Positions 1 to 64,000 of a stretch of DNA of 64,000 nucleotides are shown one piece after another. The translations under genes and the position numbers were made by a program. Source of the DNA: Piedraia hortae CBS 480.64 (taxonomy: Eukaryota). Positions within the stretch are counted from its first letter, which is position 1; every line of letters starts with the position of its first letter. The notes beneath the pieces are model-generated. The model ran no database searches. It saw only the letters and a program-made list of their open reading frames with translations, and was not told the origin of the DNA. The DNA is taken from NCBI GenBank assembly GCA_010093745.1, contig MU006005.1, positions 5,934 to 69,933 on the forward strand. The letters run 5' to 3'.

Positions 1-618
1 ACCTATCTTCGGGATCTGGATTGCCTGTTGCGGCTGCTGCGACGACCCGCGGCATGTTTACCGATGGCTGCTGTGACGGCGTGATCAGCGCCCTGGTCCC
101 CGCAGCTGTCCGCAATGTGGACATCATGTGTTCGAGATCATCAAACCGTCGATTATCTGCCATCGCCCCGGTCGCTCGCCACGTTTCCAACCAAGGGATG
201 TGTGCAGTCCCGAGGTAAAAGAACCACGATGCAAGCTCGTCCGTGATATAGTATGGGTTTGTCTCACTCTTCCCGTGGGTGCTGTTCACCAAACCTCCAG
301 AGGGTTCCATTTGGAGGTGGTTGTGGCGCTTGTGCCATCCGTCCAGAAATTGATGTTGAATAGGGAGACTCCAGCTCTATATATTGTGACGAAGGCTCGA
401 GCAGGATGTGGTGTCGTCATGAATTTCACGAACCCCGGAGCAAGGCGTTCCGCATTTTCGGCCACCAGACTGACATCAGACCCGGGAAAAGCGTTGAGAA
501 TCGTGTACTCTGGCACCAATAGGATCGTATCTTCTGCAACATCTGGGAAGCCGTTTAAAGTTCTGATAATGAAGGTAGGACGGCGCACGCTTTGGTCGAT
601 GGACCCACGCAATTTCAT
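1..618 (-). pseudogene. Unknown gene or frameshifted relic running off the left edge
   Basis: ORF 618-286 is followed, after a frame change near 290-340, by an open frame (VNSTHGKSETNPYYITDELASWFFYLG...) that reaches base 1. No family recognised. Confidence 0.3.
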
Positions 619-661
619 TGCACGTACTAGCGTCAGTTCTCATTAGCCAACCCCAAGACGA

Positions 662-1200
662 ACTTCACTCGAGCTGACTGGTCGACCATTAATGGATGCT
701 AATGGGTGTGAAGACTTGCTCCTGCCGCATCTATACCCAGACGCTGTGGAATATTTGATGTGGCGGCAAACTTTACCCACTGACGCACAGCTACCACCTT
801 CCAAGGCCTACCAACCCTGGCATGAATTTCACTCGAGCTGATTCTCTGACTACTGACGGACGCTAATGGATGCAAATTGCACACCTTCCTCAGCTGTCTC
901 CAAGGCGCCACAAGGTTTTCCGACCCACCCCCAAACGCACATGAAAGAACAAAGGATGAGTTTCACTCAAACTTATTAGGCAATTGCTGCCAGACGCTAG
1001 GATATGTGCGGATTTGCTCCTGCCGCCTCTGTGGGGTTTCTGATCCACCCACAAACGCACATCCCGGCTATTTTCCATTTCTGTTCGGTCAGCCCGAGAC
1101 GAGCCACACTCGAGTGATTAGCCAATGACTGTCGGACGCTAGTAATTGTTCAAAATCTGTTCCTGCCACGTCTGCTGCAAGGCGCTGTAATGTTTTCTAA
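662..1200. repeat. Degenerate tandem repeat, 4 units of ~135-165 bp
   Basis: Blocks CACTC(G/A)A(G/A) at 666, 830, 964 and 1107 are each followed by GA(C/T)GCTA. Most units also carry TG(C/T)TCCTGCC and CCAC..ACGCACA. Confidence 0.6.
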
Positions 1201-1523
1201 TTTTTCTTGCCAATTAGAATTTTCCTAACTCGACTGTATGAGATTTGAGAACCATCATTGAAAGCTCTATACGCACGCTAGTGGTGAAGGCTAGTGGATG
1301 TGCAAATATGCTCCTTCCCATCTCATCCCGAGTCGCCGTGAAGTTTTACGAAGGCATTCATGATCTGCCACTAGCGTCTTGGCACAACTTTATCATCCAC
1401 CTTCACGAGAATCTGGCACACCTTCCGACATATTGTATCAACCCTACAGTGCACACCCCTTACATACAGTATCAACCCTACAATACCCACTCTATCACCT
1501 TACATGACATACGCAAAGCAACT

Positions 1524-4500
1524 CTACCGTCCCCTGAAACCAGCCTGCACATCACCTCTCCCAAACGCACAAACAACATCCTTCTCCCCTTCCGTAGGAG
1601 GGTAAACCTCCCTAATAACCCTCTCAACTTTATCCAACACGCGCTCGTAGCCTCGTTCGCACTCCTTCTCCACAAACGCGACGAGGTTTTTGGAGAGAAT
1701 TTCTTCATCAGCATGGCCGAAATGTTTCTCGATGCGGCGGCGGAGTTTCTCGATTCCGTCGCGGATTTCTTTAACGTCGTAGCTGGATAGGATGGTGCGG
1801 GCGGCTTTGCGGGATGTGGATGGGCGGCTGGCGATGCTGCGGGGGTTGGATGTGTGCGTTGGTAGGAGGGTTGTTACCTGGTCGAGGAAGTCCTGGTTCC
1901 ATGAGTTAGGAGGGTTGCAGGAGAGCAAGGGTGTCTTACCATTAGGCGTCCGAGTGGGCGACGGAGGACTTTGCTCGTGTATCCTTCTAATGCTTCTAAC
2001 CGCTCTGCTTTTGCTCGATCTTTCCACTCTGCTAGGACGGCTGAGTTTGTGTTCTCGACTTCTTCAATATAGTGGTTCATGTTCTCGATCAGGAGAACGT
2101 GAAAGTTGAGCATCTCCTTGTCTTCGGCATCCTCGCCGCTGGGAACTCCGCTTTGGCGCGTCTGTGTTCCGCTGGGACTTTCCTTGGCAATTACTCGCAG
2201 ACTGTCAAACATGGCTCGGTTGAGGCGCGTGTAGGCTTCGTCGACCAGCTGTCGCACTTCGCCAACGCTCTCGGCGCCGTTGTAGTCGTCTCCTGCGACC
2301 GAGGCAAAGGTCCCCTCAACCGCTACGCTAAAGTGCGGGAAAGCTTTCATGAAGCCGATGACGCCCTTGCGTTTTTTGATCTTTACTTTGGTCTCTTCAA
2401 TGGCGCGCACTTGCTCGTCGATGAACCGTGTCCAGAGCTTGTGCAGTCGTGCAGTAAGAGAATCAAAAACTTGTATGAGGAATTGCTGAGCCGGATAACG
2501 CTCGGTAAGGAAATATCGATGCTTGGACAAACACGCCATTATGCCTGCACATTGGATGGGATCCGTGGAGACGCTCCAATCAATCATACTACCCATTTCT
2601 TGGGCGAGGAATCCAAAAATCTCCGTCATCACTTCAGTCACGCGGCTCGCCATGTCGCGGTCTGGATCCACGGCCCCGGCTGCCAAAAGATCCATGCCTT
2701 GTCGCTGCTCTGGGGGATTGTTCTGAATGAGCTCTAAGAAATCTCTCGGACCCAGGCTAGACGCATGGAACAGCTGCACGATGAAGCTCTGTTCTTGCAG
2801 CACTAAAGGCGCCATTTCGTCCATGGCCCCAGCAAAGGCCTCCGAGCTCATGAGATGACCCGTCATCCGACCCTCGGCGAAAGACTTTCCATGTCCTCCA
2901 CTGGCGTTGCGTACATTCTTCAGATGATGCGTCTTCTTGACCGTCAACTTACGCGAAGCGGCTACTGCTAGACTCGCTGAACCTGCATCGTCTTTTTCTT
3001 GCGTGGTAAAGAGGACCGCCTCTGCATCTTCGTTCCCCTGCTTTCGTGCTGATTGTCGCCAACCCACAATCGTCTCACCAAAGGCTTCTTTGTACACAGG
3101 CTGAGCCCTGGCATGGTATTTCCGCAACGACGTCTCCCACGCAGGTGGAGTGAGCTCTTTCATAAAGAGCACCTCAGGACCGTATACCCACAGACTCCGA
3201 CGGGCGAGGGTGAATGCATCGACATTAAGCTTCCTAGGAGCGCTTGGCGCCGCACTTGACACTCGCATGGCGTTCTTCTTAGCCTCCGCAAAAGAATTTG
3301 CAAATTCCGCATCGAGAAAGTGCATGAACCGCTGGCAGAAGTGAGCACTTTCGCGGGCATAGATATCTCGTTTTTCCCGAACAGCACGCATGTGGCTTAG
3401 CTCGTCTGAGACCTCATTGACCTTGTTCTTGCCGCGTAAGCCTGGATTGATAGTGCTCATGGCCTGGTACAGTCTCCCCAGGCTACCCTCCACTTCGCTA
3501 AGGCCACCGTCGCTGCCCAAATCGCCGTGCCTCAACGGGTCAAAGACGTTTTGATCTAGGCTAATGGTGTTAACGAGGTTCTGCAGCTCATTATGAAGTA
3601 GCTTCTGATTAGCTGACTGCACTTGCAATCCCTGCGACTGTGCTTCGATAAATGCGATATCCTCATTGAGACTGCTGAGCTCGACGTGATATAGTGTCAG
3701 CAAACCGTCCAGGTCGTCACACTCTTGTATGGCCTTGTCTAGCAAAGCCTCGACAGTGGACACCTTCTCTTCCCGCTGGGCGTCGGTCTGTGAAAGCCAA
3801 GAGCCTGCTTCGAGACGCGCCTGTTCCCGTCGTAAGCCAGCTTCGATGTTCTCGATAGACTTCTTGGAAGAATCGTTCCAGCCAAAATCTGCGAGCATGG
3901 CCTCAAACTCAAGACACCTTCCCTCTAGAAGACTTGGATCAACCCCCAGAGCTGTTATATTCCGTTCTTGATAGTTACTCCTCCGCCGTATCTTTGCCTT
4001 TGCCTTTTTCGCATCAGCCTCCTCGAATAGGTCCTTTTCTTCGGCTAGCTGCTCAACAGGCGCTGGTGTCTCAGGCAGAGTCTCTTTAAGCTCGACAGGA
4101 GTCGGCTGAGCATCGGGAGCAGGCGTTTGGTTTGCTGATTCGGGCGCAGAGTGAGTCTCCGGAACCACATCTACCTGCTTAGACACGTCATTACCGACTG
4201 CCGTACCTGGCCTCGGCACAAAACCACTGACGCCTTCCGTCTCTAACGTCTTGCCGCTGGCTTCCGCCGCCTCTCGTTCGGCTTTGGCCTTGAGAATCTT
4301 CTCAGCTGCACCTCCAGGACGTGGCTTGAATAGGTTTGCTGCCTTTGCTGTAGCCGCAACTTTTTGGAAGCGGTTCCGAGTGTTGTCCTTCTTGAACATG
4401 GGTCCAAGGCCTGGTCGGTAGTCGCCACCTTCTTCAACGGGAGTCACCTGCTCTTGTGCTTCGTCAAGCGGATTACCGCGCTCTTCAGGAGGAGTGGCTC

Positions 4501-6511
4501 CTGGCGTAACTCCCGGGGTAGGCTGAGGCGTTGCAGCGAAGCCACCGGGCATGCTCAGTGCGTCCAACTGCTTGGGATGCGGGGATTCCTGGCTTGGCCG
4601 CGACCCTACAGCGTGTGAAGGTCTTCTTTGTCCATCAATCGGCCGCGGTGCTTCCTCCTTGGTTGACACTGGCTGTTCTGTTGGTCCAGAATATAGAGGT
4701 GCAGGCTTCAACTCTGAGGGCGAGTCTACATCAGGAGATGCCAACTCAAGCGAGGGCCTCAGATTGCCTCGCTCGGGAGCAAGTGGCTTCGGAGGATCTG
4801 AAATTGTCGAAATGGGCGTCTCGTCAATCGGAGATGGTTGATACACTGCTGGAGAGACTGCAGCAGGCCCGGCAGCATGCAAATTTGGTGCACCGTCAGT
4901 TATACCCAGGCTATTAGTTTGCGGTTGAGTCTGAAGTGGTGATACCTGGCGCTGCTGCTGTTGTGGCGGTGGCATCCATCGTTGTCTGGTGGCTGCATGC
5001 AGCTGTGAAGCCAGTTGAGGCTGCGACCCTGTACTTTCAGAAGATACTCGACCCGGTTGAGACAAAGATGCTTCCTGCTGATATCGAGGACTTCGTGGAC
5101 GGGGTTGTTCGGTTTCAGCACTTAGACGTCCAGCAGAGCCTGGGCTTTGAGACTGAGGATGAGAAGCGATTGATTGAGGGAGGCCTAGGCCATGCTGTGG
5201 AACATTATGCTGCAGTGGGACATTGTTTGGAGGGGGAGTGGTTTGTTGTACAGGGAGATTGAACTGTGGAGGCGCATTAGGCTGGGGGCCATTATATTGC
5301 AGGTTCTGTTGTGTCTTTTCCATGGGATGCAAGTTGTGCTGGGGTACACCATGCTGCTGGGCGACACCGTGCATTGGAGACGCACTGTGCTGCTGAGGGA
5401 CACTCTGAGAAGAGACACTGTGCTGTAGAGGGATACTGTGTTGAGGCACACTGGGCGGCAGAAGCCCAGACTGACTGAAAGGCGGCGGCTGGACAGGGCC
5501 AGGCTGACCAAAAGACGACTGCTGGACGACACCAGGTCGTGGATGCTCCTCACGACTGCGTCGAGGCAAGATTTCCTGGTTCGGGACCTGCTGCCCCGAG
5601 TTTGTTCGACTATAGCCGGGACCTCGGGGATCGGACACTCCAGCCACGGCTGGCAGTTGTCTGGTTCTATGTTCAGCCCGACCGCTGTCTTGCGAGGGAG
5701 GCAATGGAGCGGGCATCTGAGCAGGCATTTGAGCCACATTCTGGGACAACGCTCCCGAGCCCACCCGCTGATTTCCCAAAGGCATGGCCTGGGGAATGTT
5801 CTGGTGACTCGGCTGACCCGGCTGGCTCTGCTGGCTCTGCTGGCTCTGGTAACTCCGCTGGCTGTGCTGGTGAATATGGGACGGAAGAGATTGCTGAGAG
5901 ACGCCCGTCAGCCAGGCCTTGGTGCTATCGTCGAAACCTCGAAGCTCAGGCAGCTGGCCCTTTGTGTACTTCTTGTAAATCTTGATGGTGCTGGCAATGA
6001 AGAATATCTTCTCCTTAGCCGTGACGGCTTGCCAGTAATAGGGCTTGATGATAGTGACAGTGAATCCCAGCTCTCCCGCCCATTCGCGCTGCTGTTGCTC
6101 CCGTTCATCCCGCGGCGGGCCCGGAGCCGGGTTGAAGCTCTCGATGGCGCTGAGATCCTCCATGTTCCACGTCTTGCCGATGCTGAAGCTGCCATTGTTG
6201 TTCTCGCGCGCCTTGTGGATGCGCACACGTCCGGTACTGCGCACAGCGACTATAATCACGCGCGGCTTCTTGTTGCTCTGGGGCGAGTCTGGCGGCGGCG
6301 GCATAGCCGGATACTGCGCATCCTCCTGCATTCGAATGTGGGTGATATAAGACTCGATGGGCTGGCCATGGGCGTCCAGCTTGCTAAAGCACGACTCGAC
6401 CAGGCGGCGTTTCTCGTCCTCAAAGCGTTCGGCGCGCGACGCCTGGCTGGTGGTCGGCCGGTCTGACCGGTTAGACATGTCGCGGTATCCGGAGTGGAGA
6501 GGGCGCGACAT
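1524..6511 (-). CDS. SEC3: Exocyst complex component Sec3
   Basis: N-terminal PIP2-binding PH-like domain (YITHIR...KARENNNGSFSIGKTW), coiled coil (IEAQSQGLQVQSANQKLL) and Sec3 C-terminal region (IEETKVKIKKRKGVI; LLIENMNHY). Intron 1939-1893 (GTAAGA..CTAAC..CAG) joins the last exon, which ends at 1524. Confidence 0.95.
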
Positions 6512-6744
6512 TTAGGCCGTTGCCGCCGTCGGGCTCTCCTTTCACCATGTGTCGCTGGTCCCGCGTCCCGTGGTCTCACTGCGCCTCAACCTGGTCGTCC
6601 ATGTTCCCAATAGGGAAGCTTTAACCTGACCCTAATCTGTCACAAGCCTAACCCTCGTCCGCTAACCTCACCTGTGCACAGATCTACACACGTAGCCACT
6701 ATCCCACACGACTACGGGGCAGCGATGGCTGTGCACAATTCAAA

Positions 6745-7725
6745 ATGTCCCCTCGGACGATTACAACGATGGCTCGTCTGGCGGTGCTTGGGAAAGTCCG
6801 CCCTTGCAGCATCAGATGGTCATCTCACTCCCCAATGGGGGCATCTGCGGCAGTGGAACGTAGGAAAATCATAACGCTGCCAAGCGTCCAGCGGATGTAT
6901 GAACGCAAGGAACGGATCGTCATGCTTACGGCCCACGACTTTCCCTCGGCCCACGTTGCGGATCAATCGGGGGTGGACATGATCCTCGTTGGAGACAGTC
7001 TGGCCATGGTTGCGCTGGGAATGGAGGATACGAGTGAATTGACGTTGGATGACATGGTTCTGCACGCTAAGAGCGTGGCCAGAGGAGCTAAGGGAGCGTT
7101 TACAGTGGGCGATCTGCCCATGGGTAGCTACGAGGTCACGCCCGAGCAGGCTCTGCAGAGCAGCATACGCATGATCAAAGAAGGGCGCATGCAGGCTGTA
7201 AAGCTCGAAGGCGGCATGGAAATGGAGTCTCATATCCGCAAAATTACCACAGCCGGCATTCCCGTCCTGGCACATATAGGACTGACACCTCAACGTAAGA
7301 ACGCACTCGGCGGATTCCGCGTCCAGGGCAAATCTGTCGAGGGAGCACGGAAACTTCTGGCTGATGCCCTCGCCGTGCAGACTGCGGGAGCCTTTGCCGT
7401 AGTGCTAGAAGCCATGCCACCTGAAATAGCAGGCTACATCACCAACACACTCCGCATCCCTACCATCGGCATCGGGGCTGGCAATTCCTGCTCAGGTCAA
7501 GTATTAGTCCAAATCGACATGAGCGGGAACTCCCCACCAGGCCGAAAACTCGCTCAATTTGTGCACAAATTCGGTGATGTCTGGGGCGAAGCCCGAAAGT
7601 CCATCGAAGCCTACAAATCAGCCGTCAAAGAAGGCAGCTACCCGGCAGAGAAACATACCTACCCCATGTCCAAAGAAACATACACCGAATTCCTCGAATC
7701 CGTCACCCAAACGCCGGGGCAATAG
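6745..7725 (+). CDS. ECM31: 3-methyl-2-oxobutanoate (ketopantoate) hydroxymethyltransferase
   Basis: Motifs MLTAHD, ILVGDSLAMV, VKLEGG, HIGLTPQ and PTIGIGAG of the PanB family; basic N-terminal presequence. Confidence 0.96.
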   Translation: MSPRTITTMARLAVLGKVRPCSIRWSSHSPMGASAAVERRKIITLPSVQRMYERKERIVMLTAHDFPSAHVADQSGVDMILVGDSLAMVALGMEDTSELTLDDMVLHAKSVARGAKGAFTVGDLPMGSYEVTPEQALQSSIRMIKEGRMQAVKLEGGMEMESHIRKITTAGIPVLAHIGLTPQRKNALGGFRVQGKSVEGARKLLADALAVQTAGAFAVVLEAMPPEIAGYITNTLRIPTIGIGAGNSCSGQVLVQIDMSGNSPPGRKLAQFVHKFGDVWGEARKSIEAYKSAVKEGSYPAEKHTYPMSKETYTEFLESVTQTPGQ

Positions 7726-8202
7726 AATAATGAACCCTCAGTTCCCCCTCAATATTAAAACACTACAACAAAGTCAGCATACACCCACCAATAGAAATCT
7801 TAAAAAACCAACTCTCCATAATCCCCCAACCCCCTCATCCATCGCCGGCGCAAACGCAGAGTTAACATAACAATGCACAGCCTGCACATCCAATCTCCTC
7901 CTCACAAAGTTCACCACAGCTTCGAATTTCTGTCCCCGTCCACACCGGAATTTACTTGTAGCTAGTGTGCGTGCGTTTCCCAGCGGTATTAGTTTTATCG
8001 TGACTTTTTCGTGGGCGATTTCACCGGCTGTTTCGGCTGCGGTGCTGGTGTGTTGCGGGAGGGAATCGAGGATGAGTGATGCGGAGAGGGGAAGGGCGTA
8101 GGTTGCTTTCGTTTCGTCGTCGTCTTCTTCTTCTTCATTGATGGTGGGGTTGTGTTCGGGGCTGGCGGTCTGGCCATGCTCGTGTTTGTGTGAGTCGGCC
8201 AT
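7703..8202 (-). CDS. ATG12: Ubiquitin-like autophagy protein Atg12
   Basis: Motif CYVNSAFAP..DEGVGGLWR. Intron 7812-7763 leads to a last exon CFNIEGELRVHYSIAPAFG* with the conjugating C-terminal Gly. Confidence 0.93.
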
Positions 8203-8445
8203 GAGAAGTAGAGGATGCGGATGCGGTGGAACGAGATGGTGGGGCGGGGCGGATTCTCACGTCAAAAAAGCGGTGGTGCCAAGAATAAGAACTCTACTAA
8301 AGGACGGCATGGCGATTGAACACCCAATCAGGAGGAAACATTGCCAACTCCATCGCTATGCTCTGCTAACTAACAAAATTCCACCATGTATTATTTGTCC
8401 CTACTCATGCAAGGCTAAAACTGTCAACAGCGGTACAAAGTCCTT

Positions 8446-10318
8446 CTAATCTCTATGCGGACGCTTTAGCTGCACCAGCAACTGGTCAAGCTCAAGCCAG
8501 TTGTCTTGTGCAAGGGCAAACTTTCGATGCTTACGTGAACGAACGTGCTGCAAAACTCAGTTAGCCAATTTCCCGGACAAAGACGTCTATACATACGTCG
8601 TCAAAATCATCAAACTTCTCACGGCAGTTCTCGCAGTAGCCAGGCCTTGGGTCACGCTCCACACGAACCGCTTTCCGCAGACCAGCAACCTTTCGTTGTT
8701 TCGACTGATGTTGCACTTCCTGTCCCTCTGGCAACACTCCGAGCGTTTCTTGTGCTCTCCGTTTGGCAGCGCGGGGCGGTGGCTCGTTTGCATTGTTAAG
8801 GGCAGCCCGCACATCGTTCATATACGACGACGGGATGCTGTTGGAGGTGACATTAGTGCCTCGTTCGAGCACTTTTCGCTTCAGCAGAGAAAGATCCTTG
8901 GTATCGCCAACCCGGAAATTAGCACCGGGCGCAGTTGAAGAGATGGCTGCTGATGACACATAGTGGGATTTGATGGCCGACGTGATATTTGAAGGTTGCA
9001 CACCCGAGGCTACAGGCTCGCCTCTCACAAGACGTGGCTTTACACGCAAGCATTGCTGGGCGCTGCCAAAGAGCTCGGCAGGAGCAGCGAGGCTTGCCTC
9101 GGGCGCTTTTGGTGGCTCGGGTTTGGAAACACTGGTCTTCCTGGGAGACCTTCTCAGACCGACTTGAGGTTCTGCCGCGGGACGAAGGGCAGCCGCACCA
9201 GTTGCATTAGCCTGGCCCCCACGAGTTCGACGTGAAGCTGCCTCTTGCATCTCTGCCATTTGCTGTTTAATCCTCTTCCCGTGCTCGGGATCCTCAAGGA
9301 ACGGACAGCGACCAGGAGCAGTAAGCCTGAGCTGGGGCCATTTGCCCTGCTCTTTGTGGGCCGGTTTGTTATAGTCGCGAACCATGACTGGCCGTGTTTT
9401 CTCATCCATGTCGTGAACGTAAATGTAGCAACCACGAAGGGCCGTTCGGTCCTGACCAGAAGCAGTCCAGTCCCTGTCGGCTTGCCCCTTGATCTTCTCT
9501 CTGCGCAACAGCTGCTCTAGGTCAACCTCCTTGGCAGCGCGTGTGCGATTGGAAGTGGCCTGACTCCGTGCCTTGGTCGGATCAATCACTTCCCCCTCCA
9601 ATATCGTATGCAGCATTCGGTGCAACTTCTCCAGCGCCCATATCTTCATGTTCAGCTGGCGAGCACGGGTAAGAACATCCACAGTTTGTGCCTGAATCGT
9701 CCGGTCAAAGACATTGTATGAGGCCGGGGGCGGATTCATAGTCTGTTTGGGAATAAGAGTCCCGTCTTGTCCATGTTGATCGGGCCCAGCGAGCTGCTCT
9801 GAGGGTATCTGTCGAGTGGTAACAACGTGCGTGACATCTTTAGAAAAGAACTTTGCTTCCTTTGCCCCAAGATAATGTATCTGCCGCACCGTCTTGGCCC
9901 GCACGTCGTCCGTGACGTTGTCAAAATAGATCACAAAGCTTGGAAACTCCTTCCTGTAATGCCGTTGCCATTGGCGTATAGACTCATTGTGCCGGGCAGT
10001 CTCATGAGGATCCATCTGAGCGCGAGGCGGCACCTTGTCCTTGAGCTGGTGTGACGCCAGTTTAGCCGCCGCAAGTTTCCGATCGAACGCGTTTGGTTGG
10101 CCATTGACGCGTCTGCCCAGGGGATCCTCTTCTCTATCGTGTGGGTAGAGGTTCTCGCCATTCCCCGGCTGCTGGACGTTCGGTCTCTTGGCTGGTGGCT
10201 GATCCGCGAGAGGCTCGGCAGCCGCCCGAACGCGTTTTCCGCTCACAGGCGCCACGGTACGCAAGGGAGAATTAACAGCGTGCGGCACGTCGAGCAACGG
10301 AGCCCTTTTGCTGCCCAT
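8446..10318 (-). CDS. DBF4: Cdc7 kinase regulatory subunit Dbf4/Dfp1/Him1
   Basis: BRCT-like motif N (FFSKDVTHVVTTR), motif M (YIYVHDMDEKTRPVMVRDY) and zinc finger GYCENCREKFDDFDD|HVRSRKHRKFA completed across a GTATGT..CTAAC..CAG intron. Confidence 0.93.
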
Positions 10319-10368
10319 GTTGGAGTCCGTGTTGTTGACTTCCTTTTATGGATTAAAGACGCGGGGCT

Positions 10369-10620
10369 ACGCGTGGGAGCCAATGTGACAGGTGAAGTCA
10401 GCGAAGAGCCATCCAAGTGACAGGATCAAAGGTAGATGGCCACGGGAATAAAAGGCAGACGACAGAGGGAATGCTTTCGAGGAGAGAATGGGCGTCCTGG
10501 GCAAGCGCGGGTGTTTGTGTATGGGCTCGGAAGATTTCCGCGCGCAAGAGCCATCCGCGCGCCGCGGTTTCCAGACGACTACTCTACACCAGATAGAAAA
10601 AAAAATTCAGCGACACGCGT
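10369..10620. promoter_or_regulatory. Putative MCB (ACGCGT) cell-cycle elements upstream of DBF4
   Basis: ACGCGT at 10369-10374 and 10615-10620, plus further CGCG cores. DBF4 is an MBF-type G1/S gene in yeasts. Confidence 0.4.
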
Positions 10621-10796
10621 CACCGTCAACGATATAGTCGATCAATTTGCTCGTGAATTCATCGAGTCCTTTAATTCCTCCCAAAGTCCTACACTGTGTC
10701 GCTGTTCTTGCGGCGCTAGACACACTGACAACGGTATCCCAGACAACGGCACTTAGCGTCCCACCTCATTTTATACATTTGTATACTTTTGCTACC

Positions 10797-12742
10797 TTAC
10801 TTGTGACCGATTCCCTCTTCCGGCACCGCTGTAACGTCTGCCACCTCTGCTGCCTTTGGTCGCGATGGTACGTGCTCGTCCTTCATCATTGGGAACGTCA
10901 GCACCTCCTTGATAGAGTAGTTGTTTGTGAGGAACATGACCATGCGGTCAATGCCCATGCCCCACCCTCCCGTAGGCGGTAGCCCGTATTCCATAGCCGT
11001 CAAGAAACCTTCGTCTAGCACCTGTGCCTCATCGTCACCCTGTGCCTTCTGCCTGGCCTGCTCTTCAAAACGTAGACGCTGGTCAAAAGGATCGTTCAAC
11101 TCGGTGTAGGCGTTGACGATTTCTTTCTTGCACACAAATGCCTCGAAGCGCTCGCACAACCCAGGCTGTGAGCGATGATACTTGGCCAACGGACTCATCA
11201 TTTGCGGATGGCCTGTGATGAACGTGGGGTTAATGCACTTCTCCTCGATGAACTCACCCACAAGTTTATCCAGCATGCGGGCATTTGTGAGTGGTGGAGT
11301 ACACTCAACTTGCATCTTCTTGAGCACGTCCTGAAGGAAGCGATTCGTCTCCTCGGTGTGCAGCTCCGTGCCGGGGGGAAATTTTTCACCGCACGCTTCC
11401 TCGAGGGCGGGGATCATCTCAATCCGCTTCCACGGCCTAGCCCAGTTCACTTCATACTGCTCACCTGTCTGTGTGGTAAACTTTGTTTGTAATGAGCCGC
11501 AAACCTCCTTGACCATGCCTGCAACGAGCTCCTCGGTTCGCTCCATGACATCGTAGACATCGGCAAACGCCTCGTAGTACTCACAAGATGTGAATTCAGG
11601 GTTGTGGGTAAGGTCGATGCCCTCGTTGCGGAACTGCCGGCCGAGTTCATACACTTTGTGGATACCTCCGACTACCAGCTGCTTCAGCGGCAGCTCAGTA
11701 GCAATACGAAGAGCAAGTGTCATGTTTAGATCGTTATGATGCGTGTTGAATGGCTTGGCTGTTGCTCCACCTGCCGATTTAAGCAAGATGGGCGTCTCAA
11801 GCTCGTAGAAGCCGTTCGAATCAAAGTAATTGCGAATGTATCGAATGATCTTAGCCCTCGTCTTGAACGTCTGCACAGTCGAGCTGTTCATGATCATGTC
11901 CAGATGCCTGTTGCGGTATCTTTCTTCTTGATCCTTGAAGCCATAGTGCTCAGACGGAATTTGATGTAGACAGGGCGCTAGTAAGACAACCTCTTGAGCG
12001 AAGATGGATAGCTCACCGGTGTTTTCTGCTTTCTTGGGGCTGGTCCTGCCCGGGAATCCTGTAACTCCAATAATGTCCCCGCGTCGGAGGATATCATGTT
12101 GCTCTGTAAATGGGATTTTGGACGTGTTTTCCAAGTTAGTCGCCATGATCTGAACGTGTGCGCCATCAACAGCCACTTCATAGAACCGCAGATTCTCACC
12201 CGAGGTCCTGATGTTGTAGATACGGCAACCAACGCTTATCGTCTTGTCCTTTACAGTCTCCCCTTTCTTCAAATGGCCGTAGTCCTTCTCGAAGTTACAC
12301 AAGTCATACGTCACATGGAACTTGTGTGGATATGGATTCGGCTGCATTGCATCTTTCATCCGCTTCACATTTCGAGATCGAATCTCAAAGTATTTCTGTA
12401 TTACATGTTAGTTATTTCTTCTGCTGCTGCTTCAGGTCAGTTTAAGAGTTGTCGTACGTTTGGGCTCAGCTTCTCTTCTTCGGCCGCTGCTGCTGCATCA
12501 CCCTTGCGCTTCGGTGCAGGTGGAGGCTGCCGGGTAGCTTCTCTCTCAGCCCGCTGCTTTTCCTTCTCTCGCTGCTTCTGTCGCTTCTTGAGCTCCGTCT
12601 TGGAGACATGCTCCCCGGTAACCTCGTCCAAGTATTGGTTGGACGCCGCTGGAGCAGCTCCTTCAGACATGTTCAAAGAGTTTACACGGCCGCCTATAGA
12701 TTCGACCAAGTCGTTGACAGGTTTGTCAGTCTTTTCCGCCAT
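10797..12742 (-). CDS. KRS1: Cytosolic lysyl-tRNA synthetase (class II)
   Basis: NPYPHKF, OB-fold anticodon domain, GGATAKPF, FRNEGIDLTHNPEFT and YGLPPTGGWGMGIDR. Intron 12457-12396. Confidence 0.97.
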
Positions 12743-13196
12743 GACGACAGTGTGTATTTGGCTCAAAATTGATGTGTGCGGGGCGTCGTCGCCTGAGGCC
12801 ATAGCGCACCACATACCACATGCACAAAAAAATGCTGGGGGAACAGAAAAAAGATTTCATAGTGTCACCGTGTGTGGTCGTGTACGGCATCCATGATAAG
12901 CTAGCTAGCTGCGATACTACAGATTTGTAGACCAGTAATACGAAGAATGCTTGCGCAACACCAGCCAAGCCCTGTCTACGCTGCACGGGTATACCCACCA
13001 TCGCTCCCACCGCTTGAAACAAAAGATACCGCCTGGAACCCCAGAATTGCGCTCGAAAAAAAAAGCAGACCACACCCGATCCCATTTTGCCGAATACTTC
13101 TGATAACGCACACAAGGATCCATATGCGCCTGTCCATTCTCATCGAGTATCCTGCCGAGACCAACGAGCCAGCTCGCCCAAGACAGTTAGCGTCGT

Positions 13197-15857
13197 CTAA
13201 CTTGTGCCCAGCTTCGCAGCCAGGGCTGTCAAATTTGTGCGCGCTGAGACGTCTTCTTCCAGGATCTTCCTAAGGTTTTGCAGTTCGTCCCGGCCGATGG
13301 TGGGTTCCGCACTCACAATTTGCATGGCTGTTGGGCAGTTGATGTATTCCCCCAGGATTTCCAGGACGAGCGGCCTGAACCCAGTCTGAATCGGAAGAGG
13401 GGCATAAGCTTGGCGCTGCCCTGCATAGAACTGAGCCTGCTGCGGAACATGCGGCGGGTAAAGTGGTGCGGGAGTCGGGCCAGCAGCCTCGAATGTGCTA
13501 ACCAGACCATGTGCATGCGGAGGCGGGAACATTGCACCAGATCCATGGCCCTTGGGCTGGTGCGGCTGGTGTGAGCCATTCACCTGGCCTTGATGAACAT
13601 TCGGTGGTGAGAACGCGGGCTTCTGTATGGTCATTGGACTGCCAGCCGGGCCTTGGGTTTCAACGCGCATATGATGTGGCAAGGCTCCCGGAGTCTGGAC
13701 TCCATTGGGTTGTCCATCTGGCGTGGGCTGTGAGCGCAAACAGGCACCGACGTTTCTCGGCACCACCATGGTGATCAGTAACACACGCTCTTCCACCGGC
13801 ATTTTGATGGCGTTATGATCAAGCATCTGCACATGAGTGGGCAGTGGACTATTCACCTCGAGAGGGATTACGTAGATATCTCGGATCATGGCCGGCTTGT
13901 CCTTGTTAATGACAGCATATCTGGCGCGCACTTTGAAATAGTCAAATACGCGGTCAAAGAACGCCTTGTCATCAAGCGGCGAGAGAGCCAGGACCGTCAC
14001 ATCACTGGTGTGCGACCACTGTAAGCCTGAGAGATACGTTTCGGCCTTGTCAATGGCGAGGCGGCCGTCTATCTCCATACGGTTTGGGAGAAGCCTATTC
14101 CAGGACACCGAGGGGGAAATATCCTTGCCCGCAACATACCTGGCGTTGACTTTCAGGTCTCCCTCGCTCTGGTGGCCCAGTTTACCGCTCCAAACGACGG
14201 AAGCGTCGCCAATCACCTCGGCAGGCGTGTACTCCTCTTCATCCTCTTCATGGTCTTCCTGCAGCAAACGATCAACGTCGGGATCGTCCTTGGCACCAGC
14301 TGTGGCCTGAGGCTGAGGCTGCGGTTGCGGTTGCACGACCGGCGGTTGCAGGGGCGTCGCAACCGAGGAGCGGCGACGAGGCGGGTGCTGCATCGGCCTC
14401 AGAGGGTTGGCCGGAGTGCGTGCGGTGGGAGAATGGGCCGTGGTCTTGCTCCAGATGGCGCCCAAGTCGAAGCTGGGCTGGACAGATGGGCGTCTCTGAG
14501 CGTCATCCGGCACAGGGTCCTTGGCTGTGTCTTTGGCAGCATCAATGGGCGACGAAGGCTTTTCATGTTCTGCATTCTTTCCCTGTTCTTTGCCTCCCTG
14601 CTCCGCCTGGGCGCCCGCCTCAGTGGCCTCTGCTCGCTCACGGATCGGAGCCCTTTCAGTAGCATAGTCGTTGACAGCCGGCACTTCAGTCTCGACCCTC
14701 TCGTAGCCCTTGTGCGTCTGCTTGTACATTGGGCCGTCGTCTTGCACAGCAATGGCCTGACGATCCAGTTCTTCCTTCAACTTGGCCTGTTGCTTCTGCG
14801 CCTCGGCGCTCAACATGTCCTTGGCCTCCATCACGCTGAGTTCTTTGGGCGAGAGGCTCTCATCCAGCAGACCTTCGACCAACGCCTTATTCTTCTTGAG
14901 ATTGGCATTCAACGTTCGGAATTGGTCCTTATATCTCTCCTCCTTGGGGCCACCGAGGTTTACGCAGCACGCGTATTCCAGCTGGCATCCGTACCGCTCA
15001 CCTAGAGATTTGGCTGTCTCGCCGTCGGGAATACGGAACCCAGACTTGGCACGAGTTTGTACATGGTCTGCAATGATTTTGCTCAAGGCCTCGGCGACCT
15101 TTTTGCGATCAGTTGGCAGCTTGTCGAGGCCTACAGGTTCCACCTTGTCTGCTTCTGGCTCTTTGGGAACCGCCACAGACTTGCGGCGCTTTTCCGGCCG
15201 CTGCTGCTTTTCGGGCGTGACGTCGTCCTCTACAGGCGGCGACGGACTCTTATGCTGGTCGGCTTCAGGCGCGACCGACTTGCGCTTGCGCTTGTTGCAA
15301 ACCTCTGGGATTTCCGGAGGCTCGTCGGAGTCAAGAGCACTGGCAGGAATGTCCCTCATGAGCCACGGCTGTCTAAGGTCTTGGCCGTCCTTGGTCTTCC
15401 TGCGCACTGTACTCATCTTCTTCCAGCCCTTGAACTGATGCGTCCGCGTCTCCCAGATGGGAGTTCCGCGCCGGAGCGCCAGAACCGTCTCTACATGTTC
15501 CTCGGGTCGGCATTTCTCGCACCAGTAATGCTCGGGAGTATCTTCCTCTTCGTCGGTGATGCCCATGCACACGTTGTGCTGCCAAACGAGGCATTGTTCG
15601 CAGCCGATGAAGGCGCGCTTGTCCAGAGGGTTGTCATCGCCACAAATGCAGCGGATGGCGTCCTCTTCGCCCGACGCCTCTGGCTCTGCTGCCTTACTTG
15701 ACTTCTTCGTTGATTTCTTGGTGGATCTTTTGGGAGGCGGCGACGATGATGTTCGATACTGGCCTTTGGTTGCGCGGCCTGAGCGACGCACGTCTGCATT
15801 GACCGTATCAGCCCGCTTGTGCGCTGCTTCCGCCTTGCCGGTTGACTTACCAGCCAT
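13197..15857 (-). CDS. BYE1: Transcription factor Bye1 (PHD - TFIIS central - SPOC)
   Basis: PHD finger (IRCICG...CEQCLVWQHNVCMG...YWCEKC), TFIIS-M-like region and SPOC domain. A probable in-frame 57-nt intron (15850-15794) gives N-terminus MADVRRSGRATKG. Confidence 0.9.
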   Translation of the reverse strand: MAGKSTGKAEAAHKRADTVNADVRRSGRATKGQYRTSSSPPPKRSTKKSTKKSSKAAEPEASGEEDAIRCICGDDNPLDKRAFIGCEQCLVWQHNVCMGITDEEEDTPEHYWCEKCRPEEHVETVLALRRGTPIWETRTHQFKGWKKMSTVRRKTKDGQDLRQPWLMRDIPASALDSDEPPEIPEVCNKRKRKSVAPEADQHKSPSPPVEDDVTPEKQQRPEKRRKSVAVPKEPEADKVEPVGLDKLPTDRKKVAEALSKIIADHVQTRAKSGFRIPDGETAKSLGERYGCQLEYACCVNLGGPKEERYKDQFRTLNANLKKNKALVEGLLDESLSPKELSVMEAKDMLSAEAQKQQAKLKEELDRQAIAVQDDGPMYKQTHKGYERVETEVPAVNDYATERAPIRERAEATEAGAQAEQGGKEQGKNAEHEKPSSPIDAAKDTAKDPVPDDAQRRPSVQPSFDLGAIWSKTTAHSPTARTPANPLRPMQHPPRRRSSVATPLQPPVVQPQPQPQPQATAGAKDDPDVDRLLQEDHEEDEEEYTPAEVIGDASVVWSGKLGHQSEGDLKVNARYVAGKDISPSVSWNRLLPNRMEIDGRLAIDKAETYLSGLQWSHTSDVTVLALSPLDDKAFFDRVFDYFKVRARYAVINKDKPAMIRDIYVIPLEVNSPLPTHVQMLDHNAIKMPVEERVLLITMVVPRNVGACLRSQPTPDGQPNGVQTPGALPHHMRVETQGPAGSPMTIQKPAFSPPNVHQGQVNGSHQPHQPKGHGSGAMFPPPHAHGLVSTFEAAGPTPAPLYPPHVPQQAQFYAGQRQAYAPLPIQTGFRPLVLEILGEYINCPTAMQIVSAEPTIGRDELQNLRKILEEDVSARTNLTALAAKLGTS

Positions 15858-16890
15858 GCCGTCGTCACGAACGCTTTGCTAGCGATATGGGCAGAGAACA
15901 CGACTTCAATCTATGCTATAAACGCGCAGTAAACATCTACGGGCAACTTCAACAGTGACGCGTCTGCAACGAGTCCGTTGAGCGGGGCAGGTGCCTTCAA
16001 CGGGAGCCAAACGCGTGCACTACGTCAGTCGACACGTTAGAGGGGAAACAACCCTGTGTGGCGCTCTCGCACACTTCGGAAGCTGCAACGGGCTCGCGAG
16101 ATAAACGATCGCAGGACGATGCGACACTAAGCGGCTGATCGCACTCCACACCCGTTTAGTCGCGATGGTTCGCCTTCTGCTATACTATCTCTCCGCCGTG
16201 TTGGTTGTCAATGCTTGAGGTTTCGCAGACGATGCGCAGTGTTGTTGATAAGGTGGAAAGTCCAGCGCCAAGTTCCAAAAGGTGGGGTGGGGGGATCTAA
16301 TGCCTGAGGCAATCAGCGGAACTCGTCCGACGCTAAGAGGTGATGGAACGTTTTCCGCTGCCAACGTTTGGTGACGCCATCCAATCAGGTGGCGTCACCT
16401 TCATCCGGTAGCTTGTCCCTGTAAATGTGACGAATGACGGTCAAGATTGATGTTTTCTCAATACAAGTTTGAGTGATTATCGCAAAGAGAGCCCAAATTT
16501 GTACGCCATGCAGTTGCTTGTTAGTCAGACACGATTCTGCAGACGACAAACACTTCTGAATGCAAGTCCGCAGCTACTAGCTATAATATACCATCCAGCC
16601 AATCAAACTGTTTGCCATTATCTGGTGCCAATCTCTCCTTCCTTGTACAGTCTAGTGTCTTTCCCCTGGTTCTCCGCACTAAAGACGCATTTCTCCAAAC
16701 TCTGGTCTGTGGATGCTTCAGAGAATAGAGATTACCTTTGTTAAAATGCTCTGAATCAAAGCCCATCAGATATGGATACTTGACCAGCATGGATCGATCT
16801 TCGGCAAACGATTTCACATGAGCAGGCCACAACCGAGGCAGCAGCCAGCCTTGCTTTGAATATAGTACACGGTAACCCGTTGCTCATGTC

Positions 16891-19047
16891 ATGGCAGATG
16901 AACAGCAAGAGACGATTCGCCAAACACCCAGTCCGCTCCCGGCATTGTCTACGGCCCATCCGCTCAGTGCCGATCAATGGCGCGTTCTGTGCGCAATCGC
17001 CGATACAGTCCTACCCTCTCTTCCCGCTCCATCTGGTAGCGATGCCATAGCGAAACGGTATTGGGCCGAAAAAGCGACATCTAGTCCTGAATTTGTTGAT
17101 AGTTTGACCCGTTTGCTCAATCATCAGCTGAATCGCCAGGCAAAGAGAGACTTGATACTCATTCTCAGCACACTCAACACGCGGGCTGGTGCTCTCTTTC
17201 TGACTGGCCATGTCACTCCTATCGATCGACTCTCGTTAGCTACGCGTGAAAAGATACTGCAATCATGGGCCTCTGCGCGTCTACCTGCTTTTCGCGCCTT
17301 GCACTGCTCGCTGACTTCGCTGGGTCGGCTGACATGGCTACGAACCTCGTCTGCCCTGGGTCCAGCTTTGGGATATCCACGTACACCCGTGCATGACCCA
17401 CGACCAAAGGAGACTTTTGATTTTGAATTCCACAAATTCGAGTCGGGCATAACACCAGCTGAGCTCGAGACTGACGTCGTAATCGTTGGCAGCGGCTGCG
17501 GAGGTGCTGTAGCGGCCAAAACGCTGGCTGAGGCTGGTTTGCGTGTTATCGTTGTCGATCAATCTTATCATTGGACACCAGATCACCTGCCCATGAACGA
17601 ACAGGAGGGTGTAGGTCATCTTTTCCTCAACGGTGGTGTGCTGTCTTCGGACGACAACAGCATAGCCATGTTTGCGGGCTCTGCCTGGGGTGGTGGCGGC
17701 ACTGTCAACTGGAGCGCATCGTTACAGACTCAAGGCTATGTGAGACGTGAATGGGCTGGTTACGGACTGTCACGCTTCACGGATCCTGATTTTCAAGCAG
17801 ACATGGATGCGGTTTGTGCACGAATGGGTGCGGGGCTGGAAGCAGTCGAGCACAACTATGGGAACCGTGTGCTACTAGAAGGCGCCCGTAGGCTCGGTTG
17901 GACTGCGAAGCCAGTGCCGCAGAATACTGGCGGAGCTGTCCACAATTGTGGGTATTGCACTCTTGGATGTGGCAGCGGCGGCAAGAAAGGCCCAACAGAA
18001 ACTTTTCTACCCGACGCTGCCCGTCAGGGAGCCATATTCATCGAGGGCTTTGAAGTGGACCGTATTCTCTTCGATAGGCACCGGCGACGTGGTGATCGCA
18101 TAGCATCCGGTATTCAAGGCATGTGGACCGGGCGTGATGCTTCTGGTGGTGTCTCTGCACCAGATCGTCCACGCAGACCTGTGACCATTAGATCACACTA
18201 CGTCGTTGCATCCGCAGGGTCTTTGTCTACGCCACCTCTGCTATTGCGTTCAGGTCTAACTAATCCTCATATCGGACGGCACCTCCGTCTGCATCCCGTG
18301 AGCTTCTGCGCTGCTGTCTGGGACGAAGATGTACGTCCATGGGAAGGATCTATCCTCACCTCTGTCGTCTCTGAGTTTGAAAACTTGGACGGCTCTGGCC
18401 ACGGTACGAAGCTAGAAGCTACCAACATGTTACCAAGCATTTTCTTGCCCATCTTCCCATGGCATGATGGGGCACAGTGGAAAGAATTCTGTCTCAAGAT
18501 GCGACACATGACGGGATATATCAGCCTTGTGCGTGATCGCAATGGTGGTCGTGTCTATGTCGACCCAGTCGATGGTCGCACTCGCATTCAATATAATCCC
18601 GGCGCGCTCGATAGATCTCACGTTTTGGAAGGCATTGCACGGTTGGCGGAGCTGCTCTACGTTGAAGGTGCCCGTGAAATTCACACCACAATCGCAACGC
18701 TCGAGCCTTTTGTTCGACCGACTGGCGCTGTTGGCACACCATCCACCAACGACGCTGACTTCCAAGCATGGCTTGCAAAGTTGCGAAGTATGGGTTTCCC
18801 ATCTCCAGGTGCTCCATTCGCTTCGGCACATCAGATGGGTTCATGCCGAATGGGCATATCCCCTTCCAACAGCGTGGTGGATCCACGTGGACGAGTATGG
18901 GGCTGTCAAGGTCTCTATATCTGCGACGCCAGTGCTTTTCCTTCAGCCAGCGGTGTCAACCCTATGATCACTAATATGGGCATGAGTCGTGGCACGGCTC
19001 GTGGGATTGCTGAAGATTTTTTCCGAGCAACGAAAGGGAAGTTGTAG
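16891..19047 (+). CDS. FAO1: Long-chain fatty alcohol oxidase (GMC oxidoreductase)
   Basis: DVVIVGSGCGGAV FAD site, GGGGTVNWSA, CGYCTLGC, SAHQMGSCRMG and FPSASGVNPM. Confidence 0.92.
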   Translation: MADEQQETIRQTPSPLPALSTAHPLSADQWRVLCAIADTVLPSLPAPSGSDAIAKRYWAEKATSSPEFVDSLTRLLNHQLNRQAKRDLILILSTLNTRAGALFLTGHVTPIDRLSLATREKILQSWASARLPAFRALHCSLTSLGRLTWLRTSSALGPALGYPRTPVHDPRPKETFDFEFHKFESGITPAELETDVVIVGSGCGGAVAAKTLAEAGLRVIVVDQSYHWTPDHLPMNEQEGVGHLFLNGGVLSSDDNSIAMFAGSAWGGGGTVNWSASLQTQGYVRREWAGYGLSRFTDPDFQADMDAVCARMGAGLEAVEHNYGNRVLLEGARRLGWTAKPVPQNTGGAVHNCGYCTLGCGSGGKKGPTETFLPDAARQGAIFIEGFEVDRILFDRHRRRGDRIASGIQGMWTGRDASGGVSAPDRPRRPVTIRSHYVVASAGSLSTPPLLLRSGLTNPHIGRHLRLHPVSFCAAVWDEDVRPWEGSILTSVVSEFENLDGSGHGTKLEATNMLPSIFLPIFPWHDGAQWKEFCLKMRHMTGYISLVRDRNGGRVYVDPVDGRTRIQYNPGALDRSHVLEGIARLAELLYVEGAREIHTTIATLEPFVRPTGAVGTPSTNDADFQAWLAKLRSMGFPSPGAPFASAHQMGSCRMGISPSNSVVDPRGRVWGCQGLYICDASAFPSASGVNPMITNMGMSRGTARGIAEDFFRATKGKL

Positions 19048-19204
19048 TATATATCTGCGTATACTTGCTGTTATGAGACTATGAGACTCTTTTTCTAGGT
19101 GGGCCCATTATCAGACGACTTTTCACGTACTCTTTTGGACTAGCGCGTCTGGCAAGCATGCAATCCGACTTTGACAGCTTCTAAACAGGCAAAAGGTTGG
19201 CTAA

Positions 19205-21428
<2,224 letters not shown>

Positions 21429-21534
21429 GTTTAAAGTTTAAAGTTTTCTCGGCATTGATATAAATTGGTCATGTTCTTGCCTTTCGTGAGATCTATCTCG
21501 CTTCACCATCTTCACATCTTCTCTTCTAACCCTT

Positions 21535-22270
21535 GTGTATATTTTCAGTGACGGATGCATAACCGGTGGCATCAAGTTCCCATTCCATAAGTTGTGTGCT
21601 TCAATGTTTCACATTCCACTCCATGGGACCAGTTTTGCGTTCCAGATAGATGGTAAGGTAGATGCATCATTCTTCTTGACCAAATCGTGTCTACATATCA
21701 AGATGTCTACTGCAAGCATCAAAGAATTTGAAAGTGGAGTTCCATGAAACGCTTAGTGGCTGTACCTCTCACATACATCGAAATTGTTGGTGTGGTGGGC
21801 TGTGCGAGTCTCTCGACTGCGTGCCAAGAAGTGTGAACTCCTGACTCAAGACTGTTGCGTTTCCCAGTACACGGATCTGCTGCTCAGACACGCACCGTTT
21901 TCCAAAATGTCAAGACTTTCCCAGAGCGATGCATTATTCTGGAACGCAAGACCTTGCAATGGGGATTTTGTTGACTTTTTCGATGATATGCTTTTTCCTA
22001 ATATGCTGAGCAGGTTGTGTCTTCATGTTTTGAGGAGGTACGCACGTGCGTCGAATGACGAGGATAAATTTACTGGGATCGTGTACGAATTATATAGATT
22101 CAGTGCGATGTCAGGTAGGTTACTCTGAGTATTCGACTTTGAAAATGGTTTCCAACGACAAGATCGGAATATGCGGGTTTTCACAGGAAATATGAACTTG
22201 CTGCCGCACATTCTACGAACTCATCGGAACATCCTATGGTTGAGAAGATCTCTACGCAGTCACGATCATT
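21535..22270 (+). pseudogene. Possible decayed ORF of unknown family
   Basis: ORFs 21535-21747 and 21784-22128 are in the same frame, which continues protein-like past a few stops. No homology recognised. Confidence 0.25.
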
Positions 22271-22404
22271 GTAGCTAAAACCGCAGCTGCAATCTCAGAT
22301 ATCAAATCCTCATCACATCATTAGTCCCCACCACGCGGGGTCCCCCCCATTTCCCATTTCCCATTCCCCCACCTTCCTCCCCCCTCCCCCCTCCTCTTCC
22401 AAAA

Positions 22405-23472
22405 ATGCTACCCTACACCCACGAACTCCGCATTGCCCTCCTCGCCGTCCAGCGAGCGACAATCCTAACCCGGAGTGTCTTTCACCGTAACGCAAAGGGC
22501 ACGTTGGACAAATCCGACGCCTCGCCCGTCACAATCGGCGATTTCGGCGCACAAGCACTCATCATCTCTGCTTTGCGGAAGAATTTTCCGGGTGATAAGA
22601 TTGTCGCGGAGGAGGAGGCGAAAGATCTTCGCGAGAATGGGAAGCTTAAGGAGTTGGTGTTTGGGTTGGTGAAGGAGTCGAGGTTAAAGGATGGGGAGGG
22701 AGAGAGAGAACTAGGCGGGGGGATTGCGGATGAGGAGAGTATGCTTAAATTGATTGATGAGGGGGGGTATGAAGGTTCTGGGAAAGGGAGGTTTTGGGCG
22801 ATTGATCCGATTGATGGGACTAAAGGGTTCTTACGTGGAGGGCAGTATGCGGTGTGTTTGGCGCTTGTGGTTGATGGGGAGGTGGCGGTGGGTGTGTTGG
22901 GTTGCCCGAATCTGCCGGTTTCGGACTCGGAGCCGCTGACTGAGGGTATTGGTGCTAATGCGAGTGATGAGGAGGGGAGGTTTGGAGTACTGTTTTCGGC
23001 TGTCACCGGCCAGGGAGCGCAGAGTCGTCCGCTTACCCAAGGGGAGCTTAAGGAGGGTCACACGATCAAGATGCGACCGGTGAATAAACTCCCCGAGGCG
23101 ACGTTTTGTGAATCCGTCGAGGCGGGTCACTCGTCCCAGTCGGATTCTGCGCGTATTGCGGAGAAATTGGGGATTACGAATCCATCGGTTAGAATGGACT
23201 CGCAGGCAAAGTACGGTTCAATTGCCCGTGGAGCGGGAGATTTATACCTCCGGCTCCCGGTGAGGAAGGACTATATAGAGAAGATTTGGGATCACGCGGC
23301 TGGTGACTTGATTGTGCGAGAAGCGGGCGGAGAGGTCACTGACGTAGACGGAAAGAGGCTCGATTTCTCCCGTGGACGGACGCTACTCCATAATAAGGGC
23401 GTCGTGGCCGCTCCAAAGAGTGTACATGCAGAGGTTGTCAAGGTGGTAGAAGAGGTTCTGGGGTTGAAATGA
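22405..23472 (+). CDS. MET22: 3'(2'),5'-bisphosphate nucleotidase
   Basis: SPVTIGDFGAQA, WAIDPIDGTKGFLRGGQYAV, MDSQAKY and EKIWDHAAG. Confidence 0.96.
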   Translation: MLPYTHELRIALLAVQRATILTRSVFHRNAKGTLDKSDASPVTIGDFGAQALIISALRKNFPGDKIVAEEEAKDLRENGKLKELVFGLVKESRLKDGEGERELGGGIADEESMLKLIDEGGYEGSGKGRFWAIDPIDGTKGFLRGGQYAVCLALVVDGEVAVGVLGCPNLPVSDSEPLTEGIGANASDEEGRFGVLFSAVTGQGAQSRPLTQGELKEGHTIKMRPVNKLPEATFCESVEAGHSSQSDSARIAEKLGITNPSVRMDSQAKYGSIARGAGDLYLRLPVRKDYIEKIWDHAAGDLIVREAGGEVTDVDGKRLDFSRGRTLLHNKGVVAAPKSVHAEVVKVVEEVLGLK

Positions 23473-23515
23473 TCGTTATGCTTTACATGATAGACAGTGA
23501 AAACACACATCTAAG

Positions 23516-25639
23516 CTACAGTTCGATGAGACTTTCTTCTTTCTGGTGCTTTGGTAATTCTACGGGTTGTTGTTGTTGTTGTTGTTGTTGTTGACTTCCG
23601 GCTGTGTCCACTGGCTGCTGTCCACGAGGGTAGAGAGCCGGGTAGGATCCAGAGGAGGTATGCTTTTGGAGTGGACGAACCTCTGGACTCGACGGCCCTC
23701 TGCCGGTGTAAAAGTCCTCGGGGTCGGCATAATTTGTGGATGGCGGTGGCTGTGAAGAGGGCATTACCGCAGGCTGTGTGCCTGTATAGTAAGCTTCCGC
23801 ACCGGCATAGTGTGAAGGACTTTGGTGATGATTAGATATGGACTGAGGTGCAGAATAGTATGATGCATCGGGATCTTGTGCAGGTGGCATCGGAGCAGAG
23901 TGGCTGCTGCTCGTGTGGGACAGGGGATACTGCGAAGTGCGGTTTATTGAAGAATCTGTAACGGGTGGGAGTTCCTTGGGGGTGTTTTGCTGGGGATAAG
24001 GCGTGTATTGTGGTTGCTGATGGTATTGTGGCTGCTGATGATATTGTGGCTGCTGACGATGTTGTGGCTGCTGAGGGTATTGCGGTTGCCGAGAGTATTG
24101 ACGTTGCTGTGGGTACTGTGGCTGTTGCTGCAAAGCGTAAAACGACTCTGCTGGGGCCCCAGAGCTACCGGTAGAAGGCATCCTTTGCGGAGCCGGCGGC
24201 TCACTGGGATATGGAGCGGAATAGTAGTTGGATGGGTAGGGGGCGTGCTGGGGAGAAGTGGGATATTGAGAAGGGGCAGCGTAATGAGCATTGTAGCTCT
24301 CTGGAGCACTGTAGTAATCCTCTGGGGCTCCATACATGGACGGAGCTGGCGGAGAAGCCAGACTGGGATATCTATTGCCATCAGGCTGGGAATAGCGGTT
24401 CGACGGATACGCGTTTGCCATTCGATCTTCCAGCATCTGGTCATAGTACCGCACCACCATGGCCATTTTATTGTGGAGATCAAGCAGTCTATCGTGTTTA
24501 CTCATCGTCTCGCCGTACCCACGAGCCAGTTTAGGCCGTAATGAGCCAATGCTCTCATACAGTTCTTGGATTTGGGGCTCACGCAGGATAGTCCCTGGTG
24601 GCTGATGCTGCAGACGGTCAACGAGAGCGGCAAAGAGGTTGATATTCTCCGCCTCTACTGGAGTGAGTTCGTAGTTTGGTTTCGGAGCTACCGGCGTCTG
24701 CCGCTTCTTCTGCTCCTCCATATCCCTCAGACTGGCCTCGATTCCTGCCTTGAGGACGGCATCGTCTTCTTCTTGAGAGTGTACAGCCGCTGGAGGAACG
24801 TAGCCCGATTGTTGGCGGCTCTCCTGAAGACTCATGTCCAATGCCCGCTTTAAATCAGCATCGAACCTATCGTCTGATAAGGCACTCTGCGGCTGGGACT
24901 GGGGCTCTGGCTGCCGGTCAATGCCGCTCTCCTGCCACAGCGTTGGTTTGCCGCCGGATGCCACTGCATTCTTGGACTGTAGCTTGGCGTAGCAACCGTC
25001 GTCGACTCTGACAGGAGCGGAGATGCCCAGATGCGTCAGCGGCAGCGACTTGGAGGAACAGGACCCGCAGAACACGTTTCCACAGTTCCGACAGTGGTGT
25101 TTGCGGTTTGTAAAGGTGAATTTATCGCGACAGCGCATACAGACGTCGCTGTCGGCCCAGTCGGGCGGAGCGGAGGAGTCGTACATGGAGCTGGCGACGT
25201 CGCGGCGGGGCGGAAAGTTGTAGCCCTCGTGCTGCAGAGTGAGGTATGTGTTTGCAATGTACGCCAGGTTGTCCCTGCCAGAAGCCACAGTCGCCCAGCT
25301 CTGTACCAGTTCCAGGATGCGCGTCTGCACCTGCGGGTCGCCGTGGAGCTGGCCAACGAGGGCGTCCATGAACTCGCGGCTGGCGATTTCTTGCAGAAAA
25401 TGGCCGCCGCCATTCTTGACACATGTATCCGTCAGCGTCAGGGCCGACAGCTGCGTGTTGGGATTGGTGTGGACGATTCGCTTCTTGAGGCTTCGCATCG
25501 CATCTCGCGGCGCGACGGAGCGGGATCTGATGACATCGCTGATTTCGAGGTTCAGCGCAATGTCTTCCAGCGATGAAGCCGTGGCCCGCACAATCTGCGC
25601 GTCCAACTCGCTCGCCGTCGAACCTCCGAACCAGGCCAT
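23516..25639 (-). CDS. VPS27: ESCRT-0 subunit Vps27 (VHS-FYVE-UIM-GAT)
   Basis: VHS domain, FYVE ([23 protein letters not shown]), two UIMs ([29 protein letters not shown]), GAT region and terminal LIEL clathrin box. (CAA)n poly-Gln near the 3' end. Confidence 0.96.
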
Positions 25640-25730
25640 GGTGTGGGTGAGTGTCGATTGCTGATATCATCGCAATTTGATGGATGCTACCCCGCAATTT
25701 GATTAACACCCCGCTTGACCGCACGCGTCA

Positions 25731-28514
25731 ATGCACGTCATCAGCCACGGCCATGAAGAAGTCATGAGCGCCGCGGCGTCGCGGCCGGCGAGCAATGGCG
25801 GCGTCGGCCGAGAAAACGGAGCGGGCGGGACAGATCCCGTCTACGATCATATCGATTCCCTCAAGGCGAGGGCGCGGCGCGGCTACGATGCCCAAGCGAC
25901 TATTCCACAGCTGCTGCACACCGCAGAGACGGCCGTCAGCCAGGCGCAGAACCTGAGAAGCTTCGGCCGGCTTGATCAGGCCTTTGTCGAGTTTATCCGT
26001 GCCAGCAACGTCGCCCTCGAGGACATTCCGGCCCACCCCGACTGGGCCCAGCTCAGCTTCGACTTTCCGCAACTGCAGCAGCGCCATCGCGTGCTGATGA
26101 ATCGTATTAATGGGCAAATCGATCATTACGGCCGGGTTAAACAGCTCATTGTGGAGGATAATAAGCGCAGCGGCGTGGCCAGCAGCCAGCAGAATGGCCA
26201 GCAGAACGGTCAGCAGAACGGCCAACGGGATGGAAACGTGCGGCCTAGAAGCCGGCCGGCGCCCAGCCCGAAGCCGGAGAAGCTTCACGGCAGAGCGTTG
26301 AGCGATGTGGACACGCTGAATACGCGCTTTGCATCGTTGCGGAAGCCGTCAGAGCCAGATTCACCCATCCATGGCCTCCCGCGGGAGCCACCAGCGGCGT
26401 ACAATCCGGCGAGGAACATGCAGACCATGGACAGCGTTGCTCCGCCACGTCACACAGCGCGGAGCCTTGCCAGCTCGAAGCGGAACCGCACCGAGGCCTT
26501 TCCATCATTTGCGCCGGAGCCTACCCTACCGGATGAGACAACAATCAGCGTCGAACGCCTCTTCGACTCGCTGCCTCGCTACACAGTGCTGCTGATCGAC
26601 TTTCGACCGCGAGCCGAGTTTGATCACGGCCACATTTTCCACCGGTTCTGCATGTGCATTGAGCCGCTGCAGCTGAGGGACGGCATGAGCGCGGAGCAGA
26701 TGGCGGAGAGCCTCGTGTTGAGTACTGATATAGAACAGGACATGTTTGCACAGAGAGCCAAATACGACATGGTGGTGTATTATGACAATAGCTCCCGCAT
26801 GCCATATCCCTTTTCTGCCACCGATGAAGGCCGCCGTCTCCGCTGGTTGCACGAGGCCTTGAATGACTACAATCACGAGATGCCGCTAAAGCGAAGCCCC
26901 ATGCTACTGCTTGGCGGCCTGGATGCCTGGGCCGAGATGGTGGGACCTCAGGCGTTGCAGGGCAGTGACACGCTGGAACGGGTGCAGCAGGGCCGGAGGT
27001 TGATCAAACGGGAGTCTGACAGGAACAGCGTGCGGATACAGAGGCGAAGGGGACGGGATTATAACCCACTAAATAAACAAGAAGCTGCATCTTGGCAAGA
27101 AAGGGCGAGGGCTGAGAGCCTCGTTCTCCCTCCCACTCCGGGGCTTATCGAAGCAGCAGAAAAGGATTACGAAGCCACGATTCAAGAGTTCAATGAGAGA
27201 TTTCCAGAGCCCGGTCAGGTGGTCGAGAGGGAGCCTGTTGTGGCCACCAATGTGCCTGAATATCCCTCTCTTATGCAGTCCCCGGAGAGTCCTCCTCCGG
27301 TGCCTCGAAGACCGGCTCCAGCAGCACCTCGGATGAGCTATACCGGAGTATCAGACCGGGCAGTGACGGGAACAACACCTCTAACCCGCACATCTTCAGC
27401 TACATACATACCACCCAGATATGTCCCATCCAATATTCGTCTTCCGCGGACAGGCCTGGTCAACTTCGGCAATACATGCTACATGAACGCAACACTGCAG
27501 GCACTGTCCGCCACCGTCCCGCTGAGCGTCTACTTCCTCGACGACTCCTTCCGAGCTCAGATCCAGCGAGATAACTGGCGCGGCTCCAAAGGCGTCATGG
27601 CGGAGCTGTACTCCAATCTCATCCGGAGTCTCTGGAAAGGCGACGTGGACGTAATCCGGCCAACCACTTTCAGGAGCTTCGTCCGTCGAATCTGCGAAGC
27701 ATTCAACAACGACGAGCAGCAAGACGCCAAAGAATTCTTCGACCTTCTGCTTGACCAACTTCACGAAGACGTAAACAGCAAATGGCGCCGCACCCCTCTC
27801 CGCGCACTCACCGAAGCGGAAGAAGCGCGTCGAGAACGAATGGCAAAGCCTCTCGTCTGCAAGACCGAATGGAATCGCTTCACGCACCGCTCACAATCAT
27901 ACATCCAATCCGTCTTCGCGGGCCAACATTCCTCCAAACTAGTCTGTCTCTCCTGCAACTTCACTTCCACAACCTACGAGGCATTTACCTCCATTTCGGT
28001 CGAAATCCCCACCCAAAACGACCATACAACCCTCCACGAATGTCTAACCTCCTACTGCAAGGAAGAAGTCCTAATAACGGACAACGGATGGCTCTGTCCC
28101 CGCTGCAAAACCACACGGGAGGCTCTCAAAAGAATCACAATCACCCGCGCCCCGCAGGTGCTTGTCATCCACCTAAAGCGCTTCAATGCAAGTGGCCACA
28201 AGGTCCGGATACCTGTAACCTTCCCCCTCGACCTCTCCTTAGACCCATTCATGCCCCCCTCCGATGAGAAAGAGGAGGACGATTCCATGCGCAGCCCGTT
28301 CAGATATGCCCTCTACGCGGTGGTATATCACCATGGGAGTAGCGAGAAGAGCGGTCACTACACCACCACTGCATTTGATCCTGGCAGGGGAAGATGGTGG
28401 GTTTATAACGATCGGTTTGTGGAGCTGGGGAGGTCGCCCAAGTGGGAGGGGGCGTATATTCTTTTTTATAGGAGGGTGGGCGCTTCGATGGTGGATAAAA
28501 TGGGGTTAGGATAG
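25731..28514 (+). CDS. DOA4: Ubiquitin-specific protease Doa4/Ubp4
   Basis: N-terminal helical region, rhodanese-like domain (LLIDFRPRAEFDHGHI), Cys box GLVNFGNTCYMN, QQDAKEF and His box SGHYT. The start may be the ATG at 25764. Confidence 0.9.
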   Translation: MHVISHGHEEVMSAAASRPASNGGVGRENGAGGTDPVYDHIDSLKARARRGYDAQATIPQLLHTAETAVSQAQNLRSFGRLDQAFVEFIRASNVALEDIPAHPDWAQLSFDFPQLQQRHRVLMNRINGQIDHYGRVKQLIVEDNKRSGVASSQQNGQQNGQQNGQRDGNVRPRSRPAPSPKPEKLHGRALSDVDTLNTRFASLRKPSEPDSPIHGLPREPPAAYNPARNMQTMDSVAPPRHTARSLASSKRNRTEAFPSFAPEPTLPDETTISVERLFDSLPRYTVLLIDFRPRAEFDHGHIFHRFCMCIEPLQLRDGMSAEQMAESLVLSTDIEQDMFAQRAKYDMVVYYDNSSRMPYPFSATDEGRRLRWLHEALNDYNHEMPLKRSPMLLLGGLDAWAEMVGPQALQGSDTLERVQQGRRLIKRESDRNSVRIQRRRGRDYNPLNKQEAASWQERARAESLVLPPTPGLIEAAEKDYEATIQEFNERFPEPGQVVEREPVVATNVPEYPSLMQSPESPPPVPRRPAPAAPRMSYTGVSDRAVTGTTPLTRTSSATYIPPRYVPSNIRLPRTGLVNFGNTCYMNATLQALSATVPLSVYFLDDSFRAQIQRDNWRGSKGVMAELYSNLIRSLWKGDVDVIRPTTFRSFVRRICEAFNNDEQQDAKEFFDLLLDQLHEDVNSKWRRTPLRALTEAEEARRERMAKPLVCKTEWNRFTHRSQSYIQSVFAGQHSSKLVCLSCNFTSTTYEAFTSISVEIPTQNDHTTLHECLTSYCKEEVLITDNGWLCPRCKTTREALKRITITRAPQVLVIHLKRFNASGHKVRIPVTFPLDLSLDPFMPPSDEKEEDDSMRSPFRYALYAVVYHHGSSEKSGHYTTTAFDPGRGRWWVYNDRFVELGRSPKWEGAYILFYRRVGASMVDKMGLG

Positions 28515-28585
28515 AGGAAAGATGCCTTTGTCAGGTTGGGAGGTATATACATGAAGTGGAGTCTCGAAACCATGGACCTCTGTGT

Positions 28586-30143
28586 CTACTTGGAAATCAC
28601 AACCCTGGCACCTTCTTTCCCCAAAACGCCCCGTTCCAACGTCTTTGTCTTTTGCCCTCGTTTCCCTCTATGCAAGAACCCTAAAACGCCCATTGATTTC
28701 TCCTTCTTCGCCTCTACCCGACCCTTGGGCTGCTCTACCTCGGATCGGGTCTGGGATACTGCTGGAGTCCGCGTAGCTGCCGATGAGGAAAGACTAGGTG
28801 GGAGGGTTGGCAGGGGTGGGATCTCCGAATCGAGTCCCACTTCAGTTAGCGGCAGCGGAGGCGACCCGTCTGCTGAAGACCTTGTCCTCGTCCTGCTGGC
28901 TGGAGAGCCCGTTGTGGAAGGACATGTGCGTGCCGAGGAGGCATTCGATGTTTTGTGCTTTCTTGCCTTGACGTTATACACTGCCGGCACGGAAGATGAC
29001 CTGGTTCCCCGTGCTGCAGTGTAGTCAAACGGCTCAAACATGGTCTCAATCATACGGTGTAGCTCGTCAGCGCGAATTTCCTGTCGGGATGCTCCGCAAC
29101 GAAGCTCCGGCCGCTGCTTTGGCTTCTTAGATCGAGCCTCCAGCGGCGCATCCTCTAACAGCAGCTCTTCCAGGTCGTATGTTGCGTCGAAGTTGGCTTT
29201 GCTGCTGGAAGGGCAGAAGACGGGCTCGATTTCTTTGCGCTCGAGTGCGTCGAAATCGATTGGCCGGAAGAATGGATTGTTTGTAAAAGTCTCAAACCCG
29301 GCAGCTCCGATGCGCACTTCCCGGTCCTTCTCCAGCAGCGAGCGTATGGCATGTAGACATGGCTCACTGACTGGCGGAGAAGTTGTGGGATACGATGGAT
29401 TGGCCCTTGCAATGACCTCGGCCAGCGCATTCTGTGAGTCACCCTCAAATGGTCGCCGGTTGTAGATGCACTCGTAGAAGAGGACGCCGAGCGACCACCA
29501 ATCAACCTCGCATCCGTAGCCACGCCGTGCATATACCTCCGGTGCCAAGTAAGCCAACGTGCCCGACCGGCTTGTCAACAGCTTGCCCGGCGTGTATTCA
29601 GCTGCAACATTGAAGTCGGCCAAGTGCACGTGGCCCTCTGCATCGACCAACGCATTGTCGGGCTTCACGTCGCGGTGTACGACTCCTTGCGAATGAATGT
29701 AGCGCAAGGCGCATGCGAGTTCTGCGACCCAGAAGCGTACCGCCTCTTCGGTAAACGTCTTGCGTGAGATGTGGAAGCGGAGGTCGCCGCCGTTCATTAA
29801 ATCAACAACGATATAGCTGCAACAAAAGTCAGCCGCAGGCCGGCAGCACGCAGCAAGCCACTGACAGGTAATCGGCATCCTGGAAACTGTACCTCAGGTT
29901 ACACAAAAACGGATGATCCAACTGCTGCAGCATGCGCCGCTCCCGTATCATGTTGCGCACGTTGTCGCGCCGCACGACCTCATCTTTGCGAATGTACTTG
30001 AGGGCAAACGTCAAGCCGCTGTCCTTGCGCTCGACGATGCGCACCTTGCCGAACGCGCCCTTGCCGACGACGCGCAGCAGGCGGAAGTGCCCGAGGCTGA
30101 CCTCATCGGTGACGACGACGGGCTTCCCGCTCGAGTTTCCCAT
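28586..30143 (-). CDS. AGC-family Ser/Thr kinase, YANK/STK32-like
   Basis: Start MGNSSGK, VVGKGAFGKV, HRDVKPDN, ADFNVA and SGTLAYLAPE, plus NFDATYDLEELLLE tail. Intron 29865-29817. Confidence 0.92.
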
Positions 30144-30495
30144 TACTTGGGCGTCTACGGCATTGGCTTTGCCGACGACAGCCGGGAGCTGTCGCGGCTG
30201 GCACAAAAAGCGCTCTCTAAGGACTGTGTGACGTTTTGTCAGGAGTGTGCGGGAGTCTCGGGAGGTGCCGACGTGCGTCATGGCGCACCCATGTGGATCT
30301 GCGTCATTGGCACTAAGCCCTGCTGTCACTGCCCAGTCTGGAAGCACTCAATCACAGTCTGCCCATCGTTGTCAGTTGCAATATTTGCCCCCTGTCAATC
30401 TCTATCTGTCTGAACTCTCATTCCGGATCTGCAGCCTCAACGTCATTCAACCGTCACACCAAAATATTACTATGCTCACGACGCTACAACAAAAG

Positions 30496-31384
30496 CTACT
30501 CTTCTGCCCCCTCCACCTCGTCTTCTTCCTCTTCTTCCTCGCCCAGACTGCCAACGCTGCTCAGTGTGTCTTCATCCCTCGTCTCAACTGTGTCGTCCAC
30601 CGGGTCCTTGCTAGCGTATCGTGCAACGTATTCTGCCACCATCAGCTCCCGTATACCACCCTCCTCCACAAGTCCCACCTTTCACCTTTGTTTCATATGC
30701 TGCAGAATCTCGCAACATGAGAGCTGCAGCTTCGCCATTCAGCGGATCGCTGGCGTTGGGATATCGCAGCAGATGTGGCAGGAAGCTGTCAAAGATGTTC
30801 ATCATATTGTACATCGGTGACCAGGTCTGGTTGATGACGTCGAGACACACGCTTCCGGACCTGCATCTGTCAGTACGCCCAACGAAGCGTTTCCCGTCAG
30901 ACACACAGCTCGTCAATGTTGGGATGGAAAATGCGGTTAACAAATCCGATGCTTGGACTCTTGTATGGATATTGGTCCGGTAGCTCCACGTGAATCTTCC
31001 AACGGCCGCCAGAAAAGGGCGCTGTCCTGTTAGTATCTAAACGCCGGGTAGGTGAGAGGCACATTACTGTCGGGAGGTCCGGGAAACTTGACGTGAAACT
31101 CTTGCCTAAACTTGTCAGCAAGATATTCCAGAGGCCTTGGAGGGATATACACTGTTCGCTCTTGTCAGTGATGGATCCTAAGGACATCAGAGACCATACT
31201 GTTATCGTTGACCAGTTCGACTTCGTAGTCGCTCATGAGCCTGTAGGAGGAGTTGATGTGAGCTCTGTGCAATGGTGCATGTGCCATACATCTTCATGAC
31301 CTGTAAGTGTAAGTATCAAGAGGCGAATGGAAACCGCCCGAGCCAGCTTACGTCTGTCTCGATGCGATGCCTCGAGCTGCCCAT
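30496..31384 (-). CDS. UBC8: Ubiquitin-conjugating enzyme E2 H/Ubc8
   Basis: Exons reconstruct [28 protein letters not shown]...[33 protein letters not shown] with an acidic tail. Several GT-AG introns. Confidence 0.93.
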
Positions 31385-31927
31385 GCTGCATCAATCGAAC
31401 CAGTCAAGAAACAGTGGTGGATATGTATTATTTCTCTCGGCTTTCTGCAATTGGGAACCAGTGAACGAAGTGAGATCAAGGTAAGCTGGGGATGAAGTTG
31501 AACTTACCAGCTCAAGGCGGGGCGAGTCACGCTTGCACTAGATACATATTGATAATCACATGACTAACGCCCGATGGTCATGGATGGAAAGCGGGGCAGC
31601 TGTCACGGCATGATTCCTTGCTTGTGGGATGGCCCGTTTCGTCATCCTGATGGGGGACCGATCCGAGCCCTAACTCATCTCTGTTCATCGAAGTCGGAGT
31701 CCGTCACCGTCTTGTCGACTAACTCGACAGACGTTGGTGTAGCTGTAAAGAGTCGAGATAGCGAAAGTGGAAAAGCGTTCATAAATGTGAAAGGCTTGGC
31801 ACAGCCAGACTTCAGCTGAATCACTTTCCATCTGTAGGATATAGAATAGGCATGGTCTCGAGGACGCATCACAGTCACCACCCAAAACGAGAATAAAATA
31901 CAGCGAGCAGGGTAGGACGGCATCAGC

Positions 31928-33703
31928 ATGGAACATTTCACCTCGCCACAAGCGCCTCCGTCGGACGTAGTGTTTTACCGGCAGCATCCCGAAGAACCGC
32001 GGCCGGATTTCAACATGATACAGACTTACCCCTCGGGACCTCACCTACCAATTCAATTTCAAACTCCCGAAGCCGTGAGCGGTCCGAGTGCAAGTACGCG
32101 CACACGGGAACGGTCGAAAGTCAGCCGCGCGTGTGATGAATGTCGACGAAAGAAGATCCGATGCGATGCTGTCGATGAGACTGGTACGATTGCATGCTCA
32201 AACTGCTCACGCGTTGGATGCAGATGCGCTTTTAGCCGTCAGCCGCTTAAGCGAGGGCCCAGCAAGGGCTACATTAAAGATCTGGCCAGTCGTCTAGACT
32301 CGCTGGAACGGAGCGCGGGACATGTAGAGCCGAGGACGGGGGAAAAGAGGACGAGGGACGGGGAATCTGCGATAGAAACAGGCGATGGCATCCCCCGGCT
32401 GCCGTTCTGGCAAAGAGGCGGTCGGCCACAGCTACCTATTGATGAGGGAACGGAGGTACCCGACATTTTAGACTGGGACGACGAGGTGGTGGATGAATAT
32501 TACCGCCTCATCCACCAGACTTTTCCTTTGCTGCCATCATCCAAGAATAATCTTCGTCGAAGACTAGCAGACTGCCCACTATCCCTACGGGAGGCTTTTC
32601 TCGCTGCTCTCGACTGTCTCATAAGAACATTTCCGACATCGAAACTAGCACCAGGGCCAGGATACGCGCAGACATTGAAACGAGCGGCTGAGAGATTGGC
32701 ACAGTACCCATTTGACCGCTCATCTCTTCATGCATGGCCCACAGAGCTAGTGTATCTACAGACACTGTTACTAATGGCCCTGGAATCCGACAACCACGGC
32801 CCAGCCTCTATCCGCGGGCAAGCCGGCCCTAGTCGAGCCGAATGGCTAGGCAGGGCAGCGGGCGTGGCGGGCCAACTAGAGATCAATGTACTACGGAATC
32901 CCGCAGCGAGCACCTCCCTCCTGGACGGCGACCGTGACAGCCAAGAACGGCTTGCCCGACGAGTGTGGTGGGTTCTCTTTATCCTCGACCGCTGGCACGC
33001 CAGCTCAACCGCCGATTTACTCAAGCTCCCCGAACACTCTGTGGTCCTCCTCCCCGAGGACCAAATTCTCCTAGGCGAATCAACCTACAACCTCGCCCGT
33101 CTCTCCTTCATCGTAGGCCACCTAGCCGCCATCCTGTCCACAACAAAAACCCCCTCCACAGACGTGATGTCACCCACCAACCCCGCCAGCGCGCTTTTAA
33201 ACATGACCCTCGCAGGCGAAATCGACCGATTCCGCGAAAGCGTTGAGTCCGTCTGGGGGAGTTTAAACCTCGTACACTTGTCTTTCCATCACTGCCACCT
33301 CCTCGTCAAAAGACTCAATCCAACAACCGAACCCGTCGAACTAGTCGGCCATGCCGTCAAGGTCGCGACCGTTCTCAACTCCCGCCTTACACCCGTTACA
33401 CCGCTAAACCACCACTTCGGCGCCCTCGCTGCGATGACGCTCTGCGACCTCTCCCGCATTCCCCGCACGAGGAAGGAGGCACGCTCTGGTCTCCTTCAGC
33501 TGAAAGAGTGTTTGGGTAAGGGGAGGGGTTTGGCGGGCACGGAAGATAGTATCGGGTGGGATGGGGCGGTGAGGAAACTTGTTGGAGAGCAGCTTGAGAA
33601 GCTGAATGGAGGGCTTGTGGAGGATGTGGAGACGCTGGATCCTACGAGGGTCACGAGATATGGGTATTTGACTGCTTTGGGGCAGGGTTTCTTTGATCTT
33701 TGA
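31928..33703 (+). CDS. RGT1: Zn(II)2Cys6 transcription factor, Rgt1-like
   Basis: SKVSRACDECRRKKIRCD...CSNC...C.FSRQPLKRGPSKGYI matches the Rgt1-type cluster; followed by a fungal TF middle region. Confidence 0.75.
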   Translation: MEHFTSPQAPPSDVVFYRQHPEEPRPDFNMIQTYPSGPHLPIQFQTPEAVSGPSASTRTRERSKVSRACDECRRKKIRCDAVDETGTIACSNCSRVGCRCAFSRQPLKRGPSKGYIKDLASRLDSLERSAGHVEPRTGEKRTRDGESAIETGDGIPRLPFWQRGGRPQLPIDEGTEVPDILDWDDEVVDEYYRLIHQTFPLLPSSKNNLRRRLADCPLSLREAFLAALDCLIRTFPTSKLAPGPGYAQTLKRAAERLAQYPFDRSSLHAWPTELVYLQTLLLMALESDNHGPASIRGQAGPSRAEWLGRAAGVAGQLEINVLRNPAASTSLLDGDRDSQERLARRVWWVLFILDRWHASSTADLLKLPEHSVVLLPEDQILLGESTYNLARLSFIVGHLAAILSTTKTPSTDVMSPTNPASALLNMTLAGEIDRFRESVESVWGSLNLVHLSFHHCHLLVKRLNPTTEPVELVGHAVKVATVLNSRLTPVTPLNHHFGALAAMTLCDLSRIPRTRKEARSGLLQLKECLGKGRGLAGTEDSIGWDGAVRKLVGEQLEKLNGGLVEDVETLDPTRVTRYGYLTALGQGFFDL

Positions 33704-33968
33704 AGTGATGTGGATAGATGTGGATGGGGATTATGTTTTTTGTAACAGTGTGTTTTGCGTGCCTTCCTAACAGGGGTTAGCTTGGGCGGAGTTTTGTCCT
33801 GGATGGAGTTGTGTTGACTCTCATGTCTGTTTGAATATCCTGACGTGATTAGAAAGGTTCATGCTGTAATCGTCTACCTCAGCCTAACCCACACCCTGGT
33901 AACACAGCACCAGCATACGGTATCCTACACCCACCATTAATCCCAACACAAACATTACAAACATGACC

Positions 33969-36643
33969 CTACTTAACCCCACAAAGCACGTCATTTAGCG
34001 CCGGGAACCTTTTCGTGTGAGCCAAAATAAAGAACAGTCTTTCCTTGACATCTGTCCCGATGGACACGGGGGCGTGTCGGGCGAGGTTTCCGAGTACTAG
34101 GGCCGCACCGCGAGGAACACCTGCCACATCTCCCTGCTCGTCGACAAAGAGATCAAACACCCTCCACTTGAAAGACTGGATGCCGCCTTGTCGTTGAGAT
34201 TTCTTCTCGCTTTTGGGTGACAAGTGGGTTGCAATGTGGCGGATGAAGAAACGCAGACGCACGGCGGCGTTGGGGGACACGTTGTCGTAGAACGACAGTG
34301 TGCGGATGCACTTTCCGCCCCATTTGCAGGTCAAGTCTTCGGGTTCTTTAGTTCCGGCAATGTCGAATGTTTCCTCTAGCGTTGATGGCTTCTTTTGTTC
34401 TTCGGCTGTTACTCCGGCCTCTGCATCTGCCATTTCGACGTCCTTGTTTTCAGCGGGTGAGTTCGACTTTAGACGAATGTTGAGATGATCCCGCAAGATG
34501 TGTGGGAGGATTTCCTTGGCAATATGCCACACTCCACAGTCATTCCACTTGCACTGTTCCATGGCCTCCTGCTTAGGACCCAAAGGAGTGCTTCGAGGGC
34601 GAACGCCACGCATCACATACCTGTTGCCTGCCGAAACCTGTGCCGCAGCTCCAGGGAAGACGACCGACACATTCTTAATGAATTCCCCTGCAACCAGATG
34701 TGGGTGAGTCGTGTTCCAGGGAAGAAAGGTGGTTTGATATGCCTTCCAGAGCTCAATCTGTGTCATTTCGCCCGTCTTATCGGGCGTGAAGCACATTTGC
34801 AGCCATCGGGAAGACCGCTCGGGCTCTGGAATGGCAAGAATGGAATGAATAACTTGCGGAGACAGAACGGGCACTGTGGAGAGCGGCTTCGTCGGTGCTG
34901 GAATCGCAACGGGGTGTATCGTCTCCCTGGACTCGAAAAGGAGGAAACGTGCAAGTTGGCGGATCAGCGGTGCAGAACAGACGCTCTGCAGCAGAAAGGC
35001 GACGTTTTCGGCGTGATTAGTGTATTGGAAAAGGAAGTCGAGGGCTGCGCTGCGAAGTTCCTCATCCTGAACGAGGAGAAACTGAGGGATCTTGCGGATA
35101 ATGGAGACGGGAACATTTGCAAGACGCTTGGCCCCTGGGAGGTGCATTGCGATGCGGCTGATGGTCCGAAGGGAAATGACAATGGCTCCCCTATCGCTTC
35201 CCAACACGCGAACGAGGAGGCTGCCGTAGAGCTCATCGTCTGCCGCCAGATCGCACCACGGGAGTACCTGTTCGGCAATCTCCAACGCGTAATGCTGCAG
35301 CTCCACGATGTCAGCGTGGTCAGGCAGGTTAAGAGCAACAGCAAGAAAGTCCCTCAGCGGCGGCTGACGCGCCATATACTGCGAGTTGAGCGCCTCCATG
35401 CACATGTTCCTCAATACAAGCGCCGCTTCGATGATGCGGCCCAGCTGCGCCTGTTGTTCCTCGTCCAGCATTCCGTCTTCGGGCAGCCGCAGAGCGCGAG
35501 AATGCAGACGTCGCACAATACCGGGTGTTCCATAGAGCCCATTAAGTACGTCATCGCCTTCTTCATTCTCGTAGCCAATCTCCCAGTCGACGTCGTAAAA
35601 CAAACTACTGACCTGCAGCGCCTTCTTTACCAGCGCCTCGGCCAGGCCAGGAAACTGTTCGAAGCGGTACCTGTCCCCGCGCTCGTGGCTGATTTTGACT
35701 AGATGATGCAGCGCGTACTCTTCTTCATTGGGTAGCCCACTTTGGAGCGCTAGCTGAGCGCGAACGTAGATGTTTGGGCCGAGAAAGCCTGTGCCGGGGA
35801 GCATAATATTCCGTCGCTTATTCGCCAAGGGCCCGGCCGCCGCCTCGGCCTTGCGCTTGCGCTTATTTATGTAATATTCGGCATTGTTGGCCGGCGTTAC
35901 AACGGGTCGCAGAGACAGCGGATAGGGAATGGATGGCTCCGAACTGGCTACCGCCGATGCGCCGTTTATGACTGCCGTTTGCCCGGCCGCAACTTGTACG
36001 GCATTGCGTGACGATTTGTTCGCCGTCTCAGGCTGATTTGCAGTGCGCTGCGCTGGTGCGGGTCGCAAGCCGCGCGTAGACCGCGCCGCGCTGCCGGGCT
36101 CCTCGCCGTCAGCTTCCGGCTTGGGCGTCCGCATCTCTGGTCCCTCAGCCTCATCATCATCCTGCCGGTCCCGCTGAGGCGCGCGCACGTAGTTCTCCAG
36201 CGTACGGTTCATGACGTTGCCGCCTTTGGCCGTTACTTCCTCCAGTATCTCCTTGGGCGGCGGCTCCTTGCCCCAGTACGCCTTGATCTCGTACGCGCAA
36301 AGGTTTTTGTAGTAAACGTTTTTGACCTGGAAGGCCTGGGCTGTCGTGTATTGGTTCTTACCGATGAACTCTTCAGCCAACTTCCTCCACATCAACGGCT
36401 TGGCCTTTGTGTCCGAACACTGATCATAACCGCCCTCCTCTACAACACGCTGGTAAAGTCGGTACAGATCCAGGTGGCGGACCCCCACTTTCGGTGCCGG
36501 ATCAAATAAAGTCCTGGCTTGTTAGTTGTGTTTGCGCCTGACGCGATTGCTCACCCTCGCTGTCTGTGGAATTCCCCCACTTTTGTTATAAATTCCTCGC
36601 GCTCGTCCGACGACTCGATGCTGTCTCCGCGTTTGGGAGCCAT
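33969..36643 (-). CDS. RSC9: RSC chromatin-remodelling subunit Rsc9 (ARID + RFX-type winged helix)
   Basis: ARID (LDLYRLYQRVVEEGGYD...YYKNLCAYEI), GPNIYVRAQLALQSG and QIELWKAYQ..F winged helix. First intron ~36554-36514. Confidence 0.9.
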
Positions 36644-37073
36644 GCCGAACCAAAACACCACCGCGTGTCGATCGTTTTTGTGAGGTTGATAACAGCGGAC
36701 CGGGCCGATGCGAGCCGCACTACCCGTCCAGTCACCAACGTCGCTGCAGGTAGAGTTGACGTCATTTTCGGATTTTGATATCATACCAGCCAGTAGAACT
36801 GACACCTTGATATCATCCACTATCAATTCATTGAGTAGATTATGGTCTGGTCTTCTACATAATAACAGGCGTCAAGCCTGTTGGAGAAAACGTACCTAAA
36901 CTTCCAGCTCTTTCGCTTTAAGCAAAGCTCCGAGACTTCGTAGCCAAAGTCTGTAGCTCGAGTCGCTACAAGACGCTTTGTACCGGAAGGAATTTCGTCG
37001 AGGCGGGGTCCCAGCATCGCAGTCACATGTGAGATTTCAACACCTACATAGTTATGCCACTCTCACGCTCAAA

Positions 37074-38468
37074 ATGACTCCGACCAACTTGTCTAACGCA
37101 ACAGACCTGTGCCTACCTGTGTTGAAATACTCGTATGCTACCGGTGTAAGACCGGACAATACGATTCCTTGGACTCACCTTCAGGCGAGTAGTCTCTTCG
37201 CTGTCGTCCGTGGGGTCGAGACTCGATCTGCCGATGGACGGCTGCATCCTGACGGTCAGCTCAGCCTCACGCTTGTGCAAGGCACAAAGGTTCTGGTGTG
37301 CGCCACATCATTCATCCCAACTGACATGCTGGCTGACAAGGCATAGGAAAGCATCGACGTTGCGCAATACGTCGATGCCGCCCGAGAGGCGCGTCACGGC
37401 GCAGAGAAAGCGGGCGTCGTGCCGTCAACAGAGCAGCTGCCCATCTTCGGTATCACCAAGCATTCGCTGCTAGCCATACGCTACAAGTTGCAGAATGGCC
37501 AAGCACGTCGCATTCAGATGCGCATGCAGAGCTCTGGGGAGTGCGAACAGCTCGTCGCCGTGTTTGTGCGTCGAGGCATGGAGTTTCAGGAACAGCGTCC
37601 ACGTACCGGTCAATCATGCTCCACTAGGATCAGTACCATGTCTGGTCACGACAGGATCTTGCATGAGCATCCTGCGGCCATCTCTCGGCCCTTTATGCGG
37701 CAGCCTATGCATGATGTTGGCAATTTGTGGCAGGGTCCAGAGCTCCACCAAGCAGTAGAGAGCACGAGCTGGGCAGACAATGCAAATCTGCCGGAAGGCG
37801 CACGTCGGCCGGAGAGCATGCGTCGACCGACGGAGAGCATGGCACCACCAAACCGGGTGGCTCACGTGGATGATTCGTCTAGAAGGCCTCTACCGCCGGC
37901 AGAATTTACGCGTCCTTCCGAAACTGTGCGACATACAGACGTCAGAACCGGGTTGCCGGGTACAGAGACACCAGAGTGGTTACGCATGCCTGCGCTCGGC
38001 GCTACAAGGCCCTGGTCATCCAGCGCAACGGACGCAGCTCATGGGCCGCTAACGTCAGACCCAGCTGCACGTCCATCGACGGCGGCCACATCGACATTGC
38101 CCGACGCGGTCGAGACAGTGCCGCCGCGCCGCGAATTGCCGTTCAAACGGCCGGGAAGCAGATATAATGGCAGCGAGCACGAGTCACGACCTGGGTCATC
38201 AGCACTGGCACTACCTCCATTACCAAGACCGCGACTGGTGAAGGAGGGGACGCACGTCCCCGTGCGACCAAACGGGACGGGGACAGAGCCTATGCATGAG
38301 AGGGGCGCGTCTGAGGGCATAACAGTAGAGGAATATGCAGGACAAGCGACAAACGATCGGCAGGCGGCGCTAGAGACTTTTATGCTGGACCAGTTGGAGA
38401 AGCCAGAGTTTGCGACGTTGTGCGAGGATGTGGAACAGTGTTGGCGACGTATCGCGCTAGGCATTTAG
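37074..38468 (+). CDS. REC114: Probable meiotic double-strand-break factor Rec114/Rec7-like
   Basis: N-terminal PH-like region (LPVLKYSY...PWTHL; RRIQMRM), disordered middle and short C-terminal helical motif (LEKPEFATLCEDVEQCW). Intron 37296-37346. Confidence 0.65.
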
Positions 38469-38747
38469 CGCGGGCGACACAAAACAAATCGCGGGGCCCG
38501 GCAATTTACCGGAGCCGAGGCGCCCCGGGGAATGCGCCAAGCCTGCAAATGACATGCGGCTTAGTCACTCCACGTTCGTTTGCGCCATCGCAGTGGCCTC
38601 GTTGGTAATATTTGCCCGCTCCTGACGCGGAGATCGTCCTCCCCCAAACCTAAAATGGAAATCACCTGCGGTAGCACCGCGCAACCCTTCGGCCGCTTTG
38701 ATCTTTCTCCGTTTGCATTCTTTACTCCGCCCGCTCCTGTTTTCGCC

Positions 38748-40240
38748 ATGCGCGTAGCCCTGGGCCCCTTTATCCTCGTCCCTGCCCTGGCCGCCGCTGC
38801 GCAAGATGTGATCCGCGGTGTCAACTTGGGCGGATGGCTGGTCACGGAGCCATGGTCGGTCGTCCCGCGAAGATTATAGCCAGCAACCCAGAGCTAACCA
38901 GACCCACAGGATGACGCCTTCCCTGTTCCGTGCCACCAGTACCCAAGACGAGTGGCACCTGTGCAGTGCGCTGGGAAAGGACAAGTGTTACGCGCTATTG
39001 CAGGACCACTGGAGCACCTTCTACACAAGAGACGACTTTGTCCAAATAAAAAAGGCGGGGTTAAACTCGGTGCGGATACCGCTGGGCTACTGGGCCGTCG
39101 ACCTTCTCAGCTATGAGCCGTATGTGTCGGGACAGTACCCCTACCTCATCAATGCCGTGCGGTGGGCAAAAGATATTGGCCTGACGGTCATGATAGACTT
39201 ACACGGCGCACCGGGCTCTCAAAACGGTTGGGAAGAGTCGGGAATCACGGGGCCAGTAGAGTTTCCCGCAAACCAGACCAACACGGATCGCACCATAAAG
39301 GTGTTGAAGAACCTTACGGACGAGTTTTCACAGAGCACTTATGGAGGCGCCGTCATCAGCATCGAGCTACTGAACGAACCCAAGATGGACTTTACTGTCT
39401 TATCGAATTTCTATTCTGCCGCCTTCGAGACGGTCGTTGCCGGAAATGCCAGTGGCATCAACGTGACCATACACGGTATGTTAGGACCTTGCAATTATGT
39501 TTCCCTAGCTGGTATGCTGACAAAATTTCGCAGACGGCTTTTTCCAGCCGCACTCATGGGCCAACTACCATCCTACGTCGGCAGCGGCCACAGAGTCTGC
39601 CGAATACCTCTCAATAGACACGCACCAGTTCTGGGCCTTCCCCCCACTCGACAACCTTACGAAGCCAGAAATTCTGGATGCCATCTGTGACTTCGGCCAG
39701 CAGCAGCTGCACATGACGTCGGGCAAGTACACTGGCATTCTCCCGACCGTGGTAGGCGAATGGAGTCTCAGCACTGGCATCACGGGAAATTCCACGACGC
39801 AATCACAAAATGATCCCGAAAAACGTACCTGGTTTCGGACACTGTTCGAGGCCCAAAATGCTGCCTACACGCCAAAGGGGCCCGGCCAACCGTCGATTGG
39901 GTGGTATTACTGGGCGTGGAAGACAGAATACGATATCGATGCCTGGTCGTACCGAAGAGGGATCGCGGAAGAATACATCCCGTCCGACGTGTCGGATTCT
40001 TCAAAGTTCGTCTTCCCCATCAAGCCAAATGGGTGCATAGACGAAACTTTTCATTACTCTGCGCCGAAATCGGTGCCAACATACACAGCCAGCGACGCAG
40101 TCCCTTCGTCTACATCGACAGCGACGGGAAAGCCCAAGCACAAGGGCGCTGGCACACACTCTTATGACACACCTGGATTACTCAAAGTTTTGCTTAGTAT
40201 GGCGTTTTGTACAGGGTTGGGCGGGCTTCTGCTGCTATAG
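38748..40240 (+). CDS. Secreted GH5 exo-beta-1,3-glucanase-like protein, probable GPI anchor
   Basis: Signal peptide, RGVNLGGWLVTEPW, DLHGAPGSQNG, ELLNEP and VVGEWS, then a Ser/Thr stretch and hydrophobic C-terminus. Two introns (~38855-38909, ~39476-39533). Confidence 0.9.
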
Positions 40241-40283
40241 GGGGACTCATGATCATAATTAGCATGTACGTTATTAACACTTT

Positions 40284-40624
40284 TCACCACAACTTTTTGA
40301 ACATCCACCAGAGCAACAGCACCGATATCACGAGCCCCGCTGCAAGCTTGAAAATGGCTACCGGCTCTCCCCGCCGGGCCATGATGCCCAGCTTACGCAT
40401 GGAGCTCCGTACCCCCGCCCCCGCCGACGAGAACGTTTCGCCCGTGCTCTCGATCAGACTGTGGTCACTTGCGCGGTCGTAAATGTCCATGGTCACGTCC
40501 CGCAGCTGCGATACCTTTTGGGACAGCGCAGCGAGACTGTCATTGTTCTGTCTAATGTACTCTGTTAATCACGTATCATTAGTAGCAGAGGGCCACTTGT
40601 GTACCGTTCACGTTCGTAGTCCAT
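40284..40624 (-). CDS. SFT1: Golgi Qc-SNARE Sft1/Bet1-like
   Basis: MDYERER|QNNDSLAALSQKVSQLRDVTMDIYD SNARE motif plus C-terminal TM helix. One intron. Confidence 0.85.
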
Positions 40625-40969
40625 ACTATTGCTTTTGCCAGACTTTATGGCCCGATGCGGGCTGTTTATGATCGGGAAATCGGTCCGGAACCGGTTGCAG
40701 ATTTGTGTGCGAGTGGTGTGATGTTTCTGTGAGACGTAAAGTGACACGCAGCGGAAAAATGCCCGTTTGTACACGCACGAGCAGCAAAGGAAAATGCGCT
40801 GGTGCACGGCTCCTTCTCTAATGCCATCTGTCATTCTTCTTCTTTCCACCACACTACAGTGGCGTAATCTTGGCACCATCGCCTTGTAGCGTCATCTATC
40901 TCTACGACCAAGGGTCAACACCCCACACGGCGTTTTCAAAGCACAATGCAAATTTATTAATTGTGAAAT

Positions 40970-41330
40970 CAATCGTAGAATTAGTCGTCTCCCATTTGGG
41001 GAAACTTCCGAACGTCTTGCTTTTTCCATCAAGGCCTACGTAATGGGGTGGAGATGAGGGCCGGGCCTCGGTCACCGTCGCCATCCGGCCACAAACAACA
41101 CAAGTGGACAGGGATCTGGCACAAGAACGATGCATGATCCATTACACAAAAACGGGTGTCCTCGATCAGGGTGGCTTTGACCCGCCCCGGTTACGAGGGT
41201 GTCGTGTTGGCGGAAACCACATCCCACCCTGCCACGTAATTCCTGGAGGCAACGGGGATTCGCCATTGCCTCCAAAACGAATTATGCGGCAAAGGATTCT
41301 TGGCTATTTTTACAGCCCGCATGCTGCCAA
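40970..41330 (-). ncRNA. Candidate structured non-coding RNA (unidentified)
   Basis: Series of stems in a non-coding gap, several completed by G-U pairs only on the minus strand. The largest spans 41227-41295. Confidence 0.3.
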
Positions 41331-41464
41331 ATCATAATTCTCTGGAACCAACCACATGACGGTGGCTTGATAATAACGGCCTTGGAGCGTTGTGTGGATG
41401 GCCAGAGAACAATCGCTAACCGATACTCACTTAGACAGTTTCGTGAAGCAAAGACCGGTGCAAA

Positions 41465-42490
41465 ATGCCCATCTCTATCAACAACCCGCTCCCCTCGTCG
41501 ATGAGCAGTCAGTCAACTTACCATACCTTGACATTTTGCTGATGACCAGGCGAGACGAGGAAATGCGCCAAGATACTAGAGTCCTTTATTGATCCGAAAC
41601 AAGCCTTTGGCCCGGACAAGGTCATTCCACGCCATGTTTTGGCGCAGGCAAAAGGGTTTGCGATCCTGACCGTATTCAAAGCCGGGTTTCTTGGGTCTGG
41701 TCGCTTTGGATCCGGTGTGGTTGTGGCTCGACTATCAGATGGAACATGGAGCGCACCTAGTGCCATTGGGACCGTTGGCGGTGGCTTTGGTGGACAAGTT
41801 GGCTTCGAGCTGACAGACTTTGTGTTTGTCCTAAATAATGACATGGCTGTTAAGACGTTTGCCCAAGCAGGAAGCCTAACACTTGGAGGTAATGTGGCTG
41901 TCGCCGCTGGACCCGTTGGACGTAACGCCGAGGTGGCAGGTGCTGCTTCGATACGTTCAGTTGCAGGCGTCTTTGCCTACAGTAAGTCCAAAGGCCTCTT
42001 TGCCGGCGTCTCGCTCGAGGGCTCGGTGCTGGTCGAACGTCGGGATGCAAATGAAAAGATTTACGGCCAGAAGTTTACAGCACGTCAACTGTTGGAGGGT
42101 AGTGTTCGCGCTCCTCCTCAAGCCGATGCACTTATGCAAGTTCTTAGAAGTATAGGAGACTCGCCAAGGTCGATATTCGACGGTGTCCATGAACTACCTT
42201 CACACGCGAATCCAAGTGAGACATTTGATCGATTGGAGCGACGAAGATCTACCCTCTCAGGAGATAAGAGGGTGCCGCCAGCGAGGCCTCTAGGTCCTAA
42301 ACCCATCCTTGAGCGGCCCAGGGCTGTGGCCAAATTCACCTTTGATGCGGAAGCGGATGGAGACTTGGGCTTCACCAAGGGCGAGATAATAACCGTTATC
42401 AAACAAACTGAGTTGGAGACCGACTGGTGGGTGGGCAAGATTGGGGAGCGTGAAGGCGTGTTCCCATCAAATTATGTTCAGATGCTGTAG
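41465..42490 (+). CDS. YSC84: Ysc84/Lsb3 (SH3YL1) actin-patch protein, SYLF + SH3
   Basis: INNPLPSSM|..KAGFLGSGRFGSG, WSAPSAI and KSKGLFAGVSLEG, with a C-terminal SH3 (WWVG..GVFPSNYV). One early intron. Confidence 0.92.
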
Positions 42491-42550
42491 CCTCTACTGA
42501 AAAGCTTGACACGGCGAACTGCCCTCATTGCCTGATGACGGTATCGTGAT

Positions 42551-43162
42551 CGGATATAACCGGGAGTTCCCCTACTTTGTCCGACTACAAGGGAAGTCAC
42601 TTTCCCAATTTGGAGTGTGTTGTGAAAACTTTGCAGTGTGGGAGAGAGTCTTGGCATAAGTGATCGACAACGCAGGTACATTTGAACATCCATACACAAT
42701 CCTTCTCGCTCACATTCCACCCATGCTGAATATCCATCTATCACTGATCTGAGATTCAGCATCGCGAGTCGGGCAAAGCCGGCAGCCAATGGGTGGAAAG
42801 AATGTTCGGCAATTCGCGGCTTACAAGCTTGTAAGCTTTTGACCTCTACTAGAACAGTATGTATTCCGCTGCCAAAGCCCCGATCACCGAACTGCCGTAG
42901 CATTCTCTTTACCTCGTTTCAGGTCGTCTCTAATGCTTCATCTCGGATTGATGTGGCTGAGCACACCTGGTGAACAGAATCCAGTCATGCATAACCGGAA
43001 GTTGCACTATTCGCAGAGACTGGTAGGTCATGCCGGGTTCGTAGGAAGATCCGGGATTCGTCTACTTGGCCAATATTCGACACGTGACAGCCAATAACAC
43101 ATGTCGCTCCGCATTTCCCCGAGCTTTTGGACCAAATCGTCCAGTCAATCGGGACGGCCCGG
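42551..43162 (+). promoter_or_regulatory. Three CGG-N7-CGG sites upstream of PCK1 (AcuK/AcuM, AOD2/AOD5-type)
   Basis: CGGatataacCGG at 42551-42563, CGGgcaaagcCGG at 42770-42782 and CGGgacggccCGG at 43150-43162. Confidence 0.65.
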
Positions 43163-43297
43163 GAGAGGAGAAGACCAGCACAAGCAAGTCATTGACCGAG
43201 GCGGTAGCGAGAATGCCCCTCTCCTTTCTTTATTTAATCCCATCGTCCTCTATACATCACCATTATAACTCAGCATCTCCACTCCACCTCTGTCAAG

Positions 43298-45436
43298 ATG
43301 GTAGCTGTCAACGTTAACAAAACCGCCCTGCATCCAAGCGGTGTAGCGTAAGTACCCTGTCGTGCTTGCATCGCTCCCTGGCATTAATGGACCCACAGCC
43401 CGCAGGTAGAGCACACCGAGATCGAAGAAGAGCTGCATGAGCGCGCCCATATTGACTACGATCGTGTTGCCATTGTTCGTTTGCAACTCTCGAGCACAGA
43501 GAAGACGTAGCTGACCATTAGATTGCAAACCCATCTGTACCGGCACTGTACGAAGATGCTCTGGTATACGAAACAGGTTCAGCCATTACATCCTCCGGAG
43601 CTCTATCTGCCTACTCTGGGGCTAAAACAGGACGCTCGCCGTCTGACAAGCGTATTGTGCAAGAAGAGAGCTCCGAAAAGGACATTTGGTGGGGTCCTGT
43701 GAACAAGCCGATGACCCCGGAGGTGAGTGCCCCGCACAAAGTCACGTGGTCTCCTAACCATCCAGGTCTGGCGTATCAACCGCGAGCGTGCTATTGACTA
43801 TCTCAACACTCGTAACCGCATCTACGTTATTGATGGATATGCTGGCTGGGATGAACGCTACCGCATCAACGTGCGTGTCGTTTGTGCCCGTGCCTACCAT
43901 GCCCTCTTCATGCGTAACATGCTTATCCGGCCCTCCCGGAAGGAGCTGGAACACTTCCATCCAGACTATGTCATCTATAACGCTGGTGCTTTCCCTGCCA
44001 ATCGCTACACCACTGGAATGACGTCGTCCACTTCGGTTGCAATCAATTTCGCCGAGCGTGAGATGGTCATCCTGGGCACCGAGTACGCCGGTGAGATGAA
44101 GAAGGGCGTCTTCACTGTTCTCTTCTACGAGATGCCCATCAAGCATAATGTCTTAACTCTTCACTCGTCGGCCAACGAAGGCCAAAATGGCGATGTCACC
44201 GTTTTCTTTGGTCTTTCTGGCACGGGCAAGACTACCCTCTCGGCTGATCCCAAACGAGCCCTCATCGGTGATGACGAGCACTGCTGGACTGACCGCGGCG
44301 TCTTCAACATTGAAGGTGGCTGTTACGCCAAGTGCATAGGCTTGTCCGCTGAGAAGGAGCCCGATATCTTTAACTCGATCCGCTTTGGATCGATTCTTGA
44401 GAACGTTGTTTTTGACCCGGTCACTCGCGACGTCGATTATGACGATGTGACGCTGACAGAGAATACTCGTTGCGCCTACCCGATCGAGTATATCGCGAAC
44501 ACAAAGATTCCCTGCATCTCCAGCAACCACCCCTCCAACATCATCCTGCTCACCTGCGACGCCCGCGGCGTCCTTCCTCCGATTTCCCGTCTGAATCCTG
44601 AGCAAACCATGTTCCACTTCATCAGTGGCTACACGTCCAAGATGGCTGGAACTGAAGTGGGAGTTACGGAGCCGCAGGCAACCTTCTCCTCATGCTTTGC
44701 CCAGCCTTTCTTGGCGCTGCACCCTATGCGCTATGCACGAATGTTGGCCGACAAGATGAAGGAGCACAACGCCAATGCCTGGCTTCTCAACACCGGCTGG
44801 GTCGGTGGAGGGGCTACTACGGGTGGCAGCCGCTGTCCTCTGCGCCACACTCGTGCCATTCTCGATGCCATCCATTCAGGTGAGCTTGCAAAGGCCGAGT
44901 ACGAGACGTATGAGACTTTCAACCTGTCCATTCCCAAACAAGCAGGTAACGTGCCGCCTGAGCTGCTCAACCCGCGCAAGGGATGGCAGGGAACTGCTGA
45001 CTTCGGCGATGAAGTCAGCAAACTTGCTCAGTTGTTCAACGAAAACTTCAAAAAGTACTCCGATGAGGCAACTCAGGAAGTTATTGATGCTGGACCAAAG
45101 GTATCGCATTCTTTGCAGTCTGCATCTTCGTCGGCTCCTTCGCAATCTGCTGCTACGCAACCGGCCACCTCGCACTCCGCTCCTACTCAATCAGCCGCCT
45201 CGCATTCTGCTTCTTCACAGTCCGCTACGAACGGCTTTGGAGGCGAAAAGACTGTGAATGCGGAAGGACTCAAGGGCACCACGTCTGAGGTACCGACTGC
45301 TAGTGGAAGCAAGGGAATTTTGTCTGAGGGTCATACACAGCAGGCCACTGTACCAACAAATGTGGAGGAAGAGGCAAAGTTTGGTGCAGCTGAAGCGACC
45401 AAGATTGCAGAGACTTCGCACCAGCAGGCGGCATAA
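43298..45436 (+). CDS. PCK1: Phosphoenolpyruvate carboxykinase (ATP)
   Basis: [41 protein letters not shown] and TENTRCAYP. Three 5' introns and a Ser/Ala-rich C-terminal extension. Confidence 0.97.
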
Positions 45437-46082
45437 GTCTAGGTAAGATAGGAATTTAGGATACCAATGTCTTGATCATCTAGCGCACTGCCATGCGGTC
45501 AATTTGAGCGATGTCCACTGGAGTCATCACTGCTTTTTAGCAGTTCTTTTCCAGGTCTTGGCAGTTCTCCTTAGCTCTCCTTAGCTTTCCTTTATTTCCA
45601 TTCTCAAGTACACGGTCCCGATTACTCGGCAGAGAGCTCCACGCATCATCCAAACTTCGGCGGTACTATAATCCCGAACGTATCGGTTACTAGCGATTAT
45701 CTGCAAGATATCTATTACGCACAAATATCGACGTCTTGGCATTTTGGGCTTAGGTACACCACCGTAACCTTTGTTAGCACAAAGCAGTCGTTGTTGGAGA
45801 ATCGGAAAAAGACAAACTGGGATGATCTGGAATACAGCTCACAGCAACACATCGGCCATGCTGTTCCCTCGCGACCCTTTGTCCCCGACAAAACCCTGTC
45901 TAGTAGGAGGTCGAGGTTGGGTAATGTGTTAACAATGAACAATCTCATTGGAAACATGGTCTTTTTGTTCGGCTATGTTTTTCGGAAGTCACACAAAGAG
46001 CAAGATATATATCTTTCGACTGCCGCCTTTTTCTTCGTCAATATCGGCACTCACATCACAGCTCTCCCCTCATCCTACTGCA

Positions 46083-48029
46083 ATGGCACATAATTTCAAC
46101 TTAAATACAGGGCAGGATTCCACTTTCGACTTCTCTCAGGAAACGTTCGACTTCACCCAAGAGCAGACCTCTCTTTCTTCAGATGACCTGACCGCATTTA
46201 GCGGCCGGTTAGGCCAGAAAAGCGCACCAGCTCACCCAAACAACGGTCTACAGCCTCCAGCCTACACTAGGCCTTTTTTGATGCCTCGAACTCAAAAATC
46301 CCCGATGTTCATGCCTTTAGGACAATACTCGACACCACAGCTTGTGTTCACTGGAGGGACTTGCCCAACAGGCGAGCCAATCTTCAATTCAGTACCTCAG
46401 CCCACATTCTCTGGGGGCACTTGTCCGACGAGCGTGCCAACCATGCACCCGACCCCTCAGCCCGTGTTCTACGGTGGATTTTACTCGGCCGCTCGGCCGG
46501 GGTCCCATGCCAGCAATTGTCTAACTCTACAGCCTCAAGCTTTCCAAGCCCCATTTCAGGTGCCCCATTTCCAGACACACCCGGGCTTTGCACTGGATCC
46601 GCAGCTTATGGAACCTGGCCCGGTTGCATCAGAAGGCACAACTGAAAGCAAGCGTTCAGAGCCAGTTGAGTGCATTTGTGGATCTGGTACTGACAAGACT
46701 CGAGTTAAACGACCGCGAAACGCATTCATCTTCTTCCGCATTGCAAAGGCCCAGGACATCCAACGCCAGCTGAAAGCGCAGGGTCTGACCGGAGCTCTCA
46801 ACCAGAAAGTGTCCATGATCGCTGGAGAGATGTGGCATAATGCCTCCGAGAGTGAGAAGCAACATTACAATGACAAAGCGGCTGAGGAAAAAGCCCGCCA
46901 CGCTGCTGAGAACCCGGGATACAAGTATCAACCACGTAAGGCCGGTGGACCCAGGAACGAAAAATTTGGTACCCCCTTCTGCACTTGTGGGGTTTATGAG
47001 GCGAATGTACAGCGTGCTTCTCAGGCGGGGAATCATTCCATTCCTGTTCCCGCGATTCAGGTACCAGTGTCGACGGCTTCAGTGCCATTGGTTGCGTCGA
47101 AATCCAGGGCTCTGATCGGCGCGTCCGTTGAGAATCTAACTGCATTTGCTGATTCGAACACTCTTTTTTCTATGGAAGACCTCTTCCCATCACCACCACA
47201 GCCGGTTCAGTTTCAGCAGAACGCCTATCCTCAGCAGAACGTCTGTTCTCAGCAAAGCGTTCTTCAGCAAAACGCCGATTCTCAGCAGAGCGTTCCTCAA
47301 TGGGACGCCTTCTCCGACCCTGCGAGCCTGTTTACTGAGCAGACAGTTCTTCCCAACCCTGGGAACTTCCTTCCTGAGCAGAACGGAAGCTTACATCCAC
47401 AGCAAGTTAACACCAACGCAACTATGGACCCCAACGTAACTGCTGCTTTCGACCTCCTTTCGATAGACGACTGGACATTTGGCGACCTTTCAGCACTAGA
47501 CGAACCTCTCGACATCGAAACTCCAGAGACCGAAGTTCCGATAATCACCTTCCCGAAGCCAAAGCAAAATGGTGCCCCAGCGCAGACTGCTGAGCCTGCC
47601 GTACTTCAATCAAAGCTCGCTCTCCCACAATATAACCCCGCCCTCCTCAAATTTACCGTTCCTTCATCTAGTGACCCCTCCAGCTTGTCGAGTGCTTCAC
47701 CCGGAGCGGAACTCATCAATACGGATCATTTCAACCTCGACCACTTCATCATTGACCCTGAGGATGAAACAACAGACTCCCTCTTTAATGATGATACAGA
47801 TCCTCTATTCGGTTCCTTACCCCCTACAACTCCCCAACTACCGGCTTCTGGCCCGCCCTCGTCGCCCAATGTGTCTATTGTGACTGTACAGGGGATGAAT
47901 AGAGACTTTGAAGTCCAAGCTGCGGGCCCGTGGAGGAGGGCGTCCCTTGAGATCAGTTCCCGGGATGGGATTGCCGGGAAGAGAAAGTTTGAGGAGGAAG
48001 AAGGGGTAACGAAGAGGGTGAAGGTGTGA
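46083..48029 (+). CDS. MATA_HMG-type HMG-box transcription factor (intronless)
   Basis: RVKRPRNAFIFFR...VSMIAGEMWHN...HAAENPGYKYQPRK. First in-frame ATG at 46083; acidic C-terminal half and terminal bipartite NLS-like KRK..KRVK. Confidence 0.85.
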   Translation: MAHNFNLNTGQDSTFDFSQETFDFTQEQTSLSSDDLTAFSGRLGQKSAPAHPNNGLQPPAYTRPFLMPRTQKSPMFMPLGQYSTPQLVFTGGTCPTGEPIFNSVPQPTFSGGTCPTSVPTMHPTPQPVFYGGFYSAARPGSHASNCLTLQPQAFQAPFQVPHFQTHPGFALDPQLMEPGPVASEGTTESKRSEPVECICGSGTDKTRVKRPRNAFIFFRIAKAQDIQRQLKAQGLTGALNQKVSMIAGEMWHNASESEKQHYNDKAAEEKARHAAENPGYKYQPRKAGGPRNEKFGTPFCTCGVYEANVQRASQAGNHSIPVPAIQVPVSTASVPLVASKSRALIGASVENLTAFADSNTLFSMEDLFPSPPQPVQFQQNAYPQQNVCSQQSVLQQNADSQQSVPQWDAFSDPASLFTEQTVLPNPGNFLPEQNGSLHPQQVNTNATMDPNVTAAFDLLSIDDWTFGDLSALDEPLDIETPETEVPIITFPKPKQNGAPAQTAEPAVLQSKLALPQYNPALLKFTVPSSSDPSSLSSASPGAELINTDHFNLDHFIIDPEDETTDSLFNDDTDPLFGSLPPTTPQLPASGPPSSPNVSIVTVQGMNRDFEVQAAGPWRRASLEISSRDGIAGKRKFEEEEGVTKRVKV

Positions 48030-48625
48030 TAGGATAGGCTGTTGCTAGGATGTTCCGAGTGAACTCTTTACTCTGGTCCATGGACAACATATTTGAAAGT
48101 GTGCTACTTTCCTGCGCGTTTCACTGATGGAAACAGGTGATTATATACTACTCGCACTGTAACTCCTCATGCTGCATGACTCAATGATCGCGTTTCACAG
48201 GGAATATCAACGATGTATGATGGAGTGAAAAGTAAACAATTTCGTAAATGAGTTCGGGTGCTTTTTAGTCCACAAATTATCATGGTAACGTCGTCGAGAG
48301 TACTGGTCAATTCTTTTCTCCCCCAAGGGAGGGAGGAGGCTGCTCCGCTTGTTGCCACTCAGCAGCCATTCCAGGATGTTTAGCTGAGTGTGAGACAACT
48401 GAAAGGCATTTGGGAGTCGGTGAATGGTGGCACTAGATGGACGACATGAGAACGGGTGCTTACAATGGCGGCGGTGTTTGACTGGTGTCATAAATGATAG
48501 ACGAATGGCGCTACGTAGAGCCAAAATAGAAAGCAATTTTTGTGAGGGAGGCGACTTATTCTGTGCTATTTTGGCGTTCATTATGAATTCACAAGATGGC
48601 ACAATGTTATGTGATAGAAGATTGA

Positions 48626-49437
48626 TGATGATGATGATTGTTTTTACGCCAGGGCGGAAACGGCCGCGTACGACCGCTTGCAGCCTCCCCAAGGGCATGA
48701 GGCGTGCTAGTCTAGGCACTCTATTACAGAACATGTTCGGCTTAGCCAGCAGATCGAACCCCGTGGTGTTGCACGTATGTCGTTTGCATAATGCTTCCGC
48801 CACTTGGGGAGTACGCGATTTTACGCCCGAGGGCAGATGTCCCGGTGAAACCGAATGTTACGCACGAAGACGATGTCCTTTGGCTGCCGTATTGGCTGCG
48901 CAAAATATCGCTCTCTCTCTCCCTCATTCGATGGTTTCCATGGGCCTTGCCAAAGCCGCTGCCACGCTCTCCAGTGATCAATGGCCCGCCGGCAGTGGAC
49001 AAGGTGGTCGGATGTTTTCGGTCGCCCGCAGCTATAGTTGAGAGCGGCATCCTCATGGCGAAATCGGCGATGGTATGTCGCGAAGTCACCGTTCCCAGTG
49101 CGCATCGCGAGTAACCGGTGCAATACGGGTCGCTCAAGATGCAACGACTCGAATCCCCGGGCATGTGCGACTTCCGATAGTCTCTAGCCAGCTTAGGCTG
49201 AATCACTCTCCAGTGTTGGGTTATCTGGTCGTGGAGCAGGCTCTTGGTCTGTGCCTTGATGCTCGCTGCCGTTGGACCGGCCTCCTCGTCACGAGGGCCT
49301 TTGCAGCCGCCCTTAGCTAGGCCGTCGGCAAGGTCGTTACCAGGTATGCCGGAGTGTCCCGGGCACCATTTCACCCTCACACCGTACAGCATGGCTTTCT
49401 GGTGAAACTTGTGGAACGCCCAACGTGATTGCACTGA
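48626..49437 (-). mobile_element. 5'-truncated, frameshifted LINE (Tad1-like non-LTR retrotransposon)
   Basis: RNase H end (KWCPGHSGIPGNDLADGLAK), Cys/His finger region (RTGNGDFATYHRRF..CG..H..HC) and (ATC)n tail. 12-bp TSD ATAGAAGATTGA at 48614-48625 and 49438-49449. Confidence 0.92.
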
Positions 49438-50020
49438 ATAGAAGATTGACGACGACTTTACACGGATGTTCGAGAGCTAAACCGAAGAGAAGCATGCGCC
49501 ACACGCCAATTGAGTGTTGCCCCGCATTCGCCAAGATCACACCACAGCGCCCAGGAAATCGGCGATCTTCCTTAGGCTCTACCTTACCATACACTGCATG
49601 CCGGCGTTCTGCGTCCGGCAATGGCACAGCCTGTTATCCATTGCATATCCTCACTGTAAGCTGGCCGTCTGAGATATGACGACATAACCCTAACAAGGAA
49701 GGCATATAAGACGAGTGGACAGCAGTATTCATTATCTCTTGTTGTGAAAATGCGGTATATTACGCGCATTATTAGTAACCGGCGCTCGGCTCTCGACTTC
49801 ACGCGTCAACTAGTTTTCCGTAGAGATTTGTATGCAGGTACACATCTACTTACAATCATAATATCTTTCTCTAGCATTCATCATCTTTCTCTTATCTTCT
49901 TTTCACCTCATTTTCACCGCACCATCATTCACCCGATCTCTCCATCATCTTGGTCCATCCACTCTCTCATCTCGTCTTGTTCTATGGTGCCCCTAAGCCA
50001 CCACTATCGGTGATTCCAGC

Positions 50021-50213
50021 TGATAAAACGTGAGGTATGGTCCGTAGATTGCATTCTGGGGGGCTATCCGCCTATATAGGGAAACCCGGAAGAACAGACA
50101 AGCTTTGTCTTTATTTGTTTGTCAGACAAGCAGAGTAGATACCTTGTATCGCCACAACATCATTCTTGCCAGACCTGACGGCATCCCGGGGAATTCCCCA
50201 TAATCTTTTAACA
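50021..50213. mobile_element. Solo-LTR-like repeat, copy 1 (193 bp)
   Basis: TG..CA ends with imperfect terminal inverted repeat (TGATAAAA/TTTTAACA) and internal TATATA. Ungapped match to 58427-58619 with 15 mismatches counted by eye. Flanks CCAGC / TTTTT. Confidence 0.88.
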
Positions 50214-50407
50214 TTTTTATCATCGCGCAGCTGTGACCGGTCCGTCAGATTATGGCCTGCCTTCGGCGTCGTGTAAGCACGATTCAAGCCTGTGAGCCCG
50301 TGATTCAGGTCGAATAACATTGATTCCTCAAATGAAGGGCGCCTGCAGTGAGATCTTCTATGAGGGAGAGAGCTCCTCAGGAGAAAGAGAGAGAAAAAAA
50401 TAACCAA
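50214..50407 (-). pseudogene. 5' half of a decayed ORF split by the LTR rearrangement
   Basis: Frame ...TDRSQLRDDK joins in frame through the shared AAAAA to KNLIDLLIDTSK... at 58426. Confidence 0.45.
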
Positions 50408-51854
50408 GTCGATGTCTCCGATCTACTGGGGATCGGTCCCTATCTACTTGAAAGCATAAGGTAGGATGCCTACATCGCATCGGCGGACGAATCGTGGGGG
50501 AGACAAGGATGTCCCTGCCATCCATGTTATAGGCTCCGACAGGAACCGTCCTATCTTCCAGCGGATATCAAGACAAGCCGCCTCAATGAGGCTTTATAGC
50601 GAGGTGGAGGCAGATATCTTGACTATGCCCCAGTACGATTATTCATGAAACTAATTGTCGAGCTGCGGAGACTACTGTCCGCCGTCCAGCACAATGAGTT
50701 GGGCGTGTTAGGTGGGCTTAGTCTGCACTTGGTCTTCAGATCTTAAGACGAAGGTGTTATCTGTTGAAAGACAGTTATTGCGTAGCGTAATCGTTCTGAA
50801 GATTGAGTTTTTAACAAAGTTTTATTTTCTGATGTTCAGCAGCGAACTTATGTACAAGTAGCTTCTTTGTTCAGACAGTCTCAAATATCACTCCATTGCC
50901 CCACTGTCCTCTTTATTATGCTCTTTGAGAATTTTGCTATACAGGATTTATCTTTGTATAGTCTTTATTATCAGGCCAAGGTATGGCACTGATACTTCTC
51001 AACAACAACATCATCATGGCACTGAATGACACTACTAGAAAGTCACATGATGCGGCTCACCTAGTGGATGCAACCAGCCCTGTTTCGCCTATAACTTCAC
51101 AACAAAAGACCCTCCTCAATCAGCACTCTGACAGTATGAAGTATTCTCCGATAACGCTGAATAGAATGAACATATATCGCATCGCATATGCAGAGCTGGA
51201 AAAGATCATTCGAAAAGAAGGCGTTTGACCGACTGCGGACCTGTTCCGTCTTGCTTTGTAAGCTGTTATGTGTGTGTATTCTGTTTCACGATGAGGACGT
51301 GTAAAAGCGTACACATAAGGATGATAAATTCTGTTGAAACAGGTCCGCAATGCCTCAAGCCACTTTTTTCTTATTGATCCCCTTCAACGCTTCGTATGCG
51401 GTGTGATGAAATCCTATTCGGCGCTATCAGGGGTACCTTTTGTACTGTCAAATTTTTGATTGATGGTTTTGTTGTGAAGTTATGGACAAAAAAAGGGTTA
51501 GTTGCATCGACTAGGTGGGCCCCAACATAGAACCGAGTTGTGTTAATGAGGCGATTCTCGCTATAATGGCAACGGCAATGTTACACAAGTGTGTCATGCT
51601 GCAGAGTAAACCTCTTGTCTGTTTCGGATACCCAGCCGTCATCTGAGTAGTCTAGCCAGAGCATTCTCGTGTGCCAGTCTCGACGGCATATTGCATCCGC
51701 TCCGTTCATCTGCCCCAAACGATTGTATTCACACACGTCATCGGATGGTTTAATGCATGCACGCCATTAATACCCCGCCTCACCAGACCTCAGCCTTGTG
51801 CCAGCCGGTACCTTCTCCAGTTTCCTTTTCTCACCACCTTCCATCGTGTACAGC

Positions 51855-54800
51855 ATGCCGGAGTGGGTTAGACGCTTGAAAGCGAAGGGAAAGTCGCATA
51901 TATCACGTCAACAAGCTTCCACTATACAGCCTCCCCAGCCCGTGCAGCAGCACAATTTGTCTGTCCCAACTTCAGCTTTAGTACTGGCAACGCGAAACCC
52001 ATTTGAAGACAAGGGCAAGTTACTACGCGATGCCATTGAAAAGCTTCCCGCCGAAGATCGTCAGTTCGTTCAAGATCAACTGGGGTCCAGCAGCAATGTC
52101 GAGAGGGACGCGGCCAGAGTCGAGACCTCAAGAGGCCAAAACCAAACTAAAAAGCCCAATCAATGGATTGTGAGCATGAGGAAGATCGCTTGTCAGATTA
52201 TGCAACTTGCGCCGGTATTTGATGTTGCGACAAATGCCCAAGCGGAAGTGCTAAGCATGCCATGGGCCGGCATTCGCTCTCTCTTGATGGTAAGCAGCAA
52301 TGCTGTGCAACTGCGACCCTGAATAACACCATTTCTCTAGGTGGCTCAGAAAACTCAAGAGCAAAGTGACTCGGTCCTGAAAGGAATCGAAACGGTGCTG
52401 GACACAGGCCACCTTCTGAATGGATATTTTGACATCTATAGCCAGCTTGCTGCGACGCCCGCAATTGGCCATTTGTATGACAACATCGTCAAGCTCTACG
52501 GCCTCAATTTGACGTTCGTAGCGCACGCACAGCACACATGTGACATGAAAAGTGTGGAACGTACTATACAATCCTTGACTGGTGAGGTTATACCAAAGTT
52601 CAAAGAAAGTCACGATAGGATGCTGAAAACCGTTGAATCCCATTGTCAAGTTGTGAACGAAGAGGTCTCTCAGGAGCAGCGGGCATGGGTCAATGAGCAG
52701 CTTAAGGCATTGAGGAAGGCTCAGGAGGAAGTCAATGAGAGAGTCAAGGGCGTTCAACAAACGCTAGATCTTAGTGCTCTTCAGGTAGCTGATTGGGCAG
52801 CTTACAACTCGATAAACAATCGTAGTGCCGACGATATTGGCGAGCTGAAGCTTTGTCTGGACGGTACCCGGGAGCAGATCAGAGAGAAGATCCTGGACTG
52901 GGCCACCACCGCAAGCGACCAAAGAGTGTTCTGGCTGTCTGGGAAGGCCGGAACGGGCAAGTCCACAATTGCTCGAACCGTTGCCGATGAACTTGCGAAG
53001 CAAGGGTATCTGGTGGGAAGCTTCTTCTTCAAGCGTGGGCAAGGTGAGTTGGGCCGCGCTCGCAGTCTGTTTCCCACCATTGCCCGCCAAATGGCAGACT
53101 TTGTACCCAGCATCAGCCACGAGATTGCTGCCGCCTCCAAAGGCTCCCCTCCGGTGAATGAAAGGCCGCTGACAACTCAGTTCGACACGCTTATCAAAGG
53201 ACCGCTGTCAGGGTACAGTACGGGTTCCGCGATAGATATCAGGGCCATTGTCATCGATGCTCTTGACGAGTGCGAGGACTGGGGAGCGATAAGCCATGCA
53301 ATGACTCTTTGGCCAAAACTTCGTGCACAAAGCTCCATGAACCTACGAGTTTTTGTGACGAGCCGGTCCGACAATAACATCGACAATGCGCTCGCCAAGA
53401 TGGAGAGCAAGGATCTCCAGCACGAGAGGCTTGAAGAATGGCAATCGAGCACTATCGAGCATGACCTGAGGTTGTTCTGTTACGATGAGCTGAGGAAGCT
53501 CCGCGAGCAGAGCAGAAACGACTATGATGAGCTCGATGATGGCTGGCCAGGGGAAAGCGTTGTCGACAAACTTGTGGAAATATCAAAGCCACTGTTCATT
53601 GCAGCCTCCACAATATTCCGCGAAGTAAGCAAAGATCCACGAGGGCAACTTGAGGAATGGGTGGGCCGGCTCAACTTCACTGGCTCGAAAGGGCTCAACT
53701 GCATTTATTCAGACATTCTCGAGCAAGCTGCTAAAGTTGACCAAGCTGCTGTTGACCAAGAGTGGCTCGACCAATTCAACCAAATCATCAAGCCATTCGC
53801 CCTTCTCCATTCTTCTCTCACCATCTCGGCACTTACGGATCTTTTGGGAGGGAAAATTACGACGGTTGGTAATGCTCTCAAGCCCTTGAGTTCCGTAATC
53901 GAGTTTCCAAGTGGCAAGGAGTTCAAAGCGGGCTCACGGGCTAAGGTACGGATTTATCATGAATCCTTCCGAGACTTCCTCATAGATCCCAGTCATAAGA
54001 GCAGACCTCAGTTCTGGGTTAACGAAGGCGAGACCCACGGCATTCTCCTAACGAGATGTTTAGATTTGCTCAAGAACAAGCTCGATCGTGACGTGCGTAA
54101 GCAGAAAGATCCAGCAACGGAACGCAAAGGTGTGTCCGCCGAGGATGTCGAGAAGCACATCCCAGAGTCCGTACAGTATGCCTGCCGCTACTGGACCAGC
54201 CATGCAGTCAAAAGCAATAAGACACTTGAAGGTGGCGGAAAAGTAGATCGTTTCCTACGCGCATGTCTCCTTCATTGGACAGAAGCAATGGCCTGGCTGA
54301 ACAAGCTCGGGGAAATGATAATATGCCTAAAGCAGCTGCAAAAAGCCATCGACGTATGTATTGCTTCTGTTTCTGTCCGCCGAAAGTATGCCTAACGCTG
54401 CGCAGTCACAATCATCGCCCAAGCTACACGCCTTTGTCGCCGATGCTCTGAGATGGGTCCCAGCAAATCGAAAGATGATTAGCGATAGACCACTTCAGAC
54501 ATATCTCTCAGCACTGGCTTTTGCGCCGAGTAACAGTATTGTACGAAACAGCTTCAGAAGTGAGATGGAAGATTCCTTGCAGGTTTGGCCGTCAGTCGCG
54601 AGTGATTGGGGCTTTGAGTTGCAAACGCTGAGGGGGCATAGTCATGAAATACTGTCGATAACGCCTTCGAGCGACGGGAGACTGCTGGTCACCATTGCCA
54701 AGGACAAGACAGTGCGACTATGGGATGTTGAAAGCGGCACCGAAGAAAAACGTATGGAACTTAACTCGTCAGATGAGTATGTTCACATCGCTGCTTCAGC

Positions 54801-56487
54801 GTTTCCTGGAAAAGACGTTGTGGCCATTGCCGGGCCGTCCGGAGATTATTGGAGGTGGAACCTGGAAGACGACGTAAAACAAGTTAGCCGAACGCTGCCC
54901 GGGGTTGCAAAAAGCGTTTCCGTCTCTCCGAACGGTCGATATGCCGCTTGGGGCCTAAACACTGGTCAAATCTACATCTGGGACGCCGACAACAACGCCG
55001 AACAGGTGGTTGAGGGTCACAGCTCTTCAGTGTGGTGCATGGCGTTCTCGTCAGATAGTGAGGCACTGGTGTCGGGATCCAGAGACATCTGGAAGTGGAG
55101 CGTACAAGCTGGGCCTGAAAAACTATGCCAAGTCGGTACTGGTATCGAGCGCATCGCCATTTCGCCAAATGGCAAGTTCGTTGCCTTTGGGTCTAGTTGT
55201 GACACGATATCGTTGTTTCACTGCACCACCCACGAAGTTGAGCAAATCATGCAAGAAGGAGCCGAAATATATAGCCGCGATTTTGTCATGGTTACGCCAG
55301 ACAGCCAGAAACTTTTGATTTGTGACGGGTTTAGTCTTTATGTCTACGACTTTCAAACGCAACGGGAGCCGATGAAACTGCGATTAAGAATCGATATCAC
55401 AGCCTTGACACCATCGCCCGACGGGAAGACAATCTGGGCGGGGCATTTGGGTGGACGAATTACACAGCTGGACGTGGATTCAATCTTGAAGAGCCCGCAG
55501 CATAGGCCTGGCGACAATAAAGTCGCACTGTCAACGGATGGACTGTCACTCGCCTCATTTTCTGAACCAAACCAGCTCAGCCTTTGGAACATTGAAACGC
55601 GAATTTGCGAACGGCGGTTAACAGATGAGAGGCTTTCGAAAATCTCTCGCTTCTGGATCCTGATCTCTTCGGACAGTCGTTTCGTGGTTGTTGTGTGCAC
55701 AAGCCCTGACTCGGAAGACGCGGTTTTGATTTGGGACTTGGATACAGATGAACTGAGAGAGTTGGAAGACAGACCAGACTATGTTACTGCTCTTACGTTG
55801 TCCGCAGACAACAAAACACTCCTTTGCGGTTTGCGCGACGGTCAGATATGGGCTATTGATCTGGAACGTGGAGATCTGCGAGGAAAATTCACGGGTCATA
55901 CGGAAAAAATCTGCGATGTAGCGATTTCTCCAGATGGGCAGAACTTTGCATCGGCATCAGACGATAAGACAATAAGGATCTGGGGACCGGAGTCACAAAG
56001 CCCGCTGGTACTGAGCTCTGAAGTAGAAATGTATGAGGCATGTTTCTCAGCAGACGGTCGGATGCTCTACACTTGCAACAACTTTGGAATATGTGAATGG
56101 GACATTGAAAAGGTGTGCACTGTGCGCACACTCGATCCGGGCAGTTATGGTGGTTCGATACTTATCGATGGTCGCTTTGTGCCGTCAAGGTTTCTGCCTG
56201 TTGTGGACAGGTTAGTAGCCAACGAAGCCGTCCAGCCCCAAACGCAGGCGCACTCTTCCGCCTCATCAGAGTCCATTTCGGTGTTCGAAGGCCGACAAAT
56301 CTGGACCTTGGACCGTACAAGATATAGTAGAACAAATGGGTGGATCACCGTCAATGGTCGGAAGATCCTTAAGCTCCCTGACCAGCTGCCACCACCTGAC
56401 TGGTTCTCGTGCGGGCGAACGATGATTTTCCCCAACGATAAGACTGGTTTTACTGTTTTATATTTTACGGGCAAAGTCGCCTTCTGA
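51855..56487 (+). CDS. Fungal NLR: helical N-terminal domain - NACHT - WD40 (HET-E-like architecture)
   Basis: N-domain motif (LSMPWAGIRSLL), CLDGTR, Walker A GKAGTGKST, Walker B IVIDALDEC, HESFRDFL and YACRYW, then WD40 repeats. Introns 52290-52340 and ~54354-54404. The frame appears intact. Confidence 0.93.
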
Positions 56488-57133
56488 ATGAAACTGAATT
56501 TGTTCAAATATCCAACGGTCCCGATTCCTTTACTGAGCGATACAGTCGGTCCGTGCCGCTACATTGTAGCTTCTTCTTGAACCTGCCGTAAATGTTTCCA
56601 TAGGGAAAACCAATGCAATTCACGATATGGTCATCGCCGCCAGGCCATATGAGGAAGGGCCTTGTTAAGTTCCTTTAAAGGCAGATGCCAGTCCTCGGCC
56701 GTGTCGTGCCATGGATGACTCCACGCTCCGTTGTGGAGTTGGGTGCGCCGGGATTCCATGTGCATTTCCCATGATCGGCATCTGCGCAAGAACTTGGAGG
56801 GTTTTATGGTCATGTGTTTTGGCTGAAATTCTGAAGGGAAGCACTGTGGGTGTGCGTGGACCTAGGTCCGAGCATAGAAGCTACAGAGAGCCAGAGGGGG
56901 TGCTATAGACTTATGGGCTCCTGCACAGGGGCGCCTTGTCCATATAGCGCGAGCGTACGCGGTACGCGAGCGCCTAATGAACCACGCCCATGGAACAACT
57001 ATGGGACGAAAGGGCTAACCCGTAACAGAAATTTAACTTCTAATCGCCAGGCAGTTTCCGAAACCTTGATTGGTGGAGCTGGGACATGTGTCTCTTAGGG
57101 GAGTGTTAAATCAAAGCTCTACGGACGAGGATA

Positions 57134-57453
57134 CAGTCAACCTGGTTATAGTGGACTACTTGGCGCGAAAATTGTGTCCGCTGTTGTGCAGATCGCCACG
57201 GAGCGACCCGCAGGTGATGACCCATATCCCTGACCAGGGTTCGAGCACTCAGAAAATTTTCTCGTGTAGCTCTAGATACGCGTGTATACTGACACACCTG
57301 TAAGGTGCCGCTGCTTATTAGAACATCCGCTATGTCAAGGATCCGCTGTATCCAGGTACCTATAGGTGAGCGGTGAGAAAATTGGGGGCCCTAAAAATTT
57401 GCTATAAAAAGGCACTTGCTATATTCAGTGTCCGCTATAACCAGGTTCAACTG
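57134..57453. mobile_element. MITE of Tc1/mariner-pogo type (~320 bp)
   Basis: TIRs CAGTC-AACCTGGTTATAGTGGAC and (reverse complement) CAGTTGAACCTGGTTATAGCGGAC, TA on both sides (57132-33, 57454-55) and internal TCCGCT repeats. No transposase. Confidence 0.85.
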
Positions 57454-57865
57454 TACAGAAAATCACGTGGCGTTCGCATGACTAGCCCTTCAACTTTAAT
57501 TGGAAAACCGCTGTGCACGAATGACAGAAGGGCGAACGAATTAATGCGTCTTCCAATGCTATACACGACCTAGGTCTTGACAAACTCGGGTACTCTAGGA
57601 CATTGGGAAACGGGGCTGATGTCAGATCGTGAACATATCAGCGCACCTAATGGGAAAATGGGCACAAAGATGACCTCAGAGACCAGAAAGCACAAAGCGA
57701 TGACATCTACTCGAGGGCGCCTTCTGGCTTGTAAACCGCTGGCTATCCCAAAAGGCGCCATCTCCGACAAAGTTACTGCCCCGGACAAGCACTGCTTCAG
57801 GGGACAAGCAATGCTGCCTCAAAGGGACGGTGCTGTCGGACAGGTACAATGTGAGCAATATTGGT

Positions 57866-58426
57866 TTAGTTGAAGAAATCACCACACATACGACCGTACA
57901 GCGATCGGCCTGAGGGTTGAGCATTACGGCGTGACACCGTTAAACTCTTCAGCCGACTGCAGCATGTCCTCAACGGATTGAAACAGAATCCGTGTTCCGT
58001 GGACTCAAGAAGAAACTTTTCCACCTTTTTCTCTCTATCACTCTTCCTCCCGCAAAGTGCTTGAAGCTTCCTTAAACTTATTTTGAAGGGAGAGAAATGC
58101 CACTCTCCACTCGCGATGTCACACATCAAAGCAGATGTCGTAGAGTTGCGTGATTCGTAGGTACAACAAAAGCACTTGCGGTCCATCGCCACGCTAACAT
58201 ACCACTACCAACAAGATCGTCACATGTATGGATACTACTGCTAGCCAGGGCACTTGTGTAATGACCGGTTCCAGATCTGCACTGACATATCATCTATTGC
58301 GAAACTAGGAATGAAGCAGACACCCCATTTCATTCGCCCCTGCCCTAATCTCAGAAGAATCACATCGCCGTTAGCGCGAGAAAAGGGTATTTTGGAAGTA
58401 TCGATTAACAAATCAATCAAGTTTTT
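57866..58426 (-). pseudogene. 3' half of the decayed ORF split by the LTR rearrangement
   Basis: ORF segments 58426-58241 and 58192-57866 share one frame, separated by several stops. Confidence 0.4.
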
Positions 58427-58619
58427 TGATAAAACGTGAGGTAGGAACCGTATATTGCATTCTGGGAGGCTATCCACCTATATAGGGAAACCCGGAAGAA
58501 CAGACAAACTTTGTCTTTATTTGTTTGTCAAGCAAGCAGAGTAGATACCTTGTATCGCCACGACATCATTCCTGCCAGACCTGACGGCATCCCGGGGCAG
58601 TCCCCATAATATTTAAACA
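58427..58619. mobile_element. Solo-LTR-like repeat, copy 2 (193 bp)
   Basis: Direct repeat of 50021-50213 with TG..CA ends. Flanks TTTTT / CCAGC. Confidence 0.88.
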
Positions 58620-58783
58620 CCAGCTGACTTATACTCGCAAGGATGACATGGACATGATAATCACCTAGCTCGCAGCAACTTCAAGAGCGGGAGGATGACC
58701 AGGCTTGGCATCGACCTACCTTATGACTTTATAAGGCTCCAGCTCTTTGCCCTTCTCGTATCCTTCTTCGCTCCACCATCACG

Positions 58784-59498
58784 ATGAATCTCATCTTGAT
58801 CCTCGTTAGTCTTCTCCTCTTGACCACCAACGCCATTCCTCCCACTCTGATCGCTACGCTTCAGTTCCTCTTGGCTGGCAACGCCAGGCCAATTCACAGG
58901 GCCACACCATCTACTGTCACGCTTCGTTCCATGTCTTCCCTTTTCTCCTTGATAGGGGCCGAACCCTATCAACACCCCTCCATGTAGGGCACGGAGAGCA
59001 TGAAGGGAGGGCCGGTGATGTCTCAGTGTCCGGATTATTCTCCACATCATATCGGCGATTATGAGCGGCAGAGCGCTGCAGAAGGTGGCCTACATCGACA
59101 TCATCGCGCTCTGGGCATAGTTTCGCCGCCTCCAATCTGGCTATCCACGCAAGTGGCGTCGAATGGTCATTGAAGAGGCTGTGGCCCGTTACCCAAACTT
59201 GCGAGAGAGAACTCCTCTGGGGACCACCCTCGACGACAGATTTGCACACATCGTCCAGGCTGTAGAGGAAGGGCCGAACCGCGCGGAGCCCCTTCTGTCG
59301 AGTCTCGACGTACTGGAGAAAATCCTTGCGGCCATCAAGAGGGCCTGTCAGGCCTCCATGGCCTTGATTCGTCTCGCTACCAAAGCCTGCAGCCAGCGGA
59401 CGAGGCGGAGGCGGAGGCGGAGGCGGCGGTATATGCAAGCTACCACGTCGAGCAGGGCGCATAAGCAAACCGCCACACGACAGCCTGAACCAATTTAG
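58784..59498 (+). pseudogene. Decayed gene of unknown family
   Basis: The frame of 59163-59498 extends upstream through one TAG (KVAYIDIIALWA*FRRLQSGYPRKW). A separate hydrophobic ORF lies at 58784. (GAGGCG)n repeat near 59402. Confidence 0.3.
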
Positions 59499-60199
59499 GG
59501 GCTTCGTTCTCTCCACAACCCTTTAGATGTGAATAGCATCATACGGGACCATTGTACATGGTCTTAAATCGAAGATCCAATGTTCCAAATCCTGTCTACA
59601 CGCCGCATCATGTACAATCTGTGATGAAATTTGACGATTGTCTCATATTATGCCTACCTCAGCGCGCACCTCCATCTCCATAACACAATACACGTACCAT
59701 CCAAACACTGTTCCAAAAATCGAAGCCGTTCATCGAGGGTCCCAGTACTCCATAACCATATACAATGCACCGTTCCATCTTTGGTACTAATATTCTGTGG
59801 ACCATGAGTTAGATATTTGATGTTGAGATGATGTACAATTCAAAAAACTGTTAAGCGTGTTTGTATCCCAGTGTGTACCCTCAAGCGTGTTTGTACCATA
59901 AGCATCTTAGTTCCTTTACATTAGAATTCTTCTTGGCTCCACTAACTAATATACTTTATCGACTTGAAAAGCCCCTTTCCCACCTGAGGATTTGGGTTCG
60001 ATCAATGACATGGACAAACTCAATTGGAACTCACAACCACAGCGAACACTGATCAGTGCAACAGCTGCACTTTCCTATTCCCAAACTTTTGAGTTCAGAT
60101 CTGCATCATTCACGACAATAATTCTACGTAGCAGTATCTTACCATCAATGATTTGAAACGCTGAATAATTATCGAGAACACAACTGTTTGATAGCGCCG

Positions 60200-60830
60200 A
60201 ATGGATCTACATTCCCCAACCCAATGGAACGGATCGCTCTGTGTTTCCCATAACGAGGATCCTACTCCCTGATAAGGAGTTTGAGAACACTCTTGGGCGT
60301 TTGGTGGCGTTGATGCGTCTGCGTATAAAGTTTTTGTGCGACCCAGTTCTCGAATTCCACCAATAAGCTAAGGAAACCGTTTTCGTTTGCTTAGTGGCAT
60401 TCTTGCTCTGGAGTTGAAGGGCACACGGTTTACAGGCCTGTTTTCGTACATGCCGGAGCTGAGGATTTTTGACATCGACGATGAATGCTCCGCAGATGAT
60501 CTTGCAGATCTAGGATGGCGCTGGCCGATGCTAGAGGGGTCCCGGGTCTCAATCCATGTCGACATGCGCGATGAAGAAGCTCTGACATTCCAAAAGTTGA
60601 GCAGGCTTGGAATGGTCAATACTCTGCCCAGGGGTCAGCCACACCGTCGGGTGCACACGACAGTAAAACCGAAAAAAAATGATCGCTGAGATGAAGGTGA
60701 GTGTAGGATTAGACTCAGACAAGACGACAATGATGATCGAATTTCTGGGGTTGATGAGAGCGTTTATGACGGACGCATTCATATTATCAAGGGGTTGCAA
60801 ATATTGCTCAGAAAGTTGTAACCCCTACTA
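60200..60830 (+). pseudogene. Decayed Leu-rich ORF (LRR-like relic)
   Basis: Protein-like fragments in shifting frames (LRTLLGRLVALMRLRIKF; LFSYMPELRIFDI). Confidence 0.25.
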
Positions 60831-61010
60831 CTCAACTTTCCCTCACCCCAGATATCCTCGAATCTCCATGCGAGCCCCGATTAACTCTTCCCTCGCTCTC
60901 TATTCATTAGGGAGGGCGAGGGAAGAGATCCCACCGCATATTCCAGCCGTAGCCCCCTTCGACGGGGCTACGAAATCTCAGCCTCCATTTCGCACTTCTC
61001 CCAATGCGGC

Positions 61011-61350
61011 AGACAAGTATCAGAAGCCGCGCAATCTCTTCTCCTTTACGGCATGGTGGCCATACGGTACATGGAGGTGGCTGCCGATCGCCTGTACGTG
61101 CATCTGCTTGAGCTCTTTTTTCATGGTCTGCATGGTGTGATTAGGTGCGTCGACCTCATGGGTTTCGAATGACTCATCCGAGAGCTTGACGTTGAACGGC
61201 TTGTCGTTCGCCTGCCTTTGGTCAGTCACCGCAGCCAAGCCAGGCCGGGGCTACTAACTCGTGGGACTTTGCGCATTGCCGGCGCGTTGCTGGTGCATTG
61301 CTGGCGCAGGATGCGACCTTCATCAGCATGGGCGGAGGTGGTGGAGGACT
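61011..61350 (-). pseudogene. PDA1: Fragment of pyruvate dehydrogenase E1 alpha gene with internal inversion
   Basis: DKPFNVKLSDESFET...KELKQM...KEKRLRGF*YLS. The missing MVAIR.ME.AADRLY segment reads on the opposite strand (61047-61097). Intron 61258-61212 is retained. Confidence 0.9.
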
Positions 61351-61747
61351 GGAGGAGAGCTGTGTGTGACTTTGACCCCAGAAATTGAAAATTGTTCGGA
61401 GGGGTCTAACTTCGGGCCGTTGCGGAGCCCCCGCACGCCCTGCACACCCTGCAGTCGGAATTTTGCTGCCTGTACGATGGCTCGCTATTCTAACCGTATC
61501 AGGATTAACGGGCACGACCTCACTCTGTGATACATCGCTGTTCTTCTAGCGGATGCGTTGTTGCAGGCAAGACATATCACAGACCATGTTAACAATAGAT
61601 GTGAGAAAATGTTTTCTTCCATGTAGTGGCTCACAGTCCAACGCGGATCGTCTCGTTGCAGAAGTGAGGGAAATCGTTTCCTTTCGCGCATATGATAGAT
61701 ACTCACAGATGACTTTGGAGAAACTTTTACATTTTTTTTGTTATCTG

Positions 61748-64000
61748 CTATAAGTTTACGAGACTAACACCACCTTTTGGGGACGAGATTTTTATTCCTC
61801 CATTGGCCGAGCCAGGGCTAGTGACGGTCATGGGGACCTTGAACTCAAATTTCCGCCCTTCAGCAAGGATTTTGTCCTTGGCCTCGTTGAGTTTTTCTTC
61901 AGAATAGCTTTTCCACTTGTGCCAGAGGTGGAGGGCGGCGCGGGCGTCTTCAATGCTGTCGTGGCCGTCGGCTATGTTTTGCTGGATATCCTGTCCCAGC
62001 AGCAGCCAGGCGAGGAAGCGGAGAGAGAGTTTGCGCTGGCTGCGGTGGCCGAGAGAATATAACTCCTGTGTATCAATGACCTGCGAATCTGGAACGTGCA
62101 TGTTGATGGTGCGGAAGTCACTGCTGAGACCGTGGCCGATGAAGCAACAGCCAAGGTTCAGCAGGACCCAGAGCTTTTTGTAGACGTCTTTTAGGCCCAC
62201 GAGCTCGAAAGGGCTACATCCTGGTGTGAGATCACCCGGTCGGAGGCCGGAAAACTGGGTCAGATAGTCATCAATGGGATCTGTGACGGCAATATAGTCG
62301 TCGATGAACGGCACACCGGCATCTGGACCGTCGCCTCGTAGCACAGAAACCCGCGCCAGGCCAGACCGCGCCGGTCGTGTGATTATGCGGGACCCGTCGG
62401 GCCCAACATCAAATTCCTCTCGCAGCAGCCGCACAAATTCGGCATCAATGGCGCAGTGCATGCCCGGCTGCGGGGCTTCGTTCCCCGACAGAGGCCGAAA
62501 CTCGTACGATCCGTCTTCCCGTTCAGGCTGTGCCAGGCTCCTATACAGCACCCCAGTATCGAGATGCGACTTCCACTCCTCATCCAGAACACCGGCCTTG
62601 GACTTGAGCTGGTAAGTGATGACCGACGGCAGCTTCCAGCGGGCATCAAAGTGTAGGGCCTCGTCTGCTGAGACGGGACGGGCGAGGAAATCGTTGATTA
62701 GGTGCCAGTCCGACTCTTGAGCGTTTGGCCGCGTCAAGGCGGCATTGACCAGTGCCACCAAGTGCGACTTCTGACCCTCGCCGACCGTCACATCAGCCAC
62801 AACGCCGACCAGCTCAAACAACATCATGGCTTGGTTTCGGCGCTGCAAGTGCAGATTTAGGTCATCTCCTTCGTAGCAGTAAAACTGGCTGTTGACGTTA
62901 ATAATGCCAATTTCAGCCGGCAGAAAGCCAGGAGTGCTCCATAAATGCCTCGCCTCGGTCGACTGTATGGCGGCATGAACCATGAGAACCTGCGGTGTCG
63001 AATGCACCACGCGGCGAGAGCGGATCATCTTGTAGCCCTGGCAGCGCATGCACCACCCCCGTTGCTGCTCGTGGCGGTGCACCGAGTCCTGGAGGAGGCG
63101 GGCAAAGTTGACGGGATGCATGCGTCCACCGGGTTTGGTCGGCTTTGGGTAGCACAGCTGGTGCGTGTACGAGACGTTTTCCCGCGCATCTTCATAGGCG
63201 CAGTGGACACAGTGGCTGATGATGTGGCTGCGAGTCGCCATGGCTGCCTGCATCTCCACTGGGTTGCTGATGACCTGACAGTAGCCCCATTCGAGCCTCG
63301 TCAGGAGGAAGCGGTTGAGGTTCTGGATCATTGTAGTTTGCGGTGCATGAGAAGACGAATCCTCCAGCATCGGTATCTGTCTCGCACCGGGCTGTCTGGT
63401 GAGGGCTTTGAGAAAGTTTGTGGCCTGGCAGTTTTGGCCTCGAGCCTTTTCCAGCATATCAACCAAGAAGCCGAGCTCACAGAGCAGGCAATTTTCGTAG
63501 CGGCAGTCACAAGCCGCGTGCTTCAGCGCAAGATTGCGAGCAACGTTGGTAAAGCGATAAAGCTGTAGCAGGGCATTTGCATACGAGTTCACTATGTGTG
63601 TTTCCAGGCCCGAATACTGCGTCTTGTTGAAATATCCAAAATCAAAGTCGTTCACTCCAAATCTGCTGTATTTGATCTCAATGGGCTGGTAAAAGGCCAC
63701 GGCGTCTTCGCCAACATCGTCCAGCCGCCATCCATCACCGTCTGTGGCCCCTTTGGGCTGTTCGCTGAGGAATTTAGGAGTGGCAATCGAATTCATCGCC
63801 CGCATCATACTGCGCGTGTCAAAGGCTTCGTACCTCCTTGACGTACGCGGGAACCTGCCTACCAATCCCAGTTCTGCTGGCTGGAGAGTGCTCAGCAAAG
63901 CAGGATCGATCCGTGTGGGCGGTGCCCCAGTCTCGTGAACCATGTCGTTGGACCAGTTCGAGAGCAGTGGCTCCGTATAGTACGGCATGCCTATCAAGTT
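61748..64000 (-). CDS. PAN2: PAN2 poly(A) ribonuclease catalytic subunit (5' part beyond the window)
   Basis: IKYSRFGVNDFDF, inactive UCH-like domain (YSGLETHIVNSYAN) and DEDDh nuclease (AIDAEFV, FIGHGL..DFR, GHDSIEDA). Confidence 0.97.
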   Translation of the reverse strand, partial: NLIGMPYYTEPLLSNWSNDMVHETGAPPTRIDPALLSTLQPAELGLVGRFPRTSRRYEAFDTRSMMRAMNSIATPKFLSEQPKGATDGDGWRLDDVGEDAVAFYQPIEIKYSRFGVNDFDFGYFNKTQYSGLETHIVNSYANALLQLYRFTNVARNLALKHAACDCRYENCLLCELGFLVDMLEKARGQNCQATNFLKALTRQPGARQIPMLEDSSSHAPQTTMIQNLNRFLLTRLEWGYCQVISNPVEMQAAMATRSHIISHCVHCAYEDARENVSYTHQLCYPKPTKPGGRMHPVNFARLLQDSVHRHEQQRGWCMRCQGYKMIRSRRVVHSTPQVLMVHAAIQSTEARHLWSTPGFLPAEIGIINVNSQFYCYEGDDLNLHLQRRNQAMMLFELVGVVADVTVGEGQKSHLVALVNAALTRPNAQESDWHLINDFLARPVSADEALHFDARWKLPSVITYQLKSKAGVLDEEWKSHLDTGVLYRSLAQPEREDGSYEFRPLSGNEAPQPGMHCAIDAEFVRLLREEFDVGPDGSRIITRPARSGLARVSVLRGDGPDAGVPFIDDYIAVTDPIDDYLTQFSGLRPGDLTPGCSPFELVGLKDVYKKLWVLLNLGCCFIGHGLSSDFRTINMHVPDSQVIDTQELYSLGHRSQRKLSLRFLAWLLLGQDIQQNIADGHDSIEDARAALHLWHKWKSYSEEKLNEAKDKILAEGRKFEFKVPMTVTSPGSANGGIKISSPKGGVSLVNL

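Follow-up and report, generated by a model that had tools for sequence, protein, structure and literature searches.

Fungal NLR repertoires turn over fast, and the means by which entire NLR genes come to occupy new places in the chromosomes are mostly a matter of guesswork. In plants, recombination between different LTR retrotransposons is reportedly told by non-matching target duplications, Devos 2002 and Ma 2004 being said to give examples. The yeast eccDNA paper considered below cites a GAP1 circle, reportedly from Gresham et al. 2010. Further parallels are found among yeasts and filamentous fungi. Meiotic drivers of the wtf family reach dispersed repeats that were already in place (5S rDNA and, in S. 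pombe, Tf solo LTRs), and De Carvalho et al. 2022 (PMC9562144) proposed either ectopic gene conversion or the integration of extrachromosomal circles as the route. LTR-mediated eccDNA of yeast consists of circles that arise between solo LTRs or between Ty elements. Moller et al. 2015 (PMC4751563) suggested that a solo LTR in the genome might recombine with an LTR-bearing circle and so relocate it. A 17-kb Zygosaccharomyces bailii segment is amplified in wine yeasts, an eccDNA intermediate having been deduced there from a gene order that is circularly permuted (Galeote et al. 2011, PMC3053389). For fungal NLRs of the NWD/HET-E type, a Podospora study of their association with transposable elements (PMC13449251) suggests that transposons on either side of such genes recombine ectopically.

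We describe here a locus of the hair fungus Piedraia hortae, lying in a 64-kb window (the whole stretch of DNA analysed), as a junction-level example of a gene that was probably relocated. As for wtf, a compact, fast-evolving fungal gene family has members between direct copies of a dispersed repeat and shows paralog mosaicism, arrival at a one-repeat site would have been by non-allelic recombination, and the same two routes are candidates. Unlike wtf, the cargo is an NLR gene and the host a filamentous Dothideomycete. The repeat is moreover an LTR with swapped target duplications, a base-level scar that sets it apart from the wtf account as far as that account is drawn on here; the wtf study undertook to examine synteny with loci of other species that bear one repeat, whereas the P. 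hortae data come from one strain. The yeast eccDNA model shares with the present one a mobile one-LTR circle, a chromosomal solo LTR as landing pad and movement confined to LTR-bearing sites. Reintegration at another LTR was speculation there and the cargo was Ty, whereas here it is the integrated product, with a host gene as cargo, that is observed and the circle that is conjectural.

The Z. bailii segment resembles our case in that a circle is deduced from an inserted copy that permutes one and the same unit. Its integration was non-homologous, with little breakpoint similarity, and a functional ARS was demonstrated, whereas the P. hortae breakpoints lie exactly in a 193-nt repeat. Flanking 5-bp duplications diagnose recombinant LTRs here as they do in plant inter-element recombination. 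In the plant cases the outcome is reportedly a single recombinant element or solo LTR, flanked a...b and accompanied by a deletion. Here, the a...b and the b...a product of a reciprocal exchange are both present, 8.2 kb from each other on the same molecule, and an insertion is therefore needed. In the portion of the Podospora study used here, flanking-transposon recombination is put forward as an idea without a junction-level example, which the P. hortae locus supplies.

The two direct repeats occupy 50021–50213 and 58427–58619 (plus strand). Each is 193 nt long and bounded by TG..CA, and they align without gaps at 178 of 193 positions, confirming the pair of ~92% identical repeats reported in the preliminary description. 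Their longest identical run is 31 nt. The 15 differences consist of 8 transitions and 7 transversions lacking a clear dinucleotide context, and RIP was rejected as their origin. The left copy carries TATATAG at positions 53–59 on the plus strand. Terminal inverted repeats are imperfect (TGATAAAA vs TGTTAAAA or TGTTTAAA): between TGATAAAA... and ...TTTTAACA or ...TTTAAACA, 7 of 8 positions match in the left copy and 6 of 8 in the right. The window holds just these two copies, no other repeats of the 49000–59500 sequence, and no complete element in which such LTRs enclose gag-pol. The family is dispersed nonetheless, as at least 5–7 other contigs overlie the right LTR with different letters at the three sites compared (58467, 58519 and 58532). 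The second of these is LTR position 93, where both the left and right copies have A and six other contigs have G. Sister LTRs of a single insertion would be expected to share a base in this way, and this site speaks against an exchange. An exact 22-nt LTR core gave 0 matches in metagenome contigs. We infer from the termini, 5-bp flanks and dispersal that the repeat is a solo LTR.

Target-site duplications were read directly from the sequence next to each copy. CCAGC stands on the outside (50016–50020 and 58620–58624) and TTTTT on the inside (50214–50218 and 58422–58426), in agreement with the earlier reading. The order is CCAGC-LTR-TTTTT ... TTTTT-LTR-CCAGC, with the flanks reciprocally exchanged: they pair solely crosswise, both times perfectly, and each LTR is without a duplication of its own. 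Chance equality of two random 5-mers within the window has p ~1.1e-3, a value that applies to the inner match too, and both crosswise matches were obtained jointly in 2 of 2,000,000 random placements. TGA, as at the LTR start, directly follows the right CCAGC and extends the common outer string to 8 nt (CCAGCTGA); these three extra bases were treated as chance.

Between the LTRs lies an insert of ~8.2 kb carrying an intact NACHT-WD40 (NLR) gene at 51855–56487 on the plus strand. Its frame opens with an ATG at 51855 and encodes 1509 aa in three exons (51855–52289, 52341–54353 and 54406–56487); the two GT..AG introns (52290–52340 and 54354–54405) are both kept in the DNA. The exon 2 query (671 aa) was 100% identical to an annotated P. 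hortae protein (P0001) of equal total length. A NACHT-type P-loop NTPase is central (NPHP3_N, E 1.2e-29, residues 327–487; NACHT, E 3.6e-7), and WD40 repeats are C-terminal (WD40, E 5.8e-33, with several further propeller families, residues ~870–1390). No Pfam family among the best 25 of 57 fell on residues 1 to ~320, where an N-terminal effector domain (HET, HeLo, Goodbye, lipase etc.) was sought. Tandem Repeats Finder detected no array in the gene, which places it outside the HIC subclass as judged by internal WD40 repeats. It differs from the NWD/HET-E type, as the Podospora study presents it, in WD40 repeats that are not near-identical in DNA and in the lack of a recognised effector domain among those 25 families.

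Contigs skipping both introns at GT..AG were found in run X2 only. X2 was taken as RNA-type solely because these skips occur in it alone, and the RNA label is otherwise a guess. The spliced X2 contigs, at 85% likeness, could perhaps derive from close paralogs, and expression of this NLR copy is putative.

The rest of the insert is non-coding. Region Y (50219–51854, plus strand), 5' of the gene, is common to paralogous loci and matches no protein family; paralog contigs show joints within it at 50737>51013, 50738>51011 and 51037>51775. Nested in Y is a second, genome-dispersed LTR-like element of 246 nt (50762–51007, plus strand, TGTTG..CAACA), marked by loose ends in 14 contigs per side and skipped at the joints in at least two paralogs. 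Regions W and X (56488–58421, plus strand) follow the gene on its 3' side. X, the last ~0.8 kb, is overlaid by contigs worth ~2 further copies (summed depth 37 vs ~13), and a short dispersed repeat at 57182–57325 separates it from W; 12 contigs have loose ends ahead of this repeat and 17 have them after it. Matches to gag, RT, integrase or protease families were absent from three non-NLR ORFs and from 30 ORFs in the flanks and the non-genic parts of the insert, and the combination of an intact NLR gene with no gag/pol, noted earlier, holds. Inspection by eye of both strands revealed no TGG-type primer-binding site beside either LTR, the window offering no tRNA for comparison, and Rfam and tRNA scans of the region gave no match. 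The sole purine-rich polypurine-tract candidate (minus strand, 50214–50230) belongs to Y and is also present in an LTR-less paralog.

Eighteen P. hortae paralogs share 54–77% identity with the gene over exon 2, compared with at most 37% outside the species, and by this sequence measure the family is a species-restricted expansion. The paralogs are mosaic. Residues 1–145 are closest to P0005 (89%) and residues 331–560 to P0003 (89%), and recombination has therefore taken place among family members. None of the 18 listed paralogs is a near-identical donor, the best overall identity being 71%, which fits an excision of the cut-and-paste kind or an old event. Several paralogs lie on contigs that agree in length, at 114412 (P0004, P0012), 331972 (P0006, P0015) and 290750 (P0013, P0016, P0018), and such clusters could plausibly serve as tandem donors. 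The insert is the only member of its NLR family in the window and sits inside a block of housekeeping genes.

The preliminary description had predicted a paralogous locus with permuted order. Two contig joints of the DNA run, 58421>50228 and 58423>50245, bear this out, the insert end continuing into the insert start without an LTR at two or more paralogous loci. Both contigs are at single-copy depth (14.1 and 12.9). The joints are listed without kind or side length, and the same-strand return is our reading, adopted because the first coordinate exceeds the second and the intervening letters are collinear with Y; at 58423>50245 these 26 letters are a diverged copy of 50219–50244, with 19 of 26 matching. 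As two paralogs pass from X to Y with no intervening LTR, the T-run is part of the target and not of the repeat, which argues against TTTTT being a constant part of the repeat family. TTTTT appears to be the target duplication left when an LTR inserted into an uninterrupted spacer. By the same sequence comparison, the segment would amount to a single complete period of a tandem or circular unit, the opening being at the LTR. These joints might also stem from tandem NLR pairs in which X-Y is the ordinary intergenic spacer, in which case a circle would be compatible with the data and not required by them.

The assembly was examined against contigs from two sequencing runs of one organism, both identical to the window where it is unique. 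Exact unitigs inside the insert have word depths of 12.8–13.8, compared with 12.9–13.3 for the unique flanks, and two of them in X (57475–57987 and 57959–58456) are at single depth. The latter enters the right LTR by 30 nt from the X side, and a 50.6-kb contig (58581–63000) begins 39 nt before the end of that LTR. Among the listed unitigs none crosses an entire LTR, nor do the listed pieces include the left LTR junction. Each junction being single-copy, the assembled order is the only linear path. Summed depths of 677–2248 at 49.2–51.0 kb were rejected as a measure of copy number, as exact unitigs there have a depth of ~13. The published assembly was built with AllPaths-LG from 2x150 reads of 270-bp fragments and a 4.5-kb mate-pair library (PMC7082219, supplementary Table 5).

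Taken together, the exchanged flanks and the X-to-Y joints make it probable that the insert arose by homologous exchange of some kind between two LTRs. This supports the exchange earlier suggested between a CCAGC-flanked and a TTTTT-flanked LTR: the two copies look like its reciprocal products, and the X-to-Y joints provide independent backing. The earlier state would have been a solo LTR already in place among the housekeeping genes with its own CCAGC duplication (L-CCAGC-LTR-CCAGC-R). Elsewhere, an LTR of the same family with a TTTTT duplication would have occupied the X|Y spacer of an NLR gene unit. Through pop-out, either from a tandem NLR pair or between repeats on its flanks, that unit could have turned into a circle of ~8.4 kb made up of one LTR, Y, the NLR gene, W and X. 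One homologous crossover, joining the LTR of the circle to the chromosomal solo LTR, would then have inserted the whole circle. Two hybrid direct LTRs with CCAGC outside and TTTTT inside would result, around a gene unit circularly permuted relative to its relatives, and transposase, integrase and reverse transcription would all be unneeded. We hold this circle route tentatively, as a real possibility that falls somewhat short of being probable. The 92% likeness of the LTRs could mean either that the event is old or that diverged partners recombined, an inefficient process. Three further routes, worked through on paper, were set aside because none yields a-LTR-b...b-LTR-a with direct LTRs: inversion between inverted LTRs, tandem duplication in situ, and unequal crossing-over in which both partners are chromosomal solo LTRs.

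An exchange between LTRs could also have proceeded through ectopic gene conversion or a double crossover at a broken solo LTR. The template would be an NLR unit already lying between two LTRs with TTTTT inside, possibly through a tandem duplication that took in the spacer LTR, and the donor would be kept. The final structure, crosswise flanks included, is identical to that of one-LTR circle integration, and the two are indistinguishable here; of the proposal that the gene relocated as an extrachromosomal circle, it is the LTR exchange that is supported, and the circle specifically is a candidate. Conversion or recombination is known from the paralog mosaic to act in the NLR family, the equal-sized contigs holding several paralogs make tandem donor clusters plausible, and the wtf study sets conversion beside circle integration. 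Such a donor must already hold the two-LTR arrangement, however, which is one step less parsimonious. The best of the 18 paralogs, at 71%, is no near-identical donor, which would make the event old or the donor lost, and the relatives with the two LTR-less X-to-Y junctions are not two-LTR donors. We regard conversion as somewhat unlikely. A LARD-like non-autonomous retroelement that captured the NLR gene is a different proposition. Integrase would have inserted it with a CCAGC duplication, leaving the inner TTTTT as part of the element or a coincidence. Two direct TG..CA LTRs, a perfect 5-bp outer duplication, the A shared at position 93 and a minus-strand purine-rich run adjoining the would-be 3' LTR are all as expected of such an element. 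That run is ordinary Y sequence found in an LTR-less paralog, however, gag/pol and a TGG-type primer-binding site beside either LTR are missing, and the inner 5-mer match would carry p ~1e-3. Fixed internal ends do not predict LTR-less X-to-Y passage in two paralogs. The TATA-like motif, moreover, points to LTR transcription on the gene strand; a sense-orientation RNA copy is expected to be intron-less, because both introns are removed in the X2 contigs, yet the two introns are kept. We consider this origin very unlikely.

A misassembly would place a solo LTR at the true site, with the NLR unit elsewhere or episomal and threaded through the repeat by the short-read assembler. The short-read library, the 31-nt identical run and the lack of a listed unitig across the whole LTR would permit this. 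Against it, 15 sites distinguish the LTR copies, and a 270-bp fragment is long enough to cover 193 nt together with flanking sequence; exact unitigs run from X into the LTR and from the LTR into the right flank (R), and all insert unitigs have the single-copy depth of the flanks. The alternative graph walk would therefore need a single-copy free circle, which is the proposed intermediate itself. An artefact of this kind is highly improbable. Two unrelated solo LTRs beside a resident NLR gene, with flank matches due to chance or decayed duplications, would suit a region that collects repeats (the 48.7–49.5 kb remnant, 50762–51007 and 57182–57325). This explanation is scarcely credible: each LTR lacks a duplication of its own, whereas the flanks match perfectly in both crosswise pairings (the 2 in 2,000,000 placements given above), and X-to-Y continuity in paralogs is left unexplained.

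The preferred reading, an exchange between two LTRs, has precedents in the wtf genes and yeast eccDNA, and the route is not new in kind. The broader suggestion that it provides a transposase-free path for NLR expansion has a single locus as its basis, and this kind of route was already proposed for wtf and yeast Ty. What the locus adds is an extension of the repeat-facilitated spread proposed for wtf drivers to immune-type receptors. Hybrid LTRs, swapped 5-bp duplications and an intron-bearing gene in a housekeeping block make a DNA-level, repeat-homology route directly testable, and pairs of the form a-LTR-b ... b-LTR-a offer a simple genome-wide screen. One-LTR circles with whole NLR genes might even be a working vehicle in this fungus, one that leaves tandem NLR pairs by pop-out, lands through homologous crossover wherever a solo LTR of its own LTR family sits, and built much of the ~19-member, species-restricted NLR family, a notion that we think quite improbable. 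If true, 50016–58624 would be the first base-level footprint of LTR hitch-hiking, in the smallest known Dothideomycete genome.

The left flank of the insert contains a further repeat. A decayed ORF on the minus strand (48742–49476), tentatively labelled retroelement-like, weakly matches the C-terminal end of RNase H (Pfam RNase_H, E 1.7e-4, which fails the curated cut-off); no longer homologue of this ORF was found. A joint of 49383 with 58427 on opposite strands links the LTR boundary to a copy of this left-flank repeat. It is ambiguous between another LTR copy within such a repeat copy and an X copy abutting that repeat, and was given no weight. The ORF is repeated elsewhere in the genome, and a contig ~89% alike covers 48871–49314 in both sequencing runs.

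The insert is bounded by two LTR-like direct repeats on the forward strand, at 50021–50213 (left) and 58427–58619 (right), each 193 nt long with a TG start and a CA end. They align without gaps and are identical at 178 of 193 positions, with no stretch of identity longer than 31 nt; of the 15 differences, 8 are transitions and 7 transversions. Both carry an imperfect terminal inverted repeat and a TATA-like TATATAG (+ strand). The left repeat is flanked by CCAGC and then TTTTT, the right repeat by TTTTT and then CCAGC. Taken singly, each copy lacks a duplication, and both crosswise pairs are perfect. In plants, recombinant LTR elements are recognized by non-matching duplications. A pair of 5-mers drawn at random from the window coincides with p ~1.1e-3, and both crosswise matches occurred jointly in 2 of 2,000,000 random placements. 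The string common to the outer sides extends to 8 nt (CCAGCTGA; 50016–50023 and 58620–58627), the TGA behind the right CCAGC being equal to the LTR start. These three extra bases are probably shared by chance (1 in 64), but with them the possible crossover or duplication boundaries can move by up to 3 nt. No third copy of the 193-nt repeat was found within the 64-kb window, and the rest of 49000–59500 showed no repetition elsewhere in it.

The single gene of the insert encodes a NACHT-WD40 protein on the + strand, with its ATG at 51855 and exons at 51855–52289, 52341–54353 and 54406–56487. Its introns (GTAAGC..TAG and GTATGT..CTAAC..CAG) separate exons that together specify 1509 aa. The exon 2 product is 100% identical to P0001, a hypothetical protein of equal length annotated in Piedraia hortae CBS 480.64. 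An NPHP3_N/NACHT NTPase lies at residues ~327–487 and WD40 propellers at ~870–1390; the domain search recognized no N-terminal effector family. Near-identity of the WD40 repeats at the DNA level was not found. The joints 52288>52340 and 54353>54406 (GT..AG), given as window coordinates, match the two predicted introns exactly and occurred in one sequencing run (X2, guessed to be RNA) alone, which indicates that this run contains spliced RNA of this gene or a close paralog.

Outside the gene, the insert consists of 3.6 kb (50219–51854 and 56488–58421), denoted Y upstream of the gene and W followed by X downstream. Family scans of 30 ORFs covered 24 in the insert and 6 in the flanks. Across the non-genic 3.6 kb (3 non-NLR and 24 further ORFs), gag, RT, RNase H, integrase and protease gave no match, nor did Rfam and tRNA scans. 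The preliminary description had reported the two repeats with swapped CCAGC/TTTTT flanks, an intact NACHT-WD40 gene and no gag/pol between them; all of this, coordinates included, was reproduced. Paralog contigs skip the stretches 50738–51012, 51038–51774 and 56847–57181. The first skipped stretch holds a second LTR-like element nested in Y (50762–51007, 246 nt, TGTTG..CAACA), with loose ends of 14 contigs on each side, which is missing from at least two paralog contigs (joints 50737>51013 and 50738>51011). It is unrelated to the 193-nt repeat and is flanked by TTATC and ACATC, two 5-mers that agree at only 3 of 5 positions. Given the loose ends and the skipping contigs, it looks like a later solo-LTR insertion from a more abundant family. 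Between W and X lies a short dispersed repeat of ~144 nt (57182–57325), with 12 contigs having loose ends ahead of it and 17 beyond it. Summed paralog depth falls there from ~220 to ~37, and this repeat could be the closure point of a putative circle or the edge of a duplicated unit.

Run X2 and a putative DNA run, X1, both from one organism, were compared with 45000–63000 at 85% likeness. Exact X1 unitigs inside the insert had word depths of 13.8 (50304–50802), 12.8 (57475–57987) and 12.8 (57959–58456). The unique flanks had 13.2 (45000–49199), 13.3 (49175–49779) and 12.9 (58581–63000), so the insert is present once per genome. The unitig at 57959–58456 runs from X through TTTTT into 30 nt of the right LTR, and a 50.6-kb contig covers the last 39 nt of that LTR and continues across CCAGC to 63000. 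These are among the listed portion of the unitigs; the left junction lies outside that portion. Two further X1 contigs connect the ends of the insert directly: 58421>50228, separated by 11 letters, at depth 14.1, and 58423>50245, separated by 26 letters, at depth 12.9. By manual count, 19 of those 26 letters match 50219–50244. Type and side length are not given for these joints, and their same-strand status is a reading. It is favored by the intervening letters, which are collinear with Y, and by the coordinates, since from exceeds to here and both listed opposite-strand joints have from below to. We read the two contigs as paralogous loci in which X would pass straight into Y without an LTR. 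The summed depth of 37 over 57621–58221 is about three times single copy; summed depth is not equal to copy number, and the value fits two additional copies of X. At LTR positions 41, 93 and 106 (58467, 58519 and 58532), 6–7 other contigs have another letter, pointing to several more copies of the 193-nt repeat.

The continuity from X to Y implies that the T-run is part of an uninterrupted X|Y target instead of the repeat. TTTTT thus acts like a target duplication left by an LTR inserted into an NLR unit's spacer, and CCAGC like that of another LTR at this site among housekeeping genes. The present order is L-CCAGC-LTR-TTTTT-Y-gene-W-X-TTTTT-LTR-CCAGC-R, where L and R are the chromosomal flanks. 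A circle containing one LTR and Y through X would yield this order by one crossover between its LTR and the LTR of a chromosomal CCAGC-LTR-CCAGC. Such integration is LTR–LTR pop-out run exactly backwards. The preliminary description had proposed this origin and predicted a permuted order at paralog loci. The two X-to-Y joints, as read, supply that order, and together with the swapped flanks they support insertion through LTR homology well; the proposal as a whole, circle included, is partly supported. Homologous exchange between LTRs in some form is probable, and a circular intermediate is our tentative choice. Three other processes were worked through: inversion, in-situ tandem duplication, and unequal crossing-over involving two chromosomal solo LTRs. 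Direct LTRs flanked a...b and b...a result from none of them.

The main competitor starts from a donor unit lying between two TTTTT-flanked LTRs and proceeds by ectopic gene conversion or a double crossover; it is the sole process worked out as giving the same product as the circle. It requires a donor already placed between two LTRs, whereas one spacer LTR suffices for the circle, and the two relatives that were seen lack an LTR at X|Y. A retained donor copy is not visible either, a point that carries no information for an old event. On these grounds the circle is ranked slightly higher, and conversion is considered rather unlikely.

An RNA-mediated LTR element that carried the gene is improbable. 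The introns were kept although they are spliced in RNA, neither gag/pol nor a primer-binding site was found, and the paralogs show X-to-Y continuity. The sole LTR-adjacent purine-rich run is plain Y sequence present in an LTR-less paralog. One site speaks for such an element, LTR position 93, where A stands in both the left and the right copy and G in 6 other contigs. Misassembly must be considered because the assembly was built from short reads (supplementary Table 5 of PMC7082219) and none of the listed unitigs spans an LTR. Nevertheless, the LTR copies differ at 15 sites, 270-bp fragments are able to span them, and all junctions have single-copy depth; the only other walk is a single-copy free circle, making this explanation very unlikely. 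Two independent LTRs with chance flanks are hardly credible given how rarely random placement matched both pairs.

Exon 2 matched 18 further P. hortae proteins at 54–77% identity, and proteins from outside P. hortae at no more than 37% over exon 2 among the matches listed. The ~19 NACHT-WD40 paralogs share 46–71% overall identity, in an assembly described as the smallest in Dothideomycetes (16.95 Mb, 7,572 genes; PMC7082219). In a full-length alignment of 19 proteins, residues 1–145 were closest to paralog P0005 (89%), and residues 331–560 to P0003 (89%), P0004 (86%) and P0002 (84%), with P0005 at 74% in that stretch; overall identity to any paralog was at most 71%. The nearest paralog therefore changes between exon 1 and NACHT, indicating that family members recombine or undergo gene conversion. 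None of the 18 paralogs is a near-identical donor copy. The two LTRs differ by 8%, the X and Y flanks show a likeness of at least 85% to those of two paralogs, and identity to the nearest protein is 71%. These distances can be read as an old event after which the gene stayed intact and expressed, or else as a relocation between LTRs that had already diverged, with the donor lost. Several NACHT-WD40 paralogs are found on contigs whose lengths are equal, and clusters are thus possible.

Gene relocation mediated by repeats, through circle integration or ectopic conversion, is already known. Circles form between LTRs in yeast (Møller et al. 2015). For wtf genes, spread to 5S rDNA copies already in place was proposed to occur by integration of circles or by ectopic gene conversion, and an association of the S. 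pombe wtf genes with solo LTRs was noted (De Carvalho et al. 2022, PMC9562144). An inserted segment that was circularly permuted and had non-homologous junctions led to the deduction of a circular intermediate (Galeote et al. 2011, PMC3053389). In Podospora, some of the NLRs are associated with TEs and, on occasion, moved, and duplication through flanking TEs recombining ectopically was suggested (2026, PMC13449251). The Magnaporthe circularome includes eccDNA carrying LTR elements and genes (PMC9694575). A limited search of titles and abstract openings found no description of an NLR gene enclosed by hybrid LTRs whose duplications are swapped; the present locus stands out by its clean double scar and its NLR cargo.

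The window is a housekeeping block containing Sec3, Dbf4, a class II tRNA synthetase, PEPCK, an HMG-box gene ending at 48029 and a PAN2-like UCH gene starting at 61748. Directly left of the insert, an ORF at 48742–49476 (− strand) has a sub-threshold RNase H end match (E 1.7e-4) and gave no match in a search among longer proteins. A second genomic copy is ~89% alike, and both copies occur in the RNA-type run; judged from its sequence, the ORF is possibly a retroelement remnant, perhaps 5'-truncated. In each run, one contig links 49383 with 58427, the two lying on opposite strands. It represents either a further LTR inserted into a copy of the left-flank repeat or else X in another copy, ending at the same T-run and adjoining that repeat. 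Right of the insert, at 59935–61688 (− strand), a 1707-nt contig of the RNA-type run omits 61211–61257 (47 nt), indicating a spliced gene without Pfam annotation.
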